A DNA stretch of 64,000 nucleotides, taken from assembly GCA_965213685.1 (NCBI GenBank), contig CBDBZY010000024.1, forward strand, positions 1-64,000, in the 5' to 3' direction. Position numbers and translations under genes: made by a program. Shown in pieces: positions 1-64,000 of the stretch. Below the pieces are notes generated by a model, which did no database searches, had not been told where the DNA came from, and was given only the letters and a program-made list of their open reading frames with translations. The stretch is from a bacterium (lineage in GTDB: Bacteria; UBA8248). Positions within the stretch are counted from its first letter, which is position 1; each line of letters starts with the position of its first letter.

Positions 1-1050
1 CCCGCCTCGCGCGGACCGGGGCAGGCCTCGGGGTGATGCTGCACGCTGAAGACCTTGGGCGCGTCCGCCCGCAGCCCCTCGCACGTCCGATCGTTCAGGG
101 AGGAGTGCGTGACGGCGACGCCGGCGGGCAGGCTCTCGGGGTCCACGGCGAACGAGTGGTTCTGGGAGGTGATGTCCACCTTTTTCGTGGCCGCGTCCTG
201 GACGGGGTGGTTCGCCCCGTGGTGGCCGAATTTCAGCTTGTAGGTCTTCCCGCCCAGAGCCTGCGCTAGGATTTGGTGCCCGAGACAGATGCCCACGACG
301 GGAGCCTGGCCGAGGATGCGCCGGACGCTCTCGACGACGTAGCCGAGTGCCGCCGGGTCGCCCGGGCCGTTCGACAAGAAGACGGCGGCCGGCTTGCGGG
401 CGAGGACGCTGTCAGCCGCCTCGGACGCCGGCACGACTTCCAGGTCGAACCTGCGGCTGAGCTCCCGAAATATGTTGTCCTTGGCTCCGAGGTCATAGGC
501 GACGCAAAGCGGGCGGCCCTTGCGCTCGCCATAGGGGTGCGCGGCGTCGCACGTCACGTCTTTCACCATGTCGCGCCCGTCGAGCCCCGGGCTCGCCTTG
601 GCGCGTTCGACGAGGCGCCGCTCGTCCAAATCCCTCGAGGAGAGGACGGCGCGCAGAGCGCCCGCCTCCCGGATGTGGCGCGTGAGCGCGCGGGTATCGA
701 CGCCCTCCAGCCCCGGAACGCCCTCTTCTTTCAGGTAGGAATCCAGGTCGCCGCGCGCCCCGGAAATTGCTGTGGCGCCTGCAAACCTCCTTGACGATGA
801 ACGCCTCGACCCAGACGCGGTCGGATTCCCCGTCCCCGGGGATGACGCCGTAGTTCCCGATGTGGGGATAGGTCATGACCACCATCTGTCCGTGGTAGGA
901 GGGGTCGGTGAGCACTTCCTGGTAGCCCGTCATGGCCGTGTTGAAGACGACCTCCCCCTCGGCGTCCACATCCGCCCCGAAACCTCGGCCTCGGAAGATT
1001 CCGCCATCCTCCAGGGCCAGGATCGCTGGTCTGGCGCTTCGACCTCTCAC
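1..1050 (-). CDS. carA: carbamoyl-phosphate synthase small subunit (frameshifted near 740-770; runs off left end)
   Basis: [21 protein letters not shown]...TYPHIGNYG; downstream frame has [40 protein letters not shown] start overlaps pyrC stop (GTGA). Confidence 0.93.
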
Positions 1051-2376
1051 GGGGTGAGCGCCTCCCGCGCGAAGATTTGCAGTTCGCCGCCGAGCCGGCT
1101 CATCCGCAAATTCCCCGCGACGACCGTAGCCACGGCGCATCCCGTGAGCCTCCAGCCGACAAAGGGGGTGTTTCTGCCGCGACTCTCGAAATTGTCCGGG
1201 TCGACGACCACCTCGCGCCCGGGGGTCGAGTATCGTCACGTCACCGGGCGCGCCCTCCCGCAAGGTGCCGTACGGCAGGCCCAGTACCTCGCACGGGCCG
1301 GTGGTGAATTTCGCGATCATCTCGGGCAGCGTGAGCACCCCCCCGCCCACCAGCCTGTCCATCGCCAGGGACACGGCCGTCTCCAACCCGACGACGCCAA
1401 ACGGCACGGCGTCGAACTCCCGCTGGGGTCTCCGCCTCGTAGTGAGGGGCGTGGTCCGAAGCGATGACGGAGATGGCCCCGTCCTTCAGGCCTTCGAGGA
1501 GCGCGCGCCTGTGCCCCGCATCGCGAAGCGGAGGCGCCATCTTCGCGGAGGAGTCGAACCCCTGAATCGCCTCATCCGTCAGGGAAAAATGGTGCGGCGT
1601 CGCCTCCCCCGTCACGCGGAGGCCGCGCGCCTTCGCCTCGCGAACCAGCTCCACCGCGCCGGCGGAAGACAGGTGCAGGATGTGGAGCCTGCCTCCCGTC
1701 AACTCGGCCAGGCGGATGTCCCGATAGACGCATATATCCTCGCTGGCCGCCGGGTTCCCGGCCAGGCCGAGCATGGTGGACGTCCTGCCCTCGTTCATCA
1801 CCTTGCCGCCGGAGAGAGACGCATCCTCGGCGTGGTCGAGGGACGCTCACGCCCCAGCATGCCGGCGTACTCGAGGGCCGAGCGCATCAGCGCCGCCGTC
1901 CGGACCGGCACGCCATCGTCGCTGAAGGCCACCGCCCCGGCCTCTATCTGCTCGGCCATCTCGCTCAGCTCCTCTCCCTCCAGTCCCACGGAAACCGAAC
2001 CGACGGGAAACACGCGGCACGCGCCCACCTCGCGCGCGCGCTTGAGGATGCGCTCGGTGATCGAACTCGTATCGTTCACCGGGTCGGTATTCGCCATGCA
2101 CGCCACGCCGGTGAAGCCGCCCGGCGGCGGCGGCGCGGGTGCCACTCTCGATGTCCTCCTTGTACTCCTGGCCCGGCTCCCGGAAATGGACGTGCATGTC
2201 GATGAATCCGGGCGCCACGACGAGCCCCGAGGCGTCGAGGACTTCATCTCCGGCGCACGGGGGGTATGTCCTTGCCCCTGCGGGCGATTCTTCCCGCCTC
2301 GATCAGGGATGTCGCACGCCGCATCGACACCCTCGGCAGGGTCGATGAGGCGTCCCCCCTTAATGAGCAACGGCAT
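1047..2376 (-). CDS. pyrC: dihydroorotase (multiple apparent frameshifts)
   Basis: Fragments [64 protein letters not shown]; between pyrB and carA. Confidence 0.9.
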
Positions 2377-2379
2377 CGC

Positions 2380-3398
2380 GCGCCCCTCCCGCCCGCCGGC
2401 TCCGAGACGGCCGCAGCACCGCGCGCGGGTGCCGCTCCTCCCGGGGCCGCGTCCTTGCGCTCCTCCTCCCTCCTGCCCGAGAGGAGATAGAGAATCGCCA
2501 TCCGGCAGGCGACCCCGTATTCGACCTGCTCGAGGATGACGGAGAACGGGCCGTCGGCCACGTCCGGGGACATCTCCACGCCGCGGTTGATCGGCCCCGG
2601 GTGCATGATGAGCAAATCCCGCCTCGCCCCCCCGCAACCTTTTCTTCGTGATTCCATAGGTGCTGGCGTACTCCCGCGCGCTGGGGAAAGCGCTCCGGGC
2701 GCCTCTTTCGAGCTGAATTCTGAGGGCGATGAGAACGTCCGCTCCGTCAATCGCCTCATCCAGCCTCGTCGTCACGCGGGCGCCCAGGCACTCCGCCTCG
2801 GCGGGCAGCATGGTGGAGGGGCCGCAAAAGGTGACCTGCGCGCCGAGCTTCAAAAGCCCGGCCACGTTGGAGCGCGCCACGCGGCTATGCGCGATGTCGC
2901 CCACGATGGAAACGCGCAGGTCCCGAAACTTCCGCTTGTGCTCGCGAATGGTGTAGAGGTCGAGTAGCGCCTGCGTGGGATGCTCATGGCAGCCGTCGCC
3001 CGCGTTCACGACGGCGCACCCGAGCTCCCGGCCCAGATAGGAGGGCGCACCGGACGCCCAATGCCGAACGACGAGGACGTCGGTGGCCATCGCCTCAATG
3101 TTTCTGGCCGTATCCCGCAGGGTTTTCGCCCTTGCTCGCCGAGCTCGTGGAAATCGAGAGGTTGATCACGTCGGCGGAGAGGCCGCTTGCCCGCTATCTC
3201 GAACGAGGCGCGCGTTCTCGTGCTGTCCTCAAAGAACAGGTTGACGATGGTTTTGCCCCGGAGGGTGGGAACCTTCTTGACGTCGCGCTCGTTAATCTCG
3301 CGAAACGAATCCGTCTGGTCCAGAAGAAACGATATTTCCCCGGCAGTGAGTTCCCGGATCGAGAGCAAATTCTTTCTCCGGTAGGTCTCCGCGTTCAT
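2380..3398 (-). CDS. pyrB: aspartate carbamoyltransferase catalytic subunit (frameshifted; 3' end approximate)
   Basis: [53 protein letters not shown]. Confidence 0.93.
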
Positions 3399-3412
3399 AT
3401 CCTTTCCCCTCG

Positions 3413-3955
3413 TCAACGCCCCGATTCCCGGGAATGTTTGAAAACCGCGTCCTGCCCATCGGTTTCCTCCAGACGCACCCGCACGCCCTCATTCCGGAGC
3501 GCCTCGATGTTTTTCCCCACGAAATCGGCGCGAACGGGCAACTCCCGCCCTCCCCTGTCCACCAAAATGGCGAGCCGCACCCGGCGGGGCCGCCCGAAGC
3601 CGACGAGGGCGGCCAGGGCGGGCGCGCACCGTCCGGCCGGTGTAGAGCACATCGTCCACGAGAATGACGTCCTTGTCCGCGCACGAGAACGGAAGGGTCC
3701 GTTCTCTGGAGCTTGGTCCGCACGCCGCCGCCCTGGTTCAGGTCGTCCCGATACAGCGTGACGTCCAGTGCGCCCAAAAGCGGGCGGACGCCCACCAGGG
3801 AGTGAATCTCCCCGGCCAGCCTCTCCGCGAGGGGGGTACCCCCGCGTCCGGATGCCGATGAGCACCAGGGCCGAGATGTCCGCCGTCCGCTCGACAATCT
3901 CGTGCGACAGGCGCCTCAAGGTGCGTCTCAACTGCTCAGCGTCGAGTTGCTTCAT
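3413..3955 (-). CDS. pyrR: bifunctional pyr operon regulator/uracil phosphoribosyltransferase (frameshifted)
   Basis: [45 protein letters not shown]; first gene of the pyr operon. Confidence 0.9.
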
Positions 3956-4004
3956 CGCAGGATGGCGCCTGGCGGGCGGGCGGCGGCGCGTGGAGGCGGG
4001 GGAC

Positions 4005-4039
4005 AAAAAAAAAACTTCATGCCCCCAAGGGCATGAAGT
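4005..4039 (-). terminator. intrinsic terminator of the pyr attenuator
   Basis: 11-bp perfect stem acttcatgccc/gggcatgaagt with 4-nt loop, followed on the minus strand by a long U-run, just upstream of pyrR. Confidence 0.88.
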
Positions 4040-4080
4040 CCGAGCGACGGGGAGGGGAAATCCAGGCATCCGCGCTTCCT

Positions 4081-4112
4081 CCTTTGCCGCCTCGCGGGAC
4101 GGCTTTAAAGGG
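4081..4112 (-). promoter_or_regulatory. PyrR-binding RNA loop (anti-antiterminator)
   Basis: Minus strand reads CCCUUUAAAGCCGUCCCGCGAGGCGGCAAAGG, matching the CUUUAA...GUCCnGnGAGG...AAAGG PyrR consensus. Confidence 0.85.
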
Positions 4113-4230
4113 GGACTCTTCCCTGCGATGACATTCGCACTCTGATGCGGGCACGGCCACAACCGAACCGCACCGTCCCATTCCCCCGCGAACCCTAGCC
4201 AATCTTTCCCCGTCCGGGGCAAGTGGGGAT

Positions 4231-4549
4231 TCAGGCGCGCTTCAGGAAATCCATCGGCGCCCCTGCAGCTTTCCCCGACCTCATCGGCGAGGCGAACGGA
4301 CTCCTCGAGCACCTCGAACATCTCCGGGGCGTCTTTTTTTCGGCGGATGGCGCTCCGCCTCGCCCAGCACGCGAATTCGGCAAGGTCCTGTTCGCAAGCC
4401 GCAGGCTCAGCACGTCCCCCCACCTCTACCCGGCAGGAGGCCTTCGCCGCTTTCCCCTCGATATGGACGGCCCCTCCATCCGCCAGGCGCTTGGCGAGAG
4501 GCCGGCGCTTCACCAGGCGGCTGTAGCGCAGGAACTGATCCAGACGCAT
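4231..4549 (-). CDS. RNA-binding S4 domain protein (Hsp15/RqcP-like; frameshifted)
   Basis: [44 protein letters not shown]. Confidence 0.8.
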
Positions 4550-4563
4550 CTTCCCGCCGCCCG

Positions 4564-6078
4564 TCATTGGGTGATCTCCTTCGGGTCCGCCACGATGCTG
4601 CGCGTATTCTGCACCTCTACCTCGAACTCGAGCTGCGCGGCTTTGGTGTCGGTCTCCAATGCGATTCTCGCCTTCTCCGCCCCGGCGCTCGCCTGGAGCG
4701 CATGCGCCGCCTTCATCATGTCCGCAAAACCCACCTTCCCGATATAGGAATCAGGGAACAGGTACCGATGGCTGAACAGGTAGATGCTCGCCGAGGGGGT
4801 CCGGATTGACGAACGACCGCTGCGTCGGGGCCAGCGCGCCGATCTCATCCTTGCCCAAGGTGTGCTTATCGTCCACCCTCAGTCTGTCGGATTTCCAGCG
4901 CGGGCTTCTCTGATGCGCCCCGTACGTCCAGAAGATTCTGTCCCGCCCGAGCAGTCCCCTAGACTCGCGGAGCCGGATTCGCACGAGGTGAAAGGTCACC
5001 TGCTCGCGGACGTCCTTGAAAATGGAGGCCAGCCCGCCGCCCGAAGCCTTGGGATCATAGTGAATCTCCAGAAAGGCGGTTCGCTTGAGCTCCGCTATCC
5101 ACTCCCGGCGCCTCTTGGCGAACTTGGCGGAATACAGCTTGTTGCGAATCTTGCCCGCCACGCGGTCGAGGGGAATCAGCTTCCCCGGCTCCACCTTCTC
5201 GACGTGGATGACATGAAAACCCACCCTCGTTCTCACCGGCTGGCTTGTCTCGCCCTGTTTCGTAGAGAAAATGAGTTGCTCCAGCTCCGGGAAAACCTCG
5301 CCCTTCTTCAGCGTGCCCAGCGATCCGCCCCGGCTTCTGGTGGGGCCCCCTCGGAACGCTCCCGCGCCACCTGCGCAAAATCCGCGCCAGGCTGCATGGC
5401 CCGCGCGTGCGCAAGCGCCGCCTTTTTGCGCTGGGCCTCTATCTCCACAGGGGCGGCGCCCTTGGCGAGGGGGAAGAAAATTTGCCGGACCGTCCTCTCC
5501 TCGTCCTCCCGGTAGTCGTCGGCGTGGGCGCTGTGATAATCCGCGATTTCCTGCTCCCCCACCGTAACGCGCACGCCGACTTCCATGCCCGCCACCCTTC
5601 GGGTCAGCAGCCTCTTGCGGATGTCCTCGCGATACTTCTCGAGCGTCACGCCCTGCGTGGACAAAAAATTGCGCAACCCGGCCGTGGTAATTTTGTTCTC
5701 TCGCAGCACGACCGCGATGGCGTTTTCCACCTCTTTCTCATCGACCTTCACCTGGAGAGCGGCGGCGCGCTGCAATATGAGCTTGTTCTCGATCAGGATG
5801 TCCAGCAGCTCCAGCTCCAGTTCGCGCATGCGCCGATTCAGCTCGGCGCCCTCGTGGTTCTTCCTCAGATTGTCAACGCCCGGCTTCGCCAAATCCTGCA
5901 GATCGGAAAGCGTGATGATCTCGTCGTTCACCTTGGCGATGATCCTGTCGATGGTCACGGCGGCCGACATCGCCTGTTGCGGGCGCTCCCGCCAGCGCCC
6001 AGAGGAGCATCCCCAACGCGCAAAAAACGCTTAGCCGTGGCGAAGCATCTTCCCGATTTCTCCAATCATGGTGATCAT
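4564..6078 (-). CDS. SurA/PrsA-like peptidylprolyl isomerase with long C-terminal extension (frameshifted; start approximate)
   Basis: [18 protein letters not shown] (SurA N-domain), [13 protein letters not shown] and [12 protein letters not shown] (parvulin), [13 protein letters not shown]; directly downstream of mfd. Confidence 0.8.
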
Positions 6079-6099
6079 GGTGAATTTTCGCATTTTCCC

Positions 6100-9000
6100 T
6101 CAAAAAAGCTTCCCGAGCGGCCAAGCGTTCAATGGCGCGCGCCTCACGCTTCCCTCCGCCGCCAGCTCATCCTCGGACACCTTGCACATCTCCAGAGCAT
6201 CCAGAACTTGAACGAGAAAGTCAAAATCCTCCGGCCAACGCCCGCTGATTTTCGCGCGAAAAGCATGGGTGTCGGTGAAAACCATGCCCGGCATGTCCAG
6301 AAAGGCGGCCGTCAGTTCGTAGTCTCCGGGGAAGGCCTCCAGATGCGCCTCTTTCCCTCGAACGTGGAGAGACTTGATGCCGCAAAGGCGCGCGCGCAAC
6401 CGGATCTCCCCCAGCTGGAGAAGGTGGGCGGCGCGCGGCGGCATCTCTCCGAACTTGTCTCGCAGCTCGACCGCCAGTTCCCTGATCTCGGCGGGCAGCC
6501 GCGCCGACGCGATTCTGCGATATACCTCCAGGCGATCCGCCTGGGCGGGAATCCAGGAGGGAGGTTAGCGTGCCCGTCACCGGCGCGATTATCTCGGGCT
6601 CGCGCCGCTCGGCGGTCTCGCCTTTCGTCTCCTGGACGACTTCCTCCAGCAGCCGGCAATACATGTCGAACCCCACGGACGCGATTTGCCCCGATTGCCG
6701 GCGCCCCAGCAGATGCCCGGCCCCGCGAATCTCCAGGTCGCGCATGGCCAGCTTGAAGCCGCCCCCCCAGCTCGCTCAGCTCCTCGAGGGGCCATCAGCC
6801 GCTTCTTCGCCTGATCCGTCAAGGAGCCGGAGCCCCGAGACCAGCAGGTAGGCGTGTGCCTGGAACCTGTCGCGCCCCACCCGGCCGCGCAGCTGGTAGA
6901 GCTGCGCCATGCCGAACATATCCGCCCGGTGGATCATGATAGTGTTCACCGAGGGAATGTCGAGGCCGCTTTCGATGATCGTCGTGCAGAGCAGGATGTC
7001 GGCCCGGCGGGTCACGAACTGCTCCATCACCTCTTCCAGTGCCCTCTCCTTCATCTGGCCGTGGCCCACCAGAATCCGCGCGTCCGGCACCAGGCGCGCG
7101 AGCAGCCGGCGCATGGAGGGAAGGCTGCTCACCCGGTTGTGCACGAAAAACACCTGTCCCCCCCGGTCGATTTCCTTCGTGATGGCCTCCTTGATCAGCT
7201 TTTCGCTAAATCGGGATATGTAGGTGCGCGGGGCCAGCCTGTGGAGGGGGGGCGTTTCGATGACGCTCAAATCGCGCGTGCCGGAGAGTGCCATCTGCAA
7301 GGTTCTGGGGATGGGCGTGGCGGTCAGCGTGAGAACGTCCACGTTGACGCGAATCTTTTTGATCTTCTCCTTGTGGGCCACGCCGAAACGATGCTCCTCG
7401 TCGATGATCAAAAGCCCCAAATCCTGGAACGACACGTCTTTTTGCAGCAGCCGGTGGGTGCCGACGACGATGTCCAAGCCCCCCCCAGAGAGCTCCTCCA
7501 CCACCGCGCTCTGCTCCTTTTTGCTTCGGAAGCGCGACAGCATCTCGACGCGAACGGGCAGCGGCTCAAAGCGCTTGCGAAAGGTTTCCCAGTGCTGGTG
7601 CGCCAGCAGCGTCGTCGGCACGATGACGGCCACCTGCTTGCCGGCGGAAACGGCCCGGGCGGCGGCCCGGAGAGCCACCTCCGTCTTGCCGTATCCCACG
7701 TCCCCGCAAACGAGGCGATCCATCGGCCGGGAGCGCTCCATATCCTCCAGGACGGCGCGAATGGCCTGATCCTGATCGGGCGTTTCCTCGAACTCGAAGC
7801 CGGCGGATATTTCCTGATCAAACGCTCCGTCGCCCGAGAACGCATGGCCGGGGGCGACGCTTCGATCAGAGTAGAGGCGCACCAGGTCGCGCGCGATTCC
7901 CCGAAGCGATTTCTTGACATTTCTCTTCGTCCTGCTCCAACGGCCTCCCCCCAGCCTGTCCAGAGGCGGCGGGGTGCCCGCGCCGCGATACTTGTGGACG
8001 CGATCGACGGCATCCATCGGAACATACAGCCTGTCGCTGCCCGCGTACTGCAAAGTCAAAAACTCGCTTTCCCCATCCTGATGCTCGATGACGCGCGCCC
8101 CCATGTAGCGGCCGACGCCATGCTCCTCGTGCACCACCAAATCCTTCTCGCGCAAGTCCTTGAGGCCCTCGCCAGGCTTCGATCGCGCGACTCGGGGGGA
8201 GGCCCTCCCCGAAGCGCCGACCAGCAAGTCCTCCGCGCGAAAGAAAATCCTTCTCTCCCGGGGCAACCGAAAGCTCGCGCCGAGCCGGCCCTCGACCAAA
8301 ACAACGTCGGGACGCTCATCCACCAGGGAAACGCCGCGCGGCAAAATCTCCACGCCCAGCTCATGTTCGCGCAGCAGGGACTGTACCCGCAGGGCGAGGG
8401 TCTTCTCCTCCGCCACGATGACGACGCTCTCGTCTTCTGCACGCCAGGAGCGCAGCTGGAGGACGAACGCCTCCAGCCGTCCGCGGAAGGGATGGACGCC
8501 CTCCGCGCGAAGGGACTCGCCTTCCCCCGGCTCCTCCTCGGGGCCTGCGGCGTCGAGCGCCAGGGAATGGAACTCGAGGCGCGGCCAGATGGATAACTCT
8601 TCCCGAATCTCGTCCGGAGCGAGCCATAACCGCTCCGGTGCGAAGGAGATGAGACCCCGCTCGGGTGCCAGACGCGACTCCTCGTTCACCTCATTCCACA
8701 ACCGCGCCATCGCCTCGTCCAGATTTTCCACCTCATTCAGAATCCACAGCGCATCGCCGGGGACGACGTCGAACAACGTTTTCATCTCCGGCAAGAACAT
8801 CGGCGCCAGCCCCTCGATGCCGGAGAAATATCTCTCCGCGTCCAAATGCTCGACGAGACGCTCGACTCTCGGCCGCGTCTCGGGTCCGGCGGCCTCCCAA
8901 AGAGCGCGGCGGCCATTTTCCAGCTCCTCCGCCGAGAAGATCATCTCCTTCGACGGGAAAACCTCGACGCTCTGTCGCACCGCCAGATTGCGTTGCGTCT

Positions 9001-9613
9001 GTGGATGAAAATCCCGCAGGGAATCGAGCTCGTCCCCCCGAAACTCCAGGCGGATCGGATACGCGCTCTGGGGGGAGAAGAAATCCAGGATGCCGCCCCT
9101 GACCGCATATTCTCCGGGGGACTCCACCAACGACCTTCTCTGATACAGCAATGATTCGAGCGCACCCACGAGCGCGTCCCGCTCCATCGCCGCCCCCTCG
9201 CGCAAGGGAATCACCGCGTCATCGATCCGCTCGGGCGGAGGCACCCGCATCCCCATCGCCGCCGCCGCCGCCAAGACGACGCCCCGCTCCCCCCGGCGCA
9301 AAAACCGCAGCGCGGACATCCTCTTGCCGACGACTTCGCTGGAGGGGGACAACCTCGAGAAGGGATACGCATCCCACGCAGGAAAGCCCAGCACCGGCAG
9401 AAAGCCCCGCGCACCCGGAGTGCCGACGAACAGCCTCGCGTTCGCCTCGATCGTCTGGAGACGACGCGGATCCTCCTCCACAAAAACAACGGGCCTGGGG
9501 TTCTCGCGCGCTATGCGGACGATCCACCAGGCGATGACGGCCTCGCTCGCACCCCGCAGACGCACGCGCGTCCTCCCCTCGGGCGTCGGAGACGGCAAGA
9601 GAGCTCTATCCAT
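6100..9613 (-). CDS. mfd: transcription-repair coupling factor (frameshifts near 6830 and 6560)
   Basis: [71 protein letters not shown]. Confidence 0.96.
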
Positions 9614-9731
9614 CGCGCGAGGGTTCAGGGCTCGATTTTGATGATGGCGATTGGAAAGGTCCGGCAGTGCGGAAGAAAAACGGGGCGGGGCGTCTCGGCT
9701 CGCATCGCATCAGAATCCTCGGCGCGGGCCT

Positions 9732-10880
9732 TTAATTCAGAGACTTTTTGGTGATGACGAAATCCCTCAGCACATTGGAGGGGCTGGAGGGCAGTGGAAT
9801 GTCGGTGCCGTTCAGGGATACCTGCGTTCCCGCCACGTTTCCGACGGTGAGTGCGAAGCTCTCCGACGCGCGCCAATTCTTCTCGTTCCCGGCCTGCAGC
9901 AGAATATCCTCCTGGGTGTCCTTGTCCATCTTCACGCGCAACCACGTGTCTTCTTTCGCAAAAATCTTCAGCGTCAGGGGAGGCGCCGAGGCCGAGGCGA
10001 GAGGCCGCTGTTCTTGCGGCTCTTCCTGCGGCGCATTTTCCGCCTCCGAAACGGGGCGACTCTCCTCCGCAGATCGAACCTCCCGGTCCGACGGATTCTC
10101 CGCCGCCACGGGGCTCGCCTGAGGGAGCGCGGGGCGGTGCTCCTCGGTCGGGGAAACGCCTTCGGGCGCAAGGCGCGCTGCCGCATCATCCGGGGGTTTG
10201 CTCAAACGCACGGTCGAGGCGGGAGAGCGGGATGGGTCCGCCGCCTTCTCCTCCCCCTCCTCCCCGACCGCGTTCTCCACGTCCACATTCTCCACGCCAT
10301 CCACTTCCGGTGCGACTTCATGGCCTGCGTTGCCGCCCTCCTCCTTGCCGTTCAAGCTTTCTTCAAACGGAGGAGGCGCGCTTTCCGTGCCGATGACCGC
10401 CTTCTGGATTCTGGCGACGATGGAGCCCACCGGAACGAACTCGCTCGTTTTCCCCTTCATAAACCAGAGAAGCCCGCCGCTGGCGAGGAGAAAGAGGGAT
10501 ACGGCGACGACGGATACGGCGGATTTGATGCGATTTTCCTGGGAAGTGGCGTTGAAGGGCGCCCCTTGCCGGGACATCGACTCATGCGCATCCAACGGGA
10601 ACTTGCCCGTGGTTTCCCGCTCATAGAGCGTGGTTGCGACATTGAGGTCCACGCCGACCGCATCCGCAAAAGCCCTGACAAATCCCAGACCCACCGGGCC
10701 GGCCGGCAAGCGATCAAAGGCGCCTTTTTCGATATGCTCGAGATAGTATGTTCTGATTCGCGTGTGATCGGATATGGAGCGAAGCGATACGCCGCTGGCC
10801 TCGCGCGCGCTCCGAAGGTAAGGCCCCAGACCCTCTTCCGCTATCCGCGCTATGATTTTCGGGTCGGTGTTTTCCGCCAT
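9732..10880 (-). CDS. RodZ-like protein (HTH, TM helix, low-complexity linker, DUF4115-like C-domain)
   Basis: LGPYLRSAREASGVSL...TRIRTYYLEHIEKGAFDRLP...GFVRAFA; one TM segment; C-terminal TWLRV...LTVGNVAG. Confidence 0.85.
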   Translation of the reverse strand: MAENTDPKIIARIAEEGLGPYLRSAREASGVSLRSISDHTRIRTYYLEHIEKGAFDRLPAGPVGLGFVRAFADAVGVDLNVATTLYERETTGKFPLDAHESMSRQGAPFNATSQENRIKSAVSVVAVSLFLLASGGLLWFMKGKTSEFVPVGSIVARIQKAVIGTESAPPPFEESLNGKEEGGNAGHEVAPEVDGVENVDVENAVGEEGEEKAADPSRSPASTVRLSKPPDDAAARLAPEGVSPTEEHRPALPQASPVAAENPSDREVRSAEESRPVSEAENAPQEEPQEQRPLASASAPPLTLKIFAKEDTWLRVKMDKDTQEDILLQAGNEKNWRASESFALTVGNVAGTQVSLNGTDIPLPSSPSNVLRDFVITKKSLN

Positions 10881-11037
10881 CCACCCTATCTCGGCAAAAT
10901 TCAGCAAGATACTCCCGGGCGATCGTGGAGAGCGAGTATATAGAATGAACCATGCGGGCGTCAACCTCTAAAAGGCGACGCCCTCCCCTTTTGCCGTCAG
11001 AAATCACGCGCAGCACCTGGCCGCGAGGCGGTTCTGG

Positions 11038-11904
11038 CTACATCATGGAGAGAATCAGGGGCGTCACATGACAGATGCTCGGATTCGCGGCGTCGGGGAG
11101 GCGGTCTTCCGCGTGTTTGCCGTATAGCAATATCGGGACGGGGTTCTTCGTGTGGGAGGACGTTCCGACGTCCTCCACGTTGCCGTGATCGCTGCTCAGG
11201 ATGAACGTATCCTCCTCTGCGTCCATATGCCGCAACGCGGCCCGCAAAAACCGGTTCAAATCCGCCAGCACCTCCCGGGCGTCCTCCGCACTCCCGCGGT
11301 GCCCGACGTGATCGGTATGAAAAAACTCATACACCAACAAATCCGTTGTTCTCGCCAGTTTCCCGAGACGGCCGCCCGCCTCCTCGGCATCGAGTATCCC
11401 CACTCCGTGGCCCTGCGCGGACGCGGCGCGGTTCGTGTAGTCCCGATAGACGGCCCTGCCCGCGACGAGGTCGCCGAGGCGATTCAGGGCGATTCCCGCG
11501 CTCTCGGCCATCACCGTGGTCACGGAACGCCTGCGGCTCCTGCGGCGGGCGAAAAAAGGAGGCGTATACGCGTTGGCGAACCCGACGCTGGCCCCCCGCT
11601 CGCGGGCGCGCCTGAGGAGGCCGTTCCGGCAGATGATGCGGCGCAGCGCCGTATTCGGCAAGCCCTGGCGGTGTCCCCCCGCCGCCCTGGGCGCGTTCAC
11701 CCCCGTGAACAGCGCCGTCCCGCCGGTCGCGCTCTGGGGGACGCCCGCGACCCCAAGGCAGGCGTCGGCCTCGACAAGCCGGAAACCCTCCGCGCAGCGT
11801 CCGCACAGCAGTCCCAGCGGAGGCTCCCTCAAACCGGAGAGCGGATTGTCCGGCCCCGGCGGGGCGACGCCGAGGCCGTCCACGAAGACGAACAGGACGG
11901 ACAT
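11038..11904 (-). CDS. alkaline-phosphatase-superfamily metalloenzyme (phosphomutase-like)
   Basis: FVFVDGLG, PQSATG, TDHVGH, SSDHGNVED, HTKNPVP. Confidence 0.8.
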   Translation of the reverse strand: MSVLFVFVDGLGVAPPGPDNPLSGLREPPLGLLCGRCAEGFRLVEADACLGVAGVPQSATGGTALFTGVNAPRAAGGHRQGLPNTALRRIICRNGLLRRARERGASVGFANAYTPPFFARRRSRRRSVTTVMAESAGIALNRLGDLVAGRAVYRDYTNRAASAQGHGVGILDAEEAGGRLGKLARTTDLLVYEFFHTDHVGHRGSAEDAREVLADLNRFLRAALRHMDAEEDTFILSSDHGNVEDVGTSSHTKNPVPILLYGKHAEDRLPDAANPSICHVTPLILSMM

Positions 11905-11906
11905 GC

Positions 11907-12926
11907 CTAGATCGTGCGGCCGACGGCCTCTGCGAACACCCGCAGCTCCTGCACCAGGGAGGCGAACTTCTCAGGCTTCAGCGATTGCGGCCCATCGCTC
12001 ATCGCCTTCTCGGGCTCGGGGTGCATCTCGAGCATCAGGCCGTCGGCCCCGACCGCCACGGCCGCCTTCGCCAGGGGCGCGACGAACCGCCAGGCGCCCG
12101 CCGCGTGGCTCGGGTCCACCACGACCGGCAAATGCGTCTGCTCCTTCAGCACGGGCACGGCGCTGATGTCCAGCGTGTTGCGCGTGGCCGTCTCGAACGT
12201 CCGTATCCCCCTCTCGCACAGCACGATGTTCGGGTTCCCCTGGCTCAGGATGTATTCGGCCGACATCAGGAACTCCTCTATCGTCGTGGACATGCCGCGC
12301 TTCAGGAAAACGGTCTTGTCGGTCTTGCCCACCTTTTTCAGCAAAGAGAAGTTCTGCACGTTGCGCGCGCCGATTTGCAGCACGTCCGCATAGGCGCGGC
12401 ACACCGCGATGTCCTCGGAGTCCATCACCTCCGTCTGGATGGGGAGACCCGTCCTCTCGCGCGCCTCGGCGAGGAGCTTGAGCCCCTCCTCCTCCATGCC
12501 CTGGAAGCTGTATGGCGACGTGCGCGGCTTATAGGCCCCGCCCCGGAGGACGTGGCCGCCGCCCGCCTTCACGATCTCGGCGGACTGCATGATCTGCTCC
12601 TTGTTCTCCACGGAGCACGGCCCGCCGATGATGACGATTTTCTTGCCGCCAATCTCCACGCCCCGGCCCATCGGCACCTGGCTGCGCTCGGGCCGCCCCT
12701 CCGCACTGGCCAGCTTGAACGGCTTGAGAATGGGCATCACGTTTTCCACGCCGTTGAGCGAGGCGAGCGCCTCGAGCATGTACTTGCCGCGCTCATCCCC
12801 GATGGCGCCAATCACCGTGCGCTCCACGCCCTTCATGACGTGCTCCGCGTAGCCCAGCTCGTTGATGCTCCGGACGGCGTTTTCCACTTCCCCCTCGGTC
12901 GCGTTGCGCTTCATCACGATAATCAA
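11907..12926 (-). CDS. aroF: 3-deoxy-7-phosphoheptulonate synthase, type I-beta with N-terminal regulatory domain
   Basis: [44 protein letters not shown]. Confidence 0.95.
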
Positions 12927-12977
12927 AACTTCTCTCCTTCTTCCCGGGATTCCCCCGGTGTTTTCAGCGTGGTTTCC

Positions 12978-13178
12978 AAAAAAAAAATCGCCGCGAGGTC
13001 GCCCCCCGGCGGATGCTGGTTCCGTCTATCGTCCGCGGCGGCCAGGCTGTCCGCCCGCCCGCCGTCCGTTCGATTACAAGACGGCGGGCGGACGGACGGT
13101 GGTAAAGCCGAAGCGGAAGCTCCCCCCGCCAGGCATCAGCCGCGTCCACATCGCGTCCGCCCCCATCGCTTCCTTCAT
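12978..13178 (-). promoter_or_regulatory. candidate leader-peptide attenuator of aroF
   Basis: Short ORF 13151-13074 (MWTRLMPGGGSFRFGFTTVRPPAVL), overlapping inverted repeats, GC hairpin plus U10 at 13011-12978. Confidence 0.6.
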
Positions 13179-13353
13179 TCACCAACCCCCCAACCCATTG
13201 ACCACACCGTCAACCAAGCCCCGCAAAGCCTTATCCTCTCATCCACTCCCAGCGACCCATCATCCGCCCTGCAGGATCGGCGAAAAGGCGACCTCCGATA
13301 TAATCCCGCGAGTGCGGCTGCGTCAACCCCCTCCGGGTGCGGAGATTCCCGAA

Positions 13354-14513
13354 TTATTCCATCACCTCGGAAAGCCTCCGCCGCCCCGCTCCCGATGGCC
13401 TCAGGAGCCTGCCTCCCAGCACCACGTGCGTCGCCTCCAGCATCCGGTTCCCCACGCGCCGCGCTCCGAGGGAGTCCTCAAACACGAACCTGCCCTCCCG
13501 CACCCGGAACACGGCGACGTCGCCCCGCGCCCCCCGCCGCAGCGTCCCCGCCTCGTCCTTCAGGCCAATCCACTCCGCCGCCGTCTGCGTGCTGAGCCGC
13601 ACCACCTCCGAGAGCGGAAAGCCTATCGCCAGAAACTTGCTCATCAGGTTCGGGAAATCATACACCGGCCCGTGGATGCAGTGCGCATGGAGGTCCGTGC
13701 TCAGGTTGCCCGGCATCAGACCCTGTGCCATGGCCTTCTCCAGCACCTCGAAGCTGAAGCTCGAGCGTCCGTGGGCGACGTCGAGCAGCACGCCGGAATC
13801 GCGCGCCTCCCACACGGAGCGGCGCACCCTGCCTCTTTTGTCCAGGATGTTCTCCCGCCGGCCGTGGAAGGCGTGGGTGAGCACGTCCCCCGGCCGAAGC
13901 CGTTTGAGAATGCCGGGCAGGGAGGTCGGCGTGTCCCCCACGTGGGACCATGAGGGGAACCTTCAGAAACTCCGCCGCCTCCAGCGCCGCGTCGAGGGGG
14001 CCGCGCGCCGCTGCGCTCCACCACGTTGTCGCTCAGGCGCACCTTCATGCCGATGAGATACTTTCGATGCGCCTGATAGCACTCCACCGCCCTGTCCACC
14101 CGCAAGGCGCGCATGTCGACGTTCTCTCCGAGACCGTCGATCAGCAGCCCGCCCTCGGAGATGTTCAGATACGCGCGCACCAGAGGCCGGGCCTCCTCCA
14201 GGAACCATTTCTGAAAGCTCGGATACGTCCGCGCCCCGGCACTGCCCGTGTCCACCGCCGCGGTCACGCCGCGCGAGAGCATCGCCGCCTCGAGGTTCAC
14301 GCCGTAATGCGTGATGCCCTCATAGAAGTGGCAGTGGAGGTCCACCAGCCCCGGGGTGACGATCTTCCCCCTCGCGTCCAGGGTGCGCCTGCCCCCCGGC
14401 TCGATGTGGGGAGCCACCCCCCGCACGCGCCCGCGGGCGATCTCGACGTCCATGGTCCCCTCGAGTCCCTCGGAGGGGTCGATGACGTATCCGCCGCGAA
14501 TGACAAGGTCCAT
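13354..14513 (-). CDS. amidohydrolase/deacetylase-family metallohydrolase (dihydroorotase-like; frameshift near 13950-13990)
   Basis: TPGLVDLHCH, VDTGSAG, GMKVRLS, PGDVLTHAF, DVAHGRSSF, STDLH. Confidence 0.85.
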
Positions 14514-14699
14514 CCCCTGGAACTCCCCCTCACAGCGAAGCGCGCGCGACAGGCAAAAAAGCGGGCGGGCGCAGGCCTTCCGGAACGGGCGGGACGCATT
14601 GTTCCCCCCAGGAGCGTTGACATGCAACCGCCCCCGGGCGGATCATGGCGTGGAGAAACCGAGAACGCCGTCCCCGCCCCCCACTGCTGGAGCCATGCG

Positions 14700-15872
14700 A
14701 TGAGCCTGCAAACGCAATCCGCGCTTCCCTTCGACCTGGACGATACGCAAAAGATGCTCCGCCAGACCGTACGGGAGCTCTCCGAGCGCCACGTCGCCCC
14801 GCGCGCCGCCGAGATCGACGAGAGGGAGGAATACCCCGAAGACATCTATCAGCTGCAAAAAGACCACGGGTTGCTCGGCATTTTCTTTCCGGAAGAATAC
14901 GGCGGCGGCGGCATGGGCTTCATGGGCGGCTGCATCGCGATTGAGGAGATCGCGCGCGTCTGCTCCAACTCCCCTCTTTTCATCGTCCTCAACATGCTCT
15001 CCAGCCGCATCATCGACCTGAGCGGCACGCAGGAGCAGAAAGAGCATTACATGTCGGGACTGGCGAGCGGGAACCTGCGGGGCGCCTACGCCCTCACGGA
15101 GCCCCACGCGGGCTCCGACGCCGGCAACATCCGCACGCGCGCCGTCCGAGAGGGCGACGAGTGGGTCATCAACGGCACCAAGTGCTTCTGCACGGGGCCC
15201 GACAAGGCGGATTTCATCACCGTCGCCGCCAAAACCGACCCCCATGCGGGCACGCGCGGAATCACCTACTACATCGTTCCCACCGACGCGCCGGGCTTCC
15301 GCATCGCCAAGCACGAGCGCAAGATGGGGATGCGCGGCATCGCCACCTGCATGCTCCACTTCGACAACGTGGCCGTCCCGCTGGAGAACCAAATCGGCGA
15401 GTTGAACCGGGGCTTCCGCTCCGCGATGCTCGGCTTCAACCAGATGCGGCCCGCCATCGGGTCGCGCGCGGTCGGGCTGGCCCAAGGGTGTCTGGACTAC
15501 GCGGCGGGCTACGCCAAGGAGCGCGAGGCCTTCGGCAAGCCCATCGCCCAGCACCAGGCCGTCCAGTTCATGCTCGCCGACATGTTCATGGACATCGAGG
15601 CGTCGAGGCTGCTGGTCTACCGCGCGGCCTCCCTGGTGGACGCGGGACAAATCGGCAAGGAGAACGCCCGATATTTCTCGACGGCCAAGACCTACGCGGC
15701 CGACATGGCGATGAAATGCGCCATAGACAGCATCCAGGTCCTGGGCGGGGCGGGCTACATGAAGGACCACCCGCTCGAGCGGTTCATGCGCGACGCCAAG
15801 CAAATCCAGATCGTCGAGGGGACGAGCCAGATCCAGCGGATCATCATCGCCCGAAACCTGCTCGACCTCTAG
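14700..15872 (+). CDS. acyl-CoA dehydrogenase
   Basis: ALTEPHAGSD, NGTKCF, KMGMRG, REAFGKPI, LGGAGY, QIVEGT. Confidence 0.93.
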   Translation: MSLQTQSALPFDLDDTQKMLRQTVRELSERHVAPRAAEIDEREEYPEDIYQLQKDHGLLGIFFPEEYGGGGMGFMGGCIAIEEIARVCSNSPLFIVLNMLSSRIIDLSGTQEQKEHYMSGLASGNLRGAYALTEPHAGSDAGNIRTRAVREGDEWVINGTKCFCTGPDKADFITVAAKTDPHAGTRGITYYIVPTDAPGFRIAKHERKMGMRGIATCMLHFDNVAVPLENQIGELNRGFRSAMLGFNQMRPAIGSRAVGLAQGCLDYAAGYAKEREAFGKPIAQHQAVQFMLADMFMDIEASRLLVYRAASLVDAGQIGKENARYFSTAKTYAADMAMKCAIDSIQVLGGAGYMKDHPLERFMRDAKQIQIVEGTSQIQRIIIARNLLDL

Positions 15873-15884
15873 GAGCGGTGCGGG

Positions 15885-17054
15885 ATGATGGGGAGAGAAG
15901 CCGGCTCCCGGCGCGCGTTTGCGCTCACGCGAGACCAGCGGAGGCTCGGGGCCGCGATATATGATCTGAGCCGACGCCACGTCGCTCCCCGCGCAGCGGA
16001 AATCGACGCGCGCAGCGCATACCCGGAGGACGTGTTCCAGCTCCTGAAATCCCGCGGCCTGCTCGGCCTCTACATCCCCGAAGCCTACGGCGGCGCGGGC
16101 CTCGGGGTTCTGGAGACGTGCGTCGCCATCGAGGAGATGGCGCGCTTCTGCTCGAACTCTCCCCTGTTCTTCTCCGTCCACCTGCTCGCCACGCGCCCCG
16201 TCGCCGTCGGCGGAACCGAGGCGCAAAAACGCGCCTATCTCGGCGGCGTCGCCCGAGGGGAGATGCGGCCCGCCTTCTCGCTCACGGAGCCGGGCGCGGG
16301 CTCCGACGCCGCGAACATATCGACGACGGCGGTGCGGGACGGGAACTCGTGGGTGCTGAACGGCCAGAAATGCTACTGCACCGGCGCGAGCGTGGCCGAC
16401 TTCATCGTCGTGGCGACGAAGACGGAGCCCGGGAGGGGGGCCAGGGGCATATCCCTCTTCATCGTTCCGGCGGGGGAGTTTCGGGTGGGACGGCATGAAC
16501 GGAAGATGGGGATGCGGGGCATCCCCACGTGCGAGCTGTTTCTGGAGAGAGCGCGCGTCCCCGCCGAAAACATGATCGGGGAGCGGGCGGAAGGGTTCCG
16601 GGTCGCCATGCTCGGGTTCAACCAGGCGCGGCCCGCCATCGGCGCCAGGGGCGTGGGACTGGCGCAGGGGTGTCTCGACCATGCGTCCCGATACGCGAAA
16701 GAGCGGGAGGCCTTCGGAAAGCCCATCGCCCAGCACCAGGCCGTCCAGTTCATGCTCGCCGACATGTTCATGGAGACGGAGGCGGCCCGCATGCTCGTTT
16801 ACCGCGCCGCCGCGATGGTGGATAATGGCTGCTACCACAAAGAGCACGTGCGCTTCATATGCGCCGCGAAATGCTACGCCTCCGACGTCGCCATGAAGGC
16901 CGCCGTGGACGGGGCGCAGGCACTCGGCGGTGCGGGCTGCACGCAAGATCATCCGCTGGAGCGATTCATGAGAGACGCCAAGCAGCTGCAAATCATCGAG
17001 GGAACCAACCAGATTCAGCGCATGGTCATCGCCCGGAACCTGCTGGATGGATGA
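15885..17054 (+). CDS. acyl-CoA dehydrogenase (tandem paralog)
   Basis: SLTEPGAGSD, KMGMRG, REAFGKPI, QIIEGT. Confidence 0.93.
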   Translation: MMGREAGSRRAFALTRDQRRLGAAIYDLSRRHVAPRAAEIDARSAYPEDVFQLLKSRGLLGLYIPEAYGGAGLGVLETCVAIEEMARFCSNSPLFFSVHLLATRPVAVGGTEAQKRAYLGGVARGEMRPAFSLTEPGAGSDAANISTTAVRDGNSWVLNGQKCYCTGASVADFIVVATKTEPGRGARGISLFIVPAGEFRVGRHERKMGMRGIPTCELFLERARVPAENMIGERAEGFRVAMLGFNQARPAIGARGVGLAQGCLDHASRYAKEREAFGKPIAQHQAVQFMLADMFMETEAARMLVYRAAAMVDNGCYHKEHVRFICAAKCYASDVAMKAAVDGAQALGGAGCTQDHPLERFMRDAKQLQIIEGTNQIQRMVIARNLLDG

Positions 17055-17181
17055 TTTCATTTCGGGCGTCAGAGGTTTCATGGCAGGCGTCGGAGATTCC
17101 CCCCCTGCAAGTCGGGAAGGTTGCATCGGGGAGATTGCATGACAGGCCGGACAATTCCATTTCCCGCATCGGAGGCCCCAC

Positions 17182-17790
17182 ATGAGCCGGATGATTGAAA
17201 TCCTGCAGCCCACCTCGTTCGTTCGCGCGGGGGACCACCCTCTGGCGGAGCGGCCCGGAGACCTTGGCGGACTGCGAATCGGCCTGTTCCACAACAACAA
17301 GCCGAACGCCGACGTTCTGCTGGAGCGCATCGAGGAGCTGTTCGCCCAGGCGGACGAAACGCTCCGGTTCGTCCGCTGGGGGAAGCCGAACCCGACCCTG
17401 CCGGAGGGACGCCTCCGGGAGTTCATCGACCAGGTGGACGTAGCCGTCTGCGCGGTGGGCGACTGAGGGAGCTGCACGTCATGGAGTATCCATGACTCGG
17501 TGGAGATGGAGAAGGCGGGGATTCCGACAGCCACGTTTTGCTCCAGCGAATTCTCCGCCCTCGGGGCGAACGAGCGGGTGGCGCTGGGAATGCCCGGTCT
17601 TCCGATCGTCGTCGTGGCACACCCCGTGGGCGGCATTCCGCCCGCGCAGGCGCGCGCCCTCGGAGGCGGGGCGATGGACGAGGTGCGGCGGATACTCACG
17701 GGCGACGCGGAATCGCTGCGAAGCGAATATCGGGATGTCCGCTACACCCCGCCCCGCAAGACGGTGCGCCACAAGGCGCTGTTCGCATAA
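17182..17790 (+). CDS. UGSC-family selenoprotein (Sec encoded by TGA 17464-17466)
   Basis: ORFs 17182-17466 and 17500-17790 share one frame; readthrough gives AVGD-U-GSCTSWSIHDSVEMEKAGIP; N-terminal NNKPNAD motif. Confidence 0.85.
17467..17496 (+). promoter_or_regulatory. candidate bacterial SECIS hairpin
   Basis: Perfect stem gtcatgga/tccatgac (17478-17496) with G-first loop about 20 nt after the in-frame UGA. Confidence 0.65.
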
Positions 17791-17883
17791 TTCGCACAAG
17801 CGGGCGCGGCGGGTGGATTCGGCGGATACGCGCGAACGGCGGCACCAGGAGGGAGCCATGCGCATGGGCAGGGGATTTTTGGC

Positions 17884-18979
17884 ATGAACGGGGGGGGAGG
17901 ACGCCGCTGCGCCGCCGCAGGGGGAGCGCGTGCGGGTTCGCGACGCGCCCGAGGCCGTGGCGCGCCTGTTCGAGGCGAGAGGATGGGGGGACGGCCCTGC
18001 CCGTCGTTCCGCCCACGCCCGAGCGCGTCGCCAGGATGGCGGCAGGCGCGGGCCCTCGCCCCAGACGAGGAAATCGGGCGGATGCCGCCCCGCCAGGGGG
18101 GTGCTCACGGTCGAGGCACTCGCCGTCAACGCCCGTGATGGCCGGCTGCCTGCCGGCGCATATGCCCGTTCTGGCCGCCGCCGCCCGGGCGATGCTCGCC
18201 CCGGAGTTCTCGCTCCACGCCGTTCAGGCGACCACCCATCCGGCAGCGCCCCTGCTCATCGTGAACGGCCCCGCCGCCGGGGAAATCGGCCTCAACGGGG
18301 AATATGGATGCTTCGCCCCCGGAAACCGGGCGAACGCGACCATCGGCCGCGCGGTGCGGCTGCTCCTCCTGAAACGTCGGAGGCGCAAGCCCCGGCGTGC
18401 TGGATTCGCGCCACGCAGGGCTCGCCCGCGAAATACGCATTCTGCATCGCGGAGAGAACGAGGCGGAATCCCCCTGGGAGCCGTTGCACGTCGAACGCGG
18501 GCTCGACCCCGGGGAGAGTGCCGTGACGCTCGTGGCCTGCGAAGGCCCGCACAACATCAACGACCACGTCAGCCACGGCGCGGAGGGCATTCTCGCCACC
18601 GCCGCCGATACGATGTCCGTCATGGGGAGCAACAATTTCTACCTGCGGGGGGAGCCGCTTCTCGCGCTCGGGCCGGGAGCATGCGGCGACGATAGCGGGA
18701 GACGGCCTCTCGAAAGCGGATGTGAAAAAAAAGAATTTTCGCCCTCGCGAGAAAGCCCGTCCGCCAGCTCAGGCGCGGCGGCATGTGGGGAATGCAGACG
18801 TGGGGGCGAGGAGATATCCCCGAAACGAGGGGGATGACGATTACGAGATTCCGCTGCTCGACGGGCCCGAGAACCTGATCCTCATCGTGGCGGGCGGCGC
18901 AGGCAAGCACTCCTCTTATCTGCCCACCTTCGGCCCGACGCGCTCGGTGACCCGCAGGATTGACGCGCCGGACGCATAA
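17884..18979 (+). CDS. conserved partner protein of UGSC-type proteins (function unknown; several frameshifts)
   Basis: Fragments GWGDG.LPVVPPTPERV, QATTHPAAPLLIVNGP, NRANATIGRAVRL, PAKYAFCIAE, ESPWEPLHVERG, IVAGGAGKHS. Confidence 0.7.
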
Positions 18980-19146
18980 TAACCCCCGCCCGCCCGCCGT
19001 CATGAATCCCGCGCCCTCGCGCTGCGTCCAACGCACAACGATCCCCCCGTTTGCGTTGCCTGGGGTTCCGCCCCCGTGCTAGGTTTCATGCGCAGGCTGG
19101 GAGAGATGGCGATTTCTTTCCGATTGAGACGGGGGGAGGAGAATCC

Positions 19147-19548
19147 ATGGGAAAACAGCAAATCGTCTCCGAGAAGGTGAAGCCCGTAGCCGCATACTCC
19201 ACGGGCTGGAAAGTGTCGAACGGGTATCTCGTCATGCTGGCGGGCCAGGTGGCGACCGACGCGGAGGGCCGCACCGTCGGGGGAGGCGACATCAAGGCGC
19301 AGGCCCGGCAGGTGTACGAGAACATCCGGGCGGCGCTCGAGGCGGCGGGCGCCGGGATGGAGGACGTCATCCGGCTCACCGTGTACCTGACGGATCGGGC
19401 GCATTTTCCGGGAAGCGTGGAGGTGCGGCAGACGTATTTCCGCCCCCCCTATCCGGCGAGCACGCTCCTGTTCGTGAGCGGCCTGGCGAACCCGGAGTGG
19501 CTGATAGAGATTGACGCCATCGCCTTCGTGGAAGACGCGGCGTCATGA
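19147..19548 (+). CDS. Rid (YjgF/YER057c/UK114) family protein
   Basis: AGQVA, QARQVYENIRAALEAAGA, YPASTL, LIEIDAIA; stop overlaps yqeB start (ATGA). Confidence 0.88.
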   Translation: MGKQQIVSEKVKPVAAYSTGWKVSNGYLVMLAGQVATDAEGRTVGGGDIKAQARQVYENIRAALEAAGAGMEDVIRLTVYLTDRAHFPGSVEVRQTYFRPPYPASTLLFVSGLANPEWLIEIDAIAFVEDAAS

Positions 19549-20404
19549 AGACGGGAAAGTCGATTTCCGATGCGCTCGTCATCGTCAAGGGAGGCGGCGA
19601 CCTCGCCACCGGCGTGGCCCACCGCCTGCGCCGCTCCGGTTTTCCGGTCATGATCACCGAAATAGAAAACCCCACCATGGTCCGGCGCACCGTCTCCTTC
19701 GCCGAGTGTCTCTACTCCGACGAATGGGAGGTGGAGGGCGTGACTGCCGCGAGGGCGAACGGCGGCGCGCTTGCGGAGAAAATCGCCAACGCCCGCGCCC
19801 TGCTCGCGGCGGGTGCCATTCCGGTGGTGGTGGACCCGCGCGCGGAGTCCGTCCCCCGCGTTCGGCCCGTCGTCCTGGTCGACGCGATTCTGGCGAAGCG
19901 GAACCTCGGCACGCGGATGACGGACGCCGAGGTCGTCGTCGGCCTGGGGCCCGGCTTCGCGGCCGGCGTCGATTGCCACGCCGTCATCGAGACCTCCCGC
20001 GGGCATGACCTGGGCCGGGTGATTCTCGAGGGGGCGGCGAAGCCCGACACGGGCGTGCCGGGAGCCATCGGGGGCTACACCACCGAGCGGCTGCTGCGCG
20101 CCCCCCGGCCCGGCGTATTCCGCTCCATCGCCCGGATCGGCGATGTGGTGCGGGCGGGGCAGGCCATCGCCCGGGTGGACGGGGCGGAGGTGACCGCGCG
20201 CATCGACGGCGTCTTGCGCGGCCTCCTCCGGGGACGGCGTCGAGGTGCGCTCCGGCTTCAAGGTGGGCGACGTCGACCCGAGGGCCGACCCCTCCCCATT
20301 GCATGACGATATCCGACAAGTCGCGCGCCATCGCCGGCGGTGCGCTCGAGGCGATCCTGATGTTCCTGTTCGGCGTTCACTCGGCCATGGAGTATGCGAA
20401 TTGA
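19545..20404 (+). CDS. yqeB: selenium-dependent molybdenum cofactor biosynthesis protein YqeB (two apparent frameshifts near 20230 and 20295)
   Basis: KGGGDLATGVAHRL, VRRTVSF, DAILAKRNLGT, GLGPGF, ETSRGHDLGR, ERLLRAP, GFKVGDVDPR, ISDKSRAIAGG. Confidence 0.9.
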
Positions 20405-21285
20405 ATCCTGAAACGCTCACGGAGACAGTGGAGAACGGCGCCTACCGCATCGGACGCAGCGAAATTCCCGTCAACGAATCCACCGGAAACTCCTTCGTCC
20501 CCCCCGCGCAGTTCTACCTGGCCGCGGGCGACGCGCTCGAGCGCATCTCATGGGCGGTGAGCCAGAACCTGCCCGTTCTGCTCGTGGGAGAAACCGGCGT
20601 CGGCAAGACGCTCTCCGTGCGCCATCTCGCCCACATGACCAACAACGGCTTCCGGCGCGTCAACCTGAACGGCATGACCACGGTCGATGAATTCGTGGGC
20701 AAGCTGATGATCAACGAACAGGGCACATACTGGGTGAACGGCATCCTGGTGGATGCGATGGAGTCAGGCGACTGGCTGCTCATCGACGAGATCAACGCAT
20801 GTCTGCCCGAAATCGCCTTCTGCCTGCACAGCCTGCTCGACGATGACCGGATGATCGTCCTCTCGGAGTATGACGGCCGCATCGTCAGGCCCCACCCGCA
20901 CTTTCGGCTCTTCGCCAGCATGAACCCCCATGAGGATCGCAGGTACGGCGGCACCAAGCCCTTGAACGAGGCGCTTCTGGATCGCTTTCCGGTCACCGTG
21001 AAGATGGACTACCTCCCCTTCGAGGCGGAAGTCGAGGTCATCATGCAACAAAGCGGAAACGGCGACGAGGCGCTGGTCAAGCGCATGGTGCGCGTCGGCC
21101 ATGACGTGCGCGAAGCCATGAAAAACGAAAAGGTGTTCTGCACGTTCAGCACCCGCCGCCTGATAGACTGGGCGCGCATGGCGGCGCAGTTCAGCCCCAT
21201 GGAGGCCGCCGTCTCGACCATATTCAGCAAAGTCAACTCTTTCGACGCCAAGGTGCTCGAGGACATCGTGGACAACCACTTCTAG
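20401..21285 (+). CDS. MoxR-clade AAA+ ATPase, CbbQ/NirQ/NorQ type
   Basis: Walker A GETGVGKT, Walker B LLIDEIN, HPHFRLFASMNP, LNEALLDRF, C-terminal STRRL; TTG start overlaps yqeB stop. Confidence 0.88.
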   Translation: MNPETLTETVENGAYRIGRSEIPVNESTGNSFVPPAQFYLAAGDALERISWAVSQNLPVLLVGETGVGKTLSVRHLAHMTNNGFRRVNLNGMTTVDEFVGKLMINEQGTYWVNGILVDAMESGDWLLIDEINACLPEIAFCLHSLLDDDRMIVLSEYDGRIVRPHPHFRLFASMNPHEDRRYGGTKPLNEALLDRFPVTVKMDYLPFEAEVEVIMQQSGNGDEALVKRMVRVGHDVREAMKNEKVFCTFSTRRLIDWARMAAQFSPMEAAVSTIFSKVNSFDAKVLEDIVDNHF

Positions 21286-21299
21286 CCGGGGGATGCGGC

Positions 21300-23069
21300 A
21301 TGGAACGCCGACGCGCCCGCCTCGAAGCGCTCGCCCAGGTGACGGCGCACGACTACGATCTCGCCCTGCTGTTCGGCTCCCAGGGGAAACCCGAGGAGGC
21401 CGCCGTCTGCATCGAGGACCCGGAGAAAACCCTGGCGCGCCTAGGCGGCGACCTCGACGACGAGCGCGTCCTGAGATACCAGAAGGGCATGACGCTCATC
21501 GAGGTGGCCCACAAGCTCCAGGGAACGTTTCGCTGGGCGGGGCGCGCCGTGCTCGCAAACCGCGAGAGGCCGGGTCTTTTCCACCTCTGGCACACGCTCG
21601 AGGACGCCAGGTGCGAAAATCGTCTCGCGGAATCCCTGCCCGGCACCAAAAAGAACTTCCGGGCCTTCATTCGTCCGGCCATCGAGGCCGCCGAGCGGAA
21701 TCACGCGCGCGGAGAGCTCCCCCTGTTTCTCCAGATTCAATGGGGAATCTACCTCGGCGGCATCGGCCAGACGCCCGGCGTCGCCTCGTCAAACCCCGAG
21801 GATTTGCCCGCAGCCTGGTTCGACCCCGTCATCGTCCAGATACTCCAGGGAATCGCGCCGCTGATCGATCGCGCCTGTGCCGCGAAAAACCCCAAAACCA
21901 CCTTCGACTGCGCGAACGAGATGTACGACGCCATCCAGCGATATTTCACCGAAGACCAGCTGGGCGAGATGATGGACGAACAGCAGCTCTCGGAGATTCC
22001 GGAGGAAATTCTCCGGAAGATCGAGAACGAAAGCATCCGGGGGGAGGAGGACGAATCGCTCGAGGCGCTGCACGCGGAGGCACTCGAGGAGGTCGACGAG
22101 GAGGAGGGGGAGCCGGTCGAGCTGACGCCCGAGGAACTCGCCGCCCTCGGGCATTGGGCCTCCCCGTGGTTTGAGCGCGAGGGGAACAAGAAGGAGGTCC
22201 ACCCGACGGCGCAGCATCCCGACGAGCGTACCATCATACTGCCCCCCGAGGGCAAGGCCGAGGAATACGCGGCGATCATCGACAACGCGGGCAGCCACAT
22301 CAAGGTGCTGGCGTGGAAGCTGACGCAGATCATCCAGGAGAGAACCTATACCCGCTTCAGCGGTTCCCATCGCTCCGGCAAGCTGAACCTCCCCAAACTC
22401 TGGAAGCAGCGCCTGGGAAAATTCCATCTCTTCCACCGAAAAGAAGAACCCGAGAAACTCGACGTCTGCTTCACGCTCCTCGTGGACGAGAGCGGCAGCA
22501 TGAACCGCGAGTCGAAATACGTCGCCGCGCGGGAGGCGACCATATTCTTCGCGGAAGTTCTCGACCGGCTGGAGGTGCCCTTCGAGGTGATCGGCTATTC
22601 CACCGAGAGCTCCGAGGCGGCCATGGCGGCGGCCCTGGGACACATCCCCGCGTTCAAGTTCCGGCACATCAGGCACTCTCCGCTCCAGCACCGCATCTAC
22701 AAGGGCTTCGAGGACAGCTTCTCCCAGGTCAGGCATCGGCTCGTCAACATTTATCCGCGCTTCAACAACTGGGACGAGGAACATCTGCTGTTCGCCCACC
22801 GCAGGCTCATGCAGCGGCCGGAGGAGGAGAAGATCATCATCATCACGTCGGACGGCCAGCCCAACGGAGACGCGACCCACCTCGTGAGCACGGTCAACCG
22901 CCTGGAAAAACTCGGCGTCCGGGTCATCGGCGTCGGCGTGGTGGACCCGTTCGTGGAGCAAATCTACCCGAACCACATCGTGGTGCAGGACCTCTCCCAG
23001 CTTTCCACGGAGCTCGTGAACATCTTGAGACGCGAGCTGCTCGGCGGTGCGGAGAGCCGCTCTTGGTAG
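21300..23069 (+). CDS. VWA-domain protein, CobT/NorD/CbbO-like
   Basis: LEDARCE N-terminal motif, acidic linker, SGKLN, MIDAS LVDESGSM and ITSDGQP. Confidence 0.85.
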   Translation: MERRRARLEALAQVTAHDYDLALLFGSQGKPEEAAVCIEDPEKTLARLGGDLDDERVLRYQKGMTLIEVAHKLQGTFRWAGRAVLANRERPGLFHLWHTLEDARCENRLAESLPGTKKNFRAFIRPAIEAAERNHARGELPLFLQIQWGIYLGGIGQTPGVASSNPEDLPAAWFDPVIVQILQGIAPLIDRACAAKNPKTTFDCANEMYDAIQRYFTEDQLGEMMDEQQLSEIPEEILRKIENESIRGEEDESLEALHAEALEEVDEEEGEPVELTPEELAALGHWASPWFEREGNKKEVHPTAQHPDERTIILPPEGKAEEYAAIIDNAGSHIKVLAWKLTQIIQERTYTRFSGSHRSGKLNLPKLWKQRLGKFHLFHRKEEPEKLDVCFTLLVDESGSMNRESKYVAAREATIFFAEVLDRLEVPFEVIGYSTESSEAAMAAALGHIPAFKFRHIRHSPLQHRIYKGFEDSFSQVRHRLVNIYPRFNNWDEEHLLFAHRRLMQRPEEEKIIIITSDGQPNGDATHLVSTVNRLEKLGVRVIGVGVVDPFVEQIYPNHIVVQDLSQLSTELVNILRRELLGGAESRSW

Positions 23070-23899
23070 CGGGCGGGGGCCTCCTCCAGGCGGCGGACAT
23101 CCAGCCGGGCCACGTCGTCGCGGCGGTCGGGGCGGGCGGAAAAACAAGCCTGTTGACGGCGCTCGCCAGAGAGTTTCACGCAGCATCCGGGAAACCCGCC
23201 ATCCTCACGACGACCACCAGGATTTTCGCGCCGCACCCGGAGGAGGGCATCCCGCTGGCACTGGGGGAGGTCGACGCCTTCGCAAGGCATCTCCGCCGTT
23301 GCGTGAACGCGCGCGGAATCTTCTGGCTCGCCCGCCGCCGCGAGGGGAGGACGCCCGTCCCCGGCCAGGCGGGGGAGCACCGGATGAAGCTGGCCGGCTT
23401 CGCGCCGCCGGAAATCGCCGGCCTCCGGCTCGAGGGCGGCCTCGCGCTCATAGAGGCGGATGGCGCGCGGAGGCTGCCCATCAAGGCACCCGGCGCGCAT
23501 GAGCCCGTCCTGCCCGAAAACGCGGACGTCGTACTCGGCCTCGTCGGTCTGGACGCCCTGGGCGCGCCCCTGGACGAAGCGCACGTTTTTCGCCCCGGAC
23601 TGCTCTCCGGGATATGCCGCCTGCCCGTGGGCGCGAAGATAACGGCCGAGTCCGTCGGGAGGCTGTGCGCCCATCCGGAGGGGCTTTTCCGGAAGGCGGG
23701 ACCGCACGCCCGCAAGTGGGTCATCCTGAACAAGGCGGACGCGGAAACCCGGGTGGATACATTCCGAAAAATCGCATATACTATATGGAAGCGGGCCGGG
23801 CCGCCCCATGGCCCGGCGGATGGCGTCCTCGTCACATCGTGCCGCAAGGGCGAATGCAGCGTATTGTTTCGCATGGCGGGGGACGCGCGCGCAGGATGA
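23063..23899 (+). CDS. yqeC: selenium cofactor biosynthesis protein YqeC
   Basis: VGAGGKTSL, LTTTTRI, IEADGARRLPIKAPGAHEP, HPEGLFR, ILNKAD. Confidence 0.88.
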   Translation: MVAGGGLLQAADIQPGHVVAAVGAGGKTSLLTALAREFHAASGKPAILTTTTRIFAPHPEEGIPLALGEVDAFARHLRRCVNARGIFWLARRREGRTPVPGQAGEHRMKLAGFAPPEIAGLRLEGGLALIEADGARRLPIKAPGAHEPVLPENADVVLGLVGLDALGAPLDEAHVFRPGLLSGICRLPVGAKITAESVGRLCAHPEGLFRKAGPHARKWVILNKADAETRVDTFRKIAYTIWKRAGPPHGPADGVLVTSCRKGECSVLFRMAGDARAG

Positions 23900-23921
23900 C
23901 GCACCCCGATGGGAGCCAGGA

Positions 23922-25068
23922 ATGAGCAAAGACGTATTCAGGGAGATGGCCCGCCTCAGAGAAGACGGCCAAACGGGCGCGCTCGCCACCGTCGTGGCGC
24001 GCAAGGGTTCGGCGCCCATGAGCGGCGACGCGAAAATGCTTGTGCGCGAAGACGGCAGCACGGAGGGCACCGTCGGGGGCGGTTGCCTGGAGGCCGAGGT
24101 CTGGGAGACGGCGATGAGCGTTCTGGAGACGGGCGAACCCGAGAAGCTCACCTTCGACCTCACCCAGCAGGAGGCGGAAGACAGCGGGCACATATGCGGC
24201 GGCGTGGTGGAAATACTGGTGGAGCCGTTTCGGGCGTTTCAGCAGGAACTGCTCGACGAGATCAACCAAATCCGCAACCGGGGCGGCAGCGCGGCGCTCG
24301 CCACCATCGTGCAGCCGGGCGCTCTGGAGGTTCCGACCCCGGAGGCCCGAAAAATGCTTTTCCGGCGCGACGGCAGCGCCGTGGGAGAAATTCCGCACTA
24401 TTCGGCGGAGATCTGGGCGGAGAGCACGCAAATCATCCGGCAGGGCAACCCGACCCTTTTGCATTTCAACAGGGACCCCGCGCGCGCGAGGCAAAAAAGG
24501 CCCGCGCCCGGGGAGGCCACGGAGATTTTCGTCGAACCGATTTCCAGCCAGCCCCTCGTCTACATTTTCGGCGGCGGGCACGTATCCTTCTGCGTCGCGC
24601 AGACGGCTTACATCGCCGGCTTCCGGGTCGCGATCGTGGAGGACAGGCCCTCGTTCGCGAACGAGGAGCGCTTCCCGATGGCGGAGGCGTTCTACGTGGG
24701 AGAATTCCCCGATGTTTTCGAGAAAATTCCCGTCGATGAGGCGGACTACATGGCCATCATCACCCGAGGCCACGCGAACGATGAGGTCGTCCTGGAATGG
24801 GCGATGAAAACGAAGGCGCGCTACATCGGGATGATCGGCTCGAAGAGCAAGGTGTTGCTCACGTATCGCCACCTCCAGGACAAGGGCTACGGGAGGGACG
24901 AGCTCATCCGGCGCGTCCACGCGCCCATCGGCCTGGACATCGGCGCCGACACGCCGGGGGAGATCGGGGGTGGCCATCGTCTCGGAGCTCATCCGCTATC
25001 GCCGCCAAGGCGAGGCGAGAGACGGGAGCGTGGGCAGCAAAAGGGTGCGCCTGAGAAGAAGAGCGTAG
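23922..25068 (+). CDS. XdhC/CoxF-family molybdenum hydroxylase maturation factor (frameshift near 24965)
   Basis: LATVVARKGSAP, GTVGGGCLEAEV, ICGG, FGGGHV, TRGH, YIGMIGS, HAPIGLDIGADTP. Confidence 0.9.
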
Positions 25069-25143
25069 TTTTCCCGCCGCAGCGCGCACCCGGGAGGAGC
25101 CCGCCAAAATCCATACGCCCGCAACGCGACCGCTCCCGAAAAC

Positions 25144-25905
25144 GTGAACTATCTCCGCGCGCTCCTGGGGGCGGCGGCGGATTTGCTCATCCCGCCGAAG
25201 TGCCTCCTTTGCCTGGTGCCCATGCGAATCGGCGACCCCCCGCGCCATATGCGCGCCCTGTGCGGACGCCCTGGAGCGGTTCGCGCCCCCCCTGGTGTCC
25301 CATGTGCGGCGCGCCCTTCTCCTCCCAAATCGCCCTCCGCCATTCCCCCGCGCACGTCTGCGCGCGGTGCCAGGAGGATCCCCCGCATTTCGACAGGGCG
25401 CGCGCCCTCGGCGCTTTCGAGGGGTTCCCTGCGAGAGCTGGTGCACATGTTCAAGTTCGAGGGGCTTCACCAAGATTCGCGCGCGAGCTGGCGCCCCCAC
25501 CTCGCCAAACTCGCGGCCGATGAGTTCGGCGTGGACGAGCGGATGGAGAACGTCGTCGTGACGCACGTGCCGATTGACCCGGCGCGCTGGAAAACCCGGG
25601 GCTTCGACCAATCGCTGCTGCTCGCCCTCCGGACGGCGAAGCTCCTGGGCGCACCGCACGCGCATTGCCTGGAGCGCGTGCGCTCCACCCGCTCCCAGAC
25701 GGGATTGTCCGCGCGGGAGAGGCGGCGCAACCTGCGCGGCGTATTCCGGGTCCGCTCCGGCCGCACCCGCCAGCAAATCGAATCGGCCACATGTCTTTTG
25801 ATCGACGACGTCGTCACCACCGGCTCGACCGCCTCGGCGTGCGCCCGGGAGTTGAAAAAGGCGGGCGCCGACGCGGTGTGCCTCCTCACCGTCTGCCGCG
25901 CGTGA
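25144..25905 (+). CDS. ComF-family protein (zinc ribbons plus PRT domain; frameshifted)
   Basis: PPKCLLC, CPMCG, CARC, RGFDQS, ERRRNL, LLIDDVVTTGST. Confidence 0.85.
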   Translation: MNYLRALLGAAADLLIPPKCLLCLVPMRIGDPPRHMRALCGRPGAVRAPPGVPCAARPSPPKSPSAIPPRTSARGARRIPRISTGRAPSALSRGSLRELVHMFKFEGLHQDSRASWRPHLAKLAADEFGVDERMENVVVTHVPIDPARWKTRGFDQSLLLALRTAKLLGAPHAHCLERVRSTRSQTGLSARERRRNLRGVFRVRSGRTRQQIESATCLLIDDVVTTGSTASACARELKKAGADAVCLLTVCRA

Positions 25906-26039
25906 TTTTTGAATTTTTGCTGCGCAGGGATCATCATTATCATCCGGTGCCCTTCAACGGAAGCATTTCGAGCATCCGGGGCAAAAATTGCGAATGTTTA
26001 CTCCGGTCGACGGAAAAGATAGTCTGGTGTCGTCTGAAA

Positions 26040-26271
26040 GGCGAAGACCTACAAGGAGCGGCCCACTCGAGAGACCAGTTTCTATATGCGGGAAGTGGAG
26101 CGCGTGTGCAATCAGACCGCCAATTCACAGGACATCGAGGCAAAATTCCTGGAGGCGTGGATTCCGGAACGGGTCGGTGTCAAGAGAGCAATCACATCGG
26201 GAGGCGTCCCTCCCGAGTTGGTGAATCCCTTCAAGGTTCTTTGGCGCGAAGTCATGGAGTATATCCAGTGA
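26040..26271 (+). pseudogene. truncated ORF fragment, possibly the C-terminus of a ParA-like ATPase
   Basis: KAKTYKERPTRETSFYMREV...FLEAWIPERVGVKRA...FKVLWREV with upstream in-frame stops; lower GC. Confidence 0.3.
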
Positions 26272-26741
26272 GCAAAATCGCGTTCCGAAACCAACGGGAA
26301 GAATTAGAACAACTGATTCAAGAGATAGAGTCTGTCAAAAGCACCATCAAAGACGTTGGTGCCACAGTGAGCCGAATCGAGCGACATGTCCGGAGAGCTT
26401 TCGACGTTCCGAAGCCATCAAAAGAAAAAAGTGCAGGCAAGAAATCTGGTAAACTTGCAAAGGCCCAACCTGAAACTCTGACGATCTCGGCGAACGAGGC
26501 ATTGAAGGTCTTTGATGAGTTGTCGATTTTATTCGGTGAAGGCCAAGGCGGCGCCGTCGAGGATCGACTTCAAAAGATGGCGATTCCCGACCTCCGGCTT
26601 CTGGCCAAGGAACTCGGAGTAACATTTCGCTCTCGCCCTTCCAAGAAAAAACTTTGCTCCGGAATCATCGGACGGATTAACGAGAGAGCGATGCTTTCAA
26701 AGAATGTAAATATCACTCGGCCCCAAGGTGAAATAGCCTGA
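26268..26741 (+). CDS. hypothetical protein (N-terminal coiled coil, small helical C-domain)
   Basis: GTG start after GGAG, overlapping the previous stop; lower GC and A-rich codons. Confidence 0.6.
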   Translation: MSKIAFRNQREELEQLIQEIESVKSTIKDVGATVSRIERHVRRAFDVPKPSKEKSAGKKSGKLAKAQPETLTISANEALKVFDELSILFGEGQGGAVEDRLQKMAIPDLRLLAKELGVTFRSRPSKKKLCSGIIGRINERAMLSKNVNITRPQGEIA

Positions 26742-26821
26742 ATTTGTGCCACCGCCCATGTTGGAGCGTATTGTCGGGCGTGGGGCAGTGGGAGATATTG
26801 CCATTCTAGATGAACGCACCC

Positions 26822-27852
26822 CTAGGCGTTTTTCGCCATCCGGGCGGCGAGGAGGAGTGCGTCCACCATGCTGGAGGGATCGGCGACGCCTTGCCCGGCG
26901 ATGGGAAACCCCGTCCCGTGCTCCACCGAGGTGCGGATGATGGGCAAGCCCAGCGTGACGTTCACGCCCCGGACGGCTCCCCGCCCCTGCGAGTCGAAGC
27001 GAAAGCACATGAGTTTTCCCGGAATATGTCCCTGATCGTGGTACATCGCCACCACCCCCGTCGTAGCAGCCGCCCCGCAGCTTCCCGAATATGGTGTCCG
27101 GCGGCTCGGGGCCGTGCGCGTCCACCCCCATCTCTCTCAAATCGGAGACGGCGGGCGCGATTTCCTCGAGCTCCTCCCTCCCGAACAGGCCGGATTCGCC
27201 GGCGTGCGGGTTCAGCCCGGCGACGCCGATCCTAGGCTTTTTGCGGATGAGCGAACGCAGGGCGTCGTCCAGCACCCGCGCCACGTAGACGATCCGCTTT
27301 CGCTTCACGCGCCGCAGCGCCACGCGGAGCGGGCAATGGGTGGATACGTGCGCGATGCGCATTTTCCGGTGGGCCAGCATCATCACGGGCCGCCCGCCGC
27401 CGCACAAGGCGGCGAGCATCTCGGTATGTCCCGGGTAGTCGTAGCCCCCGGCGCGCAGGGATTCCTTGCTTATCGGCGCCGTCGTCATGGCGTCCGCCCG
27501 GCCGGCGCGCACCATCGAGACGGCCCTCTCGATATACTGGCCCGCCGCCTCTCCCAGCTCGGGCGCCGCTTTTCCGAACGCCCGGCTTCGGGGAGCGACG
27601 TTTTTCAAGTCCGCCACGGGCGTGCGCGCCTGCGCCTGAGCAGGCAGCGGCGCACTCTCGTCCGCGACCGGCTCCAGCCGGGCCGGAATGTGCATCCGCC
27701 GGGCGTGATCCTCCAAAACCGCCATGTCGCCAACGATGAGGGGGGACGCACCTTGCCTGAACGCGCGCATCCCGGACGGCCTTCAGGCAAACCTCGGGAC
27801 CGACCCCCGCCGGATCCCCCATGGTCAGCGCGATTACAGGGCGTCGTTTCAA
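26822..27852 (-). CDS. pdxA: 4-hydroxythreonine-4-phosphate dehydrogenase family (frameshifted)
   Basis: [56 protein letters not shown]. Confidence 0.9.
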
Positions 27853-28000
27853 GAAGGCTCCCTCTCCCTTGTTGCGCGGCCGCATCGCCGCGACGCCCGA
27901 CCCGGCCAACGCGCCTCTTCGGGCGGCGGCGCATTTCGCCGGGCAGCCTTGACTCGGGCTGCGCACCATCCGCAAGATGCCCCGCTCAATATGAAAGAAC

Positions 28001-28537
28001 ATGACGTTCCCATCAAGAGGAAAATCCTTGAGCGGAAAAGGCGCAAGCGCAAAGCGGACCGTCCGGAAACTTCACGCGCTCGGCTTCACGCACGTCTTGA
28101 TGATCCCCGACAGCGAGAGCCGCCTGCTGTACCAGGCACTCGAGGACGACGCGAAAATCGACCTGATCACCCCCTGCCGGGAAGGCGAATCGATAGCCAT
28201 CGCGGCCGGCCTGTGGACGGGTGGACAAAAGCCGCTGCTCGTGATCCAGAACACCGGGCTGATGGAGGCCGGAGACGCCCTGAGAGGCTGCGGGGTGGGG
28301 CCCAGGGTGCCCCTGCGGATGATGGTCGGCTGGCGAGGCTATGGCGGGGCGATGGCGGGCAAGCTGCCGATCGACTCGGCCTATCCCTTCACCGAGCCGC
28401 TTCTGGCGGCGTGGAAAATTCCCACCTGGCACCTCATGTCGGACGATGATCTGGGAGCGCTCGGGTTGATGGACCAAACCGCGTCGGCCACCTCGCATCC
28501 GGCGGCCGTCATCACCGGCTACGGGTTCCGGCCATAG
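28001..28537 (+). CDS. sulfopyruvate/phosphonopyruvate decarboxylase alpha-like subunit (TPP N-domain)
   Basis: IPDS, PCREGESIAIAAG, IQNTGL, GWRG. Confidence 0.75.
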   Translation: MTFPSRGKSLSGKGASAKRTVRKLHALGFTHVLMIPDSESRLLYQALEDDAKIDLITPCREGESIAIAAGLWTGGQKPLLVIQNTGLMEAGDALRGCGVGPRVPLRMMVGWRGYGGAMAGKLPIDSAYPFTEPLLAAWKIPTWHLMSDDDLGALGLMDQTASATSHPAAVITGYGFRP

Positions 28538-28551
28538 GAGGACGAGTCCCC

Positions 28552-29136
28552 TTGATGGAGCGCATGGAATTGTTTCGGGCGGTGGCGAAGCGAAGAACGG
28601 AGGAGATTGTGGTCATGACGATGACGGCGACCCTGCAGTGGCCGCAAGTTTCCAGGAGTGCGCTGGATTTCGATTTTCTGGCGTTCGGCATGGGGCACGC
28701 CGCCGATTTCGGCCTCGGCCTCGCCATCGCGCGGCCCGAGCGAAAAACCATCGTCTGGAAGGGCGACGGGGGGATGCTGATGAGCCTCGGCTCGCTGGTG
28801 ACGCTGGCCCGCTACGGGCCGGAGAACCTGATCGTGTTCCTGCTCGAAAACAGGAGCTACGAGATGGTGGGCGGACAAAAACTCCCGCCGCGGGTGGATT
28901 TCGTCGAGCTCGCCCGCGCTGCCGGCTTCGAGGGCGGGGGCGCAACGGGAAAGGGCAAGGTGGCGCGGCTGGATACCCTGGAGTCGTTTCAGGACGCCCT
29001 CCCCCGGATACTCGCCGAGGCCGGCCCCCATTTCGTCGTCTTGCCGGTCACGAACCGGGAGAAACTCCCGCCCGTGAACCACTCCGATCACGCGCGCAGA
29101 ATCCAAACCCTCCGGGAGGCGCTGGACGTCTCCTGA
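28552..29136 (+). CDS. sulfopyruvate/phosphonopyruvate decarboxylase beta-like subunit (TPP-binding)
   Basis: GMGHA, GDGGMLMSLGSL, ENRSYEMVGGQ. Confidence 0.8.
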   Translation: MMERMELFRAVAKRRTEEIVVMTMTATLQWPQVSRSALDFDFLAFGMGHAADFGLGLAIARPERKTIVWKGDGGMLMSLGSLVTLARYGPENLIVFLLENRSYEMVGGQKLPPRVDFVELARAAGFEGGGATGKGKVARLDTLESFQDALPRILAEAGPHFVVLPVTNREKLPPVNHSDHARRIQTLREALDVS

Positions 29137-29244
29137 GCGGGCGGACTCCGCCTTTCCGACGGAATCTCTGTTTCCCTGCCGAGAGCGGCCCCGCCGGGGG
29201 TGCGCGGTGCGCGCAGGGTTCACCGAACGGGCGGCCAGAGGGAC

Positions 29245-29934
29245 TCAGCGGTGCGCGAGTATGCCCTCCAGCTCCTCGAGCGAGCGGATTTCCGCGTCGA
29301 TCTCGTGCGGAACGCGCTCTTTTTTCTGGGAGAACCGGTTGACCCAGACGACGCGAAACCCGAAATGCGACGCGCCGGCGACGTCCCAGCCATTGGAGGA
29401 GAAGAAGCAAATCCTCCCGGCGGGCACGCGGAGCCCGTCCACCGCCAACTGATAGACGGATGGATGCGTCTTGAATGTCCCGACGCTTTCGACGGAGAAC
29501 ACCGCCTCGAGATATTCCCCGATTCCGGCGTTTTTCACCGCGCTATCCAGCATTTCGGGAGAGCCGTTGGAGAGAATCGCGGCCCGCACCCGCCTCTCCC
29601 GCAGCCCTCCGAGCACGCCCCGCACCTCGGGATAGGCGCGCAGCCTCTTGTAGAGCATCATCAACTCTTCCCGCAGTTCCGGGCTTCCCATCCCCAGGGT
29701 ATCCAGGGCGAAGTCGAGGGCGTCGCCCGTCACCCGCCAAAAATCCGCATGGCAGCCCATCAGGCTTCTCAGCCAGGTGTATTCAATCTGCTTCGTCCGC
29801 CAGAGGGAGGAGAGTGCCTGCCACCGCGCGCCCAGGTCGGACCGCTTTTCCGCCGCCGCCGCGGACACGTCGAACAAGGTGCCGTAGGCGTCGAACACAC
29901 AGGCGTCGATCTCGTGCTCGTTCAGCAGGAGCAT
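29245..29934 (-). CDS. haloacid dehalogenase, type II
   Basis: VFDAYGTLFDV, WRTKQIEY, LSNGS, SSNGWDVAGA. Confidence 0.92.
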   Translation of the reverse strand: MLLLNEHEIDACVFDAYGTLFDVSAAAAEKRSDLGARWQALSSLWRTKQIEYTWLRSLMGCHADFWRVTGDALDFALDTLGMGSPELREELMMLYKRLRAYPEVRGVLGGLRERRVRAAILSNGSPEMLDSAVKNAGIGEYLEAVFSVESVGTFKTHPSVYQLAVDGLRVPAGRICFFSSNGWDVAGASHFGFRVVWVNRFSQKKERVPHEIDAEIRSLEELEGILAHR

Positions 29935-29970
29935 CTCTCCGTCCTCCCCGGAACGCGCGGCCATTCCGCC

Positions 29971-30945
29971 CTAGGGCACCAGGTTCACCTTGCCCAGGAA
30001 CTGCCCGCTCAGCAGAAGCGCGTGCGAGTCGTTCGCCCTCTCCAGCGGAAGCTCCCGCCCGATGTGGGGGCGGATGGCTCCTCCTTCCAGCAGGGGGTGC
30101 AGACGCCTCAGGATGCCCGGGACGAGAGGCCCCAGATTTCCCGAGGAGAGCGCCAGAATCCTGGCGTCCCGGCCCATGGCCGCCGGCAGCGGGATCGTCA
30201 CCTCCGGCCCTTTCCCCGTCCCCGTTCCCACGATGACGATGCGGCCGTCAATCGCGTTGAGCCGCAAATCGGCGGGCAAATTCTCGCAGCCCGCGGTTTC
30301 CACGACGACGTCGACGCCCCTGCCGGAAGTCAGGGACATCACGCGCTCGGGCACATCCTCCTCCCTGTAGTTGATGGCCGCCTCGGCACCGGCCGCCAGG
30401 CAGAAATCCGCCTTCTCCGCCGAGCTCACGGTGGCGAACGTCCGGCAGCCCATCACGCGGGCGAGCTGAATCGCCAGATAGCCCACGCCGCCCGCACCGC
30501 CCTGCACGAGCACGCAATCGCCCGGAGCCGCCTCTCCCTTCACCGCCAGGGCGTTCCAGGCGGTGAGCAGCGGAATCGGCAACGCGGCACCCTCGGCGAA
30601 GGACATCGCATCGGGCAGCTTTCCGGTGAGAGCGGCGGGCAGCAGCCCCTTTTCGGCATACGCACCCGTGGAGGTGCGGCCCCACACCCGATCGCCCGGT
30701 GCGAACGCATCGACGCCCTCGCCCACCGCCTCCACCTCGCCGGCGACGTCCGTGCCGCACGTGTAGGGCAGATTCATCGCCCCCGCGCGCGGATGCTTCC
30801 CCGAGCGTATCGCCACCTCCAGGGGATTGACCCCGGCGGCCGCTATGCGCACCAGAAGCTCGCCCGGGCCGGGTCTCGGCGCATCCACATCCTCCAGAAC
30901 CATCGGATGCTCCAGTCCGAATCGGGTCACCCTCATTGCTCTCAT
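29971..30945 (-). CDS. NADPH:quinone reductase (zeta-crystallin/MDR family)
   Basis: AAGVNP, GAYAE, QGGAGGVG, GKVNL. Confidence 0.9.
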   Translation of the reverse strand: MRAMRVTRFGLEHPMVLEDVDAPRPGPGELLVRIAAAGVNPLEVAIRSGKHPRAGAMNLPYTCGTDVAGEVEAVGEGVDAFAPGDRVWGRTSTGAYAEKGLLPAALTGKLPDAMSFAEGAALPIPLLTAWNALAVKGEAAPGDCVLVQGGAGGVGYLAIQLARVMGCRTFATVSSAEKADFCLAAGAEAAINYREEDVPERVMSLTSGRGVDVVVETAGCENLPADLRLNAIDGRIVIVGTGTGKGPEVTIPLPAAMGRDARILALSSGNLGPLVPGILRRLHPLLEGGAIRPHIGRELPLERANDSHALLLSGQFLGKVNLVP

Positions 30946-30974
30946 CGCGCGCCTCCCCCTTCCTTACTCCGGGT

Positions 30975-31949
30975 TCACGGGGTCAAGACCACCTTGCCCA
31001 GAAACTGCCCCTCCAAAACGTAATCATGCACCTCGTTGGCGTCCTCAAATTTCGACGCCCGGTCGACGTTGATCCGGAACGCCCCCTCCCGCAGCAAGGG
31101 CGTGAAGCGGCGCACCAGCTCCGGCATCTTCGGGAACAGGTTCACCACCGCCAGGCCGAGCACCACCGCGTCTTTCGTCATGACGGCGGGCACCCGAAAC
31201 TCCGCGCCCGGGCCTTTGCCCGTGCCCGTGCCGATGACGATGATTCTCCCGTCCACGCGGATGGCGTCCAAATCCTTGTCGAAATTGTCGCACGCGCAAA
31301 GCTCCACGACGACGTCGACGCCGCGCCCGCCGGTGAGCTCCATGCAGCGCTCGGCGAAATCCTCCTCGCGGTAGTTGATCGTCTCGTCCGCGCCCAGGCT
31401 CCGGCAAAACTCCGCCTTTCTCTCCGAACTCACCGTGGCGAAAACGCGGCATCCCAGGCGCTTGGCGAGCTGGACGGCCGCCATGCCGACGCCCCCCGCG
31501 CCCCCCTGGACGAGCACCGTCTCGCCGGCTCCCGCCCGCGCCTTGATGACGAGCGCGTTCCAGGCCGTATAGAACGCCACCGTGACGCACGCCCCCTCCT
31601 CGTAGGAGTAGGCGTCGGGCAACTCGGCGGCGGCGTCGGCCACCAGCCGCACGCACTCGGCGTAGCCCCCGCCCACGGCCCGGCCATACACGCGCTGCCC
31701 GATCCGCCAGCCCTCCACGCCCTCTCCCAGGGCGATGATATCTCCCGCCGCCTCCGCCCCCGGGACGTAGGGGGGCGTCACCAGCCTGGCGTAGGGGTGC
31801 TTGGCGGCCCGTATGGCCAAATCCACCGGATTGACGCCGACGGCGCGGGCGCGTATCAGCACCTCGCCGGGCTGCGGCGTCGCGTCGGCCACGTCATCCA
31901 CCCGCATGGGAACATCCATGTTGAATTCATGCACGCGCACGGCTTTCAT
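30975..31949 (-). CDS. NADPH:quinone reductase (tandem paralog)
   Basis: MKAVRVHEF, GVNPVD, GGYAE, QGGAGGVG, GKVVL. Confidence 0.9.
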   Translation of the reverse strand: MKAVRVHEFNMDVPMRVDDVADATPQPGEVLIRARAVGVNPVDLAIRAAKHPYARLVTPPYVPGAEAAGDIIALGEGVEGWRIGQRVYGRAVGGGYAECVRLVADAAAELPDAYSYEEGACVTVAFYTAWNALVIKARAGAGETVLVQGGAGGVGMAAVQLAKRLGCRVFATVSSERKAEFCRSLGADETINYREEDFAERCMELTGGRGVDVVVELCACDNFDKDLDAIRVDGRIIVIGTGTGKGPGAEFRVPAVMTKDAVVLGLAVVNLFPKMPELVRRFTPLLREGAFRINVDRASKFEDANEVHDYVLEGQFLGKVVLTP

Positions 31950-32076
31950 CAGAATCCTCACTCCTCCGTATCGGGAACCGGCAAGAACCATCCAACCATC
32001 AGACAAACGTCACAGACAAAACGGAAAGAGGCGCACGCCCCTACCTGTGGACGCGCGCGCAGAAGCTTTTATTTTT

Positions 32077-32973
32077 TTAATAGTCCGGCGCCCAGCTTCT
32101 GCGGCGCCTCTCGCCCGCATCACACGGCGGAGCCGACCTCGACACGAGAACCGGGACGCGCTTTGCGCGCTGCGCGGCGTCGGGCGCCTGGCGCGGCCCT
32201 CTCCTCCTCTCCGGCAAGCCGACAATCTCCAGAATCAGCTTTCTCCGTATGGCGCGCCCGAAAGACCCGAAGTCCTTCGCCACCACCAGGAACGCGCGCC
32301 TGCCGCCGATGACGCATTTTCGATAATACAAATCCAGATGCGCCATCGGGGCTCGTCCCCAGGGACTCGGCCGGCTGTTCACGATGGGAAGGCCGTTGAT
32401 CGTCACCCCCGCCCGCAGGGCCTTTTCCCGCGCCGTGGTTACGTAGTCTCCGCTGTTGTTCGGCCCGTCGCCGGAAATGTCGATGATGCGGCGTTCGCCC
32501 ATGAATCCGTTATTATCGAACAGCGGCAACGAAAATTCTATCGCGCCGCTGATGGACGTGTAGGGGCCTGACCCCACCGGTTTTTCCGCGAGAAGGGCGG
32601 CGAACTCCCCGGCGCTCGCCTTGTCGTGAATCTGCCTCCAGCCCACCACGCTGACCTGCCAATCAGAGCCGGCCCATTCCACATAGGTGACCGCGATGCG
32701 CTTGTGCCGGCCCGATTGAATGGCGCGCAGGACGGAGGGGGAGCGAAAGGCGTCCACGTATCCCATCCGCTGGAGCCTGCCCTCCTCCTCATCCACGCTC
32801 CCGGAGACGTCGACGGCCAGGACCAGCTCCAAATCCACGCGGAGCGGGGCGGACCACGCGACGACCACGCCCGGGAGAATGGCGAGCAACCCCAGGAGAA
32901 CCGCCAGGCACATGCGTCGGGCCGGGCGGATCGCCGCCGCGCTCCCGTATGATCCGAACCATCGGAAAGTCAT
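32077..32973 (-). CDS. DUF1194-family secreted VWA-like protein
   Basis: VDLELVLAVDVSGSVD, YVEWAG, IDISGDGPNN, INGLPI, VIGG. Confidence 0.88.
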   Translation of the reverse strand: MTFRWFGSYGSAAAIRPARRMCLAVLLGLLAILPGVVVAWSAPLRVDLELVLAVDVSGSVDEEEGRLQRMGYVDAFRSPSVLRAIQSGRHKRIAVTYVEWAGSDWQVSVVGWRQIHDKASAGEFAALLAEKPVGSGPYTSISGAIEFSLPLFDNNGFMGERRIIDISGDGPNNSGDYVTTAREKALRAGVTINGLPIVNSRPSPWGRAPMAHLDLYYRKCVIGGRRAFLVVAKDFGSFGRAIRRKLILEIVGLPERRRGPRQAPDAAQRAKRVPVLVSRSAPPCDAGERRRRSWAPDY

Positions 32974-33051
32974 TCTCCCCCCAAGGCGTCGGGAATGGAT
33001 TTCACTGCGAGACAAAATCTTTCCGAACAAACATATGGAGACGGACATAGC

Positions 33052-33131
33052 GGGCCACTCGTGGTGGCCCAGGTGGGCGTCACGCCTAAAATCGCAGCCG
33101 CCTTTCGGGGCGGTTGGCGCGGCGCCCACCT
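33052..33131. other. highly structured palindromic element
   Basis: Hairpin gggccac/gtggccc followed by ~15-bp stem 33071-33085/33117-33131 enclosing a UUCG-capped inner stem. Confidence 0.5.
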
Positions 33132-33147
33132 CACAATCTAGAAGCCA

Positions 33148-33489
33148 CTAGCATCCAGGTTTCACTTCCTCGTTGATAGGTTTCATGTAGATAGGTTTCA
33201 TTTCCTCGTAGAGCGTCGTGATGTAGCTGAGAATAATGTCATTTACCATATCCTCTGTGACGATCGACCCATAGAGCTGATATTTCCCCGACGAGAGAAA
33301 CATCCCTCCTCGTTTGATTTTCTCGACCGCCTCCCTCCATTTTTCTTGACCTTCCACAGGAGGGCAGACGATGCGACACCAATGACCCGGAGAGCAGATC
33401 ACGATGGCCCTGCTGATGGGTGGGGTTTTCTCTTCGGCCCAAGCAGGGAGCGAGAGCAGGAAAACGGCGACAGCGAGCATAATTTTCAT
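33148..33489 (-). CDS. small secreted hypothetical protein
   Basis: Signal peptide MKIMLAVAVFLLSLPAWA; CSPGHWCRIVC; lower GC. Confidence 0.65.
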   Translation of the reverse strand: MKIMLAVAVFLLSLPAWAEEKTPPISRAIVICSPGHWCRIVCPPVEGQEKWREAVEKIKRGGMFLSSGKYQLYGSIVTEDMVNDIILSYITTLYEEMKPIYMKPINEEVKPGC

Positions 33490-34221
33490 TTCAGTTTCCT
33501 CACACCATTTTTGAAGGGCATAAGAGGCCCCCGGGGACGCCCTGGCCCCGGGGTTAAGACACCACGCAACGAGCGTGTGCTAAAAACGCATCCGCTTCAC
33601 CCGGGAGATATAACGTGCGCTTCGGAACGAGCGGTGCCCCGGCCTCCGGTTTTCGCCCACCCTCGGAATCGCCCGGGGCGCGGTCGCAACGCGCGACCCG
33701 CCATGAGAAGAGCGCCCTCGCGCGCGTCCTCCGGATTTTCACGCAGCAGGCCCTCGGCGGGGGGAGAGAGGGCGCGCGCGCCCTGAGAGGCGCTTTTGCG
33801 CCATGCCCGGCGGCGATGATGGGCCGCGCGCTGAAAATCGTCCGGCAGAATCCGAGAGGCGGACGCCTTCAGGAAACGCCCTTCCGGGTGCTCCGGCGGT
33901 GCAGATATGATTTGAGTAAATGTATCCAACGCTTCAGAATGATGGCCGGCGGCGAGGCGACGAAGCCCGGGACGAACCGATTTCTCATCGGCGGGCGCGC
34001 CGCGGGACGCGCTCGCGCAGGTGGCGAAGATGAGGAGAAAACCAGACATCTTCATCCAGCGGGGCATGGCGCATCCTCCGTTGCGCGACACGCTATCAGC
34101 CGGATGCGGAGCGGGGCAAGCGCCCCTGCGAAATCCCCTCTCCTCCCCCCCCCCCCCCGCGCGCGGAGCGGGCGCGCCGCGACTCCGGGGGTTCCGGGAT
34201 TCCCTCCACACGGAGCCGGGC

Positions 34222-35550
34222 ATGTCGGACATGATGCAACCTCCGGACGCGGTGCTCGCCATTTTGCGGACCCTCCGGGCCTCGGGGCACAGGGCGCTTC
34301 TCGCGGGGGGATGCGTGCGGGACGCCCTCCTCGGCCGCCAGCCCGCGGACTGGGACATCGCCACGGACGCAACGCCGCAGATGGTGGCGGAGTGCTTCGA
34401 GAAAACCGTGATGGTGGGAGCGCAGTTCGGCGTGGTGCGCGTGCGCGTGGGTGCGCAAGAGTTCGAGGTGGCGCAATTCCGGGAGGATGACGCCTACCGG
34501 GACGGGAGACGCCCCAGCGCGGTTCGCCCCTCCAACGAGGCGGAGGACGCGAAGCGGCGCGATTTCACCATCAACGGCATGTTCTACGACGTCTCCGAGG
34601 ATCGGGTGCTCGATTACGTCGGCGGCCTGCGCGACCTGGAGAGTGGAACGATTCGCGCCATCGGGGAGCCGCACCTCCGCTTCCAGGAAGACCATTTGCG
34701 TATGATGCGGGCGGTGCGCCTCTCGGCGCGGCTCGGTTTCGAGGTCGAACCGGCGACCGCCGCCGCCATCCGGGACAACGCGCGGCGCATCGCGAAAATC
34801 AGCCCCGAGCGGATTCGGGACGAGCTGACGAGAATGCTGACCCAGGAGAGGCCGGAGGCTTCCTTCTCCATGCTGGATTCCCTGGGACTTCTCAAACACA
34901 CGTTGCCCGAAGTCGCCGCCTTGCGCGGCGTGGCACAGCCGCCGGAATTCCACCCCGAGGGCGACGTCTGGACGCACGTCCTGATCATGCTGCGCATCAA
35001 GCACTCCGCCTCGCCCGCCCTGTCCTGGGCCGTGTTGCTCCACGACGTCGGCAAGCCCGCCACGTACAGAAAGACCGACCGAATCCGCTTCAACGGACAC
35101 GACAAGGCGGGGGCGCGGATGAGCCGCGCCATTTGCGAGAGGCTTCGCATGTCCAGGGCGCGCGCGGCGAGAATCGAGGAGCTGGTCGCCAACCACATGC
35201 GCTTCCTGAACGTGGAGAAAATGCGGGAGAGCCGCCTGAAGCGATTTTTGCGCGCGCCCTATTTCGAGGAGTTGCTGGAGCTGCATCGCATCGACTGCCT
35301 CGCCAGCAACGGCGATTTGCGAACCCATGCGTTCTGTGCGCGAAAACTGCGCGCGCTTCACGAGGAATCCCTGCGACCGCCGCGCCTGCTGGATGGCCAC
35401 AAACTCATGCGCATGGGCTATCCGCCAGGGCCCGGGCTCGAGAAAATCCTCCGGGCGATAGAGGACGAGCAGCTCGAAGGGCGCATCTCCACCACGGAGC
35501 AGGCCAGGGATTTCGCAAGGGGGAATTTTCCCGTTCCGGACGATCGTTGA
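34222..35550 (+). CDS. CCA tRNA nucleotidyltransferase/poly(A) polymerase family with HD domain
   Basis: GGCVRDALLG, DWDIAT, RRDFTIN, EDHLRMMRAVR, FHPEGDVWTH, LLHDVGKP. Confidence 0.93.
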   Translation: MSDMMQPPDAVLAILRTLRASGHRALLAGGCVRDALLGRQPADWDIATDATPQMVAECFEKTVMVGAQFGVVRVRVGAQEFEVAQFREDDAYRDGRRPSAVRPSNEAEDAKRRDFTINGMFYDVSEDRVLDYVGGLRDLESGTIRAIGEPHLRFQEDHLRMMRAVRLSARLGFEVEPATAAAIRDNARRIAKISPERIRDELTRMLTQERPEASFSMLDSLGLLKHTLPEVAALRGVAQPPEFHPEGDVWTHVLIMLRIKHSASPALSWAVLLHDVGKPATYRKTDRIRFNGHDKAGARMSRAICERLRMSRARAARIEELVANHMRFLNVEKMRESRLKRFLRAPYFEELLELHRIDCLASNGDLRTHAFCARKLRALHEESLRPPRLLDGHKLMRMGYPPGPGLEKILRAIEDEQLEGRISTTEQARDFARGNFPVPDDR

Positions 35551-35612
35551 TTGATTCCGGAGACCGCAGGCGACAGGATGCGGCGCATCGCTCACCGGCA
35601 ACGCGGAGGAGA

Positions 35613-35726
35613 CCATTCATGACTCCCCTATCCATCATGACGGCACAGGCCGGGTCAGCCAGGGCGAATTCTGGACGATCCGGAACGCCCCATCCATGAC
35701 TCCCGTCCCCATCATGACGGCACAGG
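35613..35726 (+). repeat. imperfect ~37-nt direct repeat duplicating the start of the second pyrR
   Basis: ccattcatgactcccctatccatcatgacggcacagg (35613) vs ccatccatgactcccgtccccatcatgacggcacagg (35690). Confidence 0.8.
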
Positions 35727-36241
35727 AGCTGGAGTTATCGCTCCGAAGAATCGCCTCCGAGATGGTGGAGGCGTGCGCCGGGGACGGGAGCATCGCACTC
35801 GTCGGGGTGCGCACGCGCGGGGAGCACCTGGCCAGACGCCTCCGGCAACACGTCGAGGAACTCGAACATATCACCCCTCCCCTCGGCACCCTCGACATCG
35901 GGATTCATCGAGACGATGCGGGACACCCCGCGGAGGGGCGCCGTTTCGAGCCGACCCTCATCGATTTCGACATCACGGACCGCCAGGTTTTTCTGGTCGA
36001 CGACGTATGCTTCACGGGCAGAACCGTGCGCGCGGCACTCGACGCCATGATGGAGTTGGGGCGGCCCCGGAGAATCTGGCTCGCCGCCCTGATAGACAGG
36101 GGACACCGGGAGCTGCCGTTTCGGCCCGACTTCATCGGCAAAAACGTGCCCACCTCTCTTCAGGAGCGCATCGAGGTGCGGATGCGGGAGGTGGATGGCG
36201 AGGACGGCGTGTGGCTCGTCCAAAAACAATCCCCCCGATGA
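35696..36241 (+). CDS. pyrR: second PyrR/uracil phosphoribosyltransferase homolog
   Basis: GVRTRG, LDIGIHRDD, LVDDVCFTGRTVRAALD, IDRGHRELPFRPDFIGK. Confidence 0.88.
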   Translation: MTPVPIMTAQELELSLRRIASEMVEACAGDGSIALVGVRTRGEHLARRLRQHVEELEHITPPLGTLDIGIHRDDAGHPAEGRRFEPTLIDFDITDRQVFLVDDVCFTGRTVRAALDAMMELGRPRRIWLAALIDRGHRELPFRPDFIGKNVPTSLQERIEVRMREVDGEDGVWLVQKQSPR

Positions 36242-36283
36242 GGGCGAAAACAACGGCGCGCCCTCTCCTTTCGGGGCCGCCGC

Positions 36284-37160
36284 TCACCTCGCCCGCCAGA
36301 GAATGGCCGCCATCCCCACAAACACGAGGAGGGCGCCCGCCGTTTTCGGCCAGGTGATCTCCTCCTCCTCCCGGAGCCAGATGCGCGCCAGCAGCAGGGA
36401 GAACAGCGGCGCCGTATAGCTGACGGGCCATGACGATGAACACCTCCCCGTATTGAAACGCGGAGAAAAACGCCAGATACGCCGCGGCGTTGACGGCCCC
36501 CGCCAGGGCGAACCACTTGAGTCCGACCCTGTCCATCCGGAAACGCTCGGCCGGCGGCAGGGCGGGGGCGAACAGCAGGAGCGTGGGCAGGGAGACGACG
36601 TTCGCGATGGTCGCGCCGATGAGGGGATCGCCATACAGAAGCAGTCCATAGCGCCTCGAGGAGGACGCCACCGCCATGACGGCGGCGTGGAGGAAGGGAT
36701 ACACCATGTGCACCCGCCTCCAGTCGGAGTCGCCCTCGGGCTTGATCGTCAGAAACAGGCAGCCCGCCATCACGAAAAAGATGGCGACCCAAATCGCCGG
36801 GCCCGGCCTCTCCCCGAGCCACGCGATCGACACCAGGGCGGACAGGAACGGGGTAATCGTCACCAAGGGCATGGTCCGACCGACGCCGATGGTGCGGAAG
36901 CCCAGAAAAAGAAGAAAGCGGCTGAACCCCGGCGCCAGGATTCCGCCCAGGACGAACCAGAGCGCCGCCCGGGGGGAAAGCTGGCTCCAGCTGGAGAAAA
37001 CGAGAGAGAGGCCCCCCAGAATCGGAACCCCGATGGCCAGCCCGATGATGGCGCCGACGTAGGGAGAGGTGCCCCCCAGCCCCTTGCGCGCAATGACGCT
37101 GAACACGGCGAACAGAACCGCCGACGCCAGGCTCAGGGATATGGCGAGATAATGATCCAA
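36284..37160 (-). CDS. DMT/EamA-family transporter (frameshift near 36430)
   Basis: About ten hydrophobic segments in two repeats, LGERP motif. Confidence 0.8.
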
Positions 37161-37286
37161 TCAGCAGGCCTGCGGGAAGACGTAGGGGGGCGGCGAAAAC
37201 CGGCACAGTGGGGGCTTCCTCCCCTCCCTCGCGCACCGGCGTCCATCCGCAGGGGCGGTGCGCCCCGGTTTTCCGGGTCGCGGCAC

Positions 37287-38508
37287 CTAGTAATACACCT
37301 GCCCGGGACGCACGGGCGGCGTCCACTCGCACGCCCCGAACGGCCCGTCCCCGCTCTCCTTCACGTAGGCGATGCGGGCATCGTTCGCCTGCCCGTCCAT
37401 CAAGGCGCGATGCAGCCAATCCAGAATATACTGGTGGTTGTCCATGCCGCCCAAATTCTTCAGGCTGACCAGGGGGTGGAACTGGTTCTCGAACACCCAC
37501 ATTTCCTTTTTGCACGTCAGGTCCTCGTAGACCTCGATGGCGTCCTCCAGCGGGCAGAGCGGGTCGAATTCGCCCGTCACCAGAAGGGTGGGACACTGTA
37601 TCTTGTCCATGTAGCCCTTCACGGTCATATTTCGCGCCATCTCGTCAAACTCGCCCTCATCCTCCATGCCCGCCATATACATGAATATCTGCTTAAACCG
37701 GGGCGAGGACTGCGTGAAGATCGTGTTGTTCGGGTTGAAGCAGGCCACCGCACTCGCCACCGCGGCCGCGCGATGGTCGTAGCTCGCCAGGCGAAGCGAC
37801 CAGAAGCTGCCCATGCTGATGCCGTAGATGCCGATTTTGGTTGGCTCGATTTCCTCGCGGCCCAGGAGGTAGTCCATCACCGCGGCCCCTGCGCGCTCAT
37901 AGTTCTGCCCGACGGCGCGTATCTTCTGCATGTTGGAGTTCCCCTGCCCCGGGCCGTCCATCGCCAGGACGTGAAACCCCCGCTCCGCCGCGACGTTGTG
38001 CCTGGCGTGGGGGAAACACCTCCTTGGTCTGGTCCATTCCCGGCACGTAGATCACGCAAGGCGCCTTCCTGCGATCGGGCAGCAGATGCAGAAGACACGA
38101 TATGGTCTTGCCGTCGTCGAAGGGCACCTCGACGCGCTCGATGGGATAGGAGGCCGTCTCCGATCGCCTGTCCACCATCTCCTTGAGCTTGTTGGTGAGA
38201 TAGATTTTCACCGGGTTGTCGTCATAGAAAATCGGGTGCTGCGCCATGCGATACGCCTCGATCGCGTGGTCGTAGTGTTCCGTGGCCGTGGGGTGAAAGC
38301 CCTCGCGCTGCGCTTTCTTGGCGAGCTTCTCGTGGGCTTCGGCGGACTCCCGCCATACCTTGGGCAGCATCTGGTAGTTGTGGGCGCGGCTGCCTTGGGG
38401 TACCTCCAGATAATCCCGCTCGAAGTTCTGGACGCGGCCCCTCATGTTCAGGGCCAAATCGAGCATCCACTGCTGGTTGTCTCTTTCCGTGCGTAGTTTC
38501 CGAATCAT
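37287..38508 (-). CDS. alpha/beta hydrolase (FrsA / 2,6-dihydroxypseudooxynicotine hydrolase-like; frameshift near 38000)
   Basis: IERVEVPF, PGMDQTKE, DGPGQG, GISMG, GEFDPLCP. Confidence 0.8.
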
Positions 38509-38656
38509 TTTTCTCTCCAGGTTCTGACGAAGAAATAACCAAAGCGCCGCTCCGCATCATATAAAGCCGCTTCGCCGCATGGGGTTTCGGAAGATGCTAA
38601 GCGCGCCGCCCCCCGCCGGTCAATCGCACCCGACGCAAAAACGCAACAAACCCCGC

Positions 38657-39829
38657 TCAACGGATGACCCCCCGCCCCCTCAGATCGGCCATCTCCCGGT
38701 GCGAGCACCCCAACTCGCCCAGCACCTCGTCCGTATGCTCTCCCAGCTGCGGCGGCGGCCTGCGCACGGACGAGGGCGTCCTGTCGAGCTTCACGGGCAC
38801 GCCCGCCATCCGCAAGACGCCATATTCGGGATGCTCCGCCTGGGCGAGGTAGCCCATCGCCCGCATCTGCGCATCCTCGAACAGGTCCGCAGGCCTTCTC
38901 ACGCGCGCACAGGGCACGCCGACCGCCTCGAACCTGCGCACCCAGCTCTCGGCCGATGCGGTGCGCAAAACCTCCTGGACGCGGGGGATGATGCGCGCGC
39001 GCGCGGCGTGCCTTCCCCGAAACGCCCGCCAGTGCTCGTTTTCCAGCAGCCCCGGCAGTCCCAAAACCTCGCAGGACTTCTCCCAGAAGCCGTCCACGTC
39101 CATGTAGAGATAGACGTGTCCGTCGGAGGCCTCATAGATGCGGGCGATCCTGTCGCTCAGCGCGTCCTCCACCTTCGAGAGCGGCTCGCTGCCGGGCGCC
39201 CACACCAGACGGCCGAACTGGAGGGCGGCGGCCCCTCCGAGGAGCGAGGCGTCGATGCGCTGGCCCGCCCCTGTGCGCTCGCGCGCGTAAAGCGCCATCA
39301 TGACCGCGCCGAACGCCAGCGCACCCGTGACGTAATCGACAAAGGAGCCCTGCACGAGCTGGGGAGGGGCGCCCGCTCCCTGCTCGGCCGGAATGCCCGC
39401 CGTGGTCTGGATGATGGGGTCAATCCCCCTCCGCTCGCGCAGGGGGCCTCCCTGGCCGTAGGCGGAGACGGACAGATAAATCAGCCGGGGGTTTTCGCTC
39501 ATCAGCAGGTCCGCGCCCAGCCCCAGCTTCTCGACCGCCCCCGGGCGATAGCCCTCCACGAACACGTCCGCGCGCGCGGCCAACTCCCGGGCGATCTCCC
39601 TGCCCCGCTCCGCGCGCAGGTTGAGGGAGAGGCTCCTCTTGCTGCGGTTCAGTCCCAGGAACAGCCTGCTCTCCCCCTCGAACGATGAGGGAAAATTGCG
39701 GACGCGATCGCCCGCTGGCGGCTCCAGCTTGATGACGTCGGCGCCCGCGTCGCCCATCATCAACGTACAGAACGGGCCCGCCACGTAGTGCGTCAGGTCC
39801 AGCACCCGGATTCCGTCCAGTGCGCCCAT
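38657..39829 (-). CDS. family III CoA-transferase (CaiB/BaiF)
   Basis: LDGIRVLDLTHYVAGP, GADVIKLEPP, NRSKRSL, PPQLGEHT. Confidence 0.93.
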   Translation of the reverse strand: MGALDGIRVLDLTHYVAGPFCTLMMGDAGADVIKLEPPAGDRVRNFPSSFEGESRLFLGLNRSKRSLSLNLRAERGREIARELAARADVFVEGYRPGAVEKLGLGADLLMSENPRLIYLSVSAYGQGGPLRERRGIDPIIQTTAGIPAEQGAGAPPQLVQGSFVDYVTGALAFGAVMMALYARERTGAGQRIDASLLGGAAALQFGRLVWAPGSEPLSKVEDALSDRIARIYEASDGHVYLYMDVDGFWEKSCEVLGLPGLLENEHWRAFRGRHAARARIIPRVQEVLRTASAESWVRRFEAVGVPCARVRRPADLFEDAQMRAMGYLAQAEHPEYGVLRMAGVPVKLDRTPSSVRRPPPQLGEHTDEVLGELGCSHREMADLRGRGVIR

Positions 39830-39924
39830 GGTTTTCCTTGAAGTTTTTTGGATATTCCTATGTATTTGAATGATTTTCCTTTTTGTAAAGGGGGATAGAG
39901 TGGGCGGCTGGATTTCACTGGATT

Positions 39925-40260
39925 TCAATTACAGGTAAAAAGATGCTCCATGACCATGCATGCGCCGTCCCGGCAAGACACCGATCCGCTTGCGTAGATC
40001 TGGCAAGTCCTTTCGGCCCTCACGCACCACGAACTCACGAACTGCGCGTTCTTGCCATAGCGCACACAGCCTCTCTGTGCCTCGCTCCATATATGATTCG
40101 GCCGCGCCCACTCCCGGAATATGGTCTCCCTCACGTTTCGCACCCTCACCATTGAATCGTTGATATCGGATATGACCGGAGGATTCGGAGTCGTCATTCC
40201 AGCGCATCCGGACGCTATGAGCACCGTTGCGAGCGTCAGAGTCAAGAAGGTTTTCCTCAT
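39925..40260 (-). CDS. small Cys-rich lipoprotein
   Basis: Lipobox-like IASG-C; six further Cys; GGAGG RBS; lower GC. Confidence 0.65.
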   Translation of the reverse strand: MRKTFLTLTLATVLIASGCAGMTTPNPPVISDINDSMVRVRNVRETIFREWARPNHIWSEAQRGCVRYGKNAQFVSSWCVRAERTCQIYASGSVSCRDGACMVMEHLFTCN

Positions 40261-40534
40261 GTTCACCTCCTGAAAACCCTAGCTCTCGGACAAAGTCTCC
40301 GCCTTGAGCGAAAAGTGAAGTCCATTAGAAACCTTATGACGGACTCCAAATCTCCCTTATGAGAGGCCCCGCTCCAAGAGGAAAAGGGACTAGAGAGGGA
40401 GGCGGTTCATGCGTGGGGGCGGGCGCCTCCCCCACGATGAGGAAATATCTCCTCCCCGCCCCCGGCCGGATCGGCTCGTCACGCATGCGGGCGCACTGCT
40501 CGCTCGATGGGCCGTCCATGCGTCCGCTAGTCGT

Positions 40535-41515
40535 CTAGCCGTCGACCGTCAGGACGATCTTTCCGAACACCCTTCCCGTCATCAGCTCCTCGTGGGCGCG
40601 GGCCGCTTCGGCGAGCGGGATTCTCGCGCCCACGACGGCGCGCACCTTCCCCTCGTCCAGCAGAAGATCCAGCTGGCGCGTCATCTCCGGGAAAACGGGA
40701 TCCGAGTTGAACAGGCTCATGCCCCGCACGTCGATGTCCTTGGAGTAGAAGGGGGGATAGTTCACCGAACCCGCGAGGGGCTTGCCGGTCCCGGCTCCGA
40801 GGACGACGATGCAGCCGTATTTTTTCACCGCCCGGCAGTCGTTGTCGAAATTCTCCGCCGCCACCATCTCGACCACGGCGTCCACGCCGCGCCCCCCCGT
40901 CTCCGCCAGGCACCGCTCGGCGAAATCCTCCTCGCGGTAATGGACGATCACGTCGGCGCCGAGGCCTCGACAGAACTCCGCCTTCTCCTCCGAGCTCACG
41001 GTGGTGATGACGCGCGCGCCGGCGGCCTTCGCGATCTGGATGGCCACGTAGCCCACGCCGCCGGCTCCCCCGTGTATGAGTATGGTTTCGCCCGCCTTGA
41101 TCCGCGCCTTGTAGACGAGCGCATAATACGCCGTATACAAAACCACCGGAAAGGACGCGCCCTCCTCATAGGACAGCCCCTCGGGGAGTTTCGCCGTGCG
41201 CGACGGATTCAGCAGCGCGCACTCGGCGTAGCTCCCGCTCACCGCGGCGCCAAAAACCCTGTCGCCGGGGGAGAAGCCCTCCACGCCCTCCCCCACGGCG
41301 AGCACATCGCCCGCAGCATCGATGCCGGGCGTCCAGGGCAGGGCCAGGCTCCTCGACAACGGATGCGCACCCGAGCGAAAGGTCGTATCGACGGGGTTCA
41401 CCCCGGCCGCGCGCACCCGGATCAGCATCTGCCCCGCGCCCGGGGCCGGCGCCGCCGCCTCCTCGAGCACCATCGCTTCGGGGCCGCCAAACTCATGCAC
41501 ATGTATCGCCTTCAT
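40535..41515 (-). CDS. NADPH:quinone reductase (third paralog)
   Basis: MKAIHVHEFGGPE, GVNPVD, HGGAGGVG, GKIVL. Confidence 0.9.
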   Translation of the reverse strand: MKAIHVHEFGGPEAMVLEEAAAPAPGAGQMLIRVRAAGVNPVDTTFRSGAHPLSRSLALPWTPGIDAAGDVLAVGEGVEGFSPGDRVFGAAVSGSYAECALLNPSRTAKLPEGLSYEEGASFPVVLYTAYYALVYKARIKAGETILIHGGAGGVGYVAIQIAKAAGARVITTVSSEEKAEFCRGLGADVIVHYREEDFAERCLAETGGRGVDAVVEMVAAENFDNDCRAVKKYGCIVVLGAGTGKPLAGSVNYPPFYSKDIDVRGMSLFNSDPVFPEMTRQLDLLLDEGKVRAVVGARIPLAEAARAHEELMTGRVFGKIVLTVDG

Positions 41516-42023
41516 CGCTCTCTCCTGTCGCATTGGGGGGGCGTCATGGCCTCGATTTCCCGCCCGCATCTTCCACATCCTGGCGAAGCAGACGATAGAC
41601 GGAGAAACGGGACTCTCATCTGTATCTCCTTACCACACCTCGCCAGAAAACGCTCTCAGCTTGCGACGCCGTATCCCAAAACGGCCTCAGAACCGAAGAA
41701 TTCCGCTCTTTCGCCCTCCATCGCGCGCCATCATGGTCCCCTCCGGCGGACGCCGCCCTTCCTCCGCAGGGGTCTTGACACCTATATTTTGGAGAAGGGA
41801 TAATGGGGCATCCGCATCAAAATGCAAATTGGCCATGTCCCATGGGCGTGAACGATTGGGGCGGGGGGAATCTGGAGGCGGCGAACCGGCAGGGCCGAGC
41901 ACAATGGCAACTCTCCATGGCGGTGAGGCGTTCATCGGGTGATGAGGCGATGAGACATTACGGATGCAATCGTGTCGGACGTGTTTTAAACATTTAACCA
42001 GTGAAGAAAAAAAGGAGTAGGCA

Positions 42024-43016
42024 ATGAAAAAACGCACCTTCCTTGTGGCAGCGGCAGCGGGCGTGGCGCTCATGATGGGGACGGCGGACGCCGCCGAGCG
42101 CTATCGCTTCGGCGGTGGCCCCTCCGGCGGCGGCTGGCACCCCGCCATCAGCGCCGGAACCCAGCTTCTCAACAGAAAGCTCGGAAGGAAATTCTACTTC
42201 CAGTATTCGCCGTCCGCCGGTTCGGTGGCCAACGTTCGCCGCGTGAGCCTGGGCGAATTCGGCACCTCGTGGGGACACGTCGGCCAGGTCTATCAATCCT
42301 GGACGGGCACCGGCCTGTTCAAGAAAGACGGCGCCAGCAAGGACTTCCGCATCGTCGCCAACGTCCGGGCGCAGTCGCAGATCATCGCCGTGCTGGCGGA
42401 CAGCCCCATCAAGACCTACCAGGACATGGCGGGCAAGAGGGTGAACCTGCTCAAACAGGGAACCGGCAGCCACGTGAACTGCAAGAACATGTTCGCCGCC
42501 GTCGGCATCCTCGACAAGATTCAGCCGCGCTACCTGGGCTTCGCCGCCTCGGGCCGCGCCCTGGGCGATCGCCAGATCGACGTTTACTGCTCGGCTGGCG
42601 CTCCGTTCACCATCCCGGCGATCACCCGGCTCTCCATCCAGAAGCCGGTCCGCTACGTCAGCCTGACGGAGGCGGAGCAGAAAAAGGTGACCGGCAACCA
42701 CAGGTTCTACGTGCCGGTCACCATCCCTCCCCAGAAAGAAGTCCGGGGAATGACCGCGCCCGCCCGCTCCATCGCCTATGACGTCTGGTGGATCGCGCAC
42801 AAGCAGATGTCGGACGCGGCCATCTACAACATGCTGAAAGTCATCGCCGACCCCAAAAACCTCCAGCAGCTGACCAAGACGGCGCGGTATTGGCGCGACC
42901 TCAGCGGCAACTTCAACGCGCTGAAAGTGCACAAAATCTACGTGCATCCCGCCGCCGCGCGCTACTGGAAGGAACGCGGCGTGAAGGTGCCCGCGGAGGT
43001 GGTGAAAGGCTACTAG
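42024..43016 (+). CDS. TAXI-family TRAP transporter solute-binding protein
   Basis: Signal peptide, GGPSGGGWH, SAGSVAN, GKRVN...GS, HPAAARYWKE. Confidence 0.9.
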   Translation: MKKRTFLVAAAAGVALMMGTADAAERYRFGGGPSGGGWHPAISAGTQLLNRKLGRKFYFQYSPSAGSVANVRRVSLGEFGTSWGHVGQVYQSWTGTGLFKKDGASKDFRIVANVRAQSQIIAVLADSPIKTYQDMAGKRVNLLKQGTGSHVNCKNMFAAVGILDKIQPRYLGFAASGRALGDRQIDVYCSAGAPFTIPAITRLSIQKPVRYVSLTEAEQKKVTGNHRFYVPVTIPPQKEVRGMTAPARSIAYDVWWIAHKQMSDAAIYNMLKVIADPKNLQQLTKTARYWRDLSGNFNALKVHKIYVHPAAARYWKERGVKVPAEVVKGY

Positions 43017-43068
43017 CCCCGACGAGAGGGGCGAACCACAGAGAAGCCCGGCGGTAAGGGATCGCCCG

Positions 43069-43101
43069 GGGGAGGAGGGGCGGGAGACGCCCCTCCTCCC
43101 C
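43069..43101 (+). promoter_or_regulatory. 14-bp intergenic hairpin (probable mRNA stabiliser or partial terminator)
   Basis: ggggaggaggggcg/cgcccctcctcccc between the binding-protein and permease genes; no U-tract. Confidence 0.6.
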
Positions 43102-43200
43102 GGAATTCCTGTCGCGCTTCACGCTTCACCTTTTGCGCCCTAGAAGATTCTTGACGACGGCCACCAAACCGCCTGTGCCGAGGCAGAGGACTACAAATAC

Positions 43201-45672
43201 ATGTTCCGAAATCTCTTGCCCATGTTGATGAAGATCGGTCTGATTTCAGACGAAATGATCAGGCCCCGGGACTTGAGAGGCCTCTCGCGCGCCATCGTTT
43301 CCGTCATCGCGGTCGCGTTCTCCTATTTTTTCGTGCACATCTCCTACTTCGGCCCCCCGCGTTCGGAGATATTCAAGGGCGTCTACATTCTCGCAACCGC
43401 CACCCTGTGCATCCTCGTCTACAAAAACAGGCAGCGGCCGATTCGCGAGGGGTTCGCCTATCTGGACGAGATTTTCTCCTTTCTCGCACTCCTCACCATG
43501 TGCGCGTCATTGTCCTTGTGGCTGTTCTGGGGCGTTTTTTATCGCGGGGGGCTCTGGAGCGAATTCCTGGGGCCCGGAGCGTATGTTTTCGCCCTCGGCG
43601 GCGGGCTGTTCGGCGCGTTCCTGTACCGGCGGGAAGCGGTGCGGGAGAAGATACCGGAGCTCCCGACGCTCTCCGACTGGCTGTTCATCGTATCCGCCGT
43701 CGCCCCCATCGTCTGGTGGAACATCTTCAACATCGAGCTCACCACCCGCATCGGCGGCCCCGTACCCGCCTCGGTGGTGATATACACCGCGCTGCTGACG
43801 GGCGTGAGCTTTGAAATCGCCAGGCGGGTCATCGGCCCCGTCATCCCGCTCATCGGCTTCCTGTTCCTGATCTACACGTTCCGGCCCATCGCGCAGATGT
43901 CCCCGGGCTTGCTGTTTCACGACGGGTTCGGCCTCGACCGCGTCGCCGAGTTCCTGATGCTGGAGGCGGACGGCATCACCGGCCTCATCGTCGAGGTCTT
44001 CGCCACCTACATCGTCATCTTCGTCGTGCTCGGCGCCTTTCTGGAAAAGACGGGACTGGGCGAGTTCCTGATCGACGCCACCTACCGGCTGACGGGTCAG
44101 AAAACCGGCGGGCCGGGCCTCACGGCCGTCATGTCGAGCGGATTGTTCGGCATGATCTCGGGCAGCGGGGTGGCCAACGTGGTGACGACGGGAACCTTCA
44201 CGATTCCGCTCATGAAGCGCGTGGGCTACCGCCCCGAGTTTGCCGGTGCGGTGGAGGCGGCCGCCTCCACGGGAGGCGCCTATATGCCGCCCATCATGGC
44301 GGGCGCCGCCTTCCTCGTCGCGCAGCTGACCGAGACGCCCTACTTTGAAATCGTCAAGATAGCGACGCTGCCGGCGGTTCTCTATTACCTGTCCGTGGGC
44401 TACATGGTGTATATCCGCGCCGTGCGGCGGGGGCTGCACGGCGTTCCCGTATCGGAGCTGCCCCCGTGGAGCAGGATCGTCCCGCGCCTCCACTTCCTGC
44501 TGCCGATTCCCGTGATGGTGTATTACCTCGTCATCGGAGACTCCGCGTTCCTGGCGGCCTTCAAGACCATCTGCATCATCGTCATGCTCAAATCCTGCGA
44601 GCTGCTCTCGGCCTTCCGGACGCCGACGGCGGACAAGACGGCGCGGCCATTCCTGTTCCTCTCGATCCTCTTCGGCGTTTTCTCCTATTATTTCGGGCTG
44701 AAGGTAGGCCCCCCGTTCTCCTGGTTTGCGGACACGCTGCGCGGAATGAACTGGGGAGACGCCCTGTTCTGGGCGATAGCCTGCTTCATCGTCCTGAAGC
44801 TCGGCGAAATCCTCATCGCGGCCGCCAAGGGCGCCTCCCCGCCGGACTCGGGGCATGAGACGGGGACCATCCTCCTCACGCGGCTCCGCGAACTGCTCGT
44901 CGAAATCATCCGGATCATATGGATTTCCCTGGAGGCCGGCGCGAGAAACACGCTCGTCATCGGCTGCATCGCCTGCGTGCTGGGCATCCTCCTCTCCTGT
45001 GCGACGCAGAGCGACCTGTCGGGGCGCATCTCCATCCTGTTGACCGAGTTCAGCTTCGGCCTGCTGCCCCTCACCATCATCTGGGTGATCATCGCCGGAT
45101 ACATCGTCGGCATGGGCCTGCCCATCACGGCGAGCTACGTGGTGCTGGTCATCTTCGGCGTCATCGCACTCACCAACCTGGGAATTCCCACGGTGCACGC
45201 CCACCTCATCTGCTACTGGGTGGCGGTCGTGAGCGCGGTGACCCCGCCCGTCGCACTGGCCGCGTACGCGGCGAGTGCCATCGCCGTGTCAGACCCGGTC
45301 AAGACCGGGTTCCAGGCGTTGAAGATCGCCTCGTGGCTCTTCATCATGCCATTCCTGTTCGTCTACACCCCGCTCCTTCTCAGCGGCACGTCCACCGAGG
45401 TGCTCATCACCTTCGTTGCGTGTCTCATCGGCATCGTCGGATGGGCCGGATGGATGGAGAATTTCATGATACGATACGCAAACGGGGCGGAGCGGGCGCT
45501 CATGTTCGTCAGTTCCGTGTGCCTTCTGCTGCCCGTAGGGAACTTCGTGGTTTTCATCACCCCGCTGGAGGGAGATCTGCGGTATCCCGCGTACGCCGTC
45601 GGCATACTCGCCATCGCAGCGGCGTTCCTCATGCAGAAAACCCGCGCAGGCGCGAAGCGGCAGCCCGCGTAG
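43201..45672 (+). CDS. TRAP transporter fused permease (4TM/12TM)
   Basis: GMISGSGVANVVTTGTFTIPLMK, EAAASTGG, GMGLP, TPPVALAAYAA. Confidence 0.92.
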   Translation: MFRNLLPMLMKIGLISDEMIRPRDLRGLSRAIVSVIAVAFSYFFVHISYFGPPRSEIFKGVYILATATLCILVYKNRQRPIREGFAYLDEIFSFLALLTMCASLSLWLFWGVFYRGGLWSEFLGPGAYVFALGGGLFGAFLYRREAVREKIPELPTLSDWLFIVSAVAPIVWWNIFNIELTTRIGGPVPASVVIYTALLTGVSFEIARRVIGPVIPLIGFLFLIYTFRPIAQMSPGLLFHDGFGLDRVAEFLMLEADGITGLIVEVFATYIVIFVVLGAFLEKTGLGEFLIDATYRLTGQKTGGPGLTAVMSSGLFGMISGSGVANVVTTGTFTIPLMKRVGYRPEFAGAVEAAASTGGAYMPPIMAGAAFLVAQLTETPYFEIVKIATLPAVLYYLSVGYMVYIRAVRRGLHGVPVSELPPWSRIVPRLHFLLPIPVMVYYLVIGDSAFLAAFKTICIIVMLKSCELLSAFRTPTADKTARPFLFLSILFGVFSYYFGLKVGPPFSWFADTLRGMNWGDALFWAIACFIVLKLGEILIAAAKGASPPDSGHETGTILLTRLRELLVEIIRIIWISLEAGARNTLVIGCIACVLGILLSCATQSDLSGRISILLTEFSFGLLPLTIIWVIIAGYIVGMGLPITASYVVLVIFGVIALTNLGIPTVHAHLICYWVAVVSAVTPPVALAAYAASAIAVSDPVKTGFQALKIASWLFIMPFLFVYTPLLLSGTSTEVLITFVACLIGIVGWAGWMENFMIRYANGAERALMFVSSVCLLLPVGNFVVFITPLEGDLRYPAYAVGILAIAAAFLMQKTRAGAKRQPA

Positions 45673-45706
45673 CGCGCATTCTCCGCCCACAGATAGGAAG
45701 CCCGCG

Positions 45707-46333
45707 ATGAGCGCAGCCCCTCCCTCCCTGAGACGCATCCAGCACGTCGGCCTGAAGGTGCACGACCTCGACGAAGCCATGCGCTTCTACCGCGACGTCA
45801 TGGGACTGCGGGTCTCCGACCGCTACGATCCCGGGGACAACCCCCACAATCCCTGGGGGATATGCTTCATGCGCTGCGGGGAGGGGCATCACGAAATATC
45901 CCTCATCGGATACCCCGAAGACGCCGGCCTTGCGCCCCGGGAGGGGGACATGCGAAAGCCCGAGGTCGGCCTCCACCATGTCGCCTTCGAGGTGAACTCG
46001 CGCGAGGAGGTGGAAGCCTGGGCGGAGCACATCCGATCCAGGGGAATAGAGATCGCGGCAGGCCCGCTCGTTCACAGCCCGACGCACCCCGAGGGCGACG
46101 GCACGCTGGGCGAGAACCGCGCCTTTTATTTTCACGACCCCTCCGGAAACGGCATCGAGATTTTCTGCGACATGGCCAGAATGGACGCGGACACCAATCG
46201 GGTGAACGAGGGGTGGTATCGGAACAGGCTGGAGCGGGACGGATATGCGCGCGACGATTCGGCCCCGCCCGAGGCTTGGCGGCCCGGCGTCTCGAGCATG
46301 GCGAACGCCCGGGAGAGGCTCGGCAGTCGATGA
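45707..46333 (+). CDS. VOC/glyoxalase-family protein (extradiol-dioxygenase-like domain)
   Basis: HVGLKV, HHEISL, LHHVAFEV, YFHDPSGNGIEI. Confidence 0.85.
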   Translation: MSAAPPSLRRIQHVGLKVHDLDEAMRFYRDVMGLRVSDRYDPGDNPHNPWGICFMRCGEGHHEISLIGYPEDAGLAPREGDMRKPEVGLHHVAFEVNSREEVEAWAEHIRSRGIEIAAGPLVHSPTHPEGDGTLGENRAFYFHDPSGNGIEIFCDMARMDADTNRVNEGWYRNRLERDGYARDDSAPPEAWRPGVSSMANARERLGSR

Positions 46334-46360
46334 GGTCGGGGGGAGGGGGGGAGCAGAGCG

Positions 46361-47317
46361 ATGCCGCACCGCGTCCTGACCGTGGATGAGCGCACCCGAA
46401 CGCAGCCGGTGCGCAGGGCGTTCATGGAAGAATACCTCCACGAGGGGTATGCGTTCATCGTGCCGGAATCGTTTGACGAAGGCGCCCTGCGGGAGGAGGC
46501 GCGAGGCGCCTGCGCACTCGTCACCGGCTTCGCCCCCATCACCAGGGAACTGATGGAGGCGGGCTCCCGCATCAAGGTGGTCGGCAAGGTGGGGACGGGC
46601 GTGGACAACATCGACCTGGGAGCCGCCACGGAGCTCGGCATTCCCGTCGCCCACGCTCCCGGCTGGATGCGCTGCGTCCCCGTGGCGGAGCACGCCATCG
46701 CGCTGATGCTCATGATGGCGCGCAGACCCTGGCTCTGGGCGAGCGGGGAGCGCGCGCTGCACGTTCAGCTGCAAGGCGCGACCCTGGGGGTCGTGGGCCT
46801 GGGGAACATCGGCCAGGCGCTCGCAAAGCGCGCCGCCGCATTCGAGATGGACGTCCTCGCCCATACGCGCACGCGGGGGAAGTTCCGGCCGCGGGGCTTC
46901 GCCGTCGAGGAGGTGGAAACCCTCGAGGAATTGCTGCCGCGCGCCGACTTCGTGGCGCTCACCCTGCCCCTCACGCCCGAGAGCGCGGGCATCATCGGCG
47001 AGAAAGAGCTGGGGATGATGCGCGAAACCTCCTTTCTCATCAACGTCTCGCGCGGCCCCCACGTGGACGCGGAGGCGCTCGCCGACGCCATCCGCGAGGG
47101 GAAGATAGCCGGCGCCGGTCTCGACGTCACCGAGCCGGACCCCCTGCCGGAGGCCCACCCGCTGCGCCGCTTCCCCAACGTCGTGATATCGCCGCACAAC
47201 GCCGCCCAGACCGAGAGCGTGCAGCGCAGAAGCTATCAGCTGTTGTGCGACAACATCAAAAGAGCGGTGGAGGGCGAGAAGGTCACCTCGCTCGCCAACC
47301 CCGAGGTCTACGGCTGA
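46361..47317 (+). CDS. D-2-hydroxyacid dehydrogenase family
   Basis: GTGVDNID, VAEH, GLGNIG, INVSRG, GAGLDV, SPHNA. Confidence 0.9.
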   Translation: MPHRVLTVDERTRTQPVRRAFMEEYLHEGYAFIVPESFDEGALREEARGACALVTGFAPITRELMEAGSRIKVVGKVGTGVDNIDLGAATELGIPVAHAPGWMRCVPVAEHAIALMLMMARRPWLWASGERALHVQLQGATLGVVGLGNIGQALAKRAAAFEMDVLAHTRTRGKFRPRGFAVEEVETLEELLPRADFVALTLPLTPESAGIIGEKELGMMRETSFLINVSRGPHVDAEALADAIREGKIAGAGLDVTEPDPLPEAHPLRRFPNVVISPHNAAQTESVQRRSYQLLCDNIKRAVEGEKVTSLANPEVYG

Positions 47318-47343
47318 AGCGCGCCGCCGAGGAGAGAATTCTC

Positions 47344-48480
47344 ATGAAAGACGCACCCATCCGGGGTCTGGAGGGCGTCATCGCCACGGACACGCGGATA
47401 TGCGACCTCGACGGGGCGAACGGCGTTTTGGCCTACTGCGGGTACGACGTGCCGGAGATGGTGCGCCAAAAGGCGCGCTTCGAGGAAATCGCATACCTCC
47501 TGTGGCACCGCGAGCTGCCCACCCGCGCGCAGCTGAGGGAATTCGACGAGCGGCTCAAAGCCGAGCGAAAGCTCTCGCCCGGGATGCTGCGCGCCTTGCG
47601 GCAACTCCCCCCCGGCGGGCAAAGAACGGCGGCGCTTCGGGGGGGCGTCGGCGTCCTCGGGCTTTTCGACCCGGAGGCGGAGGACGACGCTCCGGAGGCG
47701 AATTTCAGAAAAGCGCTCCGGATCACCGCGAAAATTCCCACCATCATCGCCGCCCAGCACCGTCTGGCGGCGGGACTCCGGCCCCTCAGCCCCCGCAAGG
47801 GGCTCGGGCATGCGGCGAACTTCCTCTACATGATCACCGGGGAGGCGCCGGACAAGGAGGACGCCCGGGCGCTCGACGCCACGCTCGTGCTGTATGCGGA
47901 GCACGAGATCAACGCCTCCACCTTCGCGGCGCGGGTCGTCGCCTCCACCATGTCGGACATCTACTCCGCCGTCACGGCGGGGATCGGGGCGGTCAAAGGC
48001 CCGCTGCACGGGGGCGCCGGCCTGGCGGTGATGGAAACGCTGCGCGAAATCGGAACGCCCGAGGCGGTGGAGCCCTTCGTGGAGAAGGCGCTCGCCCAGA
48101 GAAGGCGGTTCATGGGGTTCGGCCACCGGGTGTACGCCAGGAGCGGAGACCCGCGCGCGGGTGTTCTCGTCCAGCTAGCCGGCGAGATATGCCGCCGCCC
48201 CGGACGCGACGGCAAGTGGTTCGAGGTGGCCCGGGCGCTCGACCATGCGGTACAAAGCAGAAAGGGCGTCATCCCGAACGTGGATTTCTACTCCGCTCCC
48301 CTCTGGCAGGGACTGGGAATTCCCATGGAGTTGTTCGTCCCCATCATCGTCATGTCGAGAGTCGCCGGCTGGACGGCCCACATCCTGGAGCAAAAAGCCG
48401 ACAATCGCCTCATCCGCCCCCGGGCGCGCTACGTCGGAACCCCCGGGCGATCCTACAAAACCCTCAGAAGCCGTGGCTGA
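47344..48480 (+). CDS. citrate/2-methylcitrate synthase
   Basis: GLEGVIA, EHEINASTF, GPLHGGA, MGFGHRVY, PNVDFYSA. Confidence 0.92.
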   Translation: MKDAPIRGLEGVIATDTRICDLDGANGVLAYCGYDVPEMVRQKARFEEIAYLLWHRELPTRAQLREFDERLKAERKLSPGMLRALRQLPPGGQRTAALRGGVGVLGLFDPEAEDDAPEANFRKALRITAKIPTIIAAQHRLAAGLRPLSPRKGLGHAANFLYMITGEAPDKEDARALDATLVLYAEHEINASTFAARVVASTMSDIYSAVTAGIGAVKGPLHGGAGLAVMETLREIGTPEAVEPFVEKALAQRRRFMGFGHRVYARSGDPRAGVLVQLAGEICRRPGRDGKWFEVARALDHAVQSRKGVIPNVDFYSAPLWQGLGIPMELFVPIIVMSRVAGWTAHILEQKADNRLIRPRARYVGTPGRSYKTLRSRG

Positions 48481-50443
48481 GCCGGGGTCGCGCAGCCTCA
48501 CGCAGAAGCTCCTCGACGCCCACCTCGCCTCCGGCGCGTCGAGAACGCCGGGCGAGGAGGTCGAGATACGCATCGACCAGGTGCTCCTACAGGACGCTTC
48601 GGGCCCCATGGCGCTGCTCCAGTTCGAGGCCATGGGCTTCGCCAGGGTAAAGCAGAAAACAGCCGTGATGTACGCCGACCATCAAACCATCCAGGCACAC
48701 AGCCTGCACACGGACGCGCACCGCTTCCTGCTCGGGTTTTGTCAAAAGCACGGAATCCATTTCTCCAAGCCCGGCAACGGCATCTGCCACAACGTCCACC
48801 TCGAGGAATTCTCCATCCCCGGCGAAAGCCTCCTGGGCACCGATTCCCACACGCCGCAGGGGGGTGCCGTGGGGATGCTGGCGATTGGCGCGGGCGGGCT
48901 GGACGTGGCGTCGGCCATGGCGACGGGCAGCGCCATCCTCCCCCGCCCCCTCATCGTGGGAGTCCGGCTCTCCGGGAAGCTCAGTCCCTGGTCCACGGCG
49001 AAAGACGTCATCCTGGAGCTTTTGCGCCGTCTGGGCATTCGTGGAGGAATCGGCAAATTCTTTGAATACACCGGCCCGGGCGTCCGCACCCTCTCGGTGC
49101 CGGAGCGCTTCACCATCGCGAGCATGGGCACCGAGCTGGGCCTGACGGGAAGCGTATTCCCCAGCGACGCGCAGACCCGATTGTTTTACGAGCGCATCGG
49201 CCGCCCGGGCGACTGGTCCGCACAGGAGGCGGACGCAGACGCCGCCTATGACGCGGAAATCGCGCTGGACCTGGGCGAAGTGCAACCCCTCGTCGCACTG
49301 CCCTCCAACCCGGATCGGGTGGTTCCCGTCGCGGAGGCCGTCGGCACGCCCATCCACCAGGTCATCATCGGCAGCTGCACGAACGGCTCGTTCACCGACA
49401 TCGCCTCGTTCGCGCAGGTGCTCCGGGGGCGAAAGGTGGCCCATCCGGTGGACGCCATCGTCTTTCCGGGCAGCCGGCAAGCGTTCGAGGAGCTCGCCAG
49501 GGAAGGCCATCTCGCCGACCTCCTCGCCGCCGGTGCCTGCGTCTCCGAGGCGACTTGCGGAGCGTGTCCCGGGTACGCCCACATACCGGCACCGGGCATG
49601 AACTCCCTGCGCGCGTTCAACCGCAACTTCCGGGGCCGCTCGGGATTGAACGGGGATTCCGTGTATCTCGCGAGTCCCGAGGTGGGCGCGGTAGCCGCCC
49701 TCCACGGCCAGATAAGGGACCCGAGGGACGAGGGACGGGCGCCCGAAATCCTGCTCCCCCACCGCTTCGCGGGCGACAGGACGGGAATCGTTCCCCCATC
49801 GGCCAGCGCCTCGTCCGCGGAAATTCCCCGGGGGCCGAACATCGGCCCCGTTCCGGTGGGGACGCCCTTTGGCGACGCCTGCCGCGGCGCGGTGCTCATC
49901 AAGCTCGGCGACGACGTTTCGACCGACCACATCATCCCGGCGGGGGTGGAGGCGATTACCTATCGCACGAACATGCCCGCACTGGCCGATTATGTGTTCC
50001 GGCGCGTGGACCCGGCGTTCGTCTCCCGGGCGCGGGAGGCGGGCGGCGGAATCATCCTCGCGGGAAAAACCTACGGCCAGGGCTCCGCCCGCGAGCAGGC
50101 GGCGATATGCCCGATGATGCTGGGGGTCCGCGCGGTCATCGCCAAGAGTTTCGCCAGAATCCACCGGGCGAACCTCATCAACTGGGGCGTCCTGCCCCTC
50201 TCTTTTCTGAACCCCGACGACTATGACGCGACAGACCCCGGGCAGAGGCTGTCCATCGTCCGTCTCCAGGACGCGCTCCTCGCCGGTGCCGTCGAGGTGG
50301 AAAACGAGGACACCGGCCATGCCTTTGGCGCGGCGTGCGCGCTGACGGAGCGCGAGCGGCGCACCCTGCTGGCGGGCGGAGCGCTCGCCCTGGCGCGGCG
50401 GGAGGGGGCCCTCCCCGCCGCCGAAGCGCAGGGCGGCTCCTAG
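48473..50443 (+). CDS. aconitate hydratase (short ~650-aa type)
   Basis: PGNGICH, GTDSHT, GSCTNG, CGACPG, NRNFRGRSG, STDHI, YGQGSAREQAA, KSFARIH. Confidence 0.92.
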   Translation: MAEPGSRSLTQKLLDAHLASGASRTPGEEVEIRIDQVLLQDASGPMALLQFEAMGFARVKQKTAVMYADHQTIQAHSLHTDAHRFLLGFCQKHGIHFSKPGNGICHNVHLEEFSIPGESLLGTDSHTPQGGAVGMLAIGAGGLDVASAMATGSAILPRPLIVGVRLSGKLSPWSTAKDVILELLRRLGIRGGIGKFFEYTGPGVRTLSVPERFTIASMGTELGLTGSVFPSDAQTRLFYERIGRPGDWSAQEADADAAYDAEIALDLGEVQPLVALPSNPDRVVPVAEAVGTPIHQVIIGSCTNGSFTDIASFAQVLRGRKVAHPVDAIVFPGSRQAFEELAREGHLADLLAAGACVSEATCGACPGYAHIPAPGMNSLRAFNRNFRGRSGLNGDSVYLASPEVGAVAALHGQIRDPRDEGRAPEILLPHRFAGDRTGIVPPSASASSAEIPRGPNIGPVPVGTPFGDACRGAVLIKLGDDVSTDHIIPAGVEAITYRTNMPALADYVFRRVDPAFVSRAREAGGGIILAGKTYGQGSAREQAAICPMMLGVRAVIAKSFARIHRANLINWGVLPLSFLNPDDYDATDPGQRLSIVRLQDALLAGAVEVENEDTGHAFGAACALTERERRTLLAGGALALARREGALPAAEAQGGS

Positions 50444-50444
50444 C

Positions 50445-51593
50445 ATGGGGCAGAGGAAGTATCCCGCCGTCTTCATGCGCGGGGGCACGAGCCGCGCCAT
50501 CGTGTTCCACGCGCGAGACCTGCCCGGGGAGCGCGCCGAGCGAGACGCCATATTCCTCGGGGCCATGGGCAGCCCCGACCCGAACGGGCGCCAGCTCGAC
50601 GGGCTCGGGGGCGGGGTATCGTCCCTGAGCAAAATCGCCGTCGTCGCGCCATCGGAGCGCGCGGACGCCGACGTCGAGTTCACCTTCGCACAGGTGGGAG
50701 TTCGGGAGGAGATCGTGGACTACGCAGGGACGTGCGGGAACATCTCGAGCGCCGTCGGTCCCTTCGCCGTGGACGAGGGGCTCGTGCCGGCGGGGGAAGA
50801 CGGCATGGCCGCCGTGCGCGTCTACAACACGAACACGAAAAAAACATACCGTGCCCGCTTCCCCGTGGAGGCCGGCGCGGCCGCCGCGCACGGCGCCTAT
50901 GCGCTGCCGGGCGTCTCCGGGACGGGGGCGCGCATCACGCTCGAATTCATGGACCCGGGAGGGGCCGCCACCGGCAGGCTCCTCCCTTCGGGCCGCGCCG
51001 TGGACGTCTTCGACATCGAGGGGATGGGCCGGATCGAGGTGAGCCTCGTGGATGCGACCAACCCGATGGTGTTCCTCCGCGCGCGGGACGCGGGGCTATC
51101 CGGCGGGGAGGCGCCGGGCCGCATGGACAGCCGGGTCGAGCTGATGGTGAACCTCGAGCAGATTCGCGCGGAGGCTGCCGTGCGCATGGGCCTGGCGCGA
51201 AGCAGAAGGGAAGCCTCCGAGAGCGTTCAGGCGGTGCCGAAAGTGGCCGTCGTCGCACCCCCGGTGGAATACGTGAACCTCCGGGGCGAGGTCATCTCCC
51301 CGGACGCCTACGACCTCGCGAGCCGCATCGTCTCGATGGGCAGGACCCACCGCGCCTATGCGCTGACGGGCGCCATGTGCCTTGCGGTCGCCGCCCGCAT
51401 TCCCGGAACCCTGGCGGCGGATGCCGCCCGCAGCGGCGAGGGCGACCTGCGCCTCGGGCATCCCTCGGGCGTCCAGACGGTGGGCGCCGAGGTCTCCGGC
51501 GCGCCGGGCGGATACAGGGCGGAAAAGGTGGTCGTCTACCGGACGGCGCGGCGGCTGATGGAGGGATTCGTGTGCGTGCCGGCGCCGCGCTGA
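50445..51593 (+). CDS. PrpF-family isomerase
   Basis: MRGGTSRA, QLDGLGGGVSSLSK, CGNISSAVGPFA, HPSG, RTARRLMEG. Confidence 0.92.
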   Translation: MGQRKYPAVFMRGGTSRAIVFHARDLPGERAERDAIFLGAMGSPDPNGRQLDGLGGGVSSLSKIAVVAPSERADADVEFTFAQVGVREEIVDYAGTCGNISSAVGPFAVDEGLVPAGEDGMAAVRVYNTNTKKTYRARFPVEAGAAAAHGAYALPGVSGTGARITLEFMDPGGAATGRLLPSGRAVDVFDIEGMGRIEVSLVDATNPMVFLRARDAGLSGGEAPGRMDSRVELMVNLEQIRAEAAVRMGLARSRREASESVQAVPKVAVVAPPVEYVNLRGEVISPDAYDLASRIVSMGRTHRAYALTGAMCLAVAARIPGTLAADAARSGEGDLRLGHPSGVQTVGAEVSGAPGGYRAEKVVVYRTARRLMEGFVCVPAPR

Positions 51594-51698
51594 AAGCCGG
51601 TTCTCTCGCAGCCGGTTCTCTCGCCGAACATATCTCCGGGCTGCGAAGAGGGGGGCCATTCCGTCGCGTTGCGGAGCGCATCGGCGGGCGGGATCGGC

Positions 51699-52574
51699 CT
51701 ATCTCCTCTCTCCCGTCACGAGCCAGACGCCGGCGGCCGTCAGCGCGGCGCCCGCCATCAGATGCCAGCCCGGCTCCTCGCCCAGATACAGGGCGCTGCC
51801 GACCACGCCGATGATGGGAGTCAAGAACAGGAACACCGACATCCTGGCGGGAGAATACCGGAGCAGCAGATAGCCCCAGTAGGCGAGAAGGAGGGCGCTG
51901 GATATCACCCCCATGTATGCGACCGCCAGCGCCTCGGCGGCGCCGAAGGAGGAAACCCCGAAGCGGGGGTCGGGGAAGGACAGAAGAAGATAGGCCGGCG
52001 CGCCGATGATCATCGCCCACCTCGCCACCGCCACGAAATCCGAACGGGAGAGGTAGCGGCGGAAATGAATCGTCTGCACCCCCCAGAGAACGGCGGCGGC
52101 GAGAACGTAGCAGTCCGCCCAGAGTGCGCTCTCCGCCCCGAGGCGATTCGAGAACACCGTCATCGTGCCCCCCATCGCCGCGGCGAAGCCGAGCCCCCGC
52201 ACCCAGGTGATGCGCTCTCCCGCAAGGAGCAGGGCGGAGAGCAGCATCACCCAAATCGGCTGGGTGTACAGCAGCACCGAGGCGCGCGCGGCGGCCGTGC
52301 CGGACATCCCCTGATACAGGAACAGGATATAGACGTTGTGCAGCAGGCCGTTGAGCATCCGGTGCCCCTTCTCCTTCCAGGCGTCCGGGTGCGTCACCCT
52401 GTCGGGAGCGGGGAACGCGAGGCGATAGAGCGTGAGGGTGATGACGCCCGCCGCACAGCGCATCCATATGAGGGCGAAGGGCGTGAGACCCGCGTAGGCG
52501 CCCTTGATGATGGGCTGCGCCATGCCCCACACGATGGCGAGAAGCAGGGAGCCCAGCACCAGTTCGAGCGCCAT
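51699..52574 (-). CDS. DMT/EamA-family transporter
   Basis: Ten TM segments, LYTQPIW, LAGER, LGEE. Confidence 0.85.
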   Translation of the reverse strand: MALELVLGSLLLAIVWGMAQPIIKGAYAGLTPFALIWMRCAAGVITLTLYRLAFPAPDRVTHPDAWKEKGHRMLNGLLHNVYILFLYQGMSGTAAARASVLLYTQPIWVMLLSALLLAGERITWVRGLGFAAAMGGTMTVFSNRLGAESALWADCYVLAAAVLWGVQTIHFRRYLSRSDFVAVARWAMIIGAPAYLLLSFPDPRFGVSSFGAAEALAVAYMGVISSALLLAYWGYLLLRYSPARMSVFLFLTPIIGVVGSALYLGEEPGWHLMAGAALTAAGVWLVTGERR

Positions 52575-52615
52575 CCCCGTCTCGCCGGAGGGCGGATGCG
52601 CGGCCGGAGGTCTGC

Positions 52616-53026
52616 TCAATCGGCCTCCCGGGCGGGACGCGGCCGCTCGCATATTTCCACCCGTATGTTCTCGGGCCCCCGAACGAAGGCGATCATCCGT
52701 CCCCCCACTCCCGCAGGGACGGGGTCCATCAGCACCTCCGCCCCCCGCTCTTCGAGGCGGGCGACCGTGGACGCCACGTCGTCCACCGCGACGCCCAGAT
52801 GGTCCAGCCCATGCACCAGCCCGGGCGCGACGGCGTCCGGCTCGTCTCCCGCGCGATACCCCCGGATGCGCAAGTCGCCCTCCCCGAGCCGGAAGATGGC
52901 GTAGGGCGCCCCCTTGAAATCCTCCTCGTAGGAGATGGCCTCCAGCCCGAATATCCGCTCGAAGAAATCCGCCATGGCGCGGACGTCCCGGGTCAGAAAG
53001 TGGACATGGTCATACCGAAAGTCCAT
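52616..53026 (-). CDS. VOC/glyoxalase-family protein
   Basis: YDHVHF, GLDHLGVAVDD, AFVRGPENIRVE. Confidence 0.85.
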   Translation of the reverse strand: MDFRYDHVHFLTRDVRAMADFFERIFGLEAISYEEDFKGAPYAIFRLGEGDLRIRGYRAGDEPDAVAPGLVHGLDHLGVAVDDVASTVARLEERGAEVLMDPVPAGVGGRMIAFVRGPENIRVEICERPRPAREAD

Positions 53027-53146
53027 CACTCGCTCCTTCTTGCGATTTTTCATTTTCCAACGCGCGTATTACGCTGGGTCGAGAATCCCACAGGAAGCGC
53101 CATGCATACAAACGACCTGCATCCTCTCGCAAAAAGGGGCGCGCCC

Positions 53147-54061
53147 ATGCCGAAAGCGAACATCACGGGCGACGCGCACCGGGCGCATCACGACGGCGCC
53201 GACCTGTTCTTGTGGAGAAAGCGAAAGGCCGGAAGCGCGAAGCCGCCTCGGGGCGTCGTCCTCCTCGTGCACGGCTCGTCCATGGCCTCCACCCCCACGT
53301 TCGACCTTCAGGTGAAAGGCCGGCCCGAATACTCGCTGATGGACTATCTCGCGGAGCGCGACTACGACGTCTGGTGCGTGGATTGCGAGGGATACGGGAG
53401 GTCCACCAAATCGAGAGGGGTCTCCTGCGGAGTCGAGCGCGGGGCGCGGGACATTCTCGCGGCGGCGAACAAAATCCTGCAAATCACCAGAATCCGTTCC
53501 CTTCATCTCTACGGCATCTCATCCGGTGCGCTGCGGGCCGCCCTGTTCGCGCAAAGAAACCCGGCGCGCGTGAAGCGGCTGATACTCGACGCTTTCGTGT
53601 GGACGGGCAAGGGGAGCCCCACCCTCCGGGAGAGGCGCAAACGATTCCAGGGCGTGGCCTCCACGTCGAGGAGGCCCGTGAACCCGGACTTCATCAAAAG
53701 CATTTTCACGCGGGATCATCCGGGCACAGCCCACCCGGACGTCGTCGCCGAATACGCCCGGGCGATTTGCGCCCTCGACGATACGATTCCCAACGGCACC
53801 TACGTCGACATGTGCGAGCACCTGCCCTTGGTGGACCCAAGGAAGATCGCCGCGTCCGTGATGATCACGCGCGGGCAGTTCGACGGCATCGCCAGCCTCG
53901 ACGACCTCATGGAATTCTTCGGGCTGCTGCCGAATCCGGACAAGCAGTTCGTCATGGTGCCCGGAATCGCCCACGCCAGCCTGCAGGAGAAAAATCACGG
54001 GATCGTCTACTACCTCATCGAACGATTCTTCAGCCAGCCATCGCCGGTCTACGAAGGCTGA
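53147..54061 (+). CDS. alpha/beta hydrolase
   Basis: LVHGSSM, EGYGRS, YGISSG, RGQFDGIA, GIAH. Confidence 0.85.
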   Translation: MPKANITGDAHRAHHDGADLFLWRKRKAGSAKPPRGVVLLVHGSSMASTPTFDLQVKGRPEYSLMDYLAERDYDVWCVDCEGYGRSTKSRGVSCGVERGARDILAAANKILQITRIRSLHLYGISSGALRAALFAQRNPARVKRLILDAFVWTGKGSPTLRERRKRFQGVASTSRRPVNPDFIKSIFTRDHPGTAHPDVVAEYARAICALDDTIPNGTYVDMCEHLPLVDPRKIAASVMITRGQFDGIASLDDLMEFFGLLPNPDKQFVMVPGIAHASLQEKNHGIVYYLIERFFSQPSPVYEG

Positions 54062-54221
54062 GGCCAGAGGCGGGCGGCGGCGGCCGCTTGATTCCCGGGG
54101 AACAATGGGGCTAGATTGCCCCCCACGCATCGGGACCGATGAGGCGGACGCGAAGCATCCCCTTGTCGAAAGCAAAAGGCCACGCACGCACCTTTCATCC
54201 CTCAATCAGAGAGGCGCTTCC

Positions 54222-55043
54222 ATGGAAACCCAGGATTGGTATTCTGTCAACGAATTCGCACCGAACAGCTACCAGATCACCGAAGGCGGCCGCTTCAACA
54301 TGCTCCTCTTGGTCGGAGACGAGAAGGCGGTCGCCATTGACGGGGGAATCGGAGTCGGGAACCTCCGGAAGCTCTACGAGAGCATCACGGACAAGCCCAT
54401 CGACTTCATCCTCACCCACACCCACTGGGATCACCTCGGTGCGGCCTCGCAATGGGAGAAGGTGGGCGTCCACCCTGTCGGCATAAATCTGCTGGCGAAC
54501 GACTTCTCGAAGATGCAAACCGGCTTCCTGAACATGTGGAAGAACAACGGAAACACGTTTCCCGAGTGGTTTGACGAGGACGCCTACGACATCCAGCCCG
54601 CGGCGTTCGGCTGGACGCTCCAGGAGGGCGACGCCTTCGACCTCGGGAACCGGAAGTTTCACGTCTACGAGACGCCCGGGCATTCGCCCTGCAGCATCTC
54701 GCTCTATGACGAGCGGGAGAAAATTCTCGTCTCAGGCGATCTGATCCGCTGCGAGGAATGCCTGTTCCTGCAAGTGCCCACGGCGGTACTCTCCGACTAT
54801 GCGCCGTCGCTCCGGAAGATGGAGAAGCTCGCACGGGAGAAGGAGGTGCGCTGGATCACCTCGGGACACACCGACCCCTATCCGGACCCCTCCATCATCG
54901 GCGAGCTGGCACAGAACATGGAGGAGCTCGAAGCCGGCAAACACGACCCGCCCGCCAAGGTGGACGGCGGGGCGTGGGGCGAGGTGGATGAATACGTGTT
55001 CCCCCGCGTCAAGGTCTGGATTCAGGATCACGCCAGAAAGTAA
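54222..55043 (+). CDS. MBL-fold metallo-hydrolase
   Basis: THTHWDHLG, TPGHSP, SGD, SGH. Confidence 0.88.
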   Translation: METQDWYSVNEFAPNSYQITEGGRFNMLLLVGDEKAVAIDGGIGVGNLRKLYESITDKPIDFILTHTHWDHLGAASQWEKVGVHPVGINLLANDFSKMQTGFLNMWKNNGNTFPEWFDEDAYDIQPAAFGWTLQEGDAFDLGNRKFHVYETPGHSPCSISLYDEREKILVSGDLIRCEECLFLQVPTAVLSDYAPSLRKMEKLAREKEVRWITSGHTDPYPDPSIIGELAQNMEELEAGKHDPPAKVDGGAWGEVDEYVFPRVKVWIQDHARK

Positions 55044-55068
55044 AACGCTTCCGCGGGAGGGGATATGG

Positions 55069-55884
55069 GTGGACGCGCAGGGCTGGTATGACGTCATCGA
55101 GTTCGCACCGGGGACCTATCAGATCACCGAAGCCGGTCGGTGGAACATGTTCCTGCTCCTCGGCGAGGAGAGGGCACTCTCGCTCGACGGCGGAATCGGC
55201 GTGGGCAGCGTCCGCAGGCTCTGCGAGTCGCTGACGACGCTCCCGATCGATCATGTGCTCACGCACACGCACTGGGATCATGTGGGCACCGCCCACGAAT
55301 GGGACGCCGTGGGCGTTCACCCGAACGGCAGGGAGAAGCTGGCGAACGACTACGGCGCCGGCTGCCGGGATTTCGTGAACACGTGGCGCGGAAGGCCGTT
55401 TCCCGAAGGATTCGACCCGGACGCCTTCACCATACCGCCCGGGAAATTCGGCTGGGCGGTTCAGGAGGGCGACGTCATCGACCTGGGCGGCAGGAGAATC
55501 CGGATATACGACACCCCCGGGCATTCGCCGTGCAGCATCTCCCTGTATGACGAGAAAGAGCGCGTCCTCATCTCGGGAGACCTGGTAAAGCCCGGCCAGC
55601 CGCTCTTCATCCAGGTGCCCACCGCCGTCTTGTCCGAATACGGCCCCTCCCTGCGCAAGCTGGAAAAAGTGGCGCGAGACAACGACGCGAAGTTCGTTTG
55701 CTCGGGCCATACCGACCCGTGCGAGGACATCCCCGTCATCGGCCGGATGGCGCGGTTCGTGGAAGAGGTGGCGGAGGGCAGGCACGAACCGCCCGCCCGG
55801 GTGGAGGCCGGAAAGTGGGGAGTGGTGGATGAATACGCGGCGGACGGCTTCCGGGTGTGGACAAACGAGAACGCCCGAAAATAG
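55069..55884 (+). CDS. MBL-fold metallo-hydrolase (tandem paralog)
   Basis: THTHWDHVG, TPGHSP, SGD, SGH. Confidence 0.88.
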   Translation: MDAQGWYDVIEFAPGTYQITEAGRWNMFLLLGEERALSLDGGIGVGSVRRLCESLTTLPIDHVLTHTHWDHVGTAHEWDAVGVHPNGREKLANDYGAGCRDFVNTWRGRPFPEGFDPDAFTIPPGKFGWAVQEGDVIDLGGRRIRIYDTPGHSPCSISLYDEKERVLISGDLVKPGQPLFIQVPTAVLSEYGPSLRKLEKVARDNDAKFVCSGHTDPCEDIPVIGRMARFVEEVAEGRHEPPARVEAGKWGVVDEYAADGFRVWTNENARK

Positions 55885-55894
55885 CGGAGGCGAA

Positions 55895-57847
55895 ATGCAA
55901 GGGAACGCTCCGGACATCATATGGCGGCCAAACGAGGATTTTCTGACGAACAGCCACGTCGCGAGGCTCATGAAAAAGCTGGACATCGCCGATCACCGGG
56001 AGTTCCTGAAATGGTCGGTCCAGGACATACGGCGCTTCTGGGAGGTTGTCCTGGAGGACATGGGGCTCGATTGGTACAAGCCTTACGACGAGCTGCTGGA
56101 CTTGGGCGGCGGCTTCCCCTGGGCCAGGTGGTTTCTGGGCGGGGAGACGAACATCGTCCTCAACTGCATCGACCGCCACGCGGCGGGTGTGCGCAAAGAT
56201 CAGGTCGCCCTCACCTGGGAGGGCGACGGCGGGGAGTGCCGGCGCTTCACCTACGCCGCCCTCTCCGCGGAGGTGTCCCGTCTCGCCAACGCCATGCGCG
56301 CGATGGGACTCCGGCCAGGGGACGTGGCGGGCGTGTTCCTCCCGATGGTGCCCGAGGCCGCCATCGTCATGTATGCCTGCTTCAAGACGGGGGTGGCGGT
56401 ATTGCCCGTTTTCTCGGGCTTCGGCCCCGAGGGGCTGGCCGAGCGCCTGAGACACGCGGAGGCGCGCATTTTGTTCACGGCGGACGGCGCCGTCCGCAGG
56501 GGCAGGAAGATTCCCCTGAAAGGCACGGCGGACGCCGCACTGGAGCGGGACACCCGCGTCGAAAAGGTGGTCGTCCTCGAACGCTCCGGCGATGACGTTC
56601 CCATGAAGGCGGGGCGCGACGTCACCTGGGATGCGTTCCTGGCGGGACACTCCGCCGAGGCGGAGACGGCGCGCCTTCCCGCAAACGCCGTTTCGATGAT
56701 CATGTACACCTCGGGCACCACCGGCAAGCCCAAGGGCACCGTCTACACCCATGCCGGGCTGATGAGCGGCCCGGGGCGCGAACTCCGGTATTGCCTGGAC
56801 ATGCGCGATGGCGACACGATCTTCTGGGTCACGGACTTCGGCTGGGTCATGGCGCCCTACGAGCTGGTGGGCGCCCATTTCAGCGGCCATTCCTGTCTGC
56901 TGTATGAGAGCGTGCCAAACCACCCGACGCCCGACCGCCTCTGGCGAATCGTCGCCAGGCACCGGGTCAGCCACCTGGGGCTTTCGCCCACGGCGGTGCG
57001 CGTCCTGATCAGCGCGGGCGATGCGTGGGTGGAAGACCACGATTTCTCCTCCCTGCGGGTTCTGGCTTCCACGGGCGAGCCCTGGGACCCGGAGTCCTAC
57101 ATGTGGTTCTTCGAGAAAGTGGGCGCCGGGCGGTGTCCCGTCATGAACATCTCGGGCGGCACGGAAATCGGCGCCTGCCTGCTGCAGCCCCTGCCCGTCA
57201 TGGAACTCACCCCATGCACGCTGGGCGCGCCGGCCATGGGCACGGACACGGACGTGTTCGACGAGGACGCCCGTCCGATTCGCGGCGAAGTGGGCCATCT
57301 GGTGCTCAAGCAGCCCATACCCTCGCTCACCAACGGCTTCTGGAAGGAGCCGGAGCGCTACGTCGAAACCTATTTTTCCCGCTGGGAGGGCGTCTGGTAC
57401 CACGGGGACTGGGCCAAGGTGGACGAACGGGGGCTTTGGTATCTCTACGGACGCTCGGACGACACCATCAAGGTGTCCGGAAAGCGCGTGGGACCCAACG
57501 AGATAGAATCCGAACTCATCAAGCACCCGGGCGTCATCGAGGCGGCCGTGGTGGGAACGCCGCATCCGGTGAAGGGGGAGGGCCTCACCTGCTTCGTCGT
57601 CATGCGGGAGCCGTATCAGCCGAGCGACGCGCTGCGCGAAGAACTCAAAGACCAGGCGGTCGAATACCTGGGGAAAAGCCTGCGGCCCGACGAGGTGCGC
57701 TTCGTCCAGGCGCTGCCCAAGACGCGCTCCGCCAAAATCGTCCGCAGCGCGATCAAGAAAGTGTATCTGGGCGAGGCGGTCGACCACATGGACATGAACG
57801 CGCTCGAGAACCCGGCCCACCTCGACGCCATCCGGGAGGCGGTGTAG
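55895..57847 (+). CDS. acetate/short-chain acyl-CoA ligase (Acs-like)
   Basis: YTSGTTGKPKG, STGEPW, NISGGTE, GRSDDTI, LPKTRSAKI. Confidence 0.92.
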   Translation: MQGNAPDIIWRPNEDFLTNSHVARLMKKLDIADHREFLKWSVQDIRRFWEVVLEDMGLDWYKPYDELLDLGGGFPWARWFLGGETNIVLNCIDRHAAGVRKDQVALTWEGDGGECRRFTYAALSAEVSRLANAMRAMGLRPGDVAGVFLPMVPEAAIVMYACFKTGVAVLPVFSGFGPEGLAERLRHAEARILFTADGAVRRGRKIPLKGTADAALERDTRVEKVVVLERSGDDVPMKAGRDVTWDAFLAGHSAEAETARLPANAVSMIMYTSGTTGKPKGTVYTHAGLMSGPGRELRYCLDMRDGDTIFWVTDFGWVMAPYELVGAHFSGHSCLLYESVPNHPTPDRLWRIVARHRVSHLGLSPTAVRVLISAGDAWVEDHDFSSLRVLASTGEPWDPESYMWFFEKVGAGRCPVMNISGGTEIGACLLQPLPVMELTPCTLGAPAMGTDTDVFDEDARPIRGEVGHLVLKQPIPSLTNGFWKEPERYVETYFSRWEGVWYHGDWAKVDERGLWYLYGRSDDTIKVSGKRVGPNEIESELIKHPGVIEAAVVGTPHPVKGEGLTCFVVMREPYQPSDALREELKDQAVEYLGKSLRPDEVRFVQALPKTRSAKIVRSAIKKVYLGEAVDHMDMNALENPAHLDAIREAV

Positions 57848-57851
57848 CGCG

Positions 57852-59792
57852 ATGCCCGACATCATCTGGCGGCCGAGCAAGGATATGCTGGAGAACTCGA
57901 ACATCGCCGGCTTCATGAGAAAAAACGACCTGGCCGGCTATGAGGAGCTGCTCGCCTTCTCCAGAGAAGACGTCGGGCGACTCTGGGCGGCCCTCGAGCG
58001 GGACATGGGCGTCTGCTGGTACAAGCCCTACGAGAGAGTGCTCGACCGCTCGGGCGGCCTCCCCTGGACAAGATGGTTCGTCGGCGGCGAGCTCAACATC
58101 GTCCACAACTGCATCGACAGGCACCTGGCGAGTCCCGCGCGCGACAGGGTCGCTCTCGTCTGGGAGGGCGACGGGGGCGAAGTCCGCCGCTTCACCTATG
58201 CGGAGATGAACGCCCGGGTCTGCCGGCTGGCGAACGCCATGCGCGAGGCGGGAATGCGTCCGGGAGACAGCGCGGGCATTTTCATGCCCATGCTCCCGGA
58301 GACCGTCTTCGCCATGTTCGCCTGCCTGAAAATCGGGGTCATCGCCATCCCCATATTCTCAGGCTTCGGCCCGGAGGCGGTCGCCGAGCGCCTCGCCCAT
58401 GCCGGGGCGCGGCTCGTGTTCACCTCGAACGGCGGGATGCGCCGCGGCAAGGAGGTCGGCGTGAAGGCGCTGCTCGATGCGGCCCTCCGCCTGGGTGCTG
58501 AGGTGGAGAAGGTCGTCGTATTCCGAAGAACCGCGAAGAGCGTCCCCATGCAGGACGGACGGGACGTCCTCTGGGACGATTTCATCGACGGGCAACCCGA
58601 CGCCGCCGAAACCGAGCGCCTGCCCGCCGAGGCGCATTCCCTGATCATCTATACCTCGGGCACGACGGGCAAGCCCAAGGGCACGGTGCACACCCACGCG
58701 GGCTGCATGCTCAACGTGTCCAAGGAGATTCGCTATTGTCTGGACCTGCGGGATTCGGACATGTTCTTCTGGGTGACGGACATCGGCTGGATGATGGGCC
58801 CCTGGGAGATGATAGGCGTCCAGTTCGCCGGCGGGACCTACCTCATCTACGAGGGGGCGCCGAACTGGCCCGAACCCGACAGGCTGTGGAGGCTCCTGGG
58901 CGATCACCGGGTGACCACCTTCGGGGTTTCCCCCACCGCCGTCCGGCTCCTGAAAAGCCTGGGCGACGCCTGGGTGGAAAAACACGATCTGTCGAGATTG
59001 AGAATGCTGGGTTCGACCGGCGAGCCGTGGGACCCGGAATCCTACATGTGGTTCTTCGAGAAGGTGGGCGGCGGGCGATGTCCCGTCATGAACATCTCGG
59101 GCGGCACGGAGCTCTGCGGCTGCCTGCTCCAGCCGTATCCCGTCATTCCGCTCGCGCCCTGCTCCCTGGGCGGTCCCGCTCTGGGCGCGGACGCCGACGT
59201 GTTCAACGAGGCGGGCGAACCCGTGCGGGGCGAAATCGGCCATCTCGTGTGCAAGCAGCCGATGCCCTCGATGACAAAAGGTTTTCTCAAGGATGACGCG
59301 CGCTATCTGGAGACGTATTTTTCCCGGTGGCCGGACGTCTGGTATCACGGCGATTGGGCGCGGGCGGACGCGGACGGCCAATGGTATCTGTATGGGCGCT
59401 CGGACGACACCATCAACGTCGCGGGCAAGCGCGTGGGACCCGCCGAGGTGGAGGCGGCGCTCATCGGGCATCCCGCCGTCGTGGAGGCCGCCGTCATCGG
59501 CACGCCGCACCCGATCAAGGGGGAGGGCCTGTGCTGCTTCGTGGTGCTGGGCGCGGAGCAGGAACCGACCGACGCGCTCCGGGAGGCGCTCAAGGAAGAA
59601 GCCGTGAAGTATCTGGGGAGAAGCTTGCGCCCCGAGGAAGTGAAGTTCGTCAAGGCGCTGCCCAAAACGCGATCCGCCAAAATCGTTCGCGGCGCCATCA
59701 AGAAAATCCACCTGGGCGAAGACCCGGCGAATATCGACGCCTCCTCCATCGAAGCGCCGGAGTTGCTCCACGCCATCCAGGAGGCGCTATGA
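57852..59792 (+). CDS. acetate/short-chain acyl-CoA ligase (tandem paralog)
   Basis: YTSGTTGKPKG, DIGWMMGP, STGEPW, GRSDDTI, LPKTRSAKI. Confidence 0.92.
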   Translation: MPDIIWRPSKDMLENSNIAGFMRKNDLAGYEELLAFSREDVGRLWAALERDMGVCWYKPYERVLDRSGGLPWTRWFVGGELNIVHNCIDRHLASPARDRVALVWEGDGGEVRRFTYAEMNARVCRLANAMREAGMRPGDSAGIFMPMLPETVFAMFACLKIGVIAIPIFSGFGPEAVAERLAHAGARLVFTSNGGMRRGKEVGVKALLDAALRLGAEVEKVVVFRRTAKSVPMQDGRDVLWDDFIDGQPDAAETERLPAEAHSLIIYTSGTTGKPKGTVHTHAGCMLNVSKEIRYCLDLRDSDMFFWVTDIGWMMGPWEMIGVQFAGGTYLIYEGAPNWPEPDRLWRLLGDHRVTTFGVSPTAVRLLKSLGDAWVEKHDLSRLRMLGSTGEPWDPESYMWFFEKVGGGRCPVMNISGGTELCGCLLQPYPVIPLAPCSLGGPALGADADVFNEAGEPVRGEIGHLVCKQPMPSMTKGFLKDDARYLETYFSRWPDVWYHGDWARADADGQWYLYGRSDDTINVAGKRVGPAEVEAALIGHPAVVEAAVIGTPHPIKGEGLCCFVVLGAEQEPTDALREALKEEAVKYLGRSLRPEEVKFVKALPKTRSAKIVRGAIKKIHLGEDPANIDASSIEAPELLHAIQEAL

Positions 59793-59793
59793 A

Positions 59794-60036
59794 ATGGCCA
59801 TCGTCGATTGCCCGGAATGCGGGGGCGTGCTGAGCACCCGAGCCGCATCCTGTCCGCATTGCGGCTATCCCCTGAGAAGGCGCCCAAACGGGGGGATATT
59901 TCACACGATCGCCCAAATTCCCTGCTTTGTCGCCGGCCTCATCCTGATTCTCCTCATATTCTTCATCGCCCTGATTCTCGTCGACGTCTATTTCATCCAC
60001 AGCCTGATCCCCGCAGGGGGGATCACCAGGCTCTAG
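59794..60036 (+). CDS. zinc-ribbon membrane protein
   Basis: CPECG...CPHCG followed by a TM helix. Confidence 0.7.
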   Translation: MAIVDCPECGGVLSTRAASCPHCGYPLRRRPNGGIFHTIAQIPCFVAGLILILLIFFIALILVDVYFIHSLIPAGGITRL

Positions 60037-60211
60037 GTCGCGTGCGCAGGCACTCTCCCCGCACGCACGCTTCACCGCTTGCCCGCCGGATGTGCGGGCG
60101 CCTCTCCTCCGCCGCGCCCTGCCCCCGGAGAAACGCGCGCGCGCGCTTGTTATCGCTCCCCGGAATCGCTAGGCTGGCTCTCCGTTTCGCCACAGATGCG
60201 CGGGGGGATTT

Positions 60212-60958
60212 TTGGAATACTCGGTTCACCAGCTACTCGCGGTCGGAATCGCCGCTTTTTTCGTCGGCTTCCTCAAGACCACCTTCAGCTCCGGGGTGGG
60301 TATTTTTCTCGTCCCGGTCATGATAATCTTCTGGCCCACGCGCTTCATCATCGGAATCGTGGCCGTCGTCATGTGGGTGACGGATTTTTTCGCCGCCCCC
60401 ATGTTCTGGAAACAGTGGGAAACCCGCTTTCTCCGCTTTTTGGTGCCCGGCTTCTACGCGGGGGTGATCATCGGCGCGTATGCGCTGGTGAATCTGCCGG
60501 ATTACTGGCTGAGAAAGGGAATCGGCCTCACCTGCATCCTCTTTGCGGGGCTGCTCATCTGGCGAGAGATGCGAGGGGAGATGAGGCCGCCGCCCATCAG
60601 CGCGCCGCTGGGCGTGGGAATCGGCGTGGGGGGCGGAATCGTGAGCGCCATGTTTCACTCGGGAGGCCTCGTCCTGAGCCTGTTTTTCATCAGCCAGGGC
60701 CTTTCCAAAACGGCGGTGGTCGCGAGCATCCTCGGCACATGGCTCTGGGTCAATCCCGTCAAGGTCGCCTCGCTGTGGTTCGGCGGCATCGTGCAGACCC
60801 AGATGCTGGCGGCCGGTTTTCTGGCCTTTCCCCTGGCGTGGGCCGGAAGCTGGTGCGGCAGGCAGACGCTCCGAAAAATCCCGCAAAAAGGCTTCACCTA
60901 CATATTCTTGCTCCTCTCCCTCCTCACGGCCCTGCGCCTGCTCACGGAGCCGAACTAG
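60212..60958 (+). CDS. TauE/SafE-family transporter
   Basis: Eight TM segments, GFLKTTFSSGVG, two-repeat layout. Confidence 0.8.
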   Translation: MEYSVHQLLAVGIAAFFVGFLKTTFSSGVGIFLVPVMIIFWPTRFIIGIVAVVMWVTDFFAAPMFWKQWETRFLRFLVPGFYAGVIIGAYALVNLPDYWLRKGIGLTCILFAGLLIWREMRGEMRPPPISAPLGVGIGVGGGIVSAMFHSGGLVLSLFFISQGLSKTAVVASILGTWLWVNPVKVASLWFGGIVQTQMLAAGFLAFPLAWAGSWCGRQTLRKIPQKGFTYIFLLLSLLTALRLLTEPN

Positions 60959-60960
60959 CG

Positions 60961-61707
60961 ATGCCCGATTTTTCGATCGTCGAGTGGGCCTTCGTCCTGG
61001 CGGCGGCGTTTTGCAACGGCTTTCTGGTGCGCACCTTCGGGGCGGGCGTGGGACTCACGATCACCCCGTTTCTCATCTTCGCGTTCTCGCCCTCTTTCTC
61101 GCTGGGCCTCATCGCGCTGTTCAGCTGCTGGGCCGGCCTGGGGGCGGCGCCGGACTTCTGGGGCAAGTGGAACGCGCGCTACGTGCTCATCTTCGCCCCT
61201 GGCATCGTGACGGGAATCGCCTCGGGCGTCTGGCTCCTCACCTGGCTACCGCAGGCGGGGCTGAAAATCGTCATCGGCGCCATCTGCCTCTCCCTCGCGC
61301 TGTATCAGACGATCGTCGAAATCCGGGGCCGTCCCCTTGAAATCCCCCCCCTGCCCACCTGGCAGGGCGCGGGCTTCGGCGCGATGAGCGGGCTGTGCTC
61401 CTCCCTCGCCAACAGCGGGGCCATTTTCCTCACTCCCGTTCTCATCAGCCAGAAACTGGAGAAGCTCACCCTGGTCAGCACCATATGGATTCTCTATTCC
61501 GTGATGAACCCCATCAAGGTCATCGCCTACTGGCAGGTCTCCGTCGTCACGGCGGACGCCGTCTGGGCGAGCCTCATCGGCCTCCCGGCGCTGTGGCTGG
61601 GCCTGCGCGCCGGCGCCTGGGTACAGGACAGGCTCAGCGGGCGAACGTTCAACCTGTCCGTGCTGAGCATCGCCCTGGGAGGGTCCATTCGCCTGCTCAT
61701 CGCCTAG
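60961..61707 (+). CDS. TauE/SafE-family transporter (tandem paralog)
   Basis: GFLVRTFGAGVG, NPIKV, eight TM segments. Confidence 0.8.
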   Translation: MPDFSIVEWAFVLAAAFCNGFLVRTFGAGVGLTITPFLIFAFSPSFSLGLIALFSCWAGLGAAPDFWGKWNARYVLIFAPGIVTGIASGVWLLTWLPQAGLKIVIGAICLSLALYQTIVEIRGRPLEIPPLPTWQGAGFGAMSGLCSSLANSGAIFLTPVLISQKLEKLTLVSTIWILYSVMNPIKVIAYWQVSVVTADAVWASLIGLPALWLGLRAGAWVQDRLSGRTFNLSVLSIALGGSIRLLIA

Positions 61708-61773
61708 CCCCCCCCATGGCCCCGGCGCGCGCATGGGCAGAGGCGGGGGCTTCGACATCGGGGAGAGAATAAA

Positions 61774-62892
61774 ATGAGGACGACGCCACAGAGCGAAGAG
61801 GCGCCTCCGCCTGCCTCTGAAACCAGCCCGGGCATCGTGGACGCCGACATCCATCACGCGCCCCGGTCGCTGGACACCCTGCTGCCCTACCTGTCGGCGG
61901 AGTGGCGAAATTACGCCCAGGAAACCGACTACGCCAGGCTGCCCAACGCCCCGTATCCCAAAACGGCCGGCGGCGGCGTGCGCCAGGACGCCGTGCCAGC
62001 CGATGGCGGCCCCGCCGGCTCCAGTCTCGAGATGCTTCGGGCGCAGGTGCTGGACGCCTACGGGGTGCGCTACGGCATCCTCAACGGCGCGTATTACAAC
62101 GTGTCCTTCATGGGGATTCCCGAGTTCGGCGCCGCCCTCGCCCGCGCCCACAACGACTGGACGATCGAGCATTGGCTGGAGAAGGACGAGCGGCTGCGCG
62201 GAGCCATCACGGTCGCACACCAGGACCCGCAGCACGCCGTGGACGAGATCCGGCGCGTCGGCGAGCGCGGGGACATGGCGCAGGTTCTCTTCCCGGCGGG
62301 GTCGCACGCTCCCTACGGCCAGAGAAAATATCACCCCATCTATGCCGCGGCCGAGGAGCGGGGGCTACCCGTCGGGATTCATTTCGGGGGAACGGGCGCC
62401 GGAAACGCGCCGCCGCCCACCGCTTCGGGCTGGCCCACCTATTACATCGAATGGCACACGGCCATGAGCCAGAGTTTCATGACCCACGTCGCCAGCTTCA
62501 TCTGCGAGGGCGTGTTCGAGCTGTTTCCGAATCTGAAAGTCGTCCTGATCGAGGGCGGCGTGTCCTGGGTTCCGGGCCTCCTCTGGCGTCTGGACAAGAA
62601 CTATCGGGGGATGCGCGCGGAGGTGCCCTGGCTCAGAAAGCTGCCGAGCGAATACTTCTTCGAGCATTTCCGGTTGACGAGCCAGCCCATCGAGGAGCCG
62701 GGCGAGGACGCGCACCTGCTCCAGATATTCGAGATGATCCGGGCCGAGCGCATTCTGCTTTTCGCCACCGATTACCCCCACTGGGATTTCGACTCGCCTG
62801 TTCACGCGCTGCCGAGTCGCGTGGACGAGAACCTGTGCGAGCGCATCATGCGAGAAAACGCCCTGGCGCTCTACCGCTTCGACGACGACTAG
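61774..62892 (+). CDS. amidohydrolase-2 family protein
   Basis: [32 protein letters not shown]. Confidence 0.9.
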
Positions 62893-63026
62893 CCGGGGGT
62901 GCGCGGAGGCGAGGCGCAGAGGCGCACCCGCAAACCTTTTGACCGCGCCCCGTTTGGCGGGTAAGGTTGAGAGACAAGACGCAGACGCGGGCGGGGCACC
63001 CGCCCTCTCTGTATCGGGAGACATCC

Positions 63027-64000
63027 ATGTCCACGATGAATACGCATATGGAGATTCCGGGCCCTCCTCCATATTCCTACGAGAAATCCTTGGAGCCAGA
63101 GCTTCAGGCACTCTCAGAGCGCGTGAAGGATATGCGAGCCAGAGCCGAAGGCGAATTGTCGCGAGACGTCCTTTATAAAATCCGAAAATTCTTCCGGCTC
63201 AAGAACATCTATCACTCGAACGCGATTGAAGGGAATCAACTGAAGTTGGGAGAAACCCGCCAGGTCGTCGAACTGGGCCTCACCATCACGGGGAAACCGC
63301 TCAAAGACCAGGCGGAGGCGCGCAACCTGTCGGAAGCCCTGGATTTCCTGGAAGACCTGGCCAAAGATGCGGACAAACCGATCACGGAGCATGACATTCG
63401 CCAACTGCATTCCTTCGTCCTGAAAGGAATCCATGACGCCGGAGCGGGGGCTTACAGAACCGTGCCGGTTGAAATCAGCGGCTCCAAATTCCCCCCGCCC
63501 GGCCCGGAATCCGTCCCTGGTCAGATGCGCGCATTCGCCGACTGGTTTCGGGAGGCGAGCACGCTGGGCGATAAGCCGCGTGGCAGCGTCAGCGGACTTC
63601 TTGCTGCGGCTGCGGCGCATACGTGGTTCGTGAGCATTCATCCGTTCATCGACGGAAACGGGCGCGTGGCGCGCTTGCTCCTGAACCTGATCCTGATGCG
63701 GCACGGCTTTCCCATAGCGATCATCTCCAAAGAAGACCGCCTTCGCTATTACGATGCTTTGGAAGAGTCGCAAGGGTCGGATTTGACTCCCTTCACCGGC
63801 CTCCTGGCTGAATGCATCGAGGAAAGCCTCGAAGAATACGAACAGGCCGCCGAAGAACAGCGCGCGCATATCGAATTGGTGGAATCCCTGACGCAAAAAT
63901 TTACCGAGCCTGAACGAGTGCGCGCGGAAAACGAATACGAAGTGTGGCGAAACGCGATGGAGCTACTCAAAAGCCACCTTCGGCAGACCGCGAACAACCT
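63027..64000 (+). CDS. Fic-family protein (runs off right end; absent from ORF track)
   Basis: Open frame from ATG 63027; YHSNAIEGN, IRQLH, GAYR, HPFIDGNGRVARLL. Confidence 0.92.
   Translation, partial: MSTMNTHMEIPGPPPYSYEKSLEPELQALSERVKDMRARAEGELSRDVLYKIRKFFRLKNIYHSNAIEGNQLKLGETRQVVELGLTITGKPLKDQAEARNLSEALDFLEDLAKDADKPITEHDIRQLHSFVLKGIHDAGAGAYRTVPVEISGSKFPPPGPESVPGQMRAFADWFREASTLGDKPRGSVSGLLAAAAAHTWFVSIHPFIDGNGRVARLLLNLILMRHGFPIAIISKEDRLRYYDALEESQGSDLTPFTGLLAECIEESLEEYEQAAEEQRAHIELVESLTQKFTEPERVRAENEYEVWRNAMELLKSHLRQTANN

Follow-up and report, generated by a model that had tools for sequence, protein, structure and literature searches.

An in-frame TGA very probably read as selenocysteine in a UGSC-family gene, and the protein encoded next to it

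Introduction

Could two short open reading frames (ORFs), which lie in the same frame and are separated only by a TGA, be a single selenoprotein gene? This question is raised by a locus on the bacterial contig CBDBZY010000024.1, from which a stretch of 64,000 nucleotides was analysed (the window hereafter). An earlier note, made from the letters alone, had proposed a hidden selenoprotein at this place, with the TGA at 17464-17466 in a U-G-S-C redox motif followed by a SECIS-like hairpin. Taking all the evidence together, the best explanation is that 17182-17790 constitutes one UGSC selenoprotein of 202 residues, and we consider this very probable.

The UGSC family is the "UGSC-containing protein" of Zhang and Gladyshev (PMC1976440, 2007; PMC2398784, 2008). 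In the counts given in the GOS paper, 255 Sec forms and 21 Cys forms were found, which places the family among the commonest selenoprotein families of aquatic metagenomes (PMC2398784). It is still placed among the uncharacterised selenoprotein families in a 2026 review (PMC13188914), which agrees with the statement of the earlier note that its function is unknown.

A single frame across the TGA

The features on which the reading of the gene is based are as follows.

17171..17175, + strand: Shine-Dalgarno-like GGAGG, with a 6-nt spacer before the ATG (read from the sequence)
17182..17790, + strand: UGSC-family selenoprotein gene, 202 codons plus TAA, with Sec at codon 95 (translated with TGA as U)
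17464..17466, + strand: TGA codon in frame, decoded as selenocysteine (U95 in the U-G-S-C motif)

A single frame of 202 codons runs from the ATG at 17182-17184 to the TAA at 17788-17790, with one in-frame TGA. Translation with table 11 yields an ORF of 94 aa (17182..17466) and another of 96 aa with a GTG start (17500..17790), which confirms the two short ORFs in one frame. When the TGA is read as U, the product has 202 residues, including ...AVGD-U95-GSC98-TSWSIHD..., and the read-through sequence VGD-U-GSCTSWSIHD proposed earlier is thereby recovered. Among the nearest database matches are a 94-aa protein (P0012) corresponding to residues 1-94, a 96-aa protein (P0013) corresponding to residues 107-202 and a 120-aa protein (P0004) ending at ...AVGD, in keeping with the claim that standard gene callers split this gene. 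The consequence for annotation is one selenoprotein of 202 residues instead of two hypothetical peptides.

Alternatively, the TGA could be a true stop, in which case the hairpin would be incidental and the locus would hold either a pair of short genes or one gene that a nonsense mutation has inactivated. The two table 11 ORFs are what such a reading would give. However, third-position GC in the frame of the gene remains high across the TGA (0.85, 0.86, 0.80 and 0.75 in 300-nt windows from 17150 to 17600), and the downstream ORF would need the GTG start 34 nt after the TGA, where no ribosome-binding motif was seen by eye. A single TGA joins two well-coding stretches at 11 places in the window, and the UGSC gene alone has a nearby Cys as UxxC or CxxU.

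Family membership and the selenocysteine column

The read-through product lies above the curated cut-offs of two models, which bears out its assignment to the UGSC family. It scores 154.1 bits against a cut-off of 25 with Pfam PF24696 (UGSC; residues 6-173 on positions 1-171 of the 172 of the model), and 131.5 bits against a cut-off of 125 with NCBIfam NF041046, "UGSC family (seleno)protein" (residues 30-172 on positions 2-146 of 147). In tblastn searches, the match runs through the TGA and spans residues 1-202 at 85-89% identity in 13 of the 14 closest relatives; in the 14th it spans residues 5-202. The protein is therefore conserved on either side of the TGA, which argues against a true stop.

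The codon at the Sec column was then compared in 55 related genomic loci. It is TGA in 28 loci, which come from several phyla, and TGC or TGT in 25; the motif search found nothing in the other 2. Cys at this column, by which the earlier note had proposed to check the reading, is also present in all 8 full-length database homologs of one alignment (A1). Among 105 aligned UGSC members, C95 occurs in at least 90%, and the same is true of C98.

The gene is not alone in its genome, where six UGSC paralogs were found, each with one TGA at the same column. One of them (C5:79360) reads U-G-S-S and has no resolving Cys. In the family to which this bacterium belongs, 41 of 41 genomes have UGSC genes, with 2-9 copies each, and exactly one TGA occurs in all of the 150 UGSC matches from these genomes among the matches listed. 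The recurrence of TGA at one column, both in this lineage and in the 28 loci of several phyla, and the filling of that column by Cys in other forms are difficult to reconcile with a true stop.

Consequently, the gene is a new member of the known UGSC family rather than a new selenoprotein. The selenoprotein part of the earlier proposal stands, whereas "hidden" holds only in a relative sense, since curated Pfam and NCBIfam models exist and the family is listed in reviews (PMC13188914).

The SECIS-type hairpin

One further feature lies immediately 3' of the TGA.

17478..17496, + strand: bacterial SECIS-type hairpin with an 8-bp stem and the loop GUA, 11 nt after the UGA (minimum free energy fold and conservation)

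The arms are GTCATGGA (17478-17485) and TCCATGAC (17489-17496), with the loop GTA at 17486-17488 between them, and the perfect 8-bp stem with G at the start of the loop is thus present as described earlier. It had been placed about 20 nt downstream; this figure fits the loop, whose G is the 20th base past the UGA, but the stem itself begins 11 nt past the last base of the UGA.

As a single sequence, this hairpin is weak evidence, because its energy is ordinary and similar hairpins follow other TGA triplets. The folding energy of the 76-nt stretch is unexceptional (z = -0.59; an equal or better fold was reached by 56 of 200 shuffles), as would be expected if the TGA were a true stop, and 5 of the 622 TGA triplets in the window (about 1%) are followed by a perfect 8-bp hairpin whose start lies 5-25 nt downstream. 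A scan of 17100-17900 against Rfam (E <= 10) returned no bacterial SECIS family, only two chance-level rows, mir-639 and scr5239.

The comparison of related sequences is more informative. Each of the 29 Sec forms retains the hairpin, with 99.1% of the cells paired and an invariant G-U at the start of the loop. Compensatory double changes occur in three of the eight stem pairs, including A-U/G-C and G-C/C-G, and none of 500 shuffles reached the observed score. In contrast, the same columns are paired in 62.0% of the cells in 23 Cys forms used as a control, where the hairpin is not kept. The weight of the SECIS evidence thus rests on conservation and covariation instead of the single-sequence hairpin, and on these grounds the claim of a SECIS-like hairpin directly 3' of the UGA is upheld.

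Selenium machinery, read support and assembly errors

The absence of selA, selB or selC had been named in the earlier note as a ground for rejecting the proposal. The genes for selenocysteine insertion were all found in the genome: selA (501.6 bits), selB (369.8 bits, cut-off 242), a tRNA-Sec (selC; 78.6 bits, anticodon TCA) and selD (172 bits, cut-off 125). The last is of the Sec type, with its own in-frame U in G-G-U-G-S-K, and is spread in this assembly over at least 4 frame switches, located at homopolymer runs.

The gene immediately downstream of the UGSC gene is also affected.

17884..18979 (limits approximate), + strand: partner gene of about 360 aa, with no Pfam or NCBIfam family (tblastn with paralogous partners)

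In this record, tblastn recovers the partner as two separate matches, 17997-18356 and 18373-18675, which do not lie in the same frame. Compared with intact orthologs, its frame is broken by about 12-13 inserted single bases, mostly in homopolymer runs; these are missing from the contigs of runs X1, X2 and X3, and partly from those of X5. The orthologs in 14 close relatives each give one unbroken match. The broken copy in the window is therefore most likely due to assembly insertions and not a pseudogene, and by analogy with the partner gene, where the reads prove the errors, the frame switches of selD are also most likely homopolymer errors of the assembly.

These breaks bear on both readings in which the TGA is not selenocysteine. 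That an adjacent gene and selD look broken might suggest a decaying gene with a genuine nonsense codon, but the neighbouring breaks are insertions absent from the read-based contigs. Together with the conservation described above, this leaves a true stop as a very improbable explanation.

The other reading is that TGC or TGT was turned into TGA by an error of sequencing or assembly, or that TGA is read as an ordinary amino acid throughout the genome. The assembly does err: just downstream, 13 bases were spuriously inserted within 1.1 kb. However, the errors found are all insertions, with no substitutions among them, and Logan contigs of four public runs (X1, X2, X3 and X5) from two studies cover 17464-17466 and show no other letter there, so that the TGC or TGT in reads, which would have spoken against the earlier proposal, did not appear. 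Within the gene, the read-based contigs depart from the record only at 17583, where X5 has a synonymous G>A. None of the public runs listed for this stretch is an RNA run. The best-matching run may be the source sample of the window itself, yet 14 separately assembled relatives have the TGA too. As for genome-wide recoding, TGA is also an ordinary stop here, terminating three of the six UGSC paralogs, and a dedicated tRNA-Sec is present along with selA and selB. We therefore regard error or recoding as extremely improbable, and a selenoprotein of 202 residues as the preferred reading.

The downstream partner and the neighbourhood

Then, what could this selenoprotein do? The partner gene adjoins the UGSC gene in 54 of 54 testable loci, that is, in 54 of the 55 related loci, the 55th ending at the UGSC gene. 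In this genome, all six UGSC paralogs have a partner copy about 20 nt to 2.6 kb away. There are 11 partner places in the genome against six UGSC genes, and two of the copies, on contig C3, have no UGSC gene nearby; one of these two adjoins a gene of the AhpD/CMD family. In addition, fused UGSC-partner proteins of 408-591 aa exist. The GOS paper had noted a fusion of UGSC with a domain called "Unknown_1", and in its sequence supplement of 2008 one read runs from the UGSC domain into the GWTDGLPVVPPT motif of the partner (PMC2398784). The fusion was already visible in the GOS data of 2008 and is thus not new here.

More than 7,454 homologs of the partner were found, none with a Pfam domain apart from the fusions. 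They are characterized by a nearly invariant Cys79, a RANATIGRA block and many polar positions that do not vary. The partner matched none of the families of Pfam and NCBIfam. In fold searches, Foldseek gave nothing at E <= 0.001, the best rows being class I fumarate hydratase (TM 0.24-0.30, rmsd about 16), and in VIA, run against 48,161 chains, the highest Z was 5.5 and no chain reached Z >= 8. The ESM Atlas returned unnamed clusters, one automatically named "thiol-disulfide oxidoreductase family protein", which is a lead only, and one cluster with PF24696 in 16% of its members.

Other neighbours were surveyed in 61 loci, from which every ORF of 100 aa or more entered a single-linkage clustering. 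This census was polluted by antisense ORFs of these GC-rich genomes: UGSC, the partner and their shadow ORFs all fell into two very large clusters, with 254 and 223 ORFs. Its use was restricted to clusters present in at least four loci, for which 29 representatives were annotated. Beyond the partner, no neighbour is widely common. The variable neighbours include acyl-CoA dehydrogenases, enoyl-CoA hydratase, CoA-transferase III, acyl-CoA ligase and RidA, and none of the 29 annotated representatives is a thioredoxin reductase. Such genes may point to a role of the pair in breaking down small organic acids or the corresponding CoA esters; this is a weak guess, since the CoA-related genes occur in only 4-5 of the 61 loci each.

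Predicted fold and remote relatives

The AlphaFold2 (AF2) model of the UGSC protein (pLDDT 93.3, pTM 0.86) has five strand-helix units in order, and the protein is predicted to be a doubly wound alpha/beta domain, flavodoxin-like. In the model, Sec95 lies between the strand 87-93 and the helix 96-111, and Cys98 is one turn further. The best 50 rows of Foldseek are flavodoxin, azoreductase, Arf and B12-domain-like chains (TM 0.30-0.47), and those of VIA are Rossmann, flavodoxin or periplasmic-binding-like chains in a flat list (Z 8.8-11.1). No chain of the thioredoxin fold was recognised among the best 50 rows of either search. Against the PDB by sequence, the UGSC profile found nothing below E 0.66, and a profile of PrdB-like proteins nothing below E 0.34.

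The comparison of profiles points to selenoprotein B. With hhalign, the UGSC profile (A3) was aligned to the PrdB-like profile (A8) with Prob 92.3% and E 5.5e-7 over 81 columns, the latter profile containing only 6 sequences, with the frame-shifted P0339 left out. UGSC residues 83-173 fall on PrdB-like residues 159-241, U95 on U170 and C98 on C173. As a negative control, the partner profile gave Prob 0.4% with the same PrdB-like profile. Among the 105 UGSC members, matches to selenoprotein B families at E <= 0.05 number 43 for TIGR01917 GrdB, 20 for GrdF, 17 for TIGR01918, and 11 each for PrdB and GrdH, and no unrelated family is matched by more than two of them. For single sequences the homology is weak: P0001 scores 15.6 bits with TIGR01917 (E 0.0059), and when the UGSC profile is aligned to a single PrdB-like sequence, Prob is 25%. 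As a whole protein, UGSC falls far below the cut-offs of the selenoprotein B models (15.6 bits against a cut-off of 602.2 for TIGR01917; 10.6 against 65.45 for TIGR01918), and PF07355 gave no UGSC match at E <= 1. These comparisons show that the Sec-bearing, C-terminal half of UGSC (83-173) is remotely homologous to selenoprotein B (PrdB/GrdB, PF07355), with Sec on Sec and Cys on Cys.

Another explanation accepts the selenoprotein as genuine, and takes it, as is supposed in the literature, for a free-standing thioredoxin-like thiol/selenol oxidoreductase, serving general redox buffering or peroxide defence, with the 360-aa protein as merely a client. A UxxC at the N-terminus of a helix, as in UGSC, is typical of redox-active dithiol/selenol proteins, and the automatically named Atlas cluster and the two partner copies without a UGSC neighbour, one of them beside the AhpD/CMD-family gene, could be taken in the same sense. 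On the other hand, the model has five strand-helix units, and the fold searches showed no thioredoxin-fold chain in their best 50 rows, which decides nothing alone. The constant adjacency and recurrent fusions of the partner speak against a mere client, the paralogous pairs (six UGSC genes and 11 partner places) fit substrate-specific enzymes better than one general reductant, and the relatives in sequence are selenoprotein B proteins, which are catalytic subunits. We therefore consider a free-standing oxidoreductase unlikely.

A possible two-part selenoenzyme

The preferred reading is that UGSC and the downstream protein of about 360 residues form a two-part enzyme, in which UGSC is the subunit with the selenol. 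It draws on the adjacency in every testable locus, the fusion in some genomes, the nearly invariant Cys and the invariant polar residues, and we consider it fairly probable. By the established bacterial mechanism, SelB-GTP with Sec-tRNA(Sec) would bind the hairpin on the translating mRNA, selenocysteine would be delivered to the UGA, and the ribosome would continue to the TAA at 17788.

For the chemistry, the analogy with PrdB suggests a sequence of steps, which is possible but rather doubtful: Sec95 would attack the substrate held by the partner, Cys98 would resolve the adduct, leaving a selenenyl-sulfide, and the enzyme would be regenerated by a thiol reductant. A selenenyl-sulfide with Cys98 cannot be universal, because the paralog C5:79360 has U-G-S-S.

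In its widest form, which we put forward tentatively, UGSC and its partner may represent an undescribed family of selenoenzymes. The selenol module would derive from the Sec domain of selenoprotein B, the partner, as the catalytic or substrate-binding module, would have a fold without a solved relative, and the pair would use Sec to start the reductive cleavage of bonds in small organic acids or amines, with selenenyl-sulfide recycling. It would have diversified into many pairs with separate substrates, represented by the six UGSC genes and eleven partner places here, and by the 2-9 UGSC genes per genome across the family of this bacterium.

If the two-subunit reading is true, one of the commonest aquatic selenoproteins would obtain its first function. 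Natural Cys-form UGSC-partner pairs exist in Halorubrum, Natrinema (plasmid locus L043), Microbacterium and Nonomuraea. Cys-form pairs in these cultivable non-pathogens, the constant partner and the homology to selenoprotein B would make this "unknown redox protein" approachable by experiment.

Comparison with known systems

Bacterial SECIS elements, for which a common feature is named in the Sargasso Sea paper (PMC1088965), provide the first comparison. Unlike the fdhF type and the bSECIS consensus, the hairpin in the window has a loop of only 3 nt and no bulged U in the upper stem. It also lacks a convincing lower stem, whereas betaproteobacterial relatives have a long lower stem that includes the UGA itself.

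A thioredoxin fold, that of the thioredoxin-fold oxidoreductases, was proposed for the family in the GOS paper (PMC2398784); the AF2 model of UGSC has the five strand-helix units described above.

Selenoprotein B (PrdB; GrdB/GrdF/GrdH; PF07355, TIGR01917, TIGR01918 and TIGR04483) resembles UGSC in the UxxC motif with Sec first and a hydrophobic strand before it, and E-x-x-G-[IV]-P-T occurs at the same spacing after the UxxC in UGSC and in the three PrdB-like genes of this genome. The N-terminal part of the PrdB-like proteins, about 160 residues, is absent from UGSC, and residues 1-82 of UGSC are unmatched. As is proposed for UGSC, selenoprotein B works with a second, larger protein, PrdA or GrdE, and these carry a pyruvoyl group. 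The UGSC partner has no similarity to the PrdB-like profile itself, as the control above indicates.

With the known UGSC family, the gene in the window shares the U-G-S-C motif, the length class, the existence of Sec and Cys forms, and the SECIS hairpin right after the UGA. No family-defining feature differs. Compared with the family models, it has a 30-residue C-terminal tail, the match ending at residue 172-173 of 202. Specific to this genome are the six paralogs at once, one of them U-G-S-S.

The UGSC gene and its in-frame TGA

The features of the locus are as follows, the first three being read from the sequence.

17182-17790 (+): UGSC gene, from ATG 17182 to TAA 17788-17790
Six bases ahead of ATG 17182 (+): GGAGG
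17464-17466 (+): in-frame TGA, codon 95
17478-17496 (+): hairpin GTCATGGA / GTA / TCCATGAC, perfect 8-bp stem

Table 11 breaks the locus into one ORF of 94 residues and one of 96. With the TGA read as U, a single 202-residue protein is obtained (...AVGD-U95-G-S-C98-TSWSIHD), in agreement with the earlier note, which had proposed one frame split only by TGA, and the third-position GC of this frame (0.75-0.86) is unbroken across the TGA. The read-through protein scores 154.1 bits against Pfam PF24696 'UGSC' (cut-off 25) and 131.5 bits against NCBIfam NF041046 'UGSC family (seleno)protein' (cut-off 125). Both cut-offs are passed. The suggested UGSC-family selenoprotein reading holds, and the window gene is a new member of this known, curated family.

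Searching 5.8 billion proteins by word index gave 10 relatives; all 8 full-length ones have G-D-C-G-S-C at the Sec column, and an 86%-identical one terminates at ...AVGD, which indicates that the gene caller truncated that protein at its TGA. An exhaustive phmmer search gave 873 cluster representatives (E <= 0.001), and the two best matches are a 94-aa and a 96-aa piece flanking the TGA, just the splitting by gene callers that had been predicted. The Cys or Sec expected at this column is also present in the related loci, whose codon is TGA in 28 of 55 and TGC or TGT in 25, that of the other two not being located by motif search. The TGA loci consist of the 14 closest relatives, which are all MAGs, several of them labelled Nitrospinota, and 14 others labelled Betaproteobacteria, Binatia, Chloroflexota, Methylomirabilota and others; the TGC/TGT loci belong to haloarchaea and Actinomycetota.

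Sec machinery and reliability of the record

The window is contig C24 of a genome of 7.97 Mb in 71 contigs, in which the sel genes that the earlier note had proposed to look for are all found: selA (501.6 bits), the adjoining selB (369.8 bits), a single tRNA-Sec (78.6 bits, anticodon TCA) and selD (C31:~101000-102200, -). selD, too, encodes a selenoprotein, the in-frame TGA being part of a G-G-U-G-S-K motif close to the protein's N-terminus, and its reading frame in the record switches four times or more, always at a C or G run (C31:101000-102400). Many single-base insertions in homopolymer runs are present in this assembly, and apparent pseudogenes in it deserve distrust.

Then, could the TGA be such an error? 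Against intact orthologs, the window's 1.1-kb partner gene (about 17884-18979), which follows UGSC, has about 12 extra single bases, mostly in homopolymers. These are left out of the Logan contigs of the public runs X1, X2 and X3 (one study) and partly of X5 (another study); over 17100-19100, the X1 and X2 contigs show no other letter, and their 13 gaps fall within the interval from 17890 to about 18818. Since the extra bases are missing from read-based contigs, the breaks in the partner gene are record errors rather than pseudogenisation. Within 17182-17790, none of the four runs has an indel, and they depart from the record at a single base, 17583, where X5 carries a synonymous G>A. Thus the TGA stands, and the reads keep it where TGC or TGT might have appeared. 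The best-covering sample may be the source of the window, so that independent support consists of the second study and 14 separately assembled relatives. A genome-wide reassignment of TGA is ruled out, because three of the six UGSC paralogs in the genome end in TGA.

At 7.97 Mb, the bin is larger than the 22 other genus members surveyed (2.9-4.6 Mb), although its contamination rating is 3.68%, and it has six UGSC genes versus 7-8 in most of those members. It could be an unusual or a composite bin.

The hairpin downstream of the TGA

The perfect 8-bp stem, described earlier as lying about 20 nt downstream, starts 11 nt past the UGA, with the loop G as the 20th base. The 76-nt stretch folds no better than its shuffles (z = -0.59), and a comparable hairpin lies 5-25 nt downstream of 5 of the 622 TGA triplets in the window. 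Taken alone, the window hairpin is therefore weak evidence for recoding. No Rfam model matched the UGSC region.

The hairpin is in the same place in all 29 Sec forms (the window and 28 loci). In their ungapped alignment (27 distinct rows), standard pairs occupy 99.1% of the cells and three of the eight pairs change on both sides: one is A-U in 11 rows and G-C in 16, another is G-C in 24 and C-G in 3, and the third shows one change of G-C to A-U; two further pairs vary solely through G-U wobble. None of 500 shuffles reached the observed covariation score, and sliding the partner strand by 1-3 columns lowered the pairing to 18-42%. The first two loop bases are invariably G and U, and the third may be any base. 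Behind the A-U/G-C switch are two codon changes, TCA/TCG and CAT/CAC, both synonymous and in third position, and consequently protein constraint cannot explain it. As a control, 62.0% of the cells in the hairpin columns pair in 23 Cys forms, compared with 58.2% after a slide of -3, which indicates no specific helix there.

The haloarchaeal Cys forms retain a relic of the hairpin, namely a full 9-bp stem with loop CGA in place of GUN at one locus (L046:4229-4297) and a 7-bp stem with a 5-nt loop in the same region of three others (L042, L043 and L045). The relic, absent from the actinobacterial Cys forms, may mark a recent Sec-to-Cys conversion after transfer from bacteria.

Paralogs and distribution

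In each of the six UGSC genes of the genome, a single TGA occupies the same column and is followed by a hairpin at equal distance. Five are U-G-S-C; the sixth (C5:79360-79866, -) is H-U-G-S-S, and without a Cys three residues past Sec the usual selenenyl-sulfide is impossible there. P0046, a fused protein from the database, is similar in reading G-H-C-G-A-S-S. The family occurs in 43 of 51 genomes surveyed from the phylum and in all 41 other genomes of the window's family (2-9 copies each); one TGA is present in each of 150 UGSC matches, among the matches listed, there being 89 further ones.

A maximum-likelihood tree was built from 37 Sec and 25 Cys forms of UGSC (62 sequences), leaving out L072, L078 and L077 for want of a motif or sequence. 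It implies at least three Sec/Cys changes and groups the window copy with the 14 closest relatives in a clade with 100/100 support. A second, divergent paralog with G-D-U-G-A-C occurs in three betaproteobacterial loci (L062:822, L065:7397 and L068:5248), each about 3 kb from the first UGSC and near another partner copy.

The partner protein

ORFs of 344-364 residues flank three of the UGSC paralogs. Even with relaxed thresholds they match nothing in Pfam or NCBIfam, and they are mutually homologous, sharing GW[ST]DGLPV[VI]PPT, NAVMAGC and RANATIGRA. By tblastn, this partner adjoins UGSC in 54 of 55 related loci, and the 55th (L077) stops two bases beyond the UGSC match. In most of these loci the partner gene comes immediately after UGSC on the same strand, whereas L060 and L073 have it immediately upstream; the Natrinema pair overlaps by ATGA. 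There are also fused proteins of 408-591 residues, in which the UGSC domain is followed by the partner domain.

The window's genome has 11 partner places, with one per UGSC gene about 20 nt to 2.6 kb away. Three to four tandem copies (C13:27586-31801, +) lie 2.5-7 kb upstream of a UGSC paralog; they adjoin genes for a molybdenum hydroxylase large subunit, enoyl-CoA hydratase, sulfatase and acyl-CoA dehydrogenase. Two partner genes have no UGSC nearby (C3:211021-212046, -, and C3:228076-229107, -), the former being directly downstream of a gene of the AhpD/CMD family (PF02627), which includes CxxU selenoproteins.

The partner family is large, with 7,454 of 8,000 scored candidates at E <= 0.001 and no name beyond 'hypothetical' among the 120 matches listed. 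Its AF2 model (pLDDT 87.9, pTM 0.89) found nothing by Foldseek at E <= 0.001 and a top Z of 5.5 by VIA against 48,161 chains; the predicted structure is thus confident yet without a solved relative.

Our literature search found no function assigned to UGSC and no description of the partner adjacency. The pair is not wholly new to print, since a 'UGSC/Unknown_1 fusion' is mentioned in a 2008 paper whose sequence supplement includes a read with a UGSC domain running on into ...GWTDGLPVVPPT... (Zhang and Gladyshev, 2008; PMC2398784). It is likely that 'Unknown_1' is the partner domain.

Gene context

Apart from the partner, no neighbour gene is widely common to UGSC loci. In the window, two acyl-CoA dehydrogenases are upstream and RidA is downstream; RidA (12 loci) and a TetR regulator (10 loci) recur in close relatives only. 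Elsewhere, CoA-transferase III (5 loci), enoyl-CoA hydratase, acyl-CoA ligase and LigB dioxygenase (4 each) recur, as do IclR regulators in 10 actinobacterial loci. The picture resembles that of a catabolic enzyme family whose members act on differing substrates. Some 5 kb from UGSC, the window also carries a set which we take to resemble the accessory genes of selenium-dependent molybdenum hydroxylases:

20245-21285: MoxR/CbbQ-type AAA ATPase, followed by the YqeC/XdhC genes
21300-23069: CobT-like VWA protein, followed by the YqeC/XdhC genes
22313-25523 (+): YqeC (PF19842) and XdhC/CoxI-family genes

Fold, proposed mechanism and comparison with selenoprotein B

In the AF2 model of UGSC (pLDDT 93.3, pTM 0.86), five strand-helix units build up a doubly wound sheet, with Sec95 predicted between strand 87-93 and helix 96-111. 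The best Foldseek rows are flavodoxin-like (TM 0.30-0.47), and in VIA Rossmann, flavodoxin and binding-protein folds rank without a clear leader (Z 8.8-11.1), which shows common architecture only. No thioredoxin-fold chain was recognised among the listed rows of either search, and these model-based rows do not support the 'Trx-like fold' proposed in the 2008 paper (Zhang and Gladyshev, 2008).

To the gene, recoding signal, machinery, motif, partner adjacency and remote homology documented here, a mechanism may be added. Sec would be inserted at codon 95 by the established SelB mechanism. By analogy with PrdB/GrdB, and given the adjacency and fusions, UGSC may act as the source of a nucleophilic selenol for chemistry that occurs on the partner. 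In members that have Cys98, this residue would resolve the intermediate to a selenenyl-sulfide, which cellular thiols would then reduce.

The only recurring outside sequence matches of UGSC, among 105 members, are selenoprotein B models: GrdB TIGR01917 (43 members, best E 2.6e-5), GrdF (20), TIGR01918 (17), PrdB (11) and GrdH (11), any single unrelated family being matched by at most two. The genome also encodes three short PrdB-like selenoproteins (PF07355), each with one in-frame TGA in U-x-L-C:

C39:26958-27341 (+)
C44:127332-127733 (-)
C33:53792-54181 (+)

Their relatives in the databases are mostly 167-aa fragments truncated at the TGA. By hhalign, the UGSC profile matched one PrdB-like sequence with Prob 25%, and a six-sequence PrdB-like profile with Prob 92.3% (E 5.5e-7, 81 columns), UGSC 83-173 lying on PrdB-like 159-241 with the Sec residues, and likewise the Cys residues, in register; the partner profile gave Prob 0.4% against the same profile. 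UGSC is not a member of the GRDB family, as it scores far below the cut-offs and is without the N-terminal domain. However, the Sec regions of the PrdB-like proteins, ...U-P-L-C-x-R-S...E-K-A-G-I-P-T-V, have the same spacing as U-G-S-C...E-K-A-G-I-P-T-A in the window protein, and the selenol-bearing half of UGSC is, judging from these alignments, most likely homologous to that of selenoprotein B.

Follow-up and report, generated by a model that had tools for sequence, protein, structure and literature searches.

A CobS/CobT-like AAA+/VWA gene pair embedded between yqeB and yqeC points to an energy-driven step in molybdenum hydroxylase maturation

To our knowledge, it has not been resolved how the molybdenum centre of selenium-type molybdenum hydroxylases acquires its labile selenium (or the equivalent sulfur), and the locus described here raises the question of whether an ATP-driven motor takes part in it. 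The window analysed, a stretch of 64,000 nucleotides of bacterial DNA (GTDB lineage UBA8248; assembly GCA_965213685.1, contig CBDBZY010000024.1), had been predicted from its letters alone to hold a tightly coupled row, Rid-yqeB-AAA-VWA-yqeC-xdhC, at 19147-25068 of the plus strand, and profile matches together with junctions read from the DNA confirmed all six genes with their overlaps and gaps. The row begins with a Rid/RidA-family gene (19147..19548; PF01042, 94.9 bits), which scored 79.8 bits against TIGR00004, below the cut-off of 106.25, and which overlaps yqeB (19545..20404) by an ATGA. The first-frame part of yqeB alone matched TIGR03309 at 286.9 bits (cut-off 220) over profile positions 1-213 of 256, and its stop overlaps the TTG start of the AAA+ ATPase gene (20401..21285; 294 aa) in a TTGA. 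A gap of 14 nt separates the AAA stop from the start of the gene for a CobT-like VWA adaptor (21300..23069; 589 aa), which is followed by yqeC (23063..23899; TIGR03172, 164.8 bits, cut-off 73.05; PF19842, 124.2 bits). The start of yqeC is probably the TTG at 23063, in which case the two genes share the 7 nt TTGGTAG at 23063-23069. After a further 22 nt comes a gene for an xdhC-family factor of molybdenum cofactor (Moco) insertion (23922..25068; XdhC_CoxI 96.7 and XdhC_C 112.7 bits, both above the Pfam cut-offs), which reached 285.6 bits against the aldehyde-oxidoreductase subtype NF045664 (cut-off 350) with a query truncated at an assembly frame change. Downstream on the same strand, a ComF/GntX-like gene of phosphoribosyltransferase fold (25144..25905; TIGR00201, 77.2 bits, below the cut-off of 233.55) is a conserved neighbour whose membership in the operon is uncertain; the closest group of relatives has it 3' of xdhC in 25 of 27 loci, the other groups in no locus. 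As had also been predicted, none of the 43 window ORFs scanned is a hydroxylase structural gene, selD or mocA.

Both central proteins carry intact features of a motor and its adaptor. As judged from its AAA_5 core (98.4 bits, cut-off 22) and CbbQ_C domain (40.4 bits, cut-off 20.6), the AAA+ protein is of the CobS/NorQ/CbbQ (AAA_5) type and belongs with the CbbQ/NorQ/GvpN group of MoxR-type AAA+ proteins, with AAA_3 at 36.8 bits. It is a predicted active ATPase, having an intact Walker A motif (GETGVGKT at residue 63; pattern GxxGxGK[ST]) and Walker B motif (WLLIDE at residue 125; pattern hhhhDE). Three parts make up the VWA protein (model pLDDT 75.6): residues 1-245 form a helical N-terminal domain, 246-294 an acidic, disordered linker and about 385-580 the C-terminal VWA domain, which matched CobT_C (PF11775) at 71.5 bits (cut-off 21). 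Its MIDAS is complete, with D396, S398, S400, T435 and D518 invariant in 25 aligned homologs, and LLVDESGSM is seen in every row of the alignment. The top Foldseek matches of the model were the NorD VWA domain (9qh6_G, E 9.5e-8) and MIDAS domains of MDN1/Rea1. The N-terminal domain had no Pfam match to PF06213, the N-terminal domain of CobT, and a fold search with its model returned no Foldseek match at E <= 0.001 (best VIA Z 5.5); a language-model feature score from the Atlas (0.95) likens it to CobT clusters bearing PF06213, which serves as a lead only. Among five more distant full-length relatives scanned for the same domain, P0212 reached 33.3 bits (cut-off 26.1) and P0210 24.8 bits. The VWA family as a whole stands apart, with 59 full-length clusters at 311-1275 bits followed by named CobT proteins at 57 bits or less.

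Several known systems resemble this pair. NorQ/NorD and CbbQ/CbbO are motor and MIDAS-adaptor pairs that work on a finished enzyme, and they share with it the AAA_5 plus CbbQ_C ATPase type and, in NorD, the best structural match of the VWA domain; however, among the solved chains nearest the AAA+ protein NorQ (80.6 bits) and CbbQ (79 bits) rank behind CobS (97.3 bits), and no nitric oxide reductase or Rubisco context accompanies the pair. CobS/CobT, which drives the aerobic cobaltochelatase CobNST, is the nearest family for both proteins by profile and by solved structure, and has the same layout of an AAA_5 ATPase gene followed by one for a protein of about 600 aa with a CobT_C VWA domain. 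In CobST, according to the preprint 10.64898/2026.10.09.757910, the N-terminal domain of CobT attaches to oligomers of CobS, the hexamer closes under ATP and the VWA domain shifts to the pore. The original prediction spoke of a CoxDEF-like machine, an expression that works only as a functional analogy: AAA+, VWA and XdhC-like genes also stand together in the Mo-Cu CO dehydrogenase system, the closest functional analogue, where CoxD, CoxE and CoxF of Oligotropha carboxidovorans bring the active site of an enzyme of the xanthine dehydrogenase family to maturity and CoxE is described as membrane-bound (passages of PMC4240915). As a statement of lineage it does not hold, since the VWA protein scored 17.9 bits against VWA_CoxE (PF05762; cut-off 26.4) and AAA_5 outscores AAA_3; nor is a copper step implied here. 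By sequence, the pair is CobS/CobT-like and not CoxD/CoxE-like.

We then considered how far the arrangement is conserved, counting only loci whose contig extends far enough. The closest group comprises 33 loci with VWA proteins 53-85% identical, and these keep the order yqeB-AAA-VWA-yqeC-xdhC without exception as far as their contigs extend (AAA 28/28, yqeB upstream 28/28, yqeC downstream 31/31, xdhC 29/29). Rid is a variable member: 19 of 27 loci of this group have it 5' of yqeB, against 0/3 and 0/19 loci in the other two groups. Four more distant loci all keep yqeB-AAA-VWA, with yqeC and xdhC located elsewhere, so that yqeB stands beside the pair in 32/32 reachable loci of both groups of the window's phylum. 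A survey of 51 genomes of this phylum found the VWA gene in 48 and YqeB in 49; two genomes (G315 and G316, each 95% complete) have neither, nor any PF02738 large subunit, and the only genome out of line is 67% complete, its yqeB being truncated. These genomes are kin, and the co-absence in G315 and G316 counts as a single event. In 43 of the 48 genomes with both genes, yqeB and the VWA gene lie on one contig about 0.9-1.8 kb apart, a spacing that fits an AAA gene in between and is incompatible with yqeB directly adjoining yqeC. In the classic selenium arrangement, by contrast, yqeB adjoins yqeC. The original interpretation is supported in part. The proposed link of the pair to yqeB and yqeC is borne out by neighbourhood and by co-occurrence, the latter extending to the hydroxylases; closest homologs mostly lacking yqeB/yqeC, or related genomes with the two genes adjacent, were to count against it, but the closest homologs do have yqeB, and the 43 genomes leave no place for an adjacent yqeC.

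Candidate clients are encoded elsewhere in the window genome, which holds nine PF02738 large subunits; no XdhC_CoxI gene other than the xdhC of the operon was found in its 8.0 Mb. A selD match of 172 bits (cut-off 125) in three frame pieces was also recovered; taking selD plus a xanthine-dehydrogenase-family enzyme as the genome-level criterion, the organism is predicted to have a selenium-dependent molybdenum hydroxylase system. Two relatives carry 68 and 72 hydroxylase paralogs.

An independent link to hydroxylases came from Chloroflexota, a second phylum, where the AAA-VWA genes of 27 loci stand behind genes for a FAD subunit, an FeS subunit and two Mo subunits (MoL2 19/19, MoL1 19/19, FAD 18/18, FeS 18/18), and the same hydroxylase-pair order recurred in 20/20 metagenome loci reaching that far, of 29 fetched. 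The two Mo halves matched best 3hrd_A (233.3 bits, next 164.0) and 3hrd_B (218.5 bits, next 156.2), the pair of molybdopterin subunits in nicotinate dehydrogenase from Eubacterium barkeri, an enzyme listed among selenium-dependent hydroxylases in a passage of PMC11448449. The Chloroflexota pair thus follows a split-subunit, nicotinate-dehydrogenase-like enzyme of the xanthine dehydrogenase family; the window genome has no clear ortholog of it (best 36% identity). The same cluster includes xdhC in 12/20 loci, and in one locus (L037) 17 nt separate the ORFs of the Mo-subunit gene and the pair, with xdhC about 6 kb off and yqeB elsewhere. Indeed, yqeB adjoins the pair in 0/21 Chloroflexota loci, and in one genome (G001) it lies together with yqeC, in the classic order, beside a different hydroxylase. 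YqeB occurs in 24/26 pair-bearing Chloroflexota genomes vs 179/301 sampled genomes of that class, an enrichment (binomial tail 2.3e-4, relatedness ignored) that lends weak support to the link. Since YqeB is common in the class whereas the pair is rare (1/301, the centre genome itself), most selenium-type systems work without the pair.

Taken together, we think it probable that the operon is a maturation kit, including an ATP-driven motor, for xanthine-dehydrogenase-family molybdenum hydroxylases. Such a kit would act in trans on hydroxylases encoded elsewhere in the genome, with XdhC carrying and inserting the molybdenum cofactor and with YqeB and YqeC, whose functions are described as unclear in a passage of PMC5322559, as markers of its labile-selenium form. 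By homology, the AAA+ protein would form a hexameric ring and, with the CobT-like VWA protein, a motor of CobS/CobT type, in which the N-terminal domain of the adaptor may dock on the ring and the VWA domain, placed over the pore, may grip the client through its MIDAS metal site. We infer that the client would be the folded apo large subunit of a hydroxylase, alone or with XdhC bound, which ATP hydrolysis would open to allow insertion or completion of the cofactor together with its terminal ligand, selenium or sulfur. That the step is selenium loading is no more than plausible, given that in Chloroflexota yqeB and yqeC lie away from the pair, beside a different hydroxylase. It is possible, although we advance it tentatively and would not presume it, that the pair accounts for a missing, energy-consuming step in the insertion of labile selenium, with the motor opening the hydroxylase and SelD-activated selenium, handled by YqeB and YqeC, replacing the terminal Mo ligand.

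Other explanations were weighed against this maturation motor. The operon could be decaying, with yqeB and xdhC as pseudogenes, as the deposited DNA has three frame shifts: two in yqeB, near 20230 and 20294, after which the C-terminus runs on in two other frames, and one in xdhC, near 24966, with a stop ending at 25068 in the corrected frame. However, each shift comes from a single extra base where G or C is repeated, relatives have one base fewer at each of the three sites, and so do Logan contigs of two public runs (X1 and X2) that are otherwise identical over all 5922 bases and from which this DNA may derive; contigs of a third run (X4), from a strain with 64 other differences, lack the extra bases at the same sites. 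Other window genes also look split. As contigs of all three runs are without the extra bases, yqeB and xdhC are intact and the extra bases are assembly errors, and decay is highly improbable. The pair might instead be the CobS/CobT motor of a cobaltochelatase in cobalamin synthesis, since its nearest families and solved structures are CobS and CobT and some sources name its relatives 'cobaltochelatase CobS'. A grouping with CobS/CobT in cobalamin contexts had been named as evidence against a role with selenium, and only its first half was found: the proteins group there by sequence, but far below the equivalog cut-offs (AAA+ 83.9 bits against TIGR01650, cut-off 558.55; VWA 63.3 bits against TIGR01651, cut-off 759.05, over residues 378-543 only), CobN (PF02514) has 0 candidates in the 94.19% complete window genome, and the annotated neighbours include molybdenum-enzyme maturation genes and no cobalamin gene. 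We regard this explanation as next to impossible.

Harder to set aside is a motor working on the carrier side, which would remodel a complex of XdhC, YqeB or YqeC with the cofactor to load or release it and would never grip a hydroxylase. In its favour, yqeB keeps its place beside the pair throughout the two groups within the window's phylum, with its stop overlapping the AAA start, and modelling has joined the VWA protein CoxE to the XdhC-like CoxF in one complex (passage of PMC4240915); on the other hand, the Chloroflexota pair lies directly 3' of a Mo-subunit gene, away from yqeB and, in L037, from xdhC, and we consider a purely carrier-side role unlikely. Still less likely, in our judgement, is a client unrelated to molybdenum hydroxylases, with the pair merely riding in these operons. 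MoxR-type and VWA pairs do serve many clients, and phage-like or toxin-antitoxin-like surroundings are seen for CobS/CobT-like pairs at a greater distance (L072, L077, L065), but two different hydroxylase-linked contexts in two phyla, the co-absence with hydroxylases in G315 and G316, and the tight gene coupling argue against it.

By word search, none of the terms AAA, VWA, von Willebrand, MoxR and CobT occurs in the main text of PMC2276186, PMC2432076 or PMC5322559, and in the literature searched we found no description of this motor pair in a maturation operon. The operon and its second-phylum context thus point to an undescribed, energy-driven maturation step. About six genes, together with a four-gene client from another phylum, offer a concrete, clonable set for reconstitution. 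If the reading of a missing selenium step is true, one shared motor would serve many hydroxylase paralogs (9 here, and the 68 and 72 of the two relatives). Such a role would parallel that of CoxD/CoxE from a different lineage and, if true, would take the CobS/CobT type of motor beyond tetrapyrrole metalation and into the maturation of molybdenum enzymes.

The original prediction had placed six co-oriented genes on the + strand at 19147–25068, and searches with Pfam and NCBIfam models confirmed both the row and its members: a Rid-family gene (19147–19548; PF01042, 94.9 bits), yqeB (19545–20404; TIGR03309, 286.9 bits against a cut-off of 220), an AAA+ ATPase gene (20401–21285; AAA_5, 98.4 bits, and CbbQ_C, 40.4 bits), a gene for a 589-aa VWA protein (21300–23069; CobT_C, 71.5 bits), yqeC (23063–23899; TIGR03172, 164.8 bits against a cut-off of 73.05), and xdhC (23922–25068; XdhC_CoxI, 96.7 bits, and XdhC_C, 112.7 bits). 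A ComF-like gene (25144–25905) lies 3' of xdhC. The claimed tight junctions were also present in the DNA, with yqeB overlapping Rid by ATGA and the AAA+ gene by TTGA, gaps of 14 nt between the AAA+ and VWA genes and 22 nt between yqeC and xdhC, and a 7-nt overlap (TTGGTAG) of the VWA gene with yqeC, provided that yqeC starts at TTG 23063. Counts of promoter and terminator matches over 18600–26000 did not differ from those expected after shuffling. The operon is preceded, at a distance of about 1.4 kb, by a UGSC-family selenoprotein gene (17182–17790, + strand), in which two same-frame ORFs, both matched by PF24696, are joined by an in-frame TGA (U95 in GDUGSC).

As deposited, yqeB carries two frame shifts and xdhC one, every one at a G or C homopolymer. 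Close relatives have one base fewer at each shift site and open frames there, and at 20230, 20294, and 24966 a single base each is missing from independently assembled contigs of three public sequencing runs (X1, X2, and X4). The X1 and X2 contigs are otherwise identical to the window across all 5922 bases and may be the source of the window DNA itself; X4 differs at 64 further positions and thus represents a separate strain. Since the extra bases are missing in the relatives and in all three runs, the frame changes are assembly errors, and yqeB and xdhC are intact in the organism. Further window genes appear split or truncated (e.g., at 54105–55884, 37287–38508, 26697–27770, 1798–3090, and 6776–9613), among them two overlapping Lactamase_B ORFs, a split peptidase S9, and partial PdxA, OTCase, and Mfd genes, which fits the single-base indel errors confirmed in the operon. 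The window's genome assembly has 8.0 Mb in 71 contigs, compared with 2.9–4.6 Mb in 22 same-genus genomes. Its estimated contamination is 3.68%, but two or more strains may nonetheless be combined in it.

Judged by sequence, the AAA+ ATPase and the VWA protein (together, the pair) are a divergent CobS/CobT-like motor and adaptor. Among NCBIfam models, the ATPase matched CobS best (83.9 bits; cut-off 558.55). The single-domain solved chains closest to it were CobS (97.3 bits), NorQ (80.6 bits), and CbbQ (79 bits), and its Walker A and Walker B motifs are both intact. The CobT match of the VWA protein was confined to the VWA domain (63.3 bits; cut-off 759.05), solved CobT chains scored 56.6 and 55.7 bits, and PF06213, the model of the N-terminal CobT domain, was reached by more distant full-length relatives. 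In a structural model based on 25 homologs (pLDDT 75.6), the protein consists of a helical N-domain (residues 1–245), an acidic disordered linker (246–294), and a VWA domain with invariant MIDAS residues, for which Foldseek found the VWA domain of NorD (from the NorQ complex) and the MIDAS domains of MDN1/Rea1 as the nearest structures. The pair is no CoxD/CoxE homolog, as the VWA protein scores 17.9 bits against a VWA_CoxE cut-off of 26.4, and the CoxDEF-like character originally proposed does not hold as homology. A grouping of the pair with CobS/CobT in a cobalamin context had been named as a reading that would count against the proposal; the grouping stands at the level of sequence, but the cobaltochelatase does not, since PF02514 gave no CobN candidate in the window's genome (8.0 Mb, 94.19% complete) and the CobS and CobT scores are far under their cut-offs. 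The operon ATPase is also the sole CobS-like gene of this genome.

The modelled N-domain had no Foldseek match at E ≤ 0.001. With VIA-align, the best Z was 5.5, with several zincin metallopeptidases in the top rows; as this is below the tool's noise line of about 8, we consider these matches a lead only, as we do the likeness of its language-model features to CobT N-domain clusters (0.95). An HExxH motif is kept in the N-domain of a middle group of adaptors and of more distant CobT-like relatives (alignments A1 and A5), and its place (residues 66–71 of the window protein) is taken by IEVAH in the window's group and by HLLGH in Chloroflexota. The adaptor N-domain may represent a degenerate metallopeptidase-like domain; we rejected the idea that the window protein acts as a peptidase.

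For the VWA protein, a word-indexed search recovered 59 full-length relatives (311–1275 bits), separated by a score gap from named CobT (≤57 bits), and an exhaustive profile search returned about nine full-length representatives at 459–878 bits with a CobT-like continuum beneath at ≤270 bits (1314 representatives at E ≤ 1e-30). Scanning one genome per species gave 367 matching stretches, 191 of them encoding a relative, and the family as counted here comprises 64 loci (L001–L064) among the best 80 of these 191. The other 16 (L065–L080) were excluded, with only the VWA C-terminus matched at 25–30% identity and phage-like or HEPN/nucleotidyltransferase contexts. Two of them, from Firmicutes (L072:6421-10597 and L077:8531-10741), encode a larger AAA_5 protein and a ~750-aa CobT_C/VWA protein next to SSB, YqaJ-like recombinase, and RecD-like helicase genes, and look like phage-type CobS/CobT-like pairs with no relation to molybdenum enzymes. 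All carriers of the pair that we encountered are uncultured (MAG or metagenome records).

The closest 33 loci (group A; 53–85% VWA identity to the window) are from records titled Nitrospinota, Tectomicrobia, or plain "bacterium," four more distant ones (group B; 42–47%) belong to the same phylum as the window, and 27 (group C; 34–57% over the best segment) are from Chloroflexota. Counting only loci whose contig extends far enough, the AAA gene neighbours the VWA gene in 28/28, 4/4, and 22/23 loci of groups A, B, and C, respectively. Group A has yqeB upstream (28/28), yqeC downstream (31/31), and xdhC adjacent (29/29), mostly with the Rid (19/27) and ComF-like (25/27) genes, and lacks genes for the two Mo subunits of the Chloroflexota xanthine-dehydrogenase-family enzyme (MoL2, 0/27; MoL1, 0/24) and for FAD and FeS subunits (0/22 each). 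Group B retains yqeB upstream (4/4), with no yqeC downstream or xdhC adjacent (0/4 each) and no Rid or ComF-like gene (0/3 each); MoL2, MoL1, FAD, and FeS genes were each seen in 1/3 loci, and yqeC is located elsewhere in the genome in both genomes examined. Group C has no yqeB upstream (0/21), yqeC downstream (0/25), Rid (0/19), or ComF-like gene (0/25), and has MoL2 and MoL1 (19/19 each) and FAD and FeS genes (18/18 each) throughout, with xdhC in the locus in 12/20. Here the second Mo-subunit gene ends ~950–1450 nt before the VWA start in 19/22 loci, a spacing into which only the AAA gene fits; in the other three, the gap is ~3200 nt. A metagenome scan with a single protein (P0193) contributed 29 further loci, every one of them of the group C type and none in clusters of the Actinobacteria-labelled type; a Mo-subunit gene was upstream in 20/20 loci reaching that far, and the other nine begin inside the AAA or VWA gene.

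In this Chloroflexota enzyme, two proteins (436 and 336 residues) make up the split large subunit; their best matches are the large molybdopterin subunit of nicotinate dehydrogenase (3hrd_A; 233.3 bits, next chain 164.0) and its medium subunit (3hrd_B; 218.5 bits, next chain 156.2), respectively. According to PMC11448449, which cites Wagener et al., selenium-dependent molybdenum hydroxylases include the nicotinic acid hydroxylase of Eubacterium barkeri. The Chloroflexota enzyme thus resembles a selenium enzyme, a resemblance that does not prove selenium content. In one Chloroflexota genome (G001), yqeB and a yqeC-MobA-like fusion belong to a classic cluster that adjoins another hydroxylase; this cluster also encodes a DUF6909 protein (L092:4104-5855, + strand; 724 bits) between the FAD/FeS fusion and the Mo-subunit genes.

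In the window's phylum, the VWA protein was found in 48 and YqeB in 49 of 51 species genomes. Both were present in 48 genomes, on one contig ~0.9–1.8 kb apart in 43 and on different contigs of fragmented assemblies in five. One 67%-complete genome had a truncated yqeB only, and G315 and G316, two genomes of one genus (each 95% complete), had neither protein and also no PF02738 large subunit; because the two are kin, this joint absence was scored as one loss. In Chloroflexota, YqeB was present in 24/26 pair-bearing genomes versus 179/301 sampled genomes of that class (binomial tail 2.3e-4, ignoring relatedness), a background that weakened an early 5/5 co-occurrence as a strong signal. The pair occurred in 1/301 of the sampled genomes, the centre genome itself.

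The window's genome encodes nine PF02738 large subunits, all on contigs other than the window's, and the operon xdhC is the sole XdhC_CoxI gene found in it. Together with the large-subunit matches in relatives (6, 6, 14, 68, and 72), this fits a stand-alone kit serving many hydroxylase paralogs in trans. The Chloroflexota Mo subunit has no clear ortholog in the window's genome (best match, 36% identity). A selD gene (172 bits, cut-off 125; contig C31:101342-102000) is broken across three frames, and since the operon indel errors were verified, these breaks are probably errors too. On contig C44, ~2.5 kb from the xanthine-dehydrogenase-family large-subunit gene at C44:163923, we also observed an unassigned AIR-synthase-superfamily protein (L090:1261-2475, − strand) scoring 105.7 bits for HypE, 93.4 for ThiL, and 85.9 for SelD, all under the cut-offs. 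PF02738 paralogs are extremely expanded in two genomes, G309 (holding L036; 72 matches in 5.2 Mb) and G310 (holding L031; 68 in 3.7 Mb), of the group keeping only yqeB-AAA-VWA together.

Cryo-EM of CobST, as described in a preprint (10.64898/2026.10.09.757910), showed CobS oligomers bound by the CobT N-domain, with ATP closing the hexameric ring and the VWA domain moving to the central pore. By homology, the pair would form the same type of assembly, leaving the MIDAS face free for gripping a client. Gene order in Chloroflexota suggests that this client is the hydroxylase large subunit, and the arrangement found in the window's phylum suggests that the motor would cooperate with YqeB, YqeC, and XdhC. 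In the role that we consider probable, the motor uses ATP to open the apo large subunit, and the cofactor is then inserted or finished. That the motor acts on carrier proteins instead of the large subunit seems improbable to us. For the ATP-driven opening that we favour, a selenium-specific version is conceivable and somewhat doubtful.

Motor and MIDAS-adaptor pairs that mature a metalloenzyme are of a kind already known; within the reach of our searches, no publication describes an operon with this pair. The main texts of PMC2276186 and PMC2432076 do not mention AAA, von Willebrand, VWA, MoxR, CobT, or ATPase, that of PMC5322559 does not mention AAA, von Willebrand, VWA, MoxR, or CobT, and that of PMC11448449 does not mention AAA, VWA, von Willebrand, MoxR, or chaperone. 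Full-text literature joining MoxR, xanthine dehydrogenase, and von Willebrand yielded, in its accessible part, the CoxDEF paper PMC4240915 only, that joining CobT, CobS, and XdhC yielded no paper, and that joining MoxR, selenium, and molybdenum yielded materials-science papers only. The physical interactions of the pair and its selenium step are proposals. Overall, the finding is real and conserved, and comparative genomics supports well a link of the pair to molybdenum hydroxylases.
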